Source: a virus
Taxonomy: Duplodnaviria > Caudoviricetes
IMG/VR virus record: IMGVR_UViG_3300037422_000161
Coordinates: 1 to 36,807 of that record
Direction: 5' to 3' (one strand)
Length of the DNA: 36,807 bases
In this document: positions 1-36,807 of the stretch, in pieces
How the letters are laid out: each line of letters opens with the position of its first letter
Position numbering within the stretch: the stretch's first letter is position 1
Notes under the pieces: generated by a model
Seen by the model: the letters and a program-made list of their open reading frames with translations, nothing else
The model's database searches: none
What the model was told of the DNA's origin: nothing
Program-made: the position numbers and the translations under genes

Positions 1-366
1 CGGGTCTACGGCTCCGCGCGGGTCCACGACTACGCGCGGGTCCACGGCTCCGCGCAGGTCTACGGCTCCACGCAGGTCCACGGCTCCGCGCAGGTCTACG
101 GCCACGGCGACATCGCGGACACGCGCGACTACCTCACGCTCGGCCCGGTCGGCTCGCGGCTGGGATGCCTGACGCTGCACCGCGACCGCGAGTTGGGCGT
201 CCGGATCGTCGCGGGCTGCTGGCACGGCAGCCTGGCCGCGTTCCTGTCGCGGCTCACGGATATTGACGCACACCGGCTCTATCGCCGGGTCGTGCCGCAG
301 TTGGTCGAGGAGCTGCGGGCGCGGATGACGCCGATCGTGGTCCCGGCGCCGGGAGGTGGGGAGTGA
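1..366 (+). CDS. Partial phage hexapeptide-repeat (left-handed beta-helix-like) protein, 5' truncated
   Basis: Frame 1 reads RVYGSARVHDYARVHGSAQVYGSTQVHGSAQVYG then LGPVGSR...IVAGCWHGSLAAF; TGA at 364-366. Not in the ORF track because it lacks a start. Confidence 0.75.
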   Translation, partial: RVYGSARVHDYARVHGSAQVYGSTQVHGSAQVYGHGDIADTRDYLTLGPVGSRLGCLTLHRDRELGVRIVAGCWHGSLAAFLSRLTDIDAHRLYRRVVPQLVEELRARMTPIVVPAPGGGE

Positions 367-406
367 GGGTCGGCCACATCCGCGCGTTCCGCGGGGAGTG
401 CGGGCG

Positions 407-1075
407 GTGACGCCCTACTACGAGCGCGACGGGATCACGATCTACTGCGGGGATTGTCGGGAGTTGATGCCGCGAATCAAATGCGACGTTGTGGTGACCG
501 ACCCGCCGTATGGCGTAGCGCTCGGAAGGGAGCGCCCGTCACGGATGAACAAGGTCGGGGGGCTGATCGTCGGAGACGACTCTCTATTCGACCCGCGTGC
601 CGTTCTGGCCCTCGGACTTCCGTCTGTACTGTGGGGTGCCAACGCCTACGCCGACACGCTACCTCGGTCTACCGGGTGGCTCGTCTGGGACAAGACGCAC
701 GCCGAAACGTGCGAGCACTCTCAGGCCGAGTTGGCATGGACGAGCGCGGCCATCGGAATCCGCGTCCATCGCGAGGCGTACCACGGGTTCATGCGTAGGG
801 CGGACGGATGGCTGCACCCGACGCAGAAGCCGCCGCGGCTGATGGCATGGTGCATGTCGCTCCGACCGTTCTCGGCCGGCACCGTCCTCGACCCCTTCAT
901 GGGCTCCGGCACGACGCTCGTCGCGGCCAAGCGGCTCGGCCGCCGCGCAATCGGAATCGAGATCGAGGAGCGTTACTGCGAGATCGCGGCCAAGCGGCTG
1001 GAGCAGACCGTGATTCGCTTCGACGACGCGCCGCCGCCGCCCGAGCAGCCGGCGCTCGACATGGGGGAACGGTGA
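407..1075 (+). CDS. Site-specific DNA methyltransferase (N4-C/N6-A, beta class)
   Basis: VTDPPY catalytic motif, HPTQKP and VLDPFMGSGTT SAM-binding motif; GTG 407 follows GGGGAG. Confidence 0.92.
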   Translation: MTPYYERDGITIYCGDCRELMPRIKCDVVVTDPPYGVALGRERPSRMNKVGGLIVGDDSLFDPRAVLALGLPSVLWGANAYADTLPRSTGWLVWDKTHAETCEHSQAELAWTSAAIGIRVHREAYHGFMRRADGWLHPTQKPPRLMAWCMSLRPFSAGTVLDPFMGSGTTLVAAKRLGRRAIGIEIEERYCEIAAKRLEQTVIRFDDAPPPPEQPALDMGER

Positions 1076-1266
1076 GCGACGACCGAGACGGAAGGCGCGT
1101 CCGCTGGGCGCTGTGGTGGCAGTGGCCGCCGCGGCTGCGATGGGCGGAGTGGTGGTCGATCCCGACCGGGAACGGGATCCGGCTGCACTACGCGACCGCC
1201 TGGACGGTCGGCCCGGTCACGCTGGCGCGGTACGTCGATTGGGCGAGGCCGAGGAACCTGAACTGA
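1072..1266 (+). CDS. Small Trp-rich hypothetical protein
   Basis: GTGA overlap with the methylase stop; MSDDRDGRRVRWALWWQW... Confidence 0.5.
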   Translation: MSDDRDGRRVRWALWWQWPPRLRWAEWWSIPTGNGIRLHYATAWTVGPVTLARYVDWARPRNLN

Positions 1267-1486
1267 ATCACCCGCGGCCGAGCGGGGAGGGGAGTTGATG
1301 GGAACGCACACGACGCTCGAGATCGTGGAGATGGCCGAGGCGGTGACCGACGCGCTCAGGTGCGCCGGGCTGTTTCTGACCGAGCACCCGACGAATCGCA
1401 GCGTGACCCGCCAAGACCTGAACGCCGAGGCGCTCGCGGCTTGCTTGCTGGACGTGCTGAAACGCTGAATCACCCGCGGCCGAGCG
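1263..1486. repeat. 22-bp direct repeat CTGAATCACCCGCGGCCGAGCG (1263-1284, 1465-1486)
   Basis: Exact duplicate; each copy contains the TGA stop of the preceding ORF and is followed by an SD. Confidence 0.9.
1298..1468 (+). CDS. Small hypothetical protein (56 aa) bracketed by the 22-bp repeats
   Basis: GGAGGGGAG SD, ATG 1298, MGTHTTLEIVEMAEAVTDALRCAG...LLDVLKR*. Confidence 0.6.
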   Translation: MGTHTTLEIVEMAEAVTDALRCAGLFLTEHPTNRSVTRQDLNAEALAACLLDVLKR

Positions 1487-1503
1487 CCGCGAAGGAGGAA
1501 GGG

Positions 1504-1866
1504 ATGGACGAATTCGGATCGTCAGTGGAGCCACCGGCGCAGGATGCAGGTACCGATGGCTGCGGCCATGCCTACCTGGAGAGCGTTGGCCGTGGAGAGC
1601 TGGCTGGTACGACAGAACGCGAGCGCCTGACCTTTCGGTTCGGTTTCGATGCCGCTCTACGCATGGCGTCGTCAGAGATCAGGAAACATCTCACTGGTGG
1701 TTGGAGAGGGGTGCCTGATGCCACATGCGCCCTGTCGGAGAAGGTCCTGGCTCTTAGCGGGACTGTGATGAACCAGACGCCGGGACCGAGCGAGCAGGGC
1801 GACGACGACGAGATCGCCCAGGCCGACCTGGAGCAGGACGAGGACGACGGCGGCGACGAAGAGTAG
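1504..1866 (+). CDS. Hypothetical protein with acidic C-terminal tail
   Basis: AAGGAGG SD, ATG 1504; ends DDDEIAQADLEQDEDDGGDEE. Confidence 0.55.
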   Translation: MDEFGSSVEPPAQDAGTDGCGHAYLESVGRGELAGTTERERLTFRFGFDAALRMASSEIRKHLTGGWRGVPDATCALSEKVLALSGTVMNQTPGPSEQGDDDEIAQADLEQDEDDGGDEE

Positions 1867-1958
1867 CCCACCGGGGCCCGGCCGCCTGCCCACCCGCGTG
1901 CACACCGCGGACCACGGAGGCCGGGCCCCAATTCCAGACGCCCGTAACGGAGGACCCC

Positions 1959-2045
1959 ATGATCCCACTGTCCCAGATCGCAGAATCGAAGCTCAACCCC
2001 CGCAAGTCCATGGACCCCGCGCAGCTCGCCGAGGCCAAGGCGTAG
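1959..2045 (+). pseudogene. Truncated ParB-N-like fragment (28 aa)
   Basis: GGAGG SD; MIPLSQIAESKLNPRKSMDPAQLAEAKA* resembles the start of ParB/Srx domains (IPL..I.....NPRK.F....L.EL). Confidence 0.5.
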
Positions 2046-2055
2046 TTTTTCTGTC

Positions 2056-3615
2056 GTGCTCCGCCCCTACCAGGCCGAAGCCGTCGAGCAGGTCCTCGCC
2101 TCCCTGGACCGCAGGCCGATCCTCGTCCTGCCGACCGGGGCAGGGAAGACCTACACCGCGGTCGAAGTCGCACGCCGCGTCGCGGAGATGCGCCCAGGCG
2201 CCCGCTGCCTCTGGCTGGCCCACCGGCGCGAGCTGATCGGACAGGCCGCGCAGTCGCTGTACCGCGCGGGCGCGACCGACCTCGGTATCGTCATGGCCGG
2301 CGTGGACCCGAGGCCACGCGCCGCGGTCCAGGTCGCGAGCGTGCAGACGCTCGCCCGCCGCGCGGCGCCCGAGGGCGTCGGGCTGATCGTCTGCGACGAA
2401 TGCCATCACGCCCGCGCGACCACCTACCAGCGGATCTTCGCCGCGTACCCGGGCGTCCCGATCCTCGGCCTCACCGCGACGCCGTTTCGCACCGACGGCC
2501 GCGGCCTCGGCGACGTCTTCGGTGAGATCGTCGTCGGCGCGTGGCCTGACGACCTCTGCCGCGACGGCACGCTGATCGAGCCCGTCGTCTACGTCCCGGA
2601 GTCGCCGGACCTCGCCGGCGTCCACGTACAGCACGGCGACTACCACCTCGGCGAACTCGGCGCGCGGATGATGAAGGGCAAGCTCGTCGGGGACATCGTT
2701 GGGCAGTGGCGGCGACGCGCCGGCGCGGGCGACAGGAGACGACGTACCGTCGTGTTCGCGGTCCACGTCGCGCACTCCAGGCAGCTCGTGGCCGCGTTCC
2801 GCGCGGCCGGCATCGCCGCGGAGCACCTGGACGGCGACACCCCGGTCCGCCAGCGCGAGGCGCTGCTCCACCGGCTGCGCACCGGGTACACGCGCGTGGT
2901 CTCCCAGTGCAACGTGCTGACCGAGGGCTGGGACCTGCCGGCGCTCGAGGTCGCGGTGATCGCCAGGCCGACCGCGTCGCTATGCCTCCATTGCCAGATG
3001 GTCGGGAGGATCATGCGCAGCGCGCCCGACAAGGCCGGCGCGCTCGTCCTCGACCACGCCGGCAACCACCTGCGGCACGGCACGGTGACGCAGCGCCTCG
3101 ACTACTCGCTCGCGGACGGCGCCGCGACACGGCCGCGGGCCGACGCGGAGCCCGCGATGCGCCGCTGCCCGGAATGCTTCCTCCTCGTCGCGCCAGGCGC
3201 GCCGTCGTGCCCCGGGTGCGGCGCGCAGATGGGTCGCTCCCGCGAGGTGCGACACGTACCGGGCGAACTGGTGGAGATGGGCGCCGCGATCGGCGGCGAG
3301 CCGCGGCCGCGGCCGCCCGTCGCGGTCCAGCAGGCCGCGTGGGACGCGATCGAGGCGCAACGCGAGGCCCGCGGATTCAAGGAGGGCTGGGCGTTCTTGC
3401 GCTTCGAGGCGCGCTTCGGCTTCCGCCCGCTCGTCCACGAGGGTGTCGTGTGCGACCCCTCGACGTGCGGCGAGAGCGTGCGCGCGTCCGTGTACGAGCG
3501 GCTGGTGGCAGTCGCACAAGAGAAAGGGTACAAGGCGGGATGGGCGGGCTACCAATACAAGACGATGTTCGGTGTCTGGCCGCGCCGACGCGCGGCCGCT
3601 GGAGGTGGGACGTGA
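2056..3615 (+). CDS. SF2 DEAD/DEAH-box helicase with C-terminal Zn finger
   Basis: LRPYQ Q-motif, PTGAGKT Walker A, DECHH, GLTATPFR, VLTEGWDLP, QMVGRIMR, CPEC...CPGCG. Confidence 0.95.
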   Translation: MLRPYQAEAVEQVLASLDRRPILVLPTGAGKTYTAVEVARRVAEMRPGARCLWLAHRRELIGQAAQSLYRAGATDLGIVMAGVDPRPRAAVQVASVQTLARRAAPEGVGLIVCDECHHARATTYQRIFAAYPGVPILGLTATPFRTDGRGLGDVFGEIVVGAWPDDLCRDGTLIEPVVYVPESPDLAGVHVQHGDYHLGELGARMMKGKLVGDIVGQWRRRAGAGDRRRRTVVFAVHVAHSRQLVAAFRAAGIAAEHLDGDTPVRQREALLHRLRTGYTRVVSQCNVLTEGWDLPALEVAVIARPTASLCLHCQMVGRIMRSAPDKAGALVLDHAGNHLRHGTVTQRLDYSLADGAATRPRADAEPAMRRCPECFLLVAPGAPSCPGCGAQMGRSREVRHVPGELVEMGAAIGGEPRPRPPVAVQQAAWDAIEAQREARGFKEGWAFLRFEARFGFRPLVHEGVVCDPSTCGESVRASVYERLVAVAQEKGYKAGWAGYQYKTMFGVWPRRRAAAGGGT

Positions 3616-3631
3616 CCGACGTCCCGGCGAC

Positions 3632-3955
3632 ATGATCGGACGGCGGTTCGGGCGCTTGGTCGTTCTCCGTGATTCTGGTCTCCGCGGTCGGTCCGGCGAG
3701 ATTAAATACGAATGCGTTTGCGATTGCGGACAGATCTCTGTGTGTCGCGGCTCCTCGTTGCGCTACGGCAGCACAAGGAGCTGCGGGTGCGCCCGGACCG
3801 AGGCGCTCCGAAGACGCCTGCCGCCGGGGGCCTCTATGCCTGGCTCTCACCTTAAGTCCGGGAACACCAAGTCGTGCGGTTGCCTCAAGAGGGAGATCGC
3901 CCGAGACACCATCAAGGCCAGGATTCGTGAGGCGATGAAGGACCGCGAACCATGA
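3632..3955 (+). CDS. HNH/AP2-endonuclease-associated Cys-rich N-terminal domain without nuclease domain
   Basis: GRRFGRLVV...CVCDCG...LRYGSTRSCGC and a second LKSGNTKSCGC; lower GC than neighbours. Confidence 0.7.
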   Translation: MIGRRFGRLVVLRDSGLRGRSGEIKYECVCDCGQISVCRGSSLRYGSTRSCGCARTEALRRRLPPGASMPGSHLKSGNTKSCGCLKREIARDTIKARIREAMKDREP

Positions 3956-4125
3956 CGCCCGCAGACTTCCGCGACCTCGTCTCCCGGATGCGCGCCGCGC
4001 AACGCGACTACTTCCGCTCGCGCAGCCCCGCGGCGCTCCGCCTCTCGATCGACCTCGAGCGCCAGGTCGACGCGGAGCTGCGGAGCGAGCCGGGGCTCTT
4101 CGACGACCCGGTAGCGCATGGGTGA
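3952..4125 (+). CDS. Small phage helical protein
   Basis: ATGA coupling; MTPADFRDLVSRMRAAQRDYFRSRSPAALRLSIDLERQVDAEL. Confidence 0.65.
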   Translation: MTPADFRDLVSRMRAAQRDYFRSRSPAALRLSIDLERQVDAELRSEPGLFDDPVAHG

Positions 4126-4501
4126 CACCGTCGACCGCCGTGCCGACGAGCGCAGCGCTGCCCGCCGCCGCGCCGACGAGCGGCCGGCCCAACGCGCGAT
4201 CCTCAACTGGCTCGGCTCGAGACCGTGGTGCCGCGCCTGGCGCTCCACTACCGGCGTGTTCGTCACGCCCGACGGCCTGCGCGTCGTCAGCGTCAACCTT
4301 CCGGGCGCGGCCGACATCACTGGCATCCTGCGCGGAGGACGGCGCCTCGAGGTCGAGGTCAAGTCCGCGACCGGGCGGCAGTCCGGAAAGCAACGCGCGT
4401 TCGAGCGCATGGTCACCGCGATGGGCGGCGTCTATCTCGTCGCCCGAACCGTCGAGGAAGTCCGCGTGCAGCTCGCGGCGATGGGGTACGGGGATGGGTG
4501 A
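4118..4501 (+). CDS. VRR-NUC (PD-(D/E)xK) nuclease, probable Holliday-junction resolvase
   Basis: PGAADITG...LEVEVKSATGRQSGKQRAF...GGVYLVART. Confidence 0.88.
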   Translation: MGDTVDRRADERSAARRRADERPAQRAILNWLGSRPWCRAWRSTTGVFVTPDGLRVVSVNLPGAADITGILRGGRRLEVEVKSATGRQSGKQRAFERMVTAMGGVYLVARTVEEVRVQLAAMGYGDG

Positions 4502-6947
4502 CCGGGGACGCGGCGTCAACGAGGTCCTGCTCTCCGAGGCCCGCGCCGCGCTCGCGCGTGGCTGGGCCCTGATCCCGCTCAACGGCAAGGTCCCGCTGCA
4601 GCTCGGGTGGAGCACCGCGCCGCACGCGACCGAGGCCGACGTGACGGCGTGGGTCGCGGCGGGACACAACCTCGGGCTGCGCACCGGGGCCGCGTCGGGC
4701 GTGTTCGTCGTCGACGTCGACACCGCCAAGGGCGGCGACACGTCCGCGCTCGAGCTGCCCGACACCCCCATGGTCCTGACCGGCGGGGGCGGGCGGCACC
4801 TCTACTACCGCGCGCCCGAGCCGTGCCCCGGCAACAGCGCGTCGAAGCTCGCGCCCCACGTCGACACCCGCGGCGACGGAGGCCAGGTCGTGTTCGTCGG
4901 CTCCCTGCACCCCGTCACGGGGCAGCGGTACGAGTGGGGCCCTGGGCAGACCCCGGAGGACATCGACCTCGCGGTGCTCCCGCTCGAGGTCCTCGCGCGC
5001 CTGCTGGACCGCCAGTCCTCCCCCGCGGCCCCACGGTCGGCCCCGACACCCGCGGCCGACCGGTACGCCGGCGCCGCGCTCGTCGGCGAGACCCGCGCGG
5101 TCGCGGAGGCGCCACGCGGCGCACGCAACCAGACGCTCAACCGCGCGGCGTTCTCTCTCGGCCAGCTCGTCGCCGGCGGCGTCCTGCAGCAGTACACCGC
5201 CGAGTCGGCCCTGATCGGCGCCGCGGCCGCGTGCGGCCTCACGGCCGACGACGGCGAGTCCGCGGTTCTCGCCACCATCCGCTCCGGGCTCTCCGCGGGG
5301 TCCGGGTCGCCGCGCACCGCGCCAGAGCGGCCGGCGCCACGCGCGACACGCCGCGGCCTGCACGCCGTCCCGGCGGCGGGCGCGCCAGAGCCGCCGCCCG
5401 ATCAGATGCCGGCGCCGCCGAGCATCCTGGTCCCCGGCCCGCACCTGGACGCCGCGGGAGAGTTCCACGAGGTCGGGGTCGACGACTTCTGTGCCGCGGT
5501 GCTCGCGGTGGTGCCCGCGGGCGCGATCTACCGCCGCGCGGGCGTCGCGGGCGAGCTCGACGGGCCCCCGGGCGAACGGCGCTTCCGCGAGCTGACGAAC
5601 AGCCGCACCCGGTCGATCGTCGACCAGCACTGCCGGCTCGTCCGCTGGGTCCGCAAGCGCGGCGCCCCGGTCACATCCGAGCTGTACGAGTCATGCGGCC
5701 GCGACCTCGCGACCGTGGTCCTCGACGCGGCCGCGACCGCCGCGGCCGTCCGCGAGCTCCGGATGCTCGTCAGCTACCCGGTCTACACAGGCGAGGACGT
5801 CACCCCGGTGGCGGCCGGCTGGAACGCCGACTCCGGCGTCTACTACGACGAGCCTCCGGCCCTCGCCGGCACGGTGCCGGAGGACGACCCGGCCAGGATC
5901 CGCGCGGTCCTCGACGACATGGTCGTGGACTTCCCTTTCGCGGCCGATGCCGACCGGGACAACTTCCTCGGCCTGTTGCTGACCCCTATGCTCCGCCCGG
6001 CGATCGACGGCAACGTCCCGCTGCACTTGATCGTCTCCACGATCGAGCGGGCCGGCAAAACCAAGCTGGCCGAGCAGGTCCTCGGCCTCACGGTGCTGGG
6101 CCGGGAGACCCCCCCGATGCAACTCGGAGGCAGCGACGAGGAACGCGACAAGCGCATCCTGGCCTGCCTCCGCGCCGGCGACACGATCGTGCACGTCGAC
6201 AACGTCCGCGAGTTCCTCGACTCCGCCGCGCTCGCGTCGCTCCTGACCGGCCGCTACTACTCCGGCCGCGTCCTCGGCCACTCCGAGGTCGTGGCGGTCG
6301 AGAACCGCACCACGCTCGTCGCGACCGGCAACGCGGTCGAGGGCTCCCCGGAGATCGTCAAGCGCATCATCCCGATCCGCCTGCAGCCGAACACGGACGA
6401 GCCGGAGGCCCGGCGCGACTTCCGCCACCCCGACCTCCCGGGCTACATACGTGAGTCCCGCCCCCAGGTGATCGCCGCCCTCCAGGGCGCGGTGGAGCTG
6501 TGGCGTGCCGGCGGCCGCTGGCGCTACCCCCGGCCGATCGGTGGATTCGAGAGCTGGACGGCGATCGTCGGCGGCGTCATGGCCGCCGCGGGCCGCATGC
6601 ACTGGCTCGGCAACGTGGAGCGCTGGCGGCGCGCCGCTGACCCGCAGAGCGAAGACCTGCGCGCGCTGGTCGAGGAGTGGGGAGTCAGGTACGGGGAGCT
6701 CGAGGTCACGCCGGCGCAGCTCCTTAAGGTCGCGGACGAGATCGGTGTGTTCGGCGGCATCCTACGCCAGCCGACCGAGAGGGGGCGGCTGACGGCGTTC
6801 GGGATGCGGGTCCTGCGTCGAAACGTCGGCCGGGTCGTCGGCGAGGTCGCCATACGGTTCGTGCAGAGCGGGAATAGCAGGCTGTTCCTCCTAGATCGGG
6901 ACCTTTCAAGTCCCGAGGGTCCCGAAGGTCCCGGCCGAAATCCTTGA
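4494..6947 (+). CDS. Bifunctional primase-polymerase (Prim-Pol) with C-terminal NTPase/helicase-like domain
   Basis: GWALIPL.GKVP, NLGLRTG, VVDVD, TGGGGRHLYY, DTRGDGGQVV, RNQTLNRAAFSLGQ; C-terminal RAGKTKLA and VHVDNV. ATG 4494 overlaps the VRR-NUC end. Confidence 0.88.
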   Translation: MGDRGRGVNEVLLSEARAALARGWALIPLNGKVPLQLGWSTAPHATEADVTAWVAAGHNLGLRTGAASGVFVVDVDTAKGGDTSALELPDTPMVLTGGGGRHLYYRAPEPCPGNSASKLAPHVDTRGDGGQVVFVGSLHPVTGQRYEWGPGQTPEDIDLAVLPLEVLARLLDRQSSPAAPRSAPTPAADRYAGAALVGETRAVAEAPRGARNQTLNRAAFSLGQLVAGGVLQQYTAESALIGAAAACGLTADDGESAVLATIRSGLSAGSGSPRTAPERPAPRATRRGLHAVPAAGAPEPPPDQMPAPPSILVPGPHLDAAGEFHEVGVDDFCAAVLAVVPAGAIYRRAGVAGELDGPPGERRFRELTNSRTRSIVDQHCRLVRWVRKRGAPVTSELYESCGRDLATVVLDAAATAAAVRELRMLVSYPVYTGEDVTPVAAGWNADSGVYYDEPPALAGTVPEDDPARIRAVLDDMVVDFPFAADADRDNFLGLLLTPMLRPAIDGNVPLHLIVSTIERAGKTKLAEQVLGLTVLGRETPPMQLGGSDEERDKRILACLRAGDTIVHVDNVREFLDSAALASLLTGRYYSGRVLGHSEVVAVENRTTLVATGNAVEGSPEIVKRIIPIRLQPNTDEPEARRDFRHPDLPGYIRESRPQVIAALQGAVELWRAGGRWRYPRPIGGFESWTAIVGGVMAAAGRMHWLGNVERWRRAADPQSEDLRALVEEWGVRYGELEVTPAQLLKVADEIGVFGGILRQPTERGRLTAFGMRVLRRNVGRVVGEVAIRFVQSGNSRLFLLDRDLSSPEGPEGPGRNP

Positions 6948-7070
6948 AGACGGGACCTCGGAACCTTTTAGACCTCTCCCCCTCAGTGCATGGAGAGTAC
7001 ATAGGGATTTCCCCTATGTGTACGCGTATGCAAGTGGCGGGAGAAGCCCCCGGAGGTCCACTAGGTCCCG
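6897..7070. repeat. Putative replication origin: (A/G)GGTCCCG-type iterons in both orientations around an AT-richer palindrome
   Basis: Copies at 6897, 6908, 6917, 6926, 6951, 6959, 7054 and 7063; inverted repeat ACATAGGG/CCCTATGT at 6999-7019. Confidence 0.6.
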
Positions 7071-7083
7071 CGGAGCCGGATCC

Positions 7084-7335
7084 GTGAGCCGCCCCGCTCC
7101 ACGCTGCCCCATCTGCGGCCTGCGTCCGCCCCGTAACCTCGAGGCCGCGACCTGCAACCCATGCCGCGGAGCCGTCGACGAGCTCCGGCGGCTACCACCA
7201 GCCGACCGCGCTCGCGCACTCGCCCACGCGCTGATCCGCGTCCGCCGCTGCTGGGCCGCACTGCACGGCGAGCAGGCGGTACAGGCGAACCTCGGAGCCC
7301 CGCCGCGGGTGGCAGGAAAGCCTGCCAGATCTTGA
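7084..7335 (+). CDS. Small Zn-finger protein
   Basis: GTG 7084 after GGAG; CPICG...CNPC. Confidence 0.55.
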   Translation: MSRPAPRCPICGLRPPRNLEAATCNPCRGAVDELRRLPPADRARALAHALIRVRRCWAALHGEQAVQANLGAPPRVAGKPARS

Positions 7336-7361
7336 CGGCTCCCCGATGTCGGGTGTAGCCA
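7332..7361 (+). promoter_or_regulatory. Candidate late promoter upstream of the terminase genes
   Basis: TTGACG -35, spacer containing palindrome CCCGA-TG-TCGGG, then GGGTGTAGCCAT; weak -10. Confidence 0.35.
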
Positions 7362-7405
7362 TGCTCGCGCGAGAGTCCCCGGGAGATGCCCCATGAGCCG
7401 TCGCG

Positions 7406-7957
7406 ATTGACGCACGCACCCCATCCGGCCCACGGACACCCGGCCCACGGACGATCTGTGGGGCCAAGAACCGGCGTGGCCACCCATGTGGGAACCGCCC
7501 TATCGCCGGGCGGAAGCGCTGCCGGATGCACGGGGGAAACCAGCACAAACTACCCGAGGGGCAGCGCGGCGGGGCGAAACCGACGAGCTTCCTGTACCGC
7601 CGCCACCTCCACGCGAGCGAGCGGGAGGCTTTCGACGCCGCCGCCGTTGACTCGATCGACGACGAGATCCGGCTGGCCAAAGCGAACCTCGACGCGGCGG
7701 TTAAGGCTTGGGCCGCCGATCCTCGAGGTGGGGTTGTCCAGTCGCGGGGGGACAGCGTCATCCGCGAGCGCCTGTGGTTCGATATCGTCCGCGAGCACGT
7801 CGAGTGCGTCGCGAAGCTCCTCCGCACGAGGATTGCGATGGGCCTCGGCTCCGGCGGTGGCGAGGAAGACATCGATGGGTACGAGTCGTGGCTAGCGGCG
7901 CAGCGTGCCGGGGGACCGCCCGCCGAACCACCCGGCTCGTCGTCGGGTGCGTCCTGA
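7406..7957 (+). CDS. terS: Terminase small subunit with HGGxSTG-like Zn-binding N-terminus; start uncertain
   Basis: Frame upstream of ATG 7526 encodes ICGAKNRRGHPCGNRPIAGRKRCRMHGG; SIDDEIRL motif; directly precedes terL. Confidence 0.7.
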   Translation: MDARTPSGPRTPGPRTICGAKNRRGHPCGNRPIAGRKRCRMHGGNQHKLPEGQRGGAKPTSFLYRRHLHASEREAFDAAAVDSIDDEIRLAKANLDAAVKAWAADPRGGVVQSRGDSVIRERLWFDIVREHVECVAKLLRTRIAMGLGSGGGEEDIDGYESWLAAQRAGGPPAEPPGSSSGAS

Positions 7958-9504
7958 TGGCGATTCCGACGGCCGACGCCCTGGCCGCGCTGCGCGACCC
8001 CGCGTACCACCGGCACCTGATGTTCCGCCGTGTGGACTCCGTCCTCGAGCGCCAGCTCGGCCGCGAGCTCGAGCCGCACGAGGCGCAGTCCAAGCTGCGT
8101 GGGCCACAGCTGTCGATCGTCCGCCGTATCGAGCGCGCGATCGCCGCGCGCGCCGGCGAGAAGATCTCGGTGCTCATGGCGCGGCAGACCGGCAAGAACG
8201 AGATCGAGGGCTTCCTCGAGACGCGCGCGCTGAGGGTGTGGTGCGGGATCCCTGGGTCGACCTGGGTGCGGACGGCGCCGACGCACAAGCCGCAGATCGT
8301 GAACTCGAAGCTGCGGCTCGAGAAGCACCTGCTGTGCGATCCGCTGATCGCCGGACGCTACCGCAAGCGCGAGGGGTACATCTACGAGCTGGGCAAGGCG
8401 CAGGTGCACTTCCTGTCCGGCGGGAGGACGGCGCAGGTCGTCGGTGACACCGCGTCGATCGCGCTGTCGGTCGACGAGGCGCACAAGATCGACCGGGACA
8501 AGTTCGAGGAGGACTTCGCCCCGTTCACGGCATCGACGAACGCGCCCACGATCCTGTGGGGTGTGGCCGCGGCCAAACAGGACCTGCTCCACCGCTACCG
8601 CGAGGAGGCCCGCGGCACCGACCGCGTGATGGTGTTCCCGGCCGCGGTGTGGTGCGAGTTGTCGAAGCCCTACGCAGGCCACTACGAGACGCGCCGGCGC
8701 GAGCTCGGCGCCGACCACCCGGTGATCTTGACCCAGTACGACCTGGTTCCCGTCGAGGCCATCGGGGCGTACCTGAATCCCGCGCAGCGCGCTGCGCTGT
8801 TCGCGGGCGACCACCCGCGTCTCGAGGCTCCGCGCGCCGGGATGTCCTACGGCATCCTGGTCGACATCGGCGGCGAGGTCGAGTACGAGGCCGACAGCGA
8901 CGAGGTGCGCGAGCTCGAGCCCGGGCGCGACAGCACCCAGGTCCTGATCGTCGAGTGGGATCCGCGAGCGCCGCAGGAGCCGTACCCGGTGACGCGGATC
9001 GTCAACGCCCTCACGTGGACCGGGAAGCAACACGAGGCGGCCGGTCCCGAGATCGTGAAACTCTGCCACCACTGGCGCGTCGGCGTCGGAGCCATCGACG
9101 CCGTCGGCGTCGGCGAGGCCACCGCGGGCTACGTGAGCCGGCGCGTTCCCGCGGTCGCGCCGTACAAGGCGACGTCGACGACGGTGTCCGAGGACTGCTT
9201 CGACCTCCTGGCCCGGTTGAACTGCGGGACCATCACCGCCTGGCGCGCGGACACGGCCGCGGACGCCGAGCTGCGCGAGCTCGAGGCGCAGAGCCGGCAC
9301 ACGCGCTACGAGATCCGGGGCCACACGAAGATGCGCCTCAAGAAGCCGACCGGCATCGGCACGTCGGACCTGCACATCGACATGGTCAAGGCGCTGACCT
9401 ACGCGCGCCTGGTCGTCGGCCGCGCCCCCTACTCCGGCCTGCTGGGCTGGATGGAGCAGAAGGCCGAGGCTGCGCGTGCCGCGCGGGAGGCGCGGAAGTC
9501 GTAG
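7957..9504 (+). CDS. terL: Terminase large subunit
   Basis: MARQTGKNE Walker A, LSVDEAH Walker B, C-terminal nuclease-type acidic motifs (LVDIGG, AIDAVGVG, HIDMVKA); TGATG coupling at 7955-7959. Confidence 0.88.
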   Translation: MAIPTADALAALRDPAYHRHLMFRRVDSVLERQLGRELEPHEAQSKLRGPQLSIVRRIERAIAARAGEKISVLMARQTGKNEIEGFLETRALRVWCGIPGSTWVRTAPTHKPQIVNSKLRLEKHLLCDPLIAGRYRKREGYIYELGKAQVHFLSGGRTAQVVGDTASIALSVDEAHKIDRDKFEEDFAPFTASTNAPTILWGVAAAKQDLLHRYREEARGTDRVMVFPAAVWCELSKPYAGHYETRRRELGADHPVILTQYDLVPVEAIGAYLNPAQRAALFAGDHPRLEAPRAGMSYGILVDIGGEVEYEADSDEVRELEPGRDSTQVLIVEWDPRAPQEPYPVTRIVNALTWTGKQHEAAGPEIVKLCHHWRVGVGAIDAVGVGEATAGYVSRRVPAVAPYKATSTTVSEDCFDLLARLNCGTITAWRADTAADAELRELEAQSRHTRYEIRGHTKMRLKKPTGIGTSDLHIDMVKALTYARLVVGRAPYSGLLGWMEQKAEAARAAREARKS

Positions 9505-11974
9505 CCTCGCCAAGCGGCTGCCGCCCGGCGTGGTCCGCACCGCGCCCCTGTCGGTGACGCTGCCGGAGTTCTTCGACCCGGTCTCCGGGCGTGCGCTCGG
9601 CGATCGCGCGGCGTCGCTGATGCCGAGCGCGTCTCGTCCGTTCCCCGCCGGCGAGCCGCCTCCGACCGGGCAGCCCACGGGCTCGCACCCGCGAGCGCTC
9701 ATCCCGCCGCCGTTCCAGAACACAACCGGCCACCGCCGGCGGTGGCGCGGGATCGACCTCACGCCGTTCGCGCAGCTCCGGGCGCTGTCGCGTTTCGACC
9801 TGGTCCGGGTCGTGATTCGCGACATCAAGGGCCAGTGCCAGGGGATCGAGCTCGAGGTCGCGGTCCGCGACGAGTTCAAGGACCAGGCCCGGGCGCTGCA
9901 GCCGAAGGTCGACGCGGCCCGCGCGTTCGTCGAGTGCCCGGACCCGCTCGCGGACCTGGACCTCGCGGGGTGGGTCGGCAAGGCGATCGAGGAGATCTTA
10001 GTCACCGACGCGCTGTCGCTCTACCCGATCTTCTCGAAGGGTGGCGAGCCGCTCGGACTCGGCCAGATCGACGGCGCGACGATCAAGCCGCTCGTCGACG
10101 ACCTCGGCCGGCCTCCGCTGCCGCCGAACCTGGCCTACCTGCAGTACGTGCACGGCCTGCCGGAGACGGGCTTCTACCAGCCGCTCGGCACGCCGTCGAG
10201 CCGCGAGCTGTGGTACCTGCCGTACGAGCGGCAGCCCGACTCGCCGTACGGCTACAGCAGCACCGAGCAGGTGCTCATGACCGTCAACCTGGCGATCCGC
10301 CACACCCTGCACGACCTCGCGTACTACACGAGCGGCAGCCTCCCGGACTCGCTCTACACGATGCCCGAGGGGTGGAACCAGGAGACGATCGAGAAGTTCC
10401 AGCTCTGGTGGGACGACGTCCTGGACGGCCGCAGCGATCGCCGCGCCGGCGGCGTGCGATTCGTTCCGCAGGGCACCTACACCGCGACGAAGACCCGGGA
10501 GTTCAAGTACGACTTCCTCGAGTGGCTCGGCCGTGTGATCGCGTGGGGCTTCGGCGTGTCGCCGCTGCCGATCATGCGGATCTCGAACCGCGCGCAGGCC
10601 GACCGGATGGAGCAGAGCGTCTCGGAGTCGGGCGTCCGGCCGCTGATCGGCTTCGTGGTGCGCATCCTGAACCGCTACGTTCAGCGCGTGCTAGGCCTGG
10701 CGGAGATCGAGGTGCGGCTGCGTGACGACGAGGTCGAGGACCCCGCGGTCGTGGCCACGCGGAACGTGTCCTACGTGCACGGCGGCATCCGGACGCTGAA
10801 CGCCACCCGCGCGGACCTCGGCGAGGAGCCGTACCCGGCCGAGTTCGGCGATCGCCCGTTCGTGATGACGCCCTCGGGCCCGCTGTTCCTCGACACGATC
10901 GAGGAGGAGCGCAAGAGGCGTGAGGAGCAGGCGGCCGCGCTGGCGGCGAGGCTGGGCGGCGGCGGCCAGCCGGGCGGCGGCGCTCCCGGGGCGGGTCCCG
11001 TAACCGACCCGGAGCCCGACCCCGATACCCTCACCGAAGAGCCCGCGCTCGAGCGCCTGCACCGCTGCCACGTCGAGCACCGCGGGCGCGTCCGCGATGA
11101 CCTGCAGAAGCGTCACCGCGTGCAGAAGCGCCACCCGGGGCGCGCGTTCGTCTCGACGCTGATCCCGCCGCGGGGCGCCGCGCGGCGGTTCCAGAAGGCC
11201 GAGCTCGCGCTGACGACGGAGCAGAAGGCGCTAGAGGCCTCGCTGCGCACGGCCGTGTCCGCGTGGCTCGCTGCGCAGCTCCCGGTGGTGACGGCGTGGG
11301 CGATCGGCTTCCTGCCACCGGCGCCAGCGGCGAAGCTCGCGAAGCAGCTCCCGCTGCCGCCGTTCGTCGGCGAGAAGGACCTGTTCAACGCCATCTCGGC
11401 CGTGCTGTTCGAGGCGCACCAGGTGGGCGCCGGCGACGCCGCGCTGTCGATCGCGGCCGACCTGAGCACTCCGTCCGAGACCGCGCTGGCCTACGCGCAG
11501 GAGCGCGCGGCCGAGCTGGTCGGAAAGACGTGGATCGCGGGCCAGCTGGTCGACAACCCGAGCCCGAAGTTCGCGATCACGGACACGCTGCGGCAGGACG
11601 TGCAGTCGCTCGTCACGCGGGCGATCGCGGAGGGCATGTCGCCGCAGGACCTAACGTCGAAGATGGTCGAGACGTTCGGGCCGTGGCGCGCGGAGACGAT
11701 CGCGCGCACCGAGACGGGGATCGCGTACAACGCCGGCGCCGCGGACGTCTACGAGGCCTCGGACGTCGCCCACGTCGAGATCCTCGACGGCGAGGGCTGC
11801 CTGCCCAGCGGGCACCTGGCGGGCGCGCCGAAGGCCAGCGGGTCGGTCGGCGTCGTCGAGGAGAACGCGGAGGCGGACGGGCAGGTCTGGACCGTCGCGC
11901 AGTGGCGCGAGCTGATGCTGGGGCACCCGAACTGCGTCCGTGCCGGCGTGCCGTACTTCGCTGGGGAGGTCTGA
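9497..11974 (+). CDS. Portal protein fused to Mu gpF-like head morphogenesis domain; start AGT 9497 or GTG 9476
   Basis: Portal motifs (IDGATIKP, SPYGYS..EQ, FGVSP, GIRTLNATRADLG) and C-terminal RAETIARTET..AYN...HPNCVR. Confidence 0.88.
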   Translation, partial: SRSLAKRLPPGVVRTAPLSVTLPEFFDPVSGRALGDRAASLMPSASRPFPAGEPPPTGQPTGSHPRALIPPPFQNTTGHRRRWRGIDLTPFAQLRALSRFDLVRVVIRDIKGQCQGIELEVAVRDEFKDQARALQPKVDAARAFVECPDPLADLDLAGWVGKAIEEILVTDALSLYPIFSKGGEPLGLGQIDGATIKPLVDDLGRPPLPPNLAYLQYVHGLPETGFYQPLGTPSSRELWYLPYERQPDSPYGYSSTEQVLMTVNLAIRHTLHDLAYYTSGSLPDSLYTMPEGWNQETIEKFQLWWDDVLDGRSDRRAGGVRFVPQGTYTATKTREFKYDFLEWLGRVIAWGFGVSPLPIMRISNRAQADRMEQSVSESGVRPLIGFVVRILNRYVQRVLGLAEIEVRLRDDEVEDPAVVATRNVSYVHGGIRTLNATRADLGEEPYPAEFGDRPFVMTPSGPLFLDTIEEERKRREEQAAALAARLGGGGQPGGGAPGAGPVTDPEPDPDTLTEEPALERLHRCHVEHRGRVRDDLQKRHRVQKRHPGRAFVSTLIPPRGAARRFQKAELALTTEQKALEASLRTAVSAWLAAQLPVVTAWAIGFLPPAPAAKLAKQLPLPPFVGEKDLFNAISAVLFEAHQVGAGDAALSIAADLSTPSETALAYAQERAAELVGKTWIAGQLVDNPSPKFAITDTLRQDVQSLVTRAIAEGMSPQDLTSKMVETFGPWRAETIARTETGIAYNAGAADVYEASDVAHVEILDGEGCLPSGHLAGAPKASGSVGVVEENAEADGQVWTVAQWRELMLGHPNCVRAGVPYFAGEV

Positions 11975-11975
11975 T

Positions 11976-12005
11976 GCGGCCGCCGACTCAGCGGCCGCCG
12001 ACTCA
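11976..12005 (+). repeat. 15-bp tandem repeat (GCGGCCGCCGACTCA)x2
   Basis: Exact tandem duplication just after the portal stop. Confidence 0.8.
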
Positions 12006-12114
12006 GCGCCGGGCCTACGAGGCGCCGCAGGTGATTCCAGCGCCGCCCTTCGGCGGCTCCCCACGAATCGCGTTCCTCATGTCCGCCTGGGACTGCGAGT
12101 GGCTCAGGTCTCAT

Positions 12115-12187
12115 CGCCGCGTGGAGCAGACGGTAGCTCGCCGGTCTACTTTGCCGGAGGTCGCTGGTTCGAGTCCAGCCGCGGCTA
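12115..12187 (+). tRNA. Initiator-type (tRNA-fMet-like) tRNA with anticodon ACU (reads AGU); CCA not encoded
   Basis: C-GCCGCG/CGCGGC-U-A acceptor with C1:U72 mismatch and A73; D stem GAGC/GCTC (A11-U24); anticodon stem CCGGT/GCCGG with loop CT-ACT-TT; variable AGGTC; T arm GCTGG-TTCGAGT-CCAGC. Confidence 0.9.
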
Positions 12188-12211
12188 CCCCCCTGATACC
12201 GGAGGCGCTGA

Positions 12212-12574
12212 AGTCCCCGCACTGACGTACCCGTAACCGTCGTCGGCGTGGCCGGCCTCGCGCTGGGCGCGCCCGCGACCGAGGTCGCGGGCGACACGGT
12301 CAACGGGCACAAGATGCGCAACACCGGCCGGGAGTGGCTGCACGTGCGCAACACGAGCGGGTCGCCCGAGACGGTGACGCTCATCATCCCGCGCACGGTC
12401 GACGGCGCGGCCGTCGAGGACCCCCAGCGCACCATCGCCGCCAACGAGTCCCGGTCGTTCCCGCCGTTCAACGAATCGGTCTATGACCCCGGCTCCGGTG
12501 CCGAGGACGTCGGCTACCTGACCTTCGACGTGTCGTCCGCGAACCTGCGGTTCCAGGCGTTCCGCAAGAGCTGA
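12212..12574 (+). CDS. Small beta-rich virion (head-associated) protein; predicted AGT start
   Basis: GGAGG-cgctga-AGT-CCC-CGC-ACT gives xPRTDVPVTVVGVAGL...GDTVNGH.MRNTGREWLHVRN; GTG 12248 has no SD. Confidence 0.75.
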   Translation, partial: SPRTDVPVTVVGVAGLALGAPATEVAGDTVNGHKMRNTGREWLHVRNTSGSPETVTLIIPRTVDGAAVEDPQRTIAANESRSFPPFNESVYDPGSGAEDVGYLTFDVSSANLRFQAFRKS

Positions 12575-12600
12575 GCCCCCGGGCCAGACGGAGACCCACG

Positions 12601-13842
12601 ATGAGCAACGCGAGATTCGAGCGGTTCGTCCCGATCACCAAGGTCAACGAGGAGACCCGGGAGGTCCACGGCATTCTCGCGCTCGAGCAGCCCGACCACG
12701 CGGGCGAGATCATGGACTACGAGAAGTCGAAGCCATTCATCCAGGAGTGGAGCGACTCGTTCAAGCTCGCGACCGGCGGCAAGAGCGCGGGCAACCTGCG
12801 CGCGATGCACGGCAACGTGTGCGCGGGGAAGTTCACGGCCGTCGAGTTCAACGATGCCGACAAGTCGGTCCCGGTGGTGGCGAAGGTGGTCGACGAGCAG
12901 GAGTGGGCCAAGGTCGTCGAGGGCTGCTACACGGGCTTCTCGATCGGCGGATCGTATGGCGACGTCTGGATGGACGGCAAGCTCAAGCGCTACATCGCCA
13001 AGCCGGTCGAGGGCTCGCTGGCGGACAAGCCGTGCATGCCCGGCGCAACGTTCACGCTGATCCGTGCCGACGGCTCGGTCGAGCTGCGGAAGTTCGTCGC
13101 CGCGCCGCCCGCGCCCACCGAGGCCGTCGCGAAGTGGCTCGACGGCTCGCTGCGCAAGGCGCTCGAGGCCGCGGTCGCGGCCGGCGACTCCGCGATCGAG
13201 TCGATCAAGGCCATGGCGGTGCAGATGCTCGGCGAGGCCGGGAAGCCCGACACGTGGTCGATCGAGGACCTGATGCAGGCAATCCGCCGGGTCGCCGGCG
13301 CGCAGTATTCGGCGGCATCCGCCGGTGGAGGACTGAGCATGTCGACGCAGCCCGAAGTCACGAAGACCGCGCCGGTCGCCGGCGCCCCCGCGGCGACCGC
13401 GGACCCCGCGCCGCCGGCACCGGCCACCGCGCCGGCCGGCGACGTCCACATCCTGAAGCAGATCACCGACACGCTCGGAGCGCTGCACAAGGCGCTGACC
13501 GACCAGGCCGGCGAGCAGAAGGCCGCCCGGGAGGAGCTCGGCAAGGTCGTGGAGGCCGCGACGGCGGCCGCGACGTCGAGCATTCTCGAGAAGGCAGGGG
13601 CTCAGTTGGCGGAGGTCCAGAAGTCGCTCGAGGAGCGCATCGGGAAGATCGAGGCCCAGCCCGCCCGTCCCGGCGTCCCGGTGGACAAGACGGTCGGGGT
13701 GACCGGCGCGCACCCGCTCGCCGCGGAGTTCGGAAAACTGGAGGCGCTGATCCAGACGCTCGAGAAGTCGGGGGCCGACTCGGCCACGATCCGCGACGTT
13801 CGGATGGCGGCCTCGCAACTGGCGCTCGCGCCGCTGCGCTAG
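12601..13842 (+). CDS. Prohead protease with C-terminal scaffold region
   Basis: ITKVNEETREVHG, NLRAMHG, YTGFSIGG, EGSLADKPCMPGATF; C-terminal Ala/Pro linker and coiled coil. Confidence 0.85.
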   Translation: MSNARFERFVPITKVNEETREVHGILALEQPDHAGEIMDYEKSKPFIQEWSDSFKLATGGKSAGNLRAMHGNVCAGKFTAVEFNDADKSVPVVAKVVDEQEWAKVVEGCYTGFSIGGSYGDVWMDGKLKRYIAKPVEGSLADKPCMPGATFTLIRADGSVELRKFVAAPPAPTEAVAKWLDGSLRKALEAAVAAGDSAIESIKAMAVQMLGEAGKPDTWSIEDLMQAIRRVAGAQYSAASAGGGLSMSTQPEVTKTAPVAGAPAATADPAPPAPATAPAGDVHILKQITDTLGALHKALTDQAGEQKAAREELGKVVEAATAAATSSILEKAGAQLAEVQKSLEERIGKIEAQPARPGVPVDKTVGVTGAHPLAAEFGKLEALIQTLEKSGADSATIRDVRMAASQLALAPLR

Positions 13843-13863
13843 CGGCCACAACGGAGGTGCTGA

Positions 13864-15333
13864 AGTAACCCGCAACTGACGATGGACACGCTCGGCCAGG
13901 TGGCCGAGGCGATCAAGGGCCTGCGCGCCAACCCCGCGCTGGCGAAGGCGATCGACCTCGCGACCGGCCTGACGGGCTTCAACTTGGAGGCTCCCGCGAA
14001 GCTCCAGGTGCCGCTGCTCGCGCCGTTCCGGCAGAGCATCGGGCGCCGGGTCTGGCCCGGCAACGGGACGAACTGGAAGGCGATCACCGCGGTGACGCCG
14101 ACCGGGACACTGAAGGCCGCGGAGGCCACGAAGGCCAACGCGTGGGCGCTCACGAAGGTCGACAAGTCGACGACTTACGGGTCGTACGGACGAGCCGGCA
14201 GCGTGACGTGGGAAGGCCAGCTCGCCGGCATGAACTTCGAGGACGTGCGCGCTCGCGACGAGGCGATCACGCTCCTTCAGTTCCTGCGCGAGGAGGAGGC
14301 CTGCATCCTCGGCGGGCACGCCGGCACCGCGCTCGGCGCGAGTCCGACGATCACCGCGGTGGCGGCGGCGGCCGGAGGCGCGCTCGTCGACGACCAGTAC
14401 TTCTTCATGATCGTCTCGCTGACGATGGCGGGCGCGATCCGGGCCGGGCGCATCATGCGGCCGACGCCGGGCACGAACAAGTACGACTTCCTGGCCGCGG
14501 ACGGGCAGACGCTGACGCTCGGCGACGGTCACGGGCTCGTGTCCGCCGAGGCCAACGCGACGGTCGCGGGCGGCGGCGGAGCCGGCCAGGTGACGCTGAC
14601 CTGGACGCCCGACCCGGAAGCCGTCGCGTACGCGGTGTACTGCGGCCTCACGACGGGCGCGGCGAACCTGAAGCTGCAGGGCGTCGTGTCCCAGACCGAG
14701 GTGATCATGACCTCGTTCGGCACGCTGGGCGCGGCCGCGTCGCTCGTCGCGGCCGCAGGCGACACGTCGAACAGCGCGCCGTTCAGCGGGATCCTCTCCC
14801 AGCTCGTGGCGGCCGGCTCGGGGGCCTACACGCGCAACCTGAACAACCCGCTGTCGGCGGCGTCGGGTCGCGGGATCGCCGAGATCGACCTGATGCTCGA
14901 CGACATCTACGACCGTGTGAAGGAGGAGCCCGACCGGCTGCTGATGGGATGGACGGAGCACCAGGCGATCGACGACAAGATGTCGGCGGTGGCCAACGAT
15001 CGCGTGAACCTCAACGTCACGGTCGGCGCGGACGGCGACCCCGGGGCGCAGATGCCGCGGTTCACGAAATACAAGTCCAGCCGCGGGAAGCTCATCCAGA
15101 TGGAGGAGAACCCGAACATCCCGGGCGGGATCATCATCGCGCTGAAGGACCGCGTCGCGTTGCCGAACTCGGAGGTCCCGTCGCCGTGGCAGATGCACAT
15201 GGCGGCGGAGGTCATGCGGCTCGACTACGCGATGACGGCGCCGAAGGACGAGTTCGAGGTGCGGGCGCGCGGCGCGCTCGCGGGCTACGTGCCGTCGTTC
15301 CAGGGCGTCCTCTACAACATCCACGAGGCGTGA
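13864..15333 (+). CDS. Major capsid protein; predicted AGT start
   Basis: Follows the protease/scaffold; GFNLEAPAK..., EEEACILGG, central beta-rich insertion; GGAGG-tgctga-AGT in frame, whereas ATG 13882 lacks an SD. Confidence 0.85.
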   Translation, partial: SNPQLTMDTLGQVAEAIKGLRANPALAKAIDLATGLTGFNLEAPAKLQVPLLAPFRQSIGRRVWPGNGTNWKAITAVTPTGTLKAAEATKANAWALTKVDKSTTYGSYGRAGSVTWEGQLAGMNFEDVRARDEAITLLQFLREEEACILGGHAGTALGASPTITAVAAAAGGALVDDQYFFMIVSLTMAGAIRAGRIMRPTPGTNKYDFLAADGQTLTLGDGHGLVSAEANATVAGGGGAGQVTLTWTPDPEAVAYAVYCGLTTGAANLKLQGVVSQTEVIMTSFGTLGAAASLVAAAGDTSNSAPFSGILSQLVAAGSGAYTRNLNNPLSAASGRGIAEIDLMLDDIYDRVKEEPDRLLMGWTEHQAIDDKMSAVANDRVNLNVTVGADGDPGAQMPRFTKYKSSRGKLIQMEENPNIPGGIIIALKDRVALPNSEVPSPWQMHMAAEVMRLDYAMTAPKDEFEVRARGALAGYVPSFQGVLYNIHEA

Positions 15334-15362
15334 CCCTGGCCGGCTTCCGAGACTGAACGAAC

Positions 15363-15396
15363 CGGGCGGCCGGGGGCATCGCGCTCCCGGCCGCCC
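15363..15396 (+). terminator. Strong GC hairpin after the capsid gene (terminator or mRNA stabiliser)
   Basis: GGGCGGCCGGGGGC-ATCGC-GCTCCCGGCCGCCC; no U tract. Confidence 0.5.
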
Positions 15397-15409
15397 AACG
15401 AGGAGCGCG

Positions 15410-15685
15410 ATGGCGAGGAAGGACGATCGACACGAGACGCACGCGGCGGGAGTCGCCCAGGGTGCTGCGCCCGAGAGTGCGGCGGATCCGGTGGCGGCGG
15501 ATCCGGTGGCCCAGGAGGCCCCGCCTCCCGCGGCCCCGTCGGCGACGATCACGATGAAGGCCCCCGCGGGCGCCTGCGACGTGTGCTTCGACGGCGAGAC
15601 CTACCCGGTCGCGAAGGACGGAACGGTGAAGCTCCCGCGCGCGGCTGAGCGCGTGCTCGTCCCGCTGGGCTTCCGCACCACGTAG
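15410..15685 (+). CDS. Small Ala/Pro-rich virion-associated protein
   Basis: AGGAG SD and ATG; position after the capsid gene. Confidence 0.7.
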   Translation: MARKDDRHETHAAGVAQGAAPESAADPVAADPVAQEAPPPAAPSATITMKAPAGACDVCFDGETYPVAKDGTVKLPRAAERVLVPLGFRTT

Positions 15686-15695
15686 GGCGCGCTGA

Positions 15696-16334
15696 AGTAT
15701 CGGCACGACCGCAGAACTGAAGGCCTGGGCGCGGACGAAGCTCGACTCCGCGGACGCCACCCTGCTGACCCGCGTCCTCACCGCGGCCTCGGACTACATC
15801 GAGGACCGCACCGGGAGGCTGTGGGCCAAGGCGGAGCACACGCTCTACTTCGACGGTGACCGCGCGGACGGGCGCAACCGCGAGCTGCTGATCGTGCCGC
15901 CGCGCTACCGGCCGGCGCACTACGCTCCAGGGACCGACGAGATCACCGTCACCGAGGACGGCACGGCGCTCGTTGTCGCGGTCGGGTACTCGACCACCGC
16001 GGACGTGATCCTGCGCAACGCCAACGACCCGCGGCAGAGGCTCGCGCTGGTACGACGCGGGACGAGCCCGCAAAACCTGCTGGCCGACTCGCCGGCGACG
16101 CCCGGATGGGCCGGCGGCGTGCAGAACATCGCCGTCACGCTGAAGGCGGGGCCCGCCACTGGCACGGCCCCCGCGGACCTCGTCCAGGCGGCCTACGAGC
16201 TGGCCTACCTGTTCTACGACGACCCGACGCGCGTGGGGAAGAGTTCGTCTTCGCGCGCGGGCGCGTCCATCACGGTCGAGCGCGACCTGTCGAAGATCGC
16301 GCAGATGGCGATCGCGTCGAGGGCCGTGGCGTGA
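15696..16334 (+). CDS. Head-tail connector (gp6/gp15-like adaptor); predicted AGT start
   Basis: From AGT 15696: xIGTTAELKAWARTKLDSADATLLTRVLTAASDYIEDRTGRLW...NIAVTLKAG...PADLVQAAYELA; first canonical start (GTG 15894) is 66 codons downstream. Confidence 0.82.
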   Translation, partial: SIGTTAELKAWARTKLDSADATLLTRVLTAASDYIEDRTGRLWAKAEHTLYFDGDRADGRNRELLIVPPRYRPAHYAPGTDEITVTEDGTALVVAVGYSTTADVILRNANDPRQRLALVRRGTSPQNLLADSPATPGWAGGVQNIAVTLKAGPATGTAPADLVQAAYELAYLFYDDPTRVGKSSSSRAGASITVERDLSKIAQMAIASRAVA

Positions 16335-16972
16335 GCGCCCCGATCACCAGCGGCGCCGTGGTCATCGACCTGGGCGAGCTCGAGCGCCTGGTCGAGGCGC
16401 AGGGCATCAAGCTGCCGGCCACGGTGGCCGTCGGCCTGCGCGAGTCCGTGCTGCTGATGATCGCGGACGTCACCAAGAACCGCCTGCGCGGCCAGTACCT
16501 CCACCGGCGCACCGGGACGCTGATCCGCAGCATCACCGCGTCGCCGCCGGCGAGGCCGGAGGTCACCCTGCAGGGCGACGGGGGCGGGCTCGTCCGCGAC
16601 TGGTTCGGGACGCACCTCGATTACGGCCGCGCGCACGAGCTCGGCTTCCGCGGCCGCGTGCAGATCCCGGCGCACACCCGGCGGCTCACGCGGAACGTCA
16701 AGCGAGCGAAGGCGCGGCTGCGTCAGGCGCAGAAGCGTCTCGGCCCGGCCGCCCCGGTGGGCGGCCTGAGCAGCGCGGGCTTCGCCGTCAAGCGCTTCGC
16801 CCACGTCCGACCGCACAGCCGGTTCATGCGCATCCGCGCGCGCCACTACCTGCGCGACACGATCGCCGCGAACACCGGGAAGGCCCGGCTGCGCGTCATG
16901 CGCGCGGTCCTCCTGCTCCTCCGGACCGGCCGCGTGCCGCGGGGCTCCGAGGTGCGCAGTGCACTCTCGTGA
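16331..16972 (+). CDS. Neck/tail completion protein (HK97 gp10 / virion morphogenesis-like)
   Basis: GTGA coupling; RRTGTLIRSI, GTHLDYGRAHELG, RARHYLRDTI. Confidence 0.75.
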   Translation: MSAPITSGAVVIDLGELERLVEAQGIKLPATVAVGLRESVLLMIADVTKNRLRGQYLHRRTGTLIRSITASPPARPEVTLQGDGGGLVRDWFGTHLDYGRAHELGFRGRVQIPAHTRRLTRNVKRAKARLRQAQKRLGPAAPVGGLSSAGFAVKRFAHVRPHSRFMRIRARHYLRDTIAANTGKARLRVMRAVLLLLRTGRVPRGSEVRSALS

Positions 16973-17964
16973 GCAACGTCGTCCAGGAGCCGGGATTCGA
17001 GGACTCGGCGCCGTGGCAGCTGTTCAGCAACGCGAGCATCGGCGGCGCGGAGGGCGTGCACGGCGGAGCCGCGGCGCTCGTGCTCCCGATCTTTCGCACG
17101 GCCGGCGGCATCGTCGCCCAGGGCGAGGGGCGGCAGTCCGTGACGCTCGTCCCTGGGCTGGCCTACCAGGGGCTCGCGGCCTGGGTCAAGTGGAAAGGCG
17201 GCAGCACCTACCCGCTGAGGTTCCAGCTCGACGACGGCAGCGGGATCCTCTCCACGGTGCTCACGGTCCCGACGTCGGACATGCCCGAGGACACGTTCAC
17301 GCGGGTCCAGGTCGTCGGGACGCACCTGGCGGTCGGGGCCGCGGGGCGCGTCTCGTGGCTCGGGTTCCCCGCCGCGGGGCAGTCGGCATTCGAGGTCACG
17401 ACGTGGGTCGTGGACGACGTCGAGCTCGACGACGGCAGCGTCGTCCCGTCACCGGAGGACGTCGTGGCGTTTCGTAAGTGGCTCGTGGCCGAGCGGCTGC
17501 GCGACAAGCTGCTGACGATCCAGGGGGCGGGGGCGGGCTACTGGACCACGCTGGGCGATCGCGTGTTCTACAACCTAATCTATCCGCACGAGGACGGCGC
17601 GCCGCGCGACCCGTACGTCTGCATCCCCTTCGACGGCAGCGCGGGCCCGCTCCCGGTGATGGAGCATCGGTCGCTCAAGCTGACCTGGCCGCAGCCGATC
17701 TACGCCTTCGCTCCCAACCCCAACGAGGAACTGCTCGACCGCTCCGGCGAGCTCGCGCGCCGCACCGCGGACCTCGAGGACGACCTGGTGCGCGCGCTGA
17801 TGAGCCCCGACGTGGCCTTCGGCGACCTCGTCAAGGACAGCCGCCTGCTCCCGATCGTCCCGCACGCCGGCGAGGATCCGGAGTTCCACTGGGGTCAGGT
17901 CAACGCGGTCGTGGAGTTCGACGCAATCGTGCAGCACTCCAATCTCGGCCCGGGAGGTGTTTGA
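16969..17964 (+). CDS. Tail terminator-like protein with N-terminal carbohydrate-binding-like domain
   Basis: N-terminal VVQEPGFED...VVDDVEL jelly-roll-like pattern; C-terminal LRDKLLTIQG.G.GYWT...DLEDDLVRAL. Confidence 0.55.
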   Translation: MSNVVQEPGFEDSAPWQLFSNASIGGAEGVHGGAAALVLPIFRTAGGIVAQGEGRQSVTLVPGLAYQGLAAWVKWKGGSTYPLRFQLDDGSGILSTVLTVPTSDMPEDTFTRVQVVGTHLAVGAAGRVSWLGFPAAGQSAFEVTTWVVDDVELDDGSVVPSPEDVVAFRKWLVAERLRDKLLTIQGAGAGYWTTLGDRVFYNLIYPHEDGAPRDPYVCIPFDGSAGPLPVMEHRSLKLTWPQPIYAFAPNPNEELLDRSGELARRTADLEDDLVRALMSPDVAFGDLVKDSRLLPIVPHAGEDPEFHWGQVNAVVEFDAIVQHSNLGPGGV

Positions 17965-18354
17965 AGTAGCGCGCAACGGATAGAGCTCGTCGCCTCCGCG
18001 CCGAAGACCGCGAGCGGAGAAAGCGACTCCCGCAAAGTCTCGACCGTCTCGATGCTGTTCGTCGGCATCGACATCACCGCCTACGCCGGAGGCGCCGGCT
18101 TCACCGCCTGGCTTCAGGGCTCCGACGACGGCGGGACCACCTGGTACGACCTGCTCGCAGACCAAGTGCTGCCCTCGACGGGCGTCGAGGTCGGCGGCAC
18201 ACCCGCAACGAACGTCCGCGACATCTGCGACGACGCCGCGGCGGCCGGCAAGTTCTCGGCCGTCTACAAGCACATCCCGACCGACTACATCCGCCTCGCC
18301 TGGGACCTCGACGGCACGAGCGTGACGTTCAGCAGCTCGGCCGTCGGGAAGTAG
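17965..18354 (+). CDS. Beta-rich structural protein; predicted AGT start
   Basis: GGAGG-tgtttga-AGT gives xSAQRIELVASAPKTASGES...LQGSDDGGTTWYDL...YIRLAW; ATG 18052 has no SD. Confidence 0.72.
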   Translation, partial: SSAQRIELVASAPKTASGESDSRKVSTVSMLFVGIDITAYAGGAGFTAWLQGSDDGGTTWYDLLADQVLPSTGVEVGGTPATNVRDICDDAAAAGKFSAVYKHIPTDYIRLAWDLDGTSVTFSSSAVGK

Positions 18355-18372
18355 GGTGCAGAGGAGACACGC

Positions 18373-18651
18373 ATGCGCATGCTGAAGTTCGGCGGCCCGA
18401 ATCTCCCAGAAGGCACGAGCACCTGGTACGACACGCCGAGCCCCGCGAAGAAGGGCGAGTACGTCCAGGTGCGTGCGGAGCCCGGGCTGATCGTGCCCGC
18501 GGACCACGTCATGAAGTTCGCCGGCGCCGACGAGCGCGGCGCGGCGAAGCTCGAGCCCAACGCGGACTACTACGTCGCGAGCGGACGCGCCGAGTTCGCG
18601 GAGGAGAGCGCGCCGGCGTCAGCCCCCGCGCGCGCGAAGCCCAAGGAGTGA
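18373..18651 (+). CDS. Hypothetical tail-region protein
   Basis: GAGGAG SD and ATG. Confidence 0.65.
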   Translation: MRMLKFGGPNLPEGTSTWYDTPSPAKKGEYVQVRAEPGLIVPADHVMKFAGADERGAAKLEPNADYYVASGRAEFAEESAPASAPARAKPKE

Positions 18652-18707
18652 TCGAGCCGAGGTAGTGACCGACAACCCGTGCCGGCGCGCCCGGCGAGGA
18701 GGAACAG

Positions 18708-19238
18708 ATGGCTCTCGACGCAACCAAAATCATGGTGGGCGCCGGTGTGTTCTCGATCGGTGACTGGGTGACCGCGGGCGGGCCGGGGACGCTCGTCGAC
18801 GTCGGCCACATCAAGAGCCCGTTCGAGCTCGCGGCGTCCTTCGACAACTTCGACATCGAGACGGAGCGGCTGCAGGGGATCCTGGACCACCGTCCGACGA
18901 AGACCGACTACACGCTGAAGGTCGCGTTCCACCAGGCCGAGGTCGAGTGGCTCCGCATCGCACTCGCGCAGCCGGCGACGAACAAGAGCGGCACCGGCGC
19001 CAACCTCACGCTGCTGGTCGGCGAGCGCGCGAACCTGGACCACCAGGCGACGCTCGTGACCGCGGGCCCCGGGACGACGGGCGTGCGGACGCTGACATTC
19101 TGGCGGCTGAAGCTGATGTCGGTCGAGGCGATCCAGGTGGGCAAGGGGGTCGAGCAGCTCTACATCGCGACCTTCCGAGTGAAGCACGATCCGACGCTCT
19201 CGACCGCGGACAAGAACTGGAAGCAGGTCGACGCGTAG
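18708..19238 (+). CDS. Major tail tube protein
   Basis: GAGGAGG SD; MALDATKIMVGAG...LVDVGHIK; size and position before chaperone and tape measure. Confidence 0.75.
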   Translation: MALDATKIMVGAGVFSIGDWVTAGGPGTLVDVGHIKSPFELAASFDNFDIETERLQGILDHRPTKTDYTLKVAFHQAEVEWLRIALAQPATNKSGTGANLTLLVGERANLDHQATLVTAGPGTTGVRTLTFWRLKLMSVEAIQVGKGVEQLYIATFRVKHDPTLSTADKNWKQVDA

Positions 19239-19241
19239 GCC

Positions 19242-19270
19242 GACCGGGCGCGGAACACGCCGCGCCGGTC
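19242..19270 (+). terminator. Hairpin after the tail tube gene
   Basis: GACCGGGCGCGG-AACACG-CCGCGCCGGTC (one bulge). Confidence 0.4.
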
Positions 19271-19283
19271 AGCGGATCACCAG

Positions 19284-19919
19284 GTGAGCGCCAGGAGCTT
19301 CATCCGACACCGCCGGCCCCTCCGTCACGAGGGCCGGCGATACGTCGTTCGCGGTCCGACCTACGCGACCGTGTGGGCGCTCGTAGCCGCGTACCCGGTC
19401 GAGGTCGCGGGCATGGCCGCGGCGCACCTCGCCCACCCTGGAGCGGTCACGGTCGAGTCGGCGCTGGGCCTGCTCGTCCCGGCCCGAGGCGACCGCCGCG
19501 CCGTGGACGTCCTCACTACCTGCGTCGAGACGGAGGCCGACCCGGCGACGTGGCCACTCCGCACCCTCGCGCTCGCGATGCTCGGGCTCTGCGATCTCGG
19601 GGCGATCATCGCCCACGTCGGGATCGAGCGTCTGGCGGCGATTGCGGAAGCGGAAGGAACGACCGCGCGGGCCGAGGGAGGGCCGGACGAGGACGGCCGC
19701 GACGGCGCGACCGCGATCCTGGAGATCGCCAGGCTCTTCGGCTGCTCGCCCATGGACGTCATGGACTGGCCGTACGAGGCCGTGATGGTCGCGCTCGACG
19801 TGCTCCCGGACATGCTCGGCCGCGGCGGCGAGCCGGAGGACGGGTCGGGCCACAGCCCGGAGTTCATGCGCATGCTCCGCGAGATGGCGCGCAAGCCGCC
19901 GACGAAGCCGGAGGCCTGA
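19284..19919 (+). CDS. Probable tail assembly chaperone
   Basis: Between tube and tape measure; IARLFGCSPMDVMDWPYE resembles gpT-like tails. Confidence 0.6.
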   Translation: MSARSFIRHRRPLRHEGRRYVVRGPTYATVWALVAAYPVEVAGMAAAHLAHPGAVTVESALGLLVPARGDRRAVDVLTTCVETEADPATWPLRTLALAMLGLCDLGAIIAHVGIERLAAIAEAEGTTARAEGGPDEDGRDGATAILEIARLFGCSPMDVMDWPYEAVMVALDVLPDMLGRGGEPEDGSGHSPEFMRMLREMARKPPTKPEA

Positions 19920-19920
19920 C

Positions 19921-22113
19921 GTGGCCGACCTGACTGTCCGCGGCGTGATCGAGTTCCTGCTAAAGGGCACGGGACTGAAGCAGGCGAAGGAAGGGCTCGA
20001 AGGCGCCGAGAAGGCGGCGAAGAAGACCGGGCAGGAGATCAGCCGGACGACGAAGGTCGCGGCTGGACTCGAACGGCAGTTCTTCCGGATCTTCGGCGGC
20101 GCCGCGCTCCTGGCGTTCGGCCGCGCCGCGGTGACTGAGTTCGCGAAGGTCGAGCGTGGCCTGGGCGTGCTGCGCGAGCAGATGACGGCGCTCGGGATCG
20201 ACGCCGCCGTGCAGCTCCCGCGGGTCCGCGCGTTCCTCGAGGCGATCGAGGCCGGCGGCGGCGCGCTGCTGGCCGACACGATCCCGGCCTTCGCCCGGCT
20301 GCTCCGCGTTACGAAGGACGTAGACGCCGCACTCGCGGGGACGAAGCTCGCGGCGGATATCTCGGAGGCGGGATTCCAGACGGCCTCGAGCGCGGCCGAG
20401 ACTCTCGCGAACCTGATGCAGGGGCGGGCCAGGATGGCCGCGCAGTCCCTCGGCATCGAGCTAAGGAAACTCAACGGCGAGCAGAAGACCAACGCCGAGC
20501 TGATCGACGAGGTGATCACGCTCTACTCGGGGATGACGGAGCGGCTCCGCGACACGCAGGACGGACTGGACAAGAGCGCCGCCGCGTGGGCATCCGTCAA
20601 GCGGGCGGTAGGGGAGGCTCTTGGAGAGATTGCCGGCGTCGGAGACGTACTCCTGAAGGTCGTGCAGAGCATCCTGCCGGCTCTGCAGCTGACCTGGCAT
20701 TCCGTGGCCGGGACGCTACTCGGCATCGGGCGCGCCGCGCGGGTCGCGCTCGACCCCCGCAGCTGGTTCGCTCCCGACTTCGCAGACGTGGTCGGGGCGG
20801 CCTTCCGCTCCGGCTTCGACCAGGTCGCGCCAGAAGCAGAGGCCGCCCAGGAGATCCTGAGCGAGATATGGAAGAGGGGCGCGGCGTCCGCCGTGCAGAC
20901 CGAGGAGAAGAAGCAGGCAGGTCTCGCCAAGCTCCGAGACCAGGCGATGCGCGCCGCGATGGCCGAGGACGAGAAGGCCGCCGCAGAGAAGGCGGCCAAG
21001 GAACGCGAGCGCGCCGAGAAGCTCGCGGCCGAGCGCACCGAGTTCGAGCGCCGGGTGCAGGACGACATTCTCCGCGTGCGACTGGAGGCCGCGGCGGACG
21101 GCTCCGCCGAGGAGCTGCAGCTCCAGCGTGAGCTGCTCGATCGCGCGCGCGACGTCGCGGTCGCGGAGGCCATCCGGCTGGGCGCCGACGTCAACGCGGT
21201 CAACGAGCAGTTCCGGCTCGCCGACGAGCTGCTGCAGGACGAGTCGCTCGACCGCTCGCTCGAGAAGCAACGCGAAGCCGCGGAGCGCGTCGCGGAGTTC
21301 TCGGCGCGGGTCCAGGCCGGGATCCTCGAGGACGAGATCCGCCGCGCCGAGGAGGCCGGCGAGGAGTCGCTCGCGCTCCGGCTGGAACAGCTCGAGCGGG
21401 AGATGGAGCAGGAGCTCGCGGAGGCCGACCGGCTCGGGGCCGACCGCCACGCCGTCCGCCTGAAGTGGGAGAGGCGCGCGACGGCGCTCGAGCAGTCCGA
21501 GGAGCAGAAGCGCACTCAGGCCGCCAAGCTCGCGGCCAACGCGCGGGTGCAGATGATCGCGACCGCGGCCACCGCGGGCCTGACGGCCGCGTCCGCGCTC
21601 TTCGGTGAGCACAAGGCGTTCGCGATCGCGCAGGCGATCATCGACACCTGGGCCGCGGTCAACAACGCGCTCGCGACCGTGCCCTACCCGGCCAACATCG
21701 CCGCGGCGGCGCTGATCGCCGCCCAGGGGCTGGCGAACGTCGCGCGGATCCGCGAGACCACGAAGGGAGGCGGCGCCTCGGCCGAATCGGGGGCCTCGGC
21801 GCCCTCCGGCTTCGACGACCCGGTCAACGACCGCGCGGCGCGCCTCGGCGGCCGCCGCTGGGCCGACGACATGCTGCGGCACGTGTCCAGCGGGTTCAAC
21901 GAGCGGCTGGGCAGCATGACGGTCGCGCCGCAGCCGGCGGGAGCGGCCGCGTCGATCCCCGGCGGTGGTTCTCCGGTCGTGCCGCAGGCCTCCGACCAGG
22001 TGCGCTCGGTGCACTTCAACGGCCCGGTGTTCGGCGGCCGGCCCGGCATGCGCCGCTTCGTGCGCATGATCGAGGGCGTGCGCCGCGGCGACCGGGGCCG
22101 GAGGATGCGGTGA
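19921..22113 (+). CDS. Tail tape measure protein
   Basis: 730 aa Ala/Glu-rich helical protein; KAFAIAQAIIDTW..V.NALA..PYPANIAAAA motif; GGAGG SD. Confidence 0.88.
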   Translation: MADLTVRGVIEFLLKGTGLKQAKEGLEGAEKAAKKTGQEISRTTKVAAGLERQFFRIFGGAALLAFGRAAVTEFAKVERGLGVLREQMTALGIDAAVQLPRVRAFLEAIEAGGGALLADTIPAFARLLRVTKDVDAALAGTKLAADISEAGFQTASSAAETLANLMQGRARMAAQSLGIELRKLNGEQKTNAELIDEVITLYSGMTERLRDTQDGLDKSAAAWASVKRAVGEALGEIAGVGDVLLKVVQSILPALQLTWHSVAGTLLGIGRAARVALDPRSWFAPDFADVVGAAFRSGFDQVAPEAEAAQEILSEIWKRGAASAVQTEEKKQAGLAKLRDQAMRAAMAEDEKAAAEKAAKERERAEKLAAERTEFERRVQDDILRVRLEAAADGSAEELQLQRELLDRARDVAVAEAIRLGADVNAVNEQFRLADELLQDESLDRSLEKQREAAERVAEFSARVQAGILEDEIRRAEEAGEESLALRLEQLEREMEQELAEADRLGADRHAVRLKWERRATALEQSEEQKRTQAAKLAANARVQMIATAATAGLTAASALFGEHKAFAIAQAIIDTWAAVNNALATVPYPANIAAAALIAAQGLANVARIRETTKGGGASAESGASAPSGFDDPVNDRAARLGGRRWADDMLRHVSSGFNERLGSMTVAPQPAGAAASIPGGGSPVVPQASDQVRSVHFNGPVFGGRPGMRRFVRMIEGVRRGDRGRRMR

Positions 22114-24545
22114 ATGGCCAGTCCTGGCGAATCGCAGGCGCGATCGTGCTGAGCGTCGGAACCATCGTGGTCGAGATCACGATGCCCGACGGCACCGTGC
22201 TCGACGTGTCCGACCGGACCTCGCTCGACGACATCGGCAGCATTTCGGAGACGCTCGAGGACGACCTGCTCGTCCTCACGCACGGCGACCTCGACCTGGT
22301 GCTGTACGACCAGGACGGCAGCCTGGCGACGATGCTCCGCGAGAGCAGCCGCGACGAGACGTGGGAACTCCACGTGCGCCGCTACAACGGCCTGCGCCGG
22401 ATTAAGTGGGACCTGCTCTTCGCCGGCATCCTCGACACGCCGGTCACGGTCGAGATCGACCGCAAACAACGCACCGTGGGCGTCCAGGCGTTCTCATTCT
22501 CGAAGCTGCTGGAACGCGTCGACGTCGAGGCGCTGCGGCGGGACGCAGGCCACGCCTTCCCCGACATACTCGCGGGTCAGAAGGCCAACGCGACCGCCGG
22601 CACCCACCAGGTTGACCTCGAGCCCGGGTACTCACTGGCTTCCGAGGCGAATCGGTCACTGAGGAATGGCGACAGGATCGTGCTCGACGACGGCACGAAT
22701 CGCGAAGAGCACGTCGTGCACAACAACCAGTCCAACGACGTCTTCAGCACGCACCTCTACACACTCGAGCCCATCGAGAACACCTACGTTGGCGCCAGCA
22801 TCGAGCTCCTGACCCCGTGGCCGTGGCACCAGACGGTCCGCGAGATCGCCGAGGCGCTCCTCGGATCGCTCGGGATAGACGTCGAGATCGACCTCGACAA
22901 CGCCGAGGCGCGGGTCCCGTTCGCGTCGGGGTTCGATAACGCGGGGTTGTTCGGCACGAGCCTCGGATTCAACGCGCTGCTGCCCCGCGCGTCGCTGACC
23001 GACACGCAAGTGCTGCGCGCGTGGATGGCCGGCCTCCCGCAAGACGCGGACTCGCCGTCGTCCGGGTTCGAGATCGCGGGCGGGTCCGCGACCGCGCAGG
23101 GAGATTGGACGCCGTACCTGGCGAGCGAGCCGGTCTCCCTCGAGACCGTGCCTACCGAGGTGCAGGGCGGCGGGGCGCTGGGCCGACTCGGTGGCGGGCA
23201 CGTCGGCGACGACGTGCAGCTCAACCTCACGCCTGTCAGCTACGACGACCTCGACTGGGTCGCAGCCTACGACCACGAAGGTGGATTCACCTACACGCTG
23301 CGCCAGCGCCACGCCCTGGTCACCAACGACCCGCAGATCAGGCTGTACCGCGACGGAACGCTCGTGGTCGGCGTCGCGAGCGCGGCCGGAAACACGCCGG
23401 ATCAGTTCCACGCGGCGTACCTCGACTGGTTCGAGCGCTCGGCCCATGGATTCACGGACGACATCGCGGTCGTCTCCACGCAGGCGCACGACGGGACGCG
23501 CAACCTCCACGTCGTCAACCTCGGCGCCGGGACGTCGCACACGATCGTCACCGGGGACGGCGGCGGCGGGGGAGGCGTTCGCACGCTCGGCGACCGGGGC
23601 CAGGTCGCGGTCCAGCAGGCCGCCACGGACGACCTGAACCAGCCGAACATCCCCGCCACGATCGGCTTCTGGCAGCCGGCCGCGGACGGCACCTACCTGA
23701 CGCTCGACCGCACGATCGCGGGCCAACCGGCCATGCAGATGTGGACGATGCGCAGCTTCGGCGACTTCATCGCCTGTATGTACCTCGCCGGCGCGCCGAC
23801 ACCGGCCAGCTCCACGGGTTTTCAGAAGCGCGCGACGCGCTGCCGGGTCTGGCGCTGGGACACGCTCGAGCAGGTCTCGGACTTCGAGGTCGCGCCCTAC
23901 GCGCACCCGCAGATGTACGCCACGCGGGTCACGATCGCTGGGATCCCATCGCTCGTGCTGGCGGTCAACCGCTACATGTCGGTACTGTGCACGAGCTTCG
24001 TCGGCACCGTGCCGTACATCAACTTCGACGATATCTCGGCCGAGAGAGCGCTGCGCGACGTCGCAGTGCTGTCCTTGGCCTACCTCCACGTCTCTCCCGA
24101 CAAGACCGCGCGGATCATCGCCCGCGCGAGCGAGTCCGGAGCCGAGCACGACCTGGACCACGAGAGCCTGATCGAGGACCTCGAGCTGCCGTTGACCGGG
24201 TCGTTCGCGGAGTCGATCGAGGTCCAGGGACGTGACAGCTCGGGCGCCGAGTTCACGGTCGTGGTCCCGCGGGGCTCGCACGACTCGGCCCACCGGGTCT
24301 CGATCGAGTCGAGCCTGATCCGTGACGCCGGTCTCGGCGAGTCGATGGGCGCGGCCTACTACGACCTCCTCGGCGGGGCGCGGGGCGAGCGCCAGATCGA
24401 GGCCGAGCTGCGACCCGGGGCCCCGATCCGCGCGATCGACCGGGTCATCCTCGAGGGCCACCGCTACCGGCCGGTGTCGGTCGAGACCGACCTGGACCGC
24501 GAGATCCAGGCGGTGCGGCTCGTCGAGATCCTGGCGGACCAGTGA
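22110..24545 (+). CDS. Large tail tip/hub protein
   Basis: GTGA-coupled to tape measure; 811 aa beta-rich. Confidence 0.65.
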   Translation: MNGQSWRIAGAIVLSVGTIVVEITMPDGTVLDVSDRTSLDDIGSISETLEDDLLVLTHGDLDLVLYDQDGSLATMLRESSRDETWELHVRRYNGLRRIKWDLLFAGILDTPVTVEIDRKQRTVGVQAFSFSKLLERVDVEALRRDAGHAFPDILAGQKANATAGTHQVDLEPGYSLASEANRSLRNGDRIVLDDGTNREEHVVHNNQSNDVFSTHLYTLEPIENTYVGASIELLTPWPWHQTVREIAEALLGSLGIDVEIDLDNAEARVPFASGFDNAGLFGTSLGFNALLPRASLTDTQVLRAWMAGLPQDADSPSSGFEIAGGSATAQGDWTPYLASEPVSLETVPTEVQGGGALGRLGGGHVGDDVQLNLTPVSYDDLDWVAAYDHEGGFTYTLRQRHALVTNDPQIRLYRDGTLVVGVASAAGNTPDQFHAAYLDWFERSAHGFTDDIAVVSTQAHDGTRNLHVVNLGAGTSHTIVTGDGGGGGGVRTLGDRGQVAVQQAATDDLNQPNIPATIGFWQPAADGTYLTLDRTIAGQPAMQMWTMRSFGDFIACMYLAGAPTPASSTGFQKRATRCRVWRWDTLEQVSDFEVAPYAHPQMYATRVTIAGIPSLVLAVNRYMSVLCTSFVGTVPYINFDDISAERALRDVAVLSLAYLHVSPDKTARIIARASESGAEHDLDHESLIEDLELPLTGSFAESIEVQGRDSSGAEFTVVVPRGSHDSAHRVSIESSLIRDAGLGESMGAAYYDLLGGARGERQIEAELRPGAPIRAIDRVILEGHRYRPVSVETDLDREIQAVRLVEILADQ

Positions 24546-24994
24546 GCTACGAGTACCACCCGCTCGTGCGCGTGACGCCGACTGACGGCGCCCCGTGGAC
24601 GCGAGATCTCCGGGAGGCGTTCCGGGACGCCCGTGGCCCGGTGCGCGTGCTCGTCGACTACGACTTCGAGCACGAGGACTACGACGACGTCAATCGGCGT
24701 CGCCGGAGAACGGCGTTCGGCTTTCGCCCGAACGTCCGGCTGACGTTTGACATCGTCAACATCGCGGACCACCCGGCGCTGGCCGAGATCGAGACCGCGC
24801 TCGCGCACCCGACCCACGTCGTCGAGCTGTCGCTCGACGGTGGCCACACCTACCGCAAGGTCGTGATGACGGACGTGTCGTCTCCGCGCGCGCTGGGCGG
24901 GAAGACGATCGTCGGGGCGCGTCACGAGCTGCGCCTCGAATGCGTCGAGCTGCTCGACGAGAAGCCGGCCATGACGGCCGCGGGGGGGTGGTAG
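24542..24994 (+). CDS. Tail protein (distal-tail-like)
   Basis: Coupled start; 150 aa in the tail module. Confidence 0.55.
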   Translation: MSYEYHPLVRVTPTDGAPWTRDLREAFRDARGPVRVLVDYDFEHEDYDDVNRRRRRTAFGFRPNVRLTFDIVNIADHPALAEIETALAHPTHVVELSLDGGHTYRKVVMTDVSSPRALGGKTIVGARHELRLECVELLDEKPAMTAAGGW

Positions 24995-25064
24995 GTGGGA
25001 ACGCGCCGAAATCCACATCGGCAAGGTGGGAATTATGTCGCGTAGCGCTCCCGGGGGGTGGTAG

Positions 25065-25397
25065 GTGGCGACCTTGATCGAGATCAGCGGACAGGTCCTG
25101 CTGCCGAACGGGCAGGGGCTGGCGTCCGGGACCATCACCTACGAGCTGGACGGCAACGCGAAGGACGCGGCCGGCAACAAGATCGTCGGTCGCGGCGTGA
25201 TCCACGTCCCGGACGGCGGAGTGCTGACCGGGGCGGGCTTCACGATCGTCGCGACGGCCGACCTGACGCCGGCCACGCGCAAGTACCGGGCGAGCTACCG
25301 GCTGACCGATGCCGACGGCGCGACGCACGGATTCGAGGAGCAGTGGAGCGTGCCGGCGACGCCGTCGCCGCAGACGATCGGTAGCTTCGCGGTGTGA
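25065..25397 (+). CDS. Tail/baseplate adaptor-like protein, paralog 1
   Basis: ISGQVLLPNG...GNKIVGRGVIHVPDGG; similar to the next gene. Confidence 0.65.
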   Translation: MATLIEISGQVLLPNGQGLASGTITYELDGNAKDAAGNKIVGRGVIHVPDGGVLTGAGFTIVATADLTPATRKYRASYRLTDADGATHGFEEQWSVPATPSPQTIGSFAV

Positions 25398-25414
25398 TGG
25401 GAGCGCGGTGAGCC

Positions 25415-25936
25415 GTGGCGGACGTGACCATCATCGGGAAGGTGCTGCTGCCGAGCGGCGTCGGGCCGCGGTCCGGTCGGATCGTGGCCACGCTCTCCGA
25501 GAACTCGAGCGAGAGCGGCAACAAGCTCGTCGGCCGCAAGGTCTTCCACGTCCCGGACGGCGGAGACCTGGCGCTTGCGAGTCCCGCGGTGGTGCTGCGG
25601 GCCAACGACGGGATGTCGCCCGCGAACACGTTCTACGAGGTCGAGTACAGCCTGGTCGACGCGGACGGGGCGATCTACGCGAAGCGGGAGCTGTGGCAGA
25701 TCAGCGGGTCTGGGACGCAGAGCATCGGCAACATCACGGTGCTGACCGTTCCGCTCGCGCTGATCATCGGCCAGGTGCCGCTGGCGGGGGCGGACTATCC
25801 GGCCGCGACGGTCGACTACCGCGGAGCGCTCAGGAGGCGCAAGCGCGCCGGGCGCGCGGAGGAGATTGCGGCATGCCTTGGGAACTTAGACCTCAGCGTG
25901 TTCACGTGGAAAGAGCTGGCGGACGGCGAGCCATGA
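25415..25936 (+). CDS. Tail/baseplate adaptor-like protein, paralog 2
   Basis: IIGKVLLPSG...GNKLVGRKVFHVPDGG...LRANDGMSPANTFYEV. Confidence 0.65.
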   Translation: MADVTIIGKVLLPSGVGPRSGRIVATLSENSSESGNKLVGRKVFHVPDGGDLALASPAVVLRANDGMSPANTFYEVEYSLVDADGAIYAKRELWQISGSGTQSIGNITVLTVPLALIIGQVPLAGADYPAATVDYRGALRRRKRAGRAEEIAACLGNLDLSVFTWKELADGEP

Positions 25937-26763
25937 CGCGACTCGTCGGGGTGGCGCTCGTCCTGGCGGCGCTCGTGTCGCCGTTCGCCGCAGCCGAGAC
26001 CGGCTCGATGGAGACGACCGACACGCCCCCGTCCGGCGCATGCGCGACCGACGGCGCGCGGATGGGGAACCCGCAGGCCGGGGCCAACGAGGGCCGGCAC
26101 TGGTGCTGCAACCTCGGGACCGGGCTGTGGGAGACGTGCGACCTGGCTGGGGCGACCGTCACTGCGACGGCTTCCGTCGTAGGCCCGGACTGGAATGGCG
26201 GCTACTTCGGCGTCCTCTTCGACGCACTGCAGTCCCGCTGGGAACTGGTGTCGGACGCGATCTCGGGCTACGACGGGGTGATCGGATTCGGCAACGTCGA
26301 CTACCTGCTGTTCGACACCGGCATCGGGGGCGTCGGACGTCGCGTCGTTTCGCTCGTGGATCTCAACGCGGCCTTCGGGACGTACACCACGCTGAATGTC
26401 GGCACCTGGGTCCGACTGCAGGGCGACGTCCTCTTCGGGGTGACGGCCAACATCACGGCGAACGGCACGACGCTCGCCGCGGCGACGCAACTCGCCTGCA
26501 CGCACTGCGAACTGGCGACCGTGACGGCGACCAACAACGCGGTCAAGCTGCCGGCGTGCCCGGGGCCTGGGCTCTCGGGCGGCCAAGCGGTCACGATCAT
26601 GAACAACGACGCTGCCGACACGGCGCAGGTGTTCCCGAACGTCGCCGGCGGAGACGTTGGCGCGGGCGCGGGGGCGTCGGTCTCGATCCCGCCAGACGAC
26701 TCCGGGTACTGCACCTGCTACGGCTCCAACGTGTGGCGCTGCACCGTGGACGACCAGCTATGA
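25933..26763 (+). CDS. Cys-rich protein with predicted signal peptide and fibre-like C-terminal domain
   Basis: ATGA coupling; MTRLVGVALVLAALVSPFAAA-E; C-terminal ITANGTTLAAATQL...AVKLP...VTIMNND...QVFP. Confidence 0.7.
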   Translation: MTRLVGVALVLAALVSPFAAAETGSMETTDTPPSGACATDGARMGNPQAGANEGRHWCCNLGTGLWETCDLAGATVTATASVVGPDWNGGYFGVLFDALQSRWELVSDAISGYDGVIGFGNVDYLLFDTGIGGVGRRVVSLVDLNAAFGTYTTLNVGTWVRLQGDVLFGVTANITANGTTLAAATQLACTHCELATVTATNNAVKLPACPGPGLSGGQAVTIMNNDAADTAQVFPNVAGGDVGAGAGASVSIPPDDSGYCTCYGSNVWRCTVDDQL

Positions 26764-27110
26764 CCGAGCGCACGGCAACGGCGATCGGACTGTCCGTGGT
26801 CGCGATCGGCCTGCTTTATGTCGCCGCGACGGTCGCGGCCGAGCTGGAAGGCGTGGGCGAGGACGTCCACGCCTGCCCGCATTGCGGGTGCCTGTCGTTC
26901 CCGCGGACGCGGCTGAACGACGGCACGCGGTACAACGTGCGGAAGGACGGACGGCCCTACGGCGTGCTGCTGCGGTGCAGGGCCGACCCCGGTCACGCGT
27001 GGGTGCGCATGCACGACACGGAGAGCACCGCGCGGCGCGTGCGGGGCCTGCCGTGGCGCGCGGCCGAATGGATGCAGGCGCAGTTTGCAGTCAAGGAGAC
27101 AGAGCGATGA
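26760..27110 (+). CDS. Membrane-anchored protein with CxxC motif
   Basis: ATGA coupling; hydrophobic N-terminus then CPHCGC...C...H. Confidence 0.6.
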   Translation: MTERTATAIGLSVVAIGLLYVAATVAAELEGVGEDVHACPHCGCLSFPRTRLNDGTRYNVRKDGRPYGVLLRCRADPGHAWVRMHDTESTARRVRGLPWRAAEWMQAQFAVKETER

Positions 27111-27688
27111 AGAAGGCGACCGTGTTGTTCGTGCTGACCGCGGCGTGCGCCGCGGCCTACGCCGCCGACGAGTACGTGATTCTCCGCGCCGGCGCGTGCG
27201 CGGCGGCCGCGACGGCAACGCCGTGCACCACCGACGAGCCGCGGCCGATGACCCCGGTCCGGCTCGCGGGCGCGATCGCGGCCCGCGCGTGGCTGGACGC
27301 ACACCCGGGCGCGGGGGACATCCCGCTGCAGGGCGACCCGGCGAAGTGCGAGCTGTCGGGCACCTACCTCGGCCTCGTCGATGGCACGCACTGCCTCGCC
27401 GTCCTCGGCAAGGACCCGACGGCGCAGCAGCAACGCGACGCCGTCCTGGCGCTGCAGCCGGGGCAGGCCGCGAGGTGGCAGGCGACCCCGTGTGTCGAGC
27501 CGTGCACGGCGCCGTGCGAGACCTTCGCCGCGTGCGAGGCTAGGGCGACGGCGCTCGCGAACGCGCTCCAGCTCACGCCCGCGCATGCGAAGCGCGGGGT
27601 GACGCTCGACGAAGACGACGGGGGCTGTCGGATCAAGATCCGGGCCAACGGAGCGAACTACCGGGCGTGGATCGGGTGTGGGCCATGA
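27107..27688 (+). CDS. Cys-rich protein with predicted signal peptide
   Basis: AAGGAG SD; MKKATVLFVLTAACAAAYAA-D; many Cys. Confidence 0.7.
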   Translation: MKKATVLFVLTAACAAAYAADEYVILRAGACAAAATATPCTTDEPRPMTPVRLAGAIAARAWLDAHPGAGDIPLQGDPAKCELSGTYLGLVDGTHCLAVLGKDPTAQQQRDAVLALQPGQAARWQATPCVEPCTAPCETFAACEARATALANALQLTPAHAKRGVTLDEDDGGCRIKIRANGANYRAWIGCGP

Positions 27689-28194
27689 CGACCCGCGAGA
27701 TCATCGACAGCATCCTGGCCCGCGAGGGCGGCTACGTGGACAACCCGGCGGACCGCGGCGGACCTACCCGATTCGGCATCACGCTCGCGACGCTGGCGGC
27801 GTGGCGCGGCCGTCCCGTCACGGCCGACGACGTGCGCGCGATGCCGGAGTCGGAGGCGCGCGCGATCTACGCGGAGCAATACATCGTGCGCCCCGGCTTC
27901 GACGCGCTGCCGGACCCGCTGCGTGGCGTGGTGGTGGACGCGGGCGTGAACCACGGTACGGAGCGGGCGACGCGACTCCTGCAACGCGCGGTCGGCGTGG
28001 AGGTGGACGGGCGGCTGGGGCCGGTCACGCTCGCGGCCGTGGCGTCCGTGGACGTGCGCCGGCTCGCGGTGCGCACCTGTACGGAGCGCGTGCGGCTGTT
28101 CGGGCGCATCATCACCGCCACGCCAACGCAAGCCGTGTTCGCGGCTGGCTGGCTCGACCGCGTCGCGGACCTGATCGACGAGATCGAAGGCTGA
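27685..28194 (+). CDS. Endolysin, glycoside hydrolase family 108 with peptidoglycan-binding C-terminus
   Basis: ILAREGGYVDNPADRGGPTRFGIT; DAGVNHG; LQRAVGVEVDGRLGPVT; FAAGWLDRV. Confidence 0.93.
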   Translation: MTTREIIDSILAREGGYVDNPADRGGPTRFGITLATLAAWRGRPVTADDVRAMPESEARAIYAEQYIVRPGFDALPDPLRGVVVDAGVNHGTERATRLLQRAVGVEVDGRLGPVTLAAVASVDVRRLAVRTCTERVRLFGRIITATPTQAVFAAGWLDRVADLIDEIEG

Positions 28195-28228
28195 CATCGC
28201 GACCGCCCGCGCGATTCTGGAGGCATGA

Positions 28229-28636
28229 GTGGAGCACGACGCGATGATCCGCCCCGACGCGCTGCCGGATGTCGTCTGGTGGCTGATGCGCGCGCTCGAC
28301 GGCGTGGTGGGGCTCGGCCTGGTGGTGACCGGCTGGGCGCTCGCGCACGCGATGCGCTGGTACCCCGCGGGGCTGCCCTACACGTCGCTCTCGCGCGTGT
28401 TCTCGGTCGCGCTGTTCGCGATCGGCGTCTCGTCGATCGTCCGCTCGACCTCGACGGCGTTCGGTCACCCCGAGCTGGTGCTGGCGGCCGGCCTCTGCGC
28501 CGCGCTCGCGTCGATCGCGCTCGCGGGCTGCACCTGCTGGATGCTGCCGACGTTCCGCGAGATGGACCGTCGCTCCGAGGAGACGCTGCGCCGCATCGAG
28601 GCCGCGCGTGATCGAGGATCTGATGGCGACGAGTAA
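28229..28636 (+). CDS. Multi-pass membrane protein (holin-like)
   Basis: Three hydrophobic segments; follows the lysin; GGAGG SD. Confidence 0.55.
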   Translation: MEHDAMIRPDALPDVVWWLMRALDGVVGLGLVVTGWALAHAMRWYPAGLPYTSLSRVFSVALFAIGVSSIVRSTSTAFGHPELVLAAGLCAALASIALAGCTCWMLPTFREMDRRSEETLRRIEAARDRGSDGDE

Positions 28637-28880
28637 GACGACGCTCGCCGACCTCGCCATGGCGGTCAACACGCTCGCGGAGCGGATGAAGCCGGTCTGC
28701 GAGAAGGTGGACGAGATGCACCGCAACCTGACCGGCAAGGACGGGATCCAGGTGCAGATCGCGCTGATCCGCGCCGAGGTCGACCAGGTGCAGTCGAATC
28801 GCAAGCTGATCGTGACCGCGATTCTCGCGGTGGCCGGCTCCGTCGCCGCGTCCTGGCTGCTCATGAACGGAGGGCAGTGA
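28623..28880 (+). CDS. Coiled-coil protein with C-terminal TM (holin/hemolysin-like)
   Basis: MATSKTTLADLA...LIVTAILAVAGSVAASWLL; start could also be GTG 28608. Confidence 0.55.
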   Translation: MATSKTTLADLAMAVNTLAERMKPVCEKVDEMHRNLTGKDGIQVQIALIRAEVDQVQSNRKLIVTAILAVAGSVAASWLLMNGGQ

Positions 28881-28881
28881 G

Positions 28882-29109
28882 ATGCTCGACTACCTGACCC
28901 GCGGCGGGCGGCGCAAGTTCTCGCTCGGCGTCATCTACCTTGGTTGCTGTGCCGCGCTCTCGGCCTACGGCATCCACGAGGCCGAGCCGCTCGACCTCGG
29001 CAACATGGCGGGGCTCGCGGCGCTCAATACGTCGCTCGCGACCGGCCTCGGCGTGATCGTCTGGGGCAACGCGCAGGAGCATCGCGCCAAGAACGGCGGG
29101 GGCGAGTGA
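28882..29109 (+). CDS. Two-TM holin-like protein
   Basis: GGRRKFSLGVIYL...GVIVWGNAQEH. Confidence 0.6.
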   Translation: MLDYLTRGGRRKFSLGVIYLGCCAALSAYGIHEAEPLDLGNMAGLAALNTSLATGLGVIVWGNAQEHRAKNGGGE

Positions 29110-29396
29110 TGCTCCCGCACCTGTTCTACTGGATCGGCGCGGCGGCCGACGGCTGGACGACGGAACGAGCGCTCGACCGCGGAGCGCGCGAGGCGAACCC
29201 GGTCGCGCGGTGGCTCGTCAAGCGGATGGGCGACCGCGGGCTGCTGGTCGCGAAGGTCGCGGGCTACGCGCTGCTGCTCGTCTCGCACGCGCCCGACTGG
29301 TCGTACTGGCTCGCGGGCGCGTTGCAGCTTGCGGCCGCGGCGTGGAACTGGCGCGGGGTGCTGCTCCCGCTGTACCGACGCGCGAGGCGGGACTGA
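29109..29396 (+). CDS. DUF5658-like membrane protein
   Basis: ADGWTTERALDRGAREANPVARWL...LLVAKV. Confidence 0.6.
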   Translation: MLPHLFYWIGAAADGWTTERALDRGAREANPVARWLVKRMGDRGLLVAKVAGYALLLVSHAPDWSYWLAGALQLAAAAWNWRGVLLPLYRRARRD

Positions 29397-29762
29397 TGCG
29401 CTGCATCCGGATGGTCCGCGACGCGCTCGGCTGGCTGGCCGCGATCGTGCTCGCGGCGCTCTTGCTCGGCGGCGTGGCGGCGCTCGTCTCGTGGGTCCGG
29501 TGATGACGCGGGGTGGCGCAACCCGCCGGCTGGTACGCTTCGCGCGCACGCAGGCGTGGCACGGCTGGCCCGAGGGCGACGCGACCGCGTGCGGGAAGCC
29601 GGTGCGGGACGATGGTACCGTCGGCCGCGGGGTCCCGACCTGCCGGTGCTGCCGGCTGCGCGAGCCCGCGGGGCTCCTCGGCTGGCGGCCAGGTGGTGCA
29701 CCGGACCCGCGGCTCTACCGGCCGCGGTGGCTGGTGAGGAAATCGCGGGCGGGAGGTAGGAC

Positions 29763-29933
29763 GTGAGCAACCAGTGGCCGCGGATAGGAGAGCGGGTGCT
29801 GCACGTCCCGAGCGGGGCGACCGGCACGTTCATCGGGACCACGAGCGGCAAGGACGGCGAGCAGGCGATCATCGCGTGGTCCACGTCGTTCGTCCCGCTG
29901 GACGATATCGCTCCGGAGCCGCGCCATGAGTGA
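29763..29933 (+). CDS. Small beta-rich hypothetical protein
   Basis: GGAGG SD, GTG; WPRIGERVLHVPSGATGTFIG. Confidence 0.5.
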   Translation: MSNQWPRIGERVLHVPSGATGTFIGTTSGKDGEQAIIAWSTSFVPLDDIAPEPRHE

Positions 29934-30633
29934 CCGATGGCGCTACCGGCGCCAGGGCTTCCTCGCCGCGCTCCTGCTGACCGCAGCGGGCGTCGGCGCG
30001 TGGGCCTGGCACGACCAGCGGAGGGGCGTCGAGCCGCTACCCGACGACGCGCGGAATGTCCTGGTGCGCGACCGCTGGCGTGAGCGGCGCATCGTCGATC
30101 GCGTCCCGGTCGAGGTCCCGGTCGAGGTCGTGCGGCACGTCCGGGTCGTGGAGCGCGTCGAGGTCCCGGTCCCGGGCGAGCGCGTCGAGGTCGTGCGTAC
30201 CGTCGAGTCGGCCTGCGACCCCGGGCCGGTCACGCTCGGCGGCGTCGAGGGCGTCGGCTGCGTGGTCGAGCGCGTGGAGGCGGGCGGCGAGGTCTTCGCC
30301 CGCGCGACATGGAGCTGCCGGGCCGAGGGCCCGGGCTGGCACGCGGAGCGCGTGGGCGTCCCGGTGCCGGACGTGCGCTTCGAGGCGCAGCTCGGCGAGG
30401 CCCGGCCGCCGCTCCGCTCCATGCTCGAACTGCGCGCGGGCCCGTGGGCGGAGGCGGACCAGGCGGGTGTGAGGGCGGGCGCGACCTGGTACCGGGCCGG
30501 CCGGCGCTTCGGCGTGGCGGTCGACGCCGACCTCGCGCTCGACCCCGCTACGATCTACGTGGACGGTCCCGACTACCGGGCCGACCGCTGGCGCGTCGCG
30601 GCGCTCGGGGCGGTACGGTTGGGGAGGCGGTGA
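29926..30633 (+). CDS. Membrane-anchored lysis accessory (spanin-like) protein
   Basis: N-terminal TM, VPVEVPVEVV repeats, C-terminal amphipathic beta strands. Confidence 0.45.
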   Translation: MSDRWRYRRQGFLAALLLTAAGVGAWAWHDQRRGVEPLPDDARNVLVRDRWRERRIVDRVPVEVPVEVVRHVRVVERVEVPVPGERVEVVRTVESACDPGPVTLGGVEGVGCVVERVEAGGEVFARATWSCRAEGPGWHAERVGVPVPDVRFEAQLGEARPPLRSMLELRAGPWAEADQAGVRAGATWYRAGRRFGVAVDADLALDPATIYVDGPDYRADRWRVAALGAVRLGRR

Positions 30634-30755
30634 TGGGCAAGCCACGCAAGCACAAGCGACGCCGACCTAAGGCTGGCCGCGCCGGCTGCCTGCTCTGCAA
30701 GCCGCACAAGCTCACCGGCGAGCGGCCACACGCGGAGCGGAAGCGGGCCGGGTGA
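30633..30755 (+). CDS. Small basic CxxC..H peptide
   Basis: GGAGG SD; MGKPRKHKRRRPKAGRAGCLLCKPHK. Confidence 0.6.
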   Translation: MGKPRKHKRRRPKAGRAGCLLCKPHKLTGERPHAERKRAG

Positions 30756-30922
30756 TGCTCGCCGCCGGCTGGACCGCCGCGGACGTCGGCGACCTCGCGG
30801 AGCGGCTGCTCGCGCACGGCTGGCAGGCGGTCGCGGTCGCGGGTGGCGTGTTCCTCGTGTGGCGCTTCCTGGCCGCGGTCGAGCGCCAGGGCTGGCCGTG
30901 GCGGCCGAAGGGCGGCGCGTAG
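30755..30922 (+). CDS. Small membrane protein
   Basis: TGATG coupling; WQAVAVAGGVFLVWRFLAAV. Confidence 0.5.
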   Translation: MLAAGWTAADVGDLAERLLAHGWQAVAVAGGVFLVWRFLAAVERQGWPWRPKGGA

Positions 30923-30926
30923 CCGG

Positions 30927-31127
30927 TCAGCCGGCGCGCTTCCGCGGCCTCCCCCGCCCCCGCTTCGACTTGCGCACGACCGGCCGGCCGTCCGGTCCCG
31001 GTCGCACGTCCCAGAAACGGTTGTGCCCCTCGCCGTGGAGCTTCCCGCGGAGGCGCCCCGCGGCGAGGAGCTGGCGCACGTACTGCTCCGAGCAGCCGAG
31101 CGCCTCGGCGGCGGCCGCGACCGTCAT
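30927..31127 (-). CDS. HTH_17/excisionase-like DNA-binding protein with AT-hook-like tail
   Basis: MTVAAAAEALGCSEQYVRQLLAAGRLRG...RGRGRPRK. Confidence 0.82.
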   Translation of the reverse strand: MTVAAAAEALGCSEQYVRQLLAAGRLRGKLHGEGHNRFWDVRPGPDGRPVVRKSKRGRGRPRKRAG

Positions 31128-31315
31128 CGCTGCTCCTCGGCGGCGGCCGTGCAGTCCGCGCAGACCGGCTCTCCGCTACCGCCGCGCACGTCGGCGAGCA
31201 GGATCGTCGAGCCCTCCGGCACGCTCCCGACCACGAGGCCGTCCTCGACCAGCTCGCCCTGCGGCGTCGCGGCCAGCTCGCCCACTGCCCCGCACACGTG
31301 ACACGTCTCGCTCAT
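31124..31315 (-). CDS. Small Zn-binding protein
   Basis: GGAGG SD on the minus strand; MSETCHVCG...CADC. Confidence 0.6.
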   Translation of the reverse strand: MSETCHVCGAVGELAATPQGELVEDGLVVGSVPEGSTILLADVRGGSGEPVCADCTAAAEEQR

Positions 31316-31371
31316 CGTCGTCCTCCTGCCCCTGTTCCCCGGGGCGCGGGCTGCTGTCTCTCTGCACCACC

Positions 31372-31400
31372 AATATACCCCCACGCTAGCGCGCGCGCAA
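31372..31400 (-). promoter_or_regulatory. Sigma70-type leftward promoter
   Basis: TTGCGC-17 nt-TATATT on the minus strand. Confidence 0.65.
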
Positions 31401-31609
31401 GCATTATTCGCTCGGTCGCGCAAGTATTTTCGCTATCGCGTCGGCCCCGTAGCCTCCAATTCCTACAGGTGTGTCACGGCTGACACGCTCCCGGGGGCTC
31501 CGCAGGCGTGGCGCGACCGCGCCCGTGGGTCGCAGCGCGCGTCCGGGCGCTCCGTCCATGCCTCGGGGCGTCCGCCGGACGGAGGGCTCCTGGGGGCGCG
31601 TGGGCGGTG

Positions 31610-31650
31610 TGGTATGATTCGGGACGGCGGCCCGTGAAGACCGCCGCCCC
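31610..31650 (+). promoter_or_regulatory. Extended -10 promoter plus leader hairpin upstream of the ParB-like gene
   Basis: TG-G-TATGAT at 31610-31618; hairpin CGGCGG...CCGCCG within 31621-31650. Confidence 0.5.
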
Positions 31651-31686
31651 TGACCCGCAAGCGGCGCCGACCGCTGGAGGGCTACC

Positions 31687-32580
31687 ATGGATCCTACCAC
31701 CCCGGTCGAATCGATCCGGATCGACTCCATCGTGATTGGTGAGCGGCGGCGGGCGAGGCTCGGGAGCCTCGCATCGCTCAAGCGCAGCATCGAGACCCAC
31801 GGCATCATCCACCCGATCGTCGTCCGAAACGGCAACGCCCTGGTGGCCGGGGCCAGGCGGCTGGAAGCGTGCCGACAGCTCGGGTGGGAGAAGATCCCGG
31901 CCCGCCGGGTCGAGCGCATGAGCGACGACGACCTGCGATCGATCGAGCTCGACGAGAACGAGCAACGGCTTGCCCTGGCCGACTACGAGTCCAGCCGGCA
32001 ACGTCTCGCGGAGATCCGGCAGGCGGAGGCGGAGGCGAGAGCGGAGGCGGAAAGTGTCCCGGCCCGGGACACTTCGTCGGGGAAGCGTAAGAGCCGGAAG
32101 AAGCCCGGATCAAAACGGGACATCGAGAAGCGAACGGGCGTGAGCAAGGCCGGACAGCAGCGCCTCGAATCCCACGTCGCGATCGCGGAGCGCTTCCCGT
32201 TCATGCAGAAAGAGCCGTGGAAGCAGTACACCGTGCTGGAGGCTGGCGAGAAGATGGAGGCGATCCCGAAAGCCGAGCACAAGGCCGTCGCGGTCCTCAT
32301 CGACCAGCCGGGCGTGCCGCCGAAAAGCGCGATCAAGACGCTCGGGAACCTCGGCGCGATGGACGCCGGCCAGCGCGCTGAAATCTACGGGCTCGCCAAG
32401 AGCGCCGACCCGGAGGACAACAGCGCCGCGCTCACCATGGCCGCGCGGCTACCCCGGGAACCGCACCGGTGCGTGCTGGCGCTGACCGGGATCCGCCGAG
32501 AGCTGGAGAAATGCAAGAAGCACGCCGCGCTTGTCGAGAAGCTCGACCGGCTCATCGCCGAAGCGCGCAAGGAGGATTGA
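31687..32580 (+). CDS. ParB N-terminal domain protein
   Basis: IRIDSIVIGERRR...LKRSIETHGIIHPIVV...LVAGARRLEAC..LG...ELDENEQR. Confidence 0.88.
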   Translation: MDPTTPVESIRIDSIVIGERRRARLGSLASLKRSIETHGIIHPIVVRNGNALVAGARRLEACRQLGWEKIPARRVERMSDDDLRSIELDENEQRLALADYESSRQRLAEIRQAEAEARAEAESVPARDTSSGKRKSRKKPGSKRDIEKRTGVSKAGQQRLESHVAIAERFPFMQKEPWKQYTVLEAGEKMEAIPKAEHKAVAVLIDQPGVPPKSAIKTLGNLGAMDAGQRAEIYGLAKSADPEDNSAALTMAARLPREPHRCVLALTGIRRELEKCKKHAALVEKLDRLIAEARKED

Positions 32581-33012
32581 ATGTCGCAGGCCCCGAGACG
32601 GCAGCAGATTCGAGACCTGTTCGTGGAATCAGGCGGGGTCAAGATCGCGGCGCTCGTGGAGCTGTGCTGCGACCGCGGGATCTACGCCGAGGCCGACCGC
32701 TTGCGCTTCGCCCGTCAGGGCATGATGGCCGATTGCCGCTCCGCGCTGCACGAGCGCGGCGTGGCTGGCGCCCTCCCGGGACTCCGGTTCGCGTACCCGG
32801 CCGGCCCAGGAGAGGAAGACGACGATGCCGATACGAGCGGCCCGGTCTGGAAGCAGCTCCCGCTATTCGATTGCGAGGAGCTGGCGGACCTGATTCGCAG
32901 GCAGATCGCGGCGGTCATGGACGACTACGAAGGCGTGACGCGGCTCAGGGATTACAGCGTCGAGCGTTTCGGCGTGGCGCCGGAGATCCCGGAGATCAAC
33001 CAGCCGGCCTAG
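32581..33012 (+). CDS. Hypothetical protein co-transcribed with the ParB-like gene
   Basis: AGGAGG SD; ATG directly after the previous stop. Confidence 0.7.
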   Translation: MSQAPRRQQIRDLFVESGGVKIAALVELCCDRGIYAEADRLRFARQGMMADCRSALHERGVAGALPGLRFAYPAGPGEEDDDADTSGPVWKQLPLFDCEELADLIRRQIAAVMDDYEGVTRLRDYSVERFGVAPEIPEINQPA

Positions 33013-33227
33013 CCCGCCGTCGAGCCCCGGCTCAGATCCCGGATCCGTCGCCGCTCCTGGGTCCCGAGCCAGGCTGCCCAGCGGTCGGCCTCCTGCGCGG
33101 ACGGCCTGTGGCGGCCGACCTCCCAGGACTGGACCGAGGAGACCGAGACGCCGAGCGCTCGAGCGACCTGGGCCAGCGTGAGGCCGAGGCGCTTGCGGCG
33201 CTCCCGAGGGCTGGGCTTGGCTGGCAC
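33009..33227 (-). CDS. XRE/Cro-C1 HTH transcriptional regulator, probably leaderless
   Basis: RERRKRLGLTLAQVARALGVSVSSVQSWEVGRHRP; GTG at 33227. Confidence 0.88.
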   Translation of the reverse strand: MPAKPSPRERRKRLGLTLAQVARALGVSVSSVQSWEVGRHRPSAQEADRWAAWLGTQERRRIRDLSRGSTAG

Positions 33228-33233
33228 GCCGGC

Positions 33234-33299
33234 AATATACCGCGGGTCGCGCCGCCCCGCAAAATAATTCTTGACCCCGAGCGCCCCGGGGTGTAGGTT
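33234..33299. promoter_or_regulatory. Back-to-back divergent promoters (genetic-switch-like)
   Basis: Minus: TTGCGG(33262-33257)-17-TATATT(33239-33234). Plus: TTGACC(33271-33276)-17-TAGGTT(33294-33299). Confidence 0.7.
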
Positions 33300-33614
33300 C
33301 TCGGCGTGGGCGCGAATCAAATCACCATGCGGTCCCCCGGGGCGTCGTCGCCTGACGCGCCCACACGCTTCTACGCCGGCGCTCCGGGGGGCGGCTGTAT
33401 CTGGAGACGAGGAGACCCGGCCGACGAAGGCCGAGGTCCAACAGCTCGACGTCGCCGCGATGGCGGCCGCGACGCGGCTGCTCGCGACCTGCCTGCGCTG
33501 CGGCCGGCGCTCTGCTCGTGGTGTCGATCGACCGTCCGAACGCGACGTCCAGGTGCTGACCCGCGAGGAGATGGGGCGCGAGCTGGCGGCGATCGAGGCG
33601 GCGGAGAAGTCGTC

Positions 33615-33833
33615 GTGAGCACCGCGGGCATCGTGCTCTTGGTTTGTGGCGCATGGGCAGCCGGCGTCTGTCACGGCCTCGCGCTCGTTGCTGTGTTCCG
33701 AGAGTTCAGGCGTCGACGGATGATGAAGGCCATGCGCGACATGCTGCGATCCGGCGCCATCACGCCGAACGAGGCTCGCTCCATTGCGGGCGCCCGCGTG
33801 GCGTCGCGGGGCAGCCACGAGAAGCCGTCGTGA
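33615..33833 (+). CDS. Small membrane protein
   Basis: GTGA coupling; hydrophobic N-terminus; SGAITPNEARSIAG. Confidence 0.55.
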   Translation: MSTAGIVLLVCGAWAAGVCHGLALVAVFREFRRRRMMKAMRDMLRSGAITPNEARSIAGARVASRGSHEKPS

Positions 33834-34033
33834 GCGACGGGCCCCGCGTGATGGACTCCGCGGCGGCCGCGCGCTACGTCGGCCTCTCGGCGCGCACGCT
33901 CGAGCACTACCGGCGCGTCGGCGGTGGCCCGCGGTTCATCAAGCACGCGCGCAACGTCGTGCGCTACGACGTCCGCGACCTGGACGCCTGGCTCGACTCG
34001 CGCAAGCGCGCCAGCACGTCGGTGGCGCGGTGA
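33830..34033 (+). CDS. AlpA/excisionase-like HTH protein
   Basis: AAARYVGLSARTLEHYRRVGGGPRFIK...VRYDVRDLDAWL. Confidence 0.88.
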   Translation: MSDGPRVMDSAAAARYVGLSARTLEHYRRVGGGPRFIKHARNVVRYDVRDLDAWLDSRKRASTSVAR

Positions 34034-34248
34034 ACGACGAGACGACCGTCCGCGAGTTCGCGCTCGCGGTGCGTCACCGCATGGCGACGCTCGTGAACGA
34101 CCGGCAGCAGATCACGCCGCGCGACCTCGCGCAGGTGCTGTGCGCGGTGCTCGACGTGCTGGTGCTCGTCGCGGGCCGCCAGGGCTGCGACCTCGACGCG
34201 ACCGCCGCGGACGTGCTGGTGACGCTCGGCGCGGAGCGTGAGCCGTGA
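34030..34248 (+). CDS. Hypothetical protein
   Basis: GTGA coupling on both sides. Confidence 0.55.
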   Translation: MNDETTVREFALAVRHRMATLVNDRQQITPRDLAQVLCAVLDVLVLVAGRQGCDLDATAADVLVTLGAEREP

Positions 34249-34472
34249 CCTGCTCGACCTGCCACGGAACGCGACAGCACGTCGGCCCGATCAGCGGCGC
34301 GACCTTCCGCTGCCCCGCGTGCGGCTGGGCGCTCTGCGGTCACTGCCTCGGCGAGGGACAGATTCGCCGCGCGACCGATGGGGACGGCTGGGAGTGGGAC
34401 CCGTGCGGGCCGTGTGGTGGGCGCGGGCTGGTGCCGTCCGAGTCGGCGGCGGCGGTAAAGGAGAACGAATGA
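34245..34472 (+). CDS. DnaJ-type CxxCxGxG zinc-finger protein
   Basis: CSTCHGT, CPACG, CGHCLGEG, CGPCGGRG. Confidence 0.7.
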   Translation: MTCSTCHGTRQHVGPISGATFRCPACGWALCGHCLGEGQIRRATDGDGWEWDPCGPCGGRGLVPSESAAAVKENE

Positions 34473-34657
34473 CGCACCGAGTCACGATCCCGTCCTGGGC
34501 GGTCGCGGACGAGCTGCACCCGGACGAGTGGAGGCTGGACCGTCGCCGCCCCGACAGCCAGCGGGGGGACATCGACGAGTTCGAACGCGTGGTCCGCGAG
34601 ATCGTGCGGCGGGCCAGGATGCGCGCCGCGGTGATCGCGGCCGGGCTGGAGGAGTAG
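34469..34657 (+). CDS. Hypothetical protein
   Basis: AAGGAG SD, ATGA coupling. Confidence 0.55.
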   Translation: MTHRVTIPSWAVADELHPDEWRLDRRRPDSQRGDIDEFERVVREIVRRARMRAAVIAAGLEE

Positions 34658-34873
34658 ATGGCGAAACGGAAGGTCAAGCGCGAGCAGACGGCCGATTCGC
34701 CGCCGCCGTGCCCGCGTTGCGGCTTTGATTGCGGCGACACCTGCGGGCCGCTGTGTTGGGTCTGCGACAACGAGATCACGCCAGGGACCGCCACATTGGT
34801 CTTAGACGAGCGCGGCTGGGCGACGCATCGTACCTGCGCGGCCGGGCTGGCCGAGGAGGACACGAATGGCTGA
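34658..34873 (+). CDS. Small Cys-rich Zn-binding protein
   Basis: CPRCGFDC...CWVC...HRTC; GGAGGAG SD. Confidence 0.6.
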   Translation: MAKRKVKREQTADSPPPCPRCGFDCGDTCGPLCWVCDNEITPGTATLVLDERGWATHRTCAAGLAEEDTNG

Positions 34874-35930
34874 CCTACACGGGCGGTGGGCGGCGAGCAA
34901 CGATGACGAGCGGTGGACGCTCTCCGCGACGTTCGAAACGCGCGAGCAGGCGATCGAGTACGCACGCTCGAACGAGCTGTCCTGGATCGGCCGGTGCGCG
35001 CGAGTCGAGTGGCCGAGTGGGTGGTTCTTCGACCAGCGAAGATCCGCTTTTCGCAGGCGTGGACGGAGCAGCGCTAAACAAGGCGATCGAAGTAGCGATC
35101 AAGGCCGAGCTGGAGCGTCAAGGCCAGTGGCCACCGAGCTGGCACCGCGTCGAGGGGCCCGGCTGCGCGCCGAGCTGGCGCGGGTGCTGTCGGGGCAAGC
35201 AGCACGGGAAGAGGAGCTAGATCGCGACATCGCGCTACTACGCGCCGAACGCGACCGCATCCGCGACGTCACGCGGGCCAGTCTGATGGGAGAAATGCAG
35301 TCGCAGGTGGAGCGCGCCGACGTGCTGTACGGCCGCCTCGCCGCCGCCGAGCGGGCGCTGCGGAAGATCGCGGACCACGACACATTCGGCACGCGCGATC
35401 AGCCGCTACTCGTACAGATCGCCCGCGGCTACTTCTCGGGAGTGGAGTTCGCGTCCGGTGCGGCTGCTGACAGGGCAGCGGGCCAGGGGACAACTCTCGC
35501 GGCTACGACCGCCCCCGCTAGCACCCGCGGCGAAGGGGTGACGGCCTCCAAGAGCCCTGGCTTTCCAACATCCCGGTGCGAGACCGGGGCCGGACACTTT
35601 CAGGTGATGAGCGAGGAGCGCATTCGCCTGTGGTTCTGCGACGACGAGTCCCCGCCGCACTACCGCTGCGGTGCGTGCGACGCGGTCGGGGAAACGTGGG
35701 ACAGCGTGACGCACTTCCTGGGCCGCGACAACGACGGCCCCTGCCCCGTCCTGGTCCTGCGCGCGCAGGCCGCCCAGCCGGCACGGCGGGTGCTGCGGAG
35801 GGGGTGGTTAGGCATCTACGACGGCACGCCTGGGTGCATGATTCTGGACAGCAGCTTCGGGGTCGTCGGGGCCGATAGAGCCGTCGAAGTCGAGGTCGTG
35901 GCCGTCGAGCGCGGGGAGGTGGAGCCGTGA
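34866..35930 (+). CDS. Mosaic ORF, probably several fused or frameshifted gene remnants plus an RNA element
   Basis: Plausible N-terminus (FETREQAIEYAR), a better +1-frame segment at about 35030-35160, a coiled-coil segment, a low-complexity stretch over a structured RNA, and a Cys-rich C-terminal part from ATG 35607. Confidence 0.4.
   Translation: MADLHGRWAASNDDERWTLSATFETREQAIEYARSNELSWIGRCARVEWPSGWFFDQRRSAFRRRGRSSAKQGDRSSDQGRAGASRPVATELAPRRGARLRAELARVLSGQAAREEELDRDIALLRAERDRIRDVTRASLMGEMQSQVERADVLYGRLAAAERALRKIADHDTFGTRDQPLLVQIARGYFSGVEFASGAAADRAAGQGTTLAATTAPASTRGEGVTASKSPGFPTSRCETGAGHFQVMSEERIRLWFCDDESPPHYRCGACDAVGETWDSVTHFLGRDNDGPCPVLVLRAQAAQPARRVLRRGWLGIYDGTPGCMILDSSFGVVGADRAVEVEVVAVERGEVEP
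35453..35596 (+). ncRNA. tRNA-like cloverleaf with greatly extended anticodon arm
   Basis: GTCCGGT/GCCGGAC 7-bp acceptor plus A; GCTGC/GCAGC D-like arm; GCCAGGG/CCCTGGC long arm; CCCGG-TGCGAGA-CCGGG T-like arm. Confidence 0.55.
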
Positions 35931-36042
35931 GATTCAGATTCCGCAACCACCCCGGGACGCCTGCACTGCGACTCGTTGTTGGGGCGTCGGCCATGACGGC
36001 CGGTGCAATTGCCGGGCGTTCGCGCCCGTGGAGGAGCTGACG

Positions 36043-36540
36043 ATGCGAGAGAGAATCGACTACCGGACGGCGCCGAGAATCCTGACCATCGCGCTCGGCG
36101 GCGCGGTCGCGCTCATGGCGACGCTGCTCGCACTGGTCGTGCTCTACGCGGCCGACGCGCAGGGCGCGGAGCGGCGCGACACGAGAGCGGCGGTCGAGAC
36201 CGCGCGAGCGGCCGTCCCGACCGTGCGGGCCGGCGTGCTCGTGCCAGCGGGGGGGCGCTCCGGCGTGCTCACGCCCGCGCCGTGGCTGCCATGGTGGGTC
36301 GATTGCGACGACCTCGACACGATCGAGGAGTGCGCCGAGAACCTCCAGGAGCTGTGCCAGGCGGCCGGCCACGGGAGCGTGGACCAGACGACCGTCGAGC
36401 TGCACGCTGGCCAGCACGGCGGCGTGCTCTGCATCGGCGAGTGCGTCCACGACGGCGCGGTGCCGTTCCAGGACTGCCGCGAGGACGAGCCGGCCCCGAC
36501 GCCGCAGCCGGAGCCGGGCGGGCCGGAGACGGTGGGGTGA
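36043..36540 (+). CDS. Membrane-anchored/exported Cys-containing protein
   Basis: GGAGGAG SD; long hydrophobic N-terminal segment; six Cys in the C-terminal half. Confidence 0.65.
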
Positions 36541-36807
36541 TGGACGCCGCTCGACTCGCGGAGATCCTGCGGCTGCACGCCGCGTGGCGCACCGGAGCGG
36601 AGGGTGGCGTGCGGGCCGACCTGCGCGAGGCCGACCTGAGCTGGGCCGACCTGCACGGGGCCGACCTGCGCGAGGCCAACCTGCGCGAGGCCGACCTGAG
36701 CTGGGCCGACCTGAGCTGGGCCGACCTGCACGGGGCCGACCTGCGCGGGGCCAACCTGCGCTGGGCCGACCTGCGCTGGGCCGACCTGCGCGGGGCCGAC
36801 CTGCACG
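36540..36807 (+). CDS. Pentapeptide-repeat protein, 3' truncated
   Basis: [48 protein letters not shown]...; A(D/N)Lxx repeats run to the window end. Confidence 0.92.

Follow-up and report, generated by a model that had tools for sequence, protein, structure and literature searches.

In the standard view, bacteria initiate translation with a single tRNA, whose anticodon is CAU. Natural starts at other codons include the near-cognate AUU of infC and, reportedly, the GTC of Streptomyces sigR. Bacterial initiator tRNA-fMet carries A11:U24 and A73; elongator tRNA-Ser has a long variable arm, a paired 1:72 position and G73. According to the accessible text of PMC5389676, an unpaired 1:72 position together with G2:C71 and C3:G70 is a further trait of the bacterial initiator, and the essential element in the anticodon stem of the E. 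coli molecule is G30.

Engineered anticodon/start-codon pairs CCU/AGG, UAC/GUA, CUU/AAG and AAC/GUU initiate in several E. coli strains, and ACU/AGU is not among the 12 engineered pairs tested in the available portion of that report (10.64898/2026.04.16.719103). The main text of PMC11744186 does not mention the ACU/AGU pair. For engineered AAC initiators, charging by ValRS and formylation are both documented (10.64898/2025.12.21.695813, 10.1101/2021.05.25.445580). Stop-codon-recoded phages use suppressor tRNAs, for which the available text proposes control of late genes and prophages (10.1101/2021.08.26.457843). A literature search of openly accessible full texts found no natural initiator with an altered anticodon, and the accessible sections of PMC10264068, PMC13092985 and 10.64898/2026.03.19.712862, checked by term, do not describe a natural start-code system. 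The initial annotation of the DNA studied here had known of no described natural example, and the search turned up engineered precedents only.

We analysed an entire virus record of 36,807 bases, hereafter the window, with a GC content of 71%. Its sole tRNA has the anticodon ACU and is encoded between the portal and protease genes (Table 1); no CAU tRNA is encoded. The anticodon lies at 12148-12150 and is followed by TT, giving the loop CU-ACU-UU. The minimum free energy fold is a cloverleaf, and MFE z-scores of the tRNAs were unremarkable. The acceptor stem carries a C1:U72 mismatch, G2:C71 and C3:G70, the Fmt determinants, and both A11:U24 and A73 are present, as in tRNA-fMet. The anticodon stem has G29:C41 and G30:C40 with U31:G39 in place of the third GC pair of tRNA-fMet, and the anticodon is ACU, not CAU. 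CCA is not encoded. ARAGORN labels the gene Ser-ACT; an elongator tRNA-Ser is contradicted by the 5-nt variable loop, C1:U72 and A73. The identity elements, G30:C40 included, thus bear out the initial annotation's reading of an fMet-type tRNA with anticodon ACU in the head operon. An 83-codon open reading frame overlies the gene and has no family and no homolog except tRNA-like sequence. No sigma-70 promoter match was found within 6800-19400. Contigs of run X1, possibly the source sample, span 9300-14649 and 14636-18200 with zero base differences.

In-frame AGT codons occur at 9497, 12212, 13864, 15696 and 17965. As first noted in the initial annotation, GA precedes all five, and at four of them an in-frame TGA lies immediately 5'. 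AGT is indeed uncommon elsewhere in the reading frames: it makes up only 5 of the 6,474 internal codons in 19 window genes, so there is no elongation demand for an ACU tRNA. The same 19 genes have no internal stops under table 11, which argues against stop-codon recoding. The pattern GGAGG-N3-6-GAAGT, picked post hoc, occurs five times against a mean of 0.2 and a maximum of 2 in 300 dinucleotide shuffles; four occurrences are proposed starts and one is internal (13611). The looser GGAGG-N5-8-AGT also exceeds background, with nine occurrences against 3.7 expected and equally high counts in 4 of 300 shuffles. ATG or GTG starts are retained in the terminase, protease, major tail, tape measure and lysin genes.

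Table 1. Features of the portal-to-virion-module region of the window (SD, Shine-Dalgarno sequence).
Feature	Position	Strand	Basis
Probable portal start: GGAGG, 6-nt spacer, AGT (GTG at 9476 competes)	9486..9499	+	sequence
Portal fused to MuF-like minor head domain	9497..11974	+	phrog_2662 E 6e-47; PF04233
Initiator-type tRNA, anticodon ACU	12115..12187	+	Rfam RF00005, 51.1 bits
SD and proposed AGT start, 120-aa virion-module gene	SD 12201, gene 12212-12574	+	phrog_38030, L063 homolog
Prohead protease/scaffold, ATG start	12601..13842	+	homology
SD and proposed AGT start, major capsid gene	SD 13853, gene 13864-15333	+	homolog N-termini; best phage matches annotated major head/capsid
Weak SD (overlaps upstream stop) and proposed AGT start, head-tail connector	15684..16334, gene 15696-16334	+	PF05135
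SD and proposed AGT start, 129-aa virion-module gene	SD 17953, gene 17965-18354	+	homolog N-termini

Alignment with homologs placed their initial Met in register with AGT in four virion genes and was ambiguous for the portal. The capsid search returned 41 homologs, and the close full-length ones begin M-x3-4-L-T-x-D/E-T; the window counterpart, QLTMDT, begins upstream of the ATG at 13882, which lies six codons downstream of the AGT. In the connector, residues 6-41 match positions 5-39 of the PF05135 profile, the MLITRAEVL of relative L004 is in register with the window's xIGTTAELK, and the first standard start is 66 codons in. The AGT start of this gene is therefore in homolog register as claimed; the AGGG that had been named as its SD is weak and overlaps the upstream stop codon. 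Residues 5-118 of the 12212 protein match positions 5-108 of the phrog_38030 profile. Its homolog in L063 begins MAARTP, and a search with the protein returned only itself. Homologs of the 17965 protein begin MSASQRF, GTG-SASQRI, MAARDID or GTA-ARVYEL. The portal is less clear: GGAGG does lie 6 nt upstream of the AGT, as had been claimed, but the in-frame GTG at 9476 also has GAGG 6 nt upstream, so that both candidates have an SD. The spacing from the start to an RLP motif is one residue in five of eight portal relatives; the window AGT gives five and the upstream GTG twelve. On balance, the portal fairly likely starts at AGT rather than at the GTG.

A single-sequence search of viral contigs found no capsid relatives; a search with a capsid alignment retrieved 71 loci. 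The capsid gene starts at an SD-spaced GTA in L001, L003, L005, L006, L057, L059, L060, L062 and L064 (L058, L065 and L071 being duplicates among the GTA-capsid loci), and in these loci the portal, protease, connector, neck, tape measure and other genes are often GTA-started too. L006/L071 and L060 encode an initiator-type tRNA with the anticodon UAC and all three GC pairs. The tRNA scan described below added L073, with a UAC tRNA and a GTA portal start, and L081, with a UAA tRNA and a TTA protease start. The UAC or UAA tRNA of the relatives sits 2-4.5 kb upstream of the portal; six further GTA loci (L001, L003, L005, L057, L062 and L064) are apparently too short to include this place, and L059 begins about 30 bases past it. 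The protease, which starts at ATG in the window, starts at GTA or TTA in the tRNA-bearing relatives.

The capsid starts at ATG in L002, L004, L056, L063, L066 and L067, of which only L004 is complete (G002, 100%). This provirus, the sole complete ATG-starting relative that could be checked, has ATG/GTG starts and no tRNA; its starts were called by homology, as a self-trained gene caller performed poorly on the GC-rich genome (20 genes without a standard start). The covariation expected by the initial annotation was thus found, with GTA paired with UAC, TTA paired with UAA, and the tRNA absent from the complete standard-start relative. The L069 capsid starts at TCA, and no tRNA lies within its 4.1 kb. 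G419 is likewise classed as a provirus, and L071, whose capsid is 38% identical, is a prophage in a Ca. Polarisedimenticolia MAG and the sole hint of a host. A quick capsid tree joins the window to two proteins with standard starts (SH-aLRT 99) and splits the GTA lineages between two positions, so the code switched, or the tRNA moved, more than once. Five short capsid entries in the protein database lie at zero or near-zero distance from GTA-starting loci, which would explain them as truncated gene calls. An ACT-anticodon pattern gave no further matches in viral contigs, where the ACU/AGU pair is confined to the window genome.

Viral contigs were scanned four times with patterns requiring an initiator-type D arm and anticodon stem but an anticodon other than CAU. 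The scans yielded 22, 14, 23 and 8 loci; four of these 67 were not tRNAs. The CAU version of the pattern matches about 2,000 stored stretches, by estimate. A11:U24 was part of the search pattern, and acceptor-stem identity (1:72, 2:71, 3:70) and A73 were not. The first three scans and the capsid family together supplied 34 distinct altered tRNAs, of which 29 have an unpaired 1:72, 31 combine G2:C71 with C3:G70, and 31 have A73. A hand-chosen alignment of 13 tRNAs (12 with cognate starts, one CAU) has two-sided changes at 13 of 21 pairs, and 1:72 is unpaired in 13/13. Unrelated phages provided the pairs CGU/ACG, CCU/AGG, CUU/AAG, UAU/ATA, AAC/GTT, GCU/AGC, CAG/CTG and GAC/GTC, making eleven anticodon/start-codon pairs with ACU/AGT, UAC/GTA and UAA/TTA.

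We then performed a blind test on 29 loci, comprising one locus per cluster (27), the window and L060, in which codons at SD distance were counted for genes without an SD-backed or coupled standard start. The test counted 37 cognate starts, whereas label permutation produced a mean of 7.3 and a maximum of 29 (0/100,000 permutations, a p-value that is optimistic as five family loci are related). The cognate codon ranked first in all eight loci where it was seen twice or more, and no non-standard codon recurred in 19 control loci. Sixteen of the 29 loci scored 0. Seven of these (L077, L082, L090, L091, L123, L135 and L138) have cognate starts without a strong SD; in the other nine (L072, L074, L084, L093, L113, L120, L126, L133 and L136) homology or context searches found no cognate start. 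Loci without a cognate start include the complete records G406 and G409, and 1:72 is paired in three of the nine (L072, L126 and L133).

Two sets of proteins translated from the cognate codon, 35 and 19 in number, were compared with PHROG profiles. The matches include terminases, portals, capsids, tails and tape measures as well as an endolysin, a spanin, RusA and an RNA ligase; many profiles start within a few residues of the cognate codon, and no family was found for 7/35 and 1/19. Residue 2 of the L107 capsid corresponds to profile position 4, although no standard start occurs in this gene until 187 codons in; the L114 major tail gene has no ATG, GTG or TTG anywhere. Since two other phages have cognate starts on RusA and RNA ligase genes as well, use on late genes only is not universal. 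A CAG scan made after the blind test yielded 8 loci; in 6 of them, all near-identical, terminase and capsid genes start at CTG.

Also after the blind test, an unannotated tRNA with an fMet acceptor stem, the anticodon GAC and no GC pairs at 29-31 was found in the cultured Bacteroides phage BS-TP2. Its GCTGA-GTC stands at the same site as GCTGA-GTT in L135/L138 (AAC) and GCTGA-GTA in L123 (UAC). This GTC, 11 codons upstream of the annotated ATG of gp53, aligns to within one residue of where the L076 ortholog has its ATG, and RRIN is conserved upstream of the annotated ATG. Other GenBank phage matches whose tRNAs were read have ordinary anticodons, 7 of 8 being CAU, plus one near-pattern CAU; the tRNAs of Javan59 and L201 are CAU, and that of Piffle is an ordinary Ile tRNA. 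Such a tRNA is absent from two fecal scaffolds, from RG-TP1, which has an Asn tRNA only, and from RAP44 within 6 kb on either side. In 401 genomes of the phylum of G003, the non-CAU (D34) pattern matched the G003 prophage alone and was therefore not found as a host feature in those genomes. G003, whose genome completeness is not stated, has no CAU initiator matching the pattern. ARAGORN at a relaxed score returned noise.

The base before the start codon also follows the tRNA. At 59 of 71 hand-listed starts this base is complementary to tRNA base 37, and in 16 of 17 loci the majority of starts fit (0/100,000 permutations); the list was hand-curated, several loci contribute one site, two borderline sites (one matching, one not) were left out, and in L077 the second of two AGC codons was chosen. 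Examples of base 37 and its -1 partner are U37/A in the window, A37/T in L006 and L117, C37/G in L081 and G37/C in L091. Quadruplet pairing has been shown for E. coli tRNA-fMet, according to part of PMC10018350. Pairing of the -1 base with base 37 would explain why GA and TGA/TAA precede the start codons, and conserved second residues explain the A that follows AGT (+4). A possible slipped-loop origin of ACU from UAC is unsupported, given that explanation of the A.

Together, the Met register and the covariation support the core of the initial annotation: a phage initiator-type tRNA with a changed anticodon very probably starts virion genes at a private codon, matched codon to anticodon. In the window, the ACU tRNA likely starts the capsid, connector and two other virion-module genes at AGU, and probably the portal too. 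The tRNA would be cut from the late transcript and receive its CCA end from host enzymes. A host synthetase would charge it, and Fmt would formylate it via the C1:U72/G2:C71/C3:G70 stem. Charging by SerRS is unlikely because the long variable arm is absent, and no obvious synthetase fits the anticodon ACU. The tRNA would then enter the P site via G29:C41/G30:C40 and pair with GA-AGU over four to five bases, using U37/U38. Host tRNA-fMet would read AGU poorly, so that virion proteins would depend on their own mRNA plus the phage tRNA. These tRNAs probably derive from the ordinary CAU initiator tRNAs that phages carry at the head of late operons, with repeated code switching.

As to purpose, we tentatively favour a translational gate that ties virion synthesis to strong late transcription. 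With the tRNA co-transcribed with the virion genes, weak leaky transcription would yield almost no virion protein and full late transcription would yield protein. This proposal fits the window, G415, G417 and G419, where cognate starts are located in the virion or lysis module, and available text on amber-start phiX174 indicates that such a lock can work (10.1101/2024.07.29.605542).

The same initiator mechanism could instead serve counter-defence, keeping virion proteins startable after host toxins or the phage itself have cleaved or disabled host tRNA-fMet, a purpose that we consider rather unlikely. Cleavage of tRNA-fMet by VapC-type toxins and anticodon-loop changes in phage tRNAs are described in PMC10264068, and the complete phage G416 has its CCU tRNA inside a tRNA array, with AGG starts that include RNA ligase and RusA. 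However, the window genes that retain ATG/GTG starts still need a CAU initiator, which the window does not encode; simple escape from fMet-cleaving toxins is therefore disfavoured there. Several Bacteroidota-type phages, moreover, show only one or two cognate genes. Counter-defence fits G416 better than the window, which it fits poorly.

It is also unlikely that the mechanism has no regulatory purpose and reflects a ratchet, in which starts drift gene by gene to the cognate codon until the phage is dependent. The recoded gene set does vary among relatives (protease ATG versus GTA/TTA; ATG, GTG, GTA or AGT for the 17965 homolog), most of the codons are one substitution from ATG, GTG or TTG, and start states are interleaved on the capsid tree. 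Against drift, the virion module is where recoded starts cluster in the window and in G415, G417 and G419, and such starts recur in many lineages with matched -1 bases, suggesting selection. A third account would have host tRNA-fMet or re-initiation start the genes at AGT or at an ATG/GTG close by, with the tRNA being a decayed gene or an elongator of no relevance to these starts; this is very improbable. Low-level initiation occurs at many codons according to part of 10.1101/2021.05.25.445580, the capsid has its downstream ATG, and some similar tRNAs lack cognate starts; the account nonetheless leaves unexplained why the codon tracks the anticodon across eleven pairs, and the tRNA is without Ser features. 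In addition, AGU differs from AUG at two positions. Finally, pairing is possible between the loop CUACUUU and the GAAGUAG of the 17965 site, over 7 nt, and over 6 nt at two further sites. A trans-acting regulator or structural RNA that binds GAAGU(AG) and delivers no amino acid is nevertheless hardly credible, as the matching triplet invariably occupies the Met position in frame, the acceptor stem retains its formylation-type identity and conserved second residues account for the +4 A.

Returning to initiation at a private codon, we think it probable that private start codes arose repeatedly among phages of several bacterial groups, with at least 11 anticodons and matching starts and -1 bases on virion genes. 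Such codes would form an orthogonal switch for particle production, possibly with a non-methionine first residue, and would have been mis-annotated as elongator tRNAs and truncated genes. Judged from sequence comparison, the phage start code appears real and well supported. The orthogonal initiators found in the literature are engineered tools only, and a natural start code would be categorically new as far as searched. If true, start-codon reassignment would join the known genetic-code variants, a class of phage tRNAs would gain a concrete function, a long-open question, and evolved orthogonal initiators would become available for synthetic biology and biocontainment. The cultured phage BS-TP2 makes this reading testable now.

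The proposed phage start code resembles several known systems. Engineered E. coli initiator tRNAs (AAC, CCU, UAC, CUU and others) likewise combine an fMet body with a changed anticodon and cognate-codon initiation, and four natural pairs in phages (CCU/AGG, UAC/GUA, CUU/AAG and AAC/GUU) are pairs that work when engineered. By contrast, the phage system, in which initiation is inferred from sequence, is natural, phage-encoded, present in many lineages, co-adapted between base 37 and -1, and often has U31:G39. The amber-start phiX174 designed for biocontainment likewise ties capsid genes to a tRNA, in the available part of its description (10.1101/2024.07.29.605542). With tRNA-fMet and its ordinary phage copies (Javan59, Pan5, PaMx74), the ACU tRNA shares the 1:72 mismatch, G2:C71, C3:G70, A11:U24, G30:C40 and A73 (accessible text of PMC5389676). 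The CAU copy of Javan59 lies just upstream of the small terminase gene, as do several altered copies. The ACU tRNA differs from tRNA-fMet in having ACU for CAU and U37/U38 for A37/A38, and in the loss of the third GC pair.

In stop-codon-recoded phages, a phage tRNA likewise gives structural and lysis genes a code foreign to the host. That recoding acts in elongation on TAG/TGA throughout genes, whereas the phage start code affects one codon per gene at initiation, leaves frames in standard code 11 and uses many different codons. Near-cognate natural starts (infC, sigR) also place a non-standard start on a real gene and provide translational control, but they have no tRNA of their own and depend on the host tRNA-fMet and on discrimination by IF3; the window AGU is two changes from AUG, and its cognate tRNA is present and covaries. 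The phage start code belongs neither to the engineered initiators nor to stop-codon recoding nor to tRNA-fMet proper.

In the cultured Bacteroides phage BS-TP2, a GAC tRNA has an fMet acceptor stem and lacks the GC pairs at positions 29-31 of the anticodon stem. In this phage and in locus L076, the tRNA is followed by an ASCH gene, a small ORF, a PAPS-reductase-like gene and a ParB-like gene, in that order. The small ORF, which is Arg/Gly-rich, occurs in six loci (L076, L090, L123, L135, L138 and L193, the last being BS-TP2), where it follows the tRNA at a distance of ∼450-550 bases. In five of these loci the private start is on this ORF. The exception is L076, in which this ORF starts at ATG and the private start is on the ParB-like gene instead.

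Candidate private starts were also found on other genes. The TCA start of the capsid gene of viral locus L069 aligned in register with the GTA start of its relative L006, and the adjoining genes start at ATG or GTG. This capsid start predicts an initiator with a UGA anticodon; no tRNA was found within the 4.1-kb contig. In G416 (L153-L155), a complete phage with a tRNA array, 15 of the 75 genes called have a candidate AGG start, among them those for RusA, an RNA ligase and a protein resembling the small terminase. Five database capsid entries (P0014, P0020, P0024, P0025 and P0030) are short by 35-55 residues and lie at zero or near-zero tree distance from GTA-starting loci, indicating that gene callers truncate such genes.

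Features of the window and of the compared loci
Feature	Location	Strand	Remarks
83-codon frame	window 11974-12225	+	ATG start coupled to portal stop
Capsid start	L069:370-400		TCA following in-frame TAG
Amber initiator-type tRNA, anticodon CUA	L120:919-992		ARAGORN label: Pyl
GAC tRNA	L193:6607-6679 (PQ571275.1)		BS-TP2; absent from annotation
Cognate GTC start	L193:7130 (PQ571275.1)		BS-TP2; upstream of annotated gp53
Ordinary CAU initiator tRNA	L199:20001-20075		prophage Javan59; directly upstream of small terminase; missing from annotation

For the amber tRNA of L120, no convincing TAG start was detected over 11 kb (the record is 24% complete). The tRNAs of L072, L122/L126 and L130/L133 combine an initiator-type D arm with a paired 1:72, and no cognate starts were found for them. 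They are possibly initiators that turned into elongators, or that decayed.

Within the window, the 83-codon frame spans the entire tRNA and overlaps the 12212 start. Searches for its family or homologs returned nothing beyond tRNA-like sequence, and the frame is probably incidental; ribosomes translating it could affect release of the tRNA. Because both contig ends (1-110 and 36600-36807) fall within short peptide-repeat coding sequence, this genome is probably not complete. The window proteins that were scanned included no integrase.

The layout in prophage Javan59, with its CAU initiator tRNA, could plausibly be ancestral.

Follow-up and report, generated by a model that had tools for sequence, protein, structure and literature searches.

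A phage-encoded tRNA with an initiator body and the anticodon ACU, and its probable use in starting virion genes at AGU

The tailed phage analysed here very probably runs a natural orthogonal form of translation initiation, in which an initiator-type tRNA with the anticodon ACU would start virion genes at GA-AGU (the hyphen precedes the start codon). AGU is the Watson-Crick codon of the anticodon ACU. To our knowledge, the CAU initiator has been treated as universal. The initiation reading draws on the body of the tRNA, on five genes that open at AGT, on the alignment of these openings with the starts of homologues, and on the co-variation of anticodon with start codon and of tRNA base 37 with mRNA base -1. 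The sequence elements of an orthogonal pair are present: an initiator body, a non-CAU anticodon, and a cognate codon that opens genes at SD distance.

The window (the whole stretch of 36,807 nt that was analysed) is an entire virus record, linear, with an estimated completeness of 78% and a GC content of about 70%. Its late module runs in the order terminase, portal, tRNA, a 120-aa gene, protease, capsid, adaptor and tail genes. One freshwater metagenome run contains the window, and no RNA run does among the sequencing runs listed; two contigs of the probable source run equal positions 9300-14649 and 14636-18400 with 0 differences, a match that is not independent of the window. A relative with 38% capsid identity lies inside an assembly of Candidatus Polarisedimenticolia (Acidobacteriota).

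The tRNA gene is the only one that ARAGORN finds in the window, and it matches Rfam RF00005 at 51.1 bits (E 2.9e-8). Its minimum-energy fold is the cloverleaf, with a stability no greater than that of shuffled sequences at this GC content (z -0.42). The features described in the original prediction are all present. The acceptor end carries the elements of an initiator tRNA-fMet (the C1 x U72 mismatch, G2-C71, C3-G70 and A73), A11-U24 provides the purine11:pyrimidine24 pair of initiators, the anticodon stem contains G29-C41 and G30-C40, and CCA is indeed not encoded, A73 being followed by CCC. Also as described, the third anticodon-stem pair is U31.G39 where an initiator has G-C, and the loop reads C32 U33 A34 C35 U36 U37 U38, so that ACU and U37 stand in place of CAU and A37; position 20 is U. 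The claim that this is not a normal serine tRNA is upheld by a variable loop of 5 nt, A73 and U72, instead of the long variable arm, G73 and C72 of an elongator tRNA-Ser(ACU). The further claim of selection rather than decay agrees with an alignment of 17 sequences (window plus 16 relatives), in which 97.9% of cells pair and two-sided changes are seen at 12 of the 20 pairs; L083 and L100, both with matched start codons, share U31.G39. Judged on these sequence comparisons, the tRNA is a real, selected, phage-encoded initiator type, neither tRNA-fMet proper nor tRNA-Ser.

Upstream of the tRNA lie an exact 15-nt tandem repeat and hairpins (11976-12005 and 12030-12047, + strand). The segment 12030-12047 is 78% complementary to 12201-12218, which contains the SD and AGT of the 120-aa gene, so excision of the tRNA might unmask the start of that gene. 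An 83-aa ATG frame with an SD (11974-12225, + strand) spans the tRNA; it has no PHROG match and is probably not a gene.

A scan for an SD plus the codon, together with a stop-to-stop gene map, identified five virion genes that open at AGT (Table 1), one of them 24 nt past the tRNA; the original prediction had overlooked all five. In four of the five an in-frame stop lies immediately 5' of the AGT. All five have the context GA-AGT, in which A at -1 is complementary to U37 and G at -2 to U38 by wobble. The five sites were chosen without regard to bases -1 and -2; GA precedes 24 of the 193 AGTs in the window versus 5 of 5 sites (P about 3e-5). Among 22 coding-like frames of the window, 4 start with AGT directly past a stop (P about 2e-5), and internally AGT accounts for only 5 of 5524 codons in 17 window genes. 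Openings with an SD and the codon number 4 for AGT and 0 for GTA in the window, 0 and 5 in the relative G007, and 0 and 0 in G005.

Table 1. Positions of the tRNA gene, the AGT-opened genes and a candidate sixth site in the window
Feature	Position	Strand	Details
Initiator-bodied tRNA gene	12115-12187	+	cloverleaf; anticodon ACU 12148-12150; U37/U38 12151-12152; CCA not encoded
Portal + head-morphogenesis fusion (probable start)	9486..11974	+	SD GGAGG 9486-9490; start GA-AGT 9497; overlaps terminase gene end; phrog_2662
120-aa gene	12201..12574	+	SD 12201-12205; in-frame TGA 12209-12211; AGT 12212; phrog_38030, weaker phrog_16194 'tail protein'
Major capsid protein	13853..15333	+	SD 13853-13857; in-frame TGA 13861-13863; AGT 13864; phrog_13692
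Head-tail adaptor	15693..16334	+	in-frame TGA then AGT 15696; weak SD; phrog_442
129-aa conserved virion-module gene	17953..18354	+	SD 17953-17957; in-frame TGA; AGT 17965
Candidate sixth site	32043..32580	+	GGAGG + AA-AGT 32053, in frame in ParB-like gene 31687-32580

The AGT positions coincide with the places at which homologues start. Homologues of the adaptor (L004, L061), the 120-aa gene (L004, L063) and the capsid have ATG or GTG at the same codon or within one of it, and for the 129-aa gene the homologous ATG/GTG falls at offset 0 in five loci (L069, L077, L150, L057 and L004). The aligned N-termini of adaptor and 120-aa protein read MLITRAEV and MARGAVPI in homologues versus SIGTTAEL and SPRTDVPV in the window. 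The canonical codons lie further downstream: the first GTG of the 120-aa gene is codon 13, without an SD; the ATG at codon 7 of the capsid gene is also without one and would remove residues kept in homologues; the first ATG, GTG or TTG of the adaptor gene is a GTG at 15894 (codon 67); and in the 129-aa gene, whose AGT overlaps the TAG of the upstream gene (AGTAG), the first ATG is codon 30, again without an SD. The portal is the weakest case. The starts of its homologues lie 3-6 codons further on, in a segment that lacks ATG, GTG and TTG in the window, and the probable start at AGT has a rival in a GTG placed 7 codons upstream behind a weaker SD. The portal and head-morphogenesis domains form a single fused frame (9497-11974), as they do in several relatives. 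At the candidate sixth site, which lies 3' of the ParB domain, initiation would yield a possible tRNA-dependent C-terminal form of 175 aa.

The homologue search proposed in the original prediction, for covarying stems and other anticodons, has yielded 20 other initiator-like phage tRNAs. A pattern scan of viral contigs, which fixed the D stem and G29/G30 and left the acceptor stem free, gave 79 loci with 22 real tRNAs, 16 of them distinct; L060, L204, L339 and L341 make 20. Nine non-CAU anticodons are represented (UAC 8, GCU 3, AAC 2, UAU 2, and one each of ACU, UAA, UAG, CCU and CUA). Across the 17 aligned sequences the 1:72 mismatch is present in 16, A73 in 15 and G2-C71 in all; the acceptor stems of L076 and L107 differ from the initiator type. 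Other patterns added little: a strict ACU pattern and a strict C34 pattern each had 0 matches in viral contigs, a looser C34 pattern matched 3 loci of which 2 are tRNAs, and a relaxed RCU pattern matched at least 114 stretches in about half of the collection, with L204 the only addition among the matches listed.

For 11 of the 20 tRNAs the cognate codon (GTA, GTT, AGC, TTA or AGG) opens a gene, and base -1 mostly pairs with position 37. Four UAC tRNAs accompany GTA starts: L077, L079 (the same as L006 and L150), L060, and L135, where the tRNA has U37 and the start is TGA-GTA. The protease gene of L100 (UAA tRNA) opens at G-TTA, with C37 pairing to G at -1. L083/L121 carry an AAC tRNA and three TGA-GTT genes, encoding a ParB-like protein, an amidoligase and a protein of unknown function, and the terminase gene of L143, also with an AAC tRNA, opens at GTT. 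With the GCU tRNAs of L084, L110 and L204, tape-measure genes open at GA-AGC. The portal gene of L339 (CCU tRNA) opens at TAG-AGG, where G at -1 departs from the rule, as does C at -1 of the terminase GTA of L077. L204 and L339 were looked at after the rule had been fixed. In the remaining nine, a cognate start was not found for L076, L078, L107, L109, L113, L117, L144 and L146, and L341 is ambiguous; L109, the only other ACU tRNA, comes from a 9.5-kb fragment. The L109 portal gene (2200-4326) has a single in-frame TAG at 2971-2973, which may be an error, a defective copy or a site of read-through. In L341, an initiator-bodied tRNA with the amber anticodon CUA (919-994) occurs together with a terminase frame (7499-8962) that opens directly after a TAG and has no ATG until codon 55; this is possibly a natural amber initiator, whose -1 base and SD do not fit.

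Capsid homologues were gathered at 55 loci of viral contigs, 15 of metagenomes and 1 of genomes, and most start at ATG. Capsid openings with an SD and GTA occur in four sets: L001/L064/L065, L003/L005/L058/L059/L060/L062, L057, and L006/L150. The initiator-bodied tRNAs of L006/L150 and L060 have the anticodon UAC and A37. In L150, T stands at -1 in 8 of 9 SD-plus-GTA openings, an unbiased count; in L060 the rule is imperfect, base -1 of ten GTA sites being T in 6, G in 3 and A in 1. A tally of 29 of 29 sites is partly circular, as the -1 match was a condition of the scan that supplied the G007 sites and four of those in L060. The capsid gene of L069 (391-1848) has an SD, TAG and then TCA where its sister L150 has GTA, from which an initiator with the anticodon UGA is predicted outside the 4.1-kb fragment. 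A tRNA was not found in the fetched DNA of the GTA-start fragments L001, L003, L005, L057, L059, L062 and L064, or in that of L069. As a negative control, G005, a 100% complete provirus with ATG/GTG starts, has no match to the covariance model of these tRNAs. (G007 is classed as a provirus as well.)

In a quick capsid tree, from which the truncated L003 was omitted, the users of AGT, of GTA and of GTA/TCA occupy three distinct positions amid canonically started relatives, which hints at repeated gain or exchange. A single-sequence capsid search of viral contigs gave no relative, a search with the 120-aa protein recovered only itself, and the capsid matches among GenBank phages are all less than 30% identical. 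No cultured phage with the system was found, 5 of 5 unannotated GenBank matches examined being CAU (42 and 55 records were listed). In L304, L305 and L306 (PaMx74, NTR1 and Pan5), tRNA-Met(CAU) genes stand unannotated in GenBank, the one in PaMx74 being initiator-like with U38. Among the host-type matches fetched from Acidobacteriota genomes, 29 of 29 show three G-C pairs and the loop CUCAUAA; in the G001 assembly, no CAU initiator was singled out by a loose pattern. None of the claims made here draws on G049 or G074, two unpublished genomes.

In the proposed mechanism, host RNase P together with 3' trimming would release the tRNA from the late transcript, the host would add CCA, and a host synthetase would charge the product. 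No helper protein common to the tRNA-bearing phages and missing from the ATG controls was found, which points to host enzymes for charging and processing. We infer, from the matched start sites only, that the tRNA is charged, formylated and enters the P site. The C1 x U72 mismatch would permit formylation and P-site entry, and G30-C40 would pass the IF3 check; formylation depends on the acceptor stem and not on the amino acid (PMC9976931), and the middle pair G30-C40 suffices in the E. coli initiator (PMC5389676). A34-C35-U36 would then pair with AGU, U37 with A at -1 and U38 with G at -2, a five-base reading of GAAGU. Initiation becomes stronger when base 37 of the tRNA is complementary to base -1 of the mRNA, G-U wobble included (PMC10018350). 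The upstream TGA would stop read-in from any upstream start. No AGC or AGA start in the window is convincing, which suggests that A34 is unmodified, so that AGU alone would be read; there is no sign of reading by inosine-34.

The identity of the amino acid is the weakest step, since the tRNA fits the bacterial Arg set in all but A20 and retains only U36 of the Met anticodon set. The Arg set comprises A/G73, G2-C71, C3-G70, A20, C35 and U/G36 (PMC9976931); here C35, U36, A73, G2-C71 and C3-G70 agree and U20 does not, and A20 is also absent from L109, L084 and L110. No synthetase has identity elements that match the tRNA fully. ArgRS is our tentative best guess as the charging enzyme; MetRS, somewhat less likely still, comes next.

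What purpose such a mechanism would serve is less firmly indicated. We consider it an evenly balanced question whether it is a translational lock, which would silence essential late proteins in a lysogen or in early infection; portal, capsid and adaptor would be made only after the phage tRNA has accumulated and replaced host fMet-tRNA at AGU. The recoded genes are mostly essential virion genes, in a subset that differs per phage, and most genes keep ATG or GTG, a pattern that agrees better with a lock than with freedom from the need for host fMet-tRNA. Lysogeny is not evident for the window phage: a search of the window, which is 78% complete, revealed no tyrosine integrase. Because the tRNA gene is itself part of the late operon that it would control, and no sigma-70 promoter was found in 6900-19000 of the window, the effect of such a lock may be limited to a delay or a threshold.

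Given the same initiation mechanism, a role in counter-defence is rather unlikely: a private initiator would permit synthesis of key proteins when host toxins (VapC-type) destroy or block tRNA-fMet. Nucleases are known to attack tRNA-fMet, and loop changes allow phage tRNAs to escape such enzymes (PMC10264068); the nine different anticodons are suggestive of an arms race. However, ATG/GTG starts are retained in the window by the genes for terminase, protease, major tail, tape measure and lysin, so that virions would still need host fMet-tRNA, and L084, L110 and L204 appear, in the region read, to recode only the tape-measure gene. Self-specificity, which we rate as equally improbable, would take the form of a lock and key against satellites or co-infecting phages, or of a neutral ratchet that makes the tRNA gene indispensable. 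The codons do differ between sister phages (GTA in L150, TCA in L069), the window uses AGT amid canonically started neighbours, and the recoded set varies by phage, yet in most cases examined at least one of its members is an essential virion gene; but with the tRNA in the same late operon, a late promoter activated in trans would also produce the key.

Two readings dispense with initiation by the tRNA altogether. That a tRNA-shaped regulator pairs with GAAGU leaders outside the P site, the proteins starting at the next ATG/GTG or through host fMet-tRNA at a poor codon, could account for the five-base complementarity and for the lack of a fully fitting synthetase, and native fMet-tRNA has been reported to initiate weakly at unusual codons. 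This is nevertheless very improbable: the matched triplet lies in the reading frame, stands at SD distance and occupies the position of the homologues' ATG; the first canonical start of the adaptor gene is codon 67; and the 1:72 mismatch and A73 are conserved at positions that the search pattern left free. A serine elongator tRNA that reads AGU codons, as in the label Ser(act) that ARAGORN assigns from the anticodon alone, or a decaying fMet copy with chance AGTs, is scarcely credible, being already contradicted by the short arm and A73/U72, the near absence of internal AGT, the compensatory changes in the family and the co-variation of anticodon with start codon.

The initiation reading has its closest parallels in engineered systems. 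Anticodon-swapped derivatives of tRNA-fMet (i-tRNA-AAC, -UAC, -CCU and amber; 10.1101/2021.05.25.445580, 10.64898/2025.12.21.695813, 10.64898/2026.04.16.719103) combine, like the window tRNA, an fMet body with a foreign anticodon, and in engineered initiation with amber-start phiX174 biocontainment (10.1101/2024.07.29.605542) matched non-AUG starts on essential capsid genes are likewise served by host charging enzymes. In such work, an AAC initiator receives valine and initiates at GUU alone, and UAC and CCU initiators in E. coli give increases of up to 234- and 402-fold; the pair ACU/AGU is absent from those tested in the portions available, and ACU is not among the 12 anticodons of the 2026 initiator library as there described. 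Unlike these, the window system would be natural, encoded by the phage in cis, and altered at base 37 to match base -1. The literature covered, which included few subscription papers, offered only engineered and no natural precedents for initiation with a swapped anticodon.

Among natural systems, phages that recode stop codons (Borges et al., 10.1101/2021.08.26.457843) also use a phage tRNA to alter the reading of late genes, with a late/lytic lock proposed and with occurrence in prophages as well. The window system would differ in acting at initiation on single start codons rather than by read-through of internal stops; its late frames are open under table 11 and its sole tRNA is ACU. By analogy, the proposed lock would be the start-codon counterpart of stop-codon recoding, and it has a further parallel in the engineered amber-start phiX174. 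Bacterial tRNA-fMet and its natural 3GC variants (PMC5389676) share with the window tRNA the 1:72 mismatch, G2-C71, C3-G70, A73, A11-U24, G29-C41 and G30-C40, whereas ACU, U37 and U31.G39 differ. Nuclease-evading phage tRNAs (PMC10264068) likewise have an altered anticodon loop, but they keep their anticodon and the host meaning of the codon, whereas the window has a new anticodon and mRNAs changed alongside.

New here are the AGU case, the nine-anticodon family, the negative control and the 37/-1 co-variation. On balance, we lean slightly towards a broader view in which private start codons (AGU, GUA, GUU, AGC, UUA, AGG, perhaps UCA and UAG) arose independently in many unrelated phages, together with a dedicated initiator tRNA for each codon that reads four to five bases; virion proteins would begin with a formylated residue other than Met (here possibly arginine), and the diversifying codons would form a self-specific translational key. 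If true, there is a natural, evolving code at initiation, hidden by standard gene callers that truncate proteins, and phages are able to rewrite the start of translation and not only its stops. It would also give a class of odd phage tRNAs a role that is open to test, and the evolved parts (base 37 matched to -1, the upstream stop) would be usable for orthogonal expression and biocontainment. An annotation error is also exposed, as database calls of capsid and portal proteins are N-terminally truncated in the window (P0002, P0044 and P0054) and in relatives (P0015, P0025, P0026 and P0031). Elsewhere in the window, GGTGGTAGGT occurs in two copies on the + strand (24987-24996 and 25057-25066), 70 nt apart and upstream of paralogous genes at 25065 and 25415.

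Follow-up and report, generated by a model that had tools for sequence, protein, structure and literature searches.

We propose that the phage genome described here carries a natural orthogonal translation-initiation system, in which a phage tRNA would initiate at the AGU codons of five late genes; we put the probability of this reading at about 0.85. Analysis of the window, that is the whole 36.8 kb stretch of DNA, found one tRNA of the fMet type with the anticodon ACU, and AGU at the homologous starts of five late genes. Therefore, this tRNA likely initiates them. The tRNA and the five genes are listed in Table 1.

Table 1. The ACU tRNA and the genes with a predicted AGT start in the window
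Feature	Positions	Strand	Basis
tRNA, initiator (fMet-type) body, anticodon ACU at 12147-12149	12115..12190	+	ARAGORN; Rfam RF00005, 51 bits; cloverleaf; pair table
Predicted major capsid start: SD GGAGGT 13853-13858, in-frame TGA 13861-13863, AGT 13864-13866	13853..13866	+	Sequence; anti-SD energy; alignment with Met of homologs
HK97-fold major capsid protein	13864..15333	+	489 codons from AGT; structure model and fold matches
Portal, predicted start: SD GGAGG 9486-9490, AGT 9497	9486..11974	+	PHROG 2662; homolog starts 0 to +7 codons
Small virion-region gene (phrog_38030), predicted start: SD GGAGG 12201-12205, TGA, AGT 12212	12201..12574	+	Homolog ATG at -1 and +3
Head-tail adaptor, predicted start: weak SD AGGG 15684-15687, TGA, AGT 15696	15684..16334	+	PHROG match from residue 3
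Conserved 129-aa late gene, predicted start: SD GGAGGT 17953-17958, TGA, AGT 17965	17953..18354	+	Homolog starts

The window is an entire viral record, 78% complete, with a G + C content of 71%. A PHROGs scan placed the replication genes at 0.4-6.9 kb, the genes for head and tail at about 7.5-25 kb and that for an endolysin at 27.7 kb. Under table 11, the late ORFs have no internal stops and terminate with TGA or TAG. Neither a sigma-70 promoter nor a plus-strand terminator was found between 6800 and 19300. DNA of the window was found in one freshwater metagenome run, in which two contigs covering 9300-18200 have zero differing letters; the window possibly comes from this very run, which does not count as independent. 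No RNA dataset was listed as carrying the window DNA. A 20-bp direct repeat, TGAATCACCCGCGGCCGAGC, is located at 1266-1285 and 1466-1485, after two small early genes, and each end of the record (1-120 and 36620-36807) has repeat-rich ORFs.

The single tRNA of the window was labelled Ser(ACT) by ARAGORN, and its nearest annotated phage matches in GenBank are mostly tRNA-Met. The GenBank phage matches, including those of the cultured phages Pan5, NTR1 and PaMx74, have CAU in 8/9 cases, and the ninth (L150) was not parsed. The anticodon loop is CU-ACU-UU with U37, the variable loop has 5 nt, and the 3′ end is ACCC with CCA not encoded. As in initiators, C1 and U72 are unpaired, a mismatch also present in 29/29 host-class initiators read, and the D stem (GAGC/GCTC) contains A11-U24. 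The formylase determinants G2-C71, C3-G70 and A73 are found, with C-G instead of G-C at the minor 4-69 pair; such initiator and formylase marks are given in the available text of bioRxiv 10.64898/2025.12.21.695813 and PMC9976931. The anticodon stem has G29-C41 and G30-C40, the latter being the essential pair in the E. coli initiator, and U31.G39 as the third pair. The natural variants of this G-C stem named in the accessible part of the same source have au as the first or gu as the third pair, and U31.G39 is not among them there (PMC5389676). Bacterial tRNA-fMet (E. coli metZWV/metY) and ordinary CAU phage copies share with the window tRNA the 1x72 mismatch, A73 and the pairs 2-71, 3-70, 11-24, 29-41 and 30-40; it differs from them in the anticodon, in U37/U38 and in U31.G39. 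The tRNA likely works like an initiator, judging from these positions, yet with ACU and not CAU it is not classed as tRNA-fMet. Its minimum-free-energy z-score of 0.23 was uninformative.

No synthetase was clearly matched to ACU, and comparison of 40 window ORFs with PHROGs found no synthetase, formylase or initiation factor in this record, which is 78% complete. Candidate amino acids for charging are Arg, with C35, U36 and A73 in place but no A20, and Met through mischarging. An ORF of 83 codons (11965-12225), which has the SD GGAGGT and opens at ATG 11974 in coupling with the stop of the portal gene, extends across the tRNA gene and could affect tRNA processing. It contains a 15-bp tandem repeat, GCGGCCGCCGACTCA twice; no PHROG match was found for this ORF, and no homolog outside its tRNA part.

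The gene at 13864 had been taken for the major capsid gene in the initial annotation, and structural comparison bears this out: the AlphaFold model (pLDDT 82.7) has phage capsids as its best PDB folds (SPO1 E, 6e-10; Pa223; SU10; HK97), and the gene is located between those for the protease and the head-tail adaptor. The model also has a beta-rich insertion beyond the HK97 core, at residues ~155-300 (14320-14750). PHROGs gave only a family of unknown function, and a locus search with the capsid as a single protein gave no matches. The initial annotation had further held that the SD points at AGT 13864 and not at ATG 13882, which would have no SD of its own. The distances (5 nt from GGAGGT to AGT versus 23 nt to ATG) and the energies of the anti-SD duplex (-10.8 versus -0.5 kcal/mol) agree with this, the canonical starts of other window genes having -3.8 to -11.8 kcal/mol. 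The ORF, which extends from stop to stop over 13864-15333, opens with SNPQLTMDTL straight after the in-frame TGA; counted from ATG 13882 it has 483 codons, as in the protein-database version. The protease ORF, which ends at TAG 13840-13842, is in the same frame, with TAG, six codons and TGA in between (13840-13866); a read-through fusion of protease and capsid was considered and rejected given the two stops.

A total of 46 capsid homologs were obtained from the database and 32 were aligned. The full-length homologs begin in register with AGT 13864, which falls on their initiator Met (for example, MLQELTQDSL in P0006 against xNPQLTMDTL), and ATG 13882 lies inside their conserved helix start LTx[DE][TS][LI]. 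This alignment had been proposed earlier as a check on the AGT start. Several homologs are annotated short, and these pointed to the relatives described below. Both AGT sites named in the initial annotation stand, as does the near-duplication of their contexts (12201-12214 and 13853-13866 are identical at 13/14 bases), but the window has five such sites in total and not two. The initiation at AGT with the aid of the phage tRNA that was implied there is still a prediction, for which the homolog alignment, the ACU initiator body and the anticodon/start matches in other phages argue.

The four further late genes all carry GA-AGT at the start. Their homologs start at -1 to +7 codons from the AGTs, the exception being GTA at -4 for the gene at 17965 in one lineage. 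In the complete relative L003, ATG or GTG is found at 5/5 homologous genes, -1 to +5 codons from AGT. The adaptor appears to be the clearest AGT-start case: there is no ATG, GTG or TTG for 66 codons downstream of AGT 15696, homology begins at residue 2-4, and five homologs, 199-212 aa long, begin in register with it; its SD is weak (-3.6 kcal/mol). For the gene at 17965, homologs start with ATG or GTG at position 0 in L003, L006, L010, L013 and L030, and its first ATG is at +29 and has no SD. The next canonical codon of the gene at 12212 is GTG at +12, again with no SD. The portal is the weakest AGT-start case, given the alternative GTG 9476 located 7 codons upstream (-5.9 kcal/mol, against -10.3 for AGT 9497). 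An in-frame stop lies immediately 5′ of many non-canonical starts, both in the window (12209, 13861, 15693 and 17962) and in other phages introduced below (L034, 5128 and 5900 (minus); L058, 9287 (minus); L105, 11823). AGT 362 was also considered as a start and rejected, as the methylase encoded there matches its PHROG from GTG 407.

The pattern GGAGGN{3,5}GAAGT, which was picked after the sites had been seen, occurs 5 times in the window, against 0.17 expected and with 0/100 shuffles reaching this number; one of the five (13611) is out of frame inside the protease gene and not at a gene start. The looser GGAGGN{5,8}AGT occurs 9 times against 3.7 expected (1/100 shuffles). An SD-conditioned binomial that counted all five AGT sites is set aside, as four of them pass its SD threshold. 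An anticodon-blind census of SD-preceded codons near the 5′ ends of ORFs put AGT first (7/233, p 3e-4 uncorrected), with ATG just behind. The match within the protease gene (13611-13624, SD and A-AGT, in another frame with 26 codons) may be an internal start or chance, and the same applies to an SD and A-AGT at 32043-32055, in frame inside a ParB-like gene.

Viral sequences were scanned for D and anticodon stems of the initiator type in tRNAs that lack C34; the pattern fixed the columns of these two stems and left the acceptor stem (1x72, 2-71, 3-70) free. Among the 38 loci obtained, ARAGORN found a tRNA at the match in 15, with the anticodons TAC (7), AAC (5, four of them one phage), ACT (1), TAT (1) and TAA (1). 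A second scan, in which C34 was required and A35 excluded, yielded 10 loci and three tRNAs (CCT, CCC and CTA). Distinct phages with such tRNAs number 17, with the window and L016 included, and matching starts were found in eight of them. Besides the AGT starts of the window, a UAC tRNA is accompanied by GUA starts in L006/L025 (9 sites), L016 (8 sites), L030 (terminase and portal) and L058 (portal and scaffold), a UAA tRNA by UUA starts in L043 (portal and protease), a CCU tRNA by an AGG start in L105 (portal), and an AAC tRNA by GUU starts of two genes in L034. The GUU targets of L034 are not virion genes; in L034, L040, L052 and L055 (G004), the AAC initiator adjoins a PAPS-reductase-like gene and two GTT-starting genes, one of them ParB-like.

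No supported match was found in the other nine phages, which are mostly fragments (L046, L029, L049, L061, L062, L060, L031, L108 and L110), most of them searched by listing SD-plus-codon ORFs without full annotation. The L029 tRNA has a paired 1-72. No close copy of the ACT tRNA was found with an exact pattern, and a looser one gave 19 loci, of which only L046 has such a tRNA (286-360, initiator-type, also with U37). L046 is an unrelated phage (9.5 kb, 11% complete) whose head genes start with ATG or GTG and in which no AGT start was found; its head module is a real miss for the match between anticodon and start.

The relatives of the capsid split into canonical starters and GTA starters. Where the DNA of GTA starters reaches far enough (L006/L025 and L016), an initiator-type tRNA with the anticodon UAC is present, while the controls, which use canonical starts, lack a tRNA (G005, 100% complete; G410, G006 and G007, all incomplete). 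Six GTA-starting fragments (L004, L005, L010, L012, L015 and L021) have no tRNA in the available DNA; the L005 capsid is at distance 0 from that of the tRNA-carrying L016. A capsid tree of 37 rows puts the window in one group with two proteins that start with Met (100/99; known from the protein alone), away from the GTA rows, for which two changes are required. This suggests separate origins of the non-canonical starts; alternatively, the distribution may reflect repeated loss.

Alignment of 14 phage tRNAs with non-CAU anticodons revealed an unpaired 1x72 in 13/14, G2-C71 in 14/14 and C3-G70 in 13/14, and both sides had changed in 12/21 stem pairs. A covariance model built from the phage tRNAs ranks the host tRNA-fMet at the top, all 29 top host loci that were read being CAU initiators with C1xU72. 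The non-C34 pattern was also run on 401 genomes from the phylum to which the prophage host belongs; it occurred in 16 of them, and the only tRNA at a match was the known prophage copy.

The base 3′ of the anticodon was compared with the base before the start codon. The tRNAs of the window, L034, L058 and L105 have U37, those of L006, L016 and L030 have A37, and that of L043 has C37. Base 37 is Watson-Crick complementary to the -1 base at 26/33 sites, with two further wobbles, and 26 is the highest of 280 reassignments (mean 11.25); the 33 sites were hand-picked from SD-plus-codon lists, some without a homology anchor, and L006, L016 and L030 are one family. In comparison, U at -1 was found in 0/40 SD-plus-ATG sites of the window, L006 and L016. 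In E. coli, complementarity between base 37 and the -1 base raises initiation, as reported with compensatory mutants in the part of PMC10018350 available to us. Taking the phages together, it seems probable that diverse phages have repeatedly evolved private start codes. In such a code, a start word of four bases (A-AGU, U-GUA, G-UUA, A-GUU, AGG and perhaps the amber UAG) would evolve together with the anticodon and base 37, the first residue of the virion proteins would not be Met, and a tRNA would switch on assembly.

In the mechanism we propose, the late transcript would yield the tRNA, which host enzymes would mature, provide with CCA, charge and formylate. The charged tRNA would then enter the P site through IF2 and start translation of the five AGU genes, where U37 is predicted to pair with the A before each AGU, giving a four-base private start signal. 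Host ribosomes alone can likely make little use of these AGU starts. In the main text of bioRxiv 10.1101/063800, as far as available, 57 non-near-cognate codons give ~0.01-1% of AUG without such a tRNA, with no value specific to AGU.

As to its purpose, the odds are about even that the system serves as a gate, by which the synthesis of portal, capsid and adaptor would have to wait for the tRNA from the late transcript; a prophage with leaky transcription would then not produce virion proteins. One relative (L025) sits in a contig of a Candidatus Polarisedimenticolia genome and another (G005) is classed as a provirus; therefore, the family includes temperate members. The gate is argued by analogy with stop-codon recoding phages (crAss-like, Lak and others), which have suppressor tRNAs and in which recoding is enriched in late and lysis genes. 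There, too, a private code with its phage tRNA allows some of the late genes to be translated, but the system of the window would act at P-site initiation, once per gene, leaving sense and stop codons unchanged, and its sole tRNA is ACU, with no suppressor tRNA or reassigned in-frame stops found. Against a gate count the two GUU genes of L034, which are non-virion genes, and the 11/16 late genes of the window that keep canonical starts.

A different purpose of the same initiation, which is possible though we hold it only tentatively, would be the capture of ribosomes for phage mRNAs, escape from toxins or defences that cut tRNA-fMet, or a lock of the virion module against other elements, and not the control of lysogeny. 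VapC-type toxins cut tRNA-fMet. The use of the private codon by non-virion genes in L034 and L105 fits such a purpose, and several anticodons in unrelated phages fit diversifying selection. On the other side, most phage genes, including the terminase, protease and tail genes of the window, keep ATG or GTG and still need the host fMet-tRNA, and the family has proviruses.

It is quite unlikely that the host fMet-tRNA suffices. In that case, ribosomes would re-initiate at ATG 13882 beyond the stop of the protease gene to make the capsid, the remaining genes would have starts that are weak or near-cognate, and both the tRNA and the AGTs would be coincidence or a relic. ATG 13882 is indeed in frame and would cost 6 residues only, GTG 9476 is available for the portal, ATC follows the AGT of the adaptor, and the probability that at least 5/16 genes have an in-frame AGT near the start, with no SD required, is 0.009 uncorrected. 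However, ATG 13882 has no SD and lies 39 nt beyond the stop, the gene at 17965 and the adaptor have no usable alternatives, and this explanation leaves unaccounted for the covariation over four other anticodons and the tRNA-free controls.

A host start at an overlapping NUG, after which a -1 slip would bring the ribosome into frame and the phage tRNA would read the first elongated codon, is very improbable. It could draw on L006, in which 7/9 GTA sites (4689-20168) read ATG-TAA/TAG in the shifted frame, an overlap that may also be a decoy for host initiation. No NUG is found, however, at 4/5 sites of the window (only 17965 has one, TTG-AAG-TAG), at 4/8 sites of L016, or in L043, L058 and L105; U at -1 is equally predicted by pairing with A37, and the tRNA bodies are of the initiator type. 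That the tRNA is an elongator supplying Ser at AGY codons, as its ARAGORN label, its anticodon and the 87 AGC codons of the late genes might suggest, is hardly credible, since serine identity needs a long variable arm, G73 and G1-C72 (PMC9976931, available text), none of which it has, its A73, C1xU72, A11-U24 and stems being fMet-like and AGT being nearly absent internally (4/5492 late-gene codons); Ser is likewise an unlikely amino acid for its charging.

Bacterial initiation with fMet-tRNA(CAU) at NUG is treated as near-universal, and the phage system, if true, would be a natural exception to this rule. The closest known counterpart of the initiation at AGU is an engineered orthogonal initiator, i-tRNA-AAC, which likewise combines an initiator body with a changed anticodon and, in the available text, starts at GUU with Val/fVal in E. 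coli (bioRxiv 10.64898/2025.12.21.695813). L034 naturally carries the same AAC anticodon. Unlike engineered initiators, the phage system would be natural and phage-encoded, with start sites and -1 bases that have co-evolved. The starts AUU, AUC, AUA and CUG are also not of the usual kind, but they are read by host fMet-tRNA (bioRxiv 10.1101/063800, main text as available), whereas AGU departs from AUG in two of its bases and has a dedicated tRNA. The only changed-anticodon initiators that we came across are engineered ones; bioRxiv and the openly licensed papers of PubMed Central, as far as their texts were accessible, yielded no natural example, and one may have been reported elsewhere. At least five natural pairs of anticodon and start would add start-codon reassignment to the known variants of the genetic code. 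Such a system would also mean that phage late genes can be switched by a tRNA, and synthetic biology would gain evolved orthogonal initiators, together with their base-37 and stem solutions.

Private starts would also imply a systematic annotation error, as gene callers truncate the proteins; the database copy of the adaptor is shortened to 146 aa instead of 212. Likewise, tRNA finders label these tRNAs Ser, Val, Leu or Arg.

Several further tRNAs were observed in the scans. The L108 tRNA (3998-4080, CCC) has an enlarged, odd anticodon arm, and no supported GGG start was found with it. A G1xG72 tRNA with the anticodon TAG is located at 3155-3229 of L045 and was missed by ARAGORN. L110 carries an initiator-type tRNA with the amber anticodon CUA (919-992), possibly a natural amber initiator. 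An SD followed by TAG (L110:2412) was rejected as a portal start, having neither tblastn nor PHROG support, and the terminase ORF of the same phage (7499) opens straight after TAG, without an SD.
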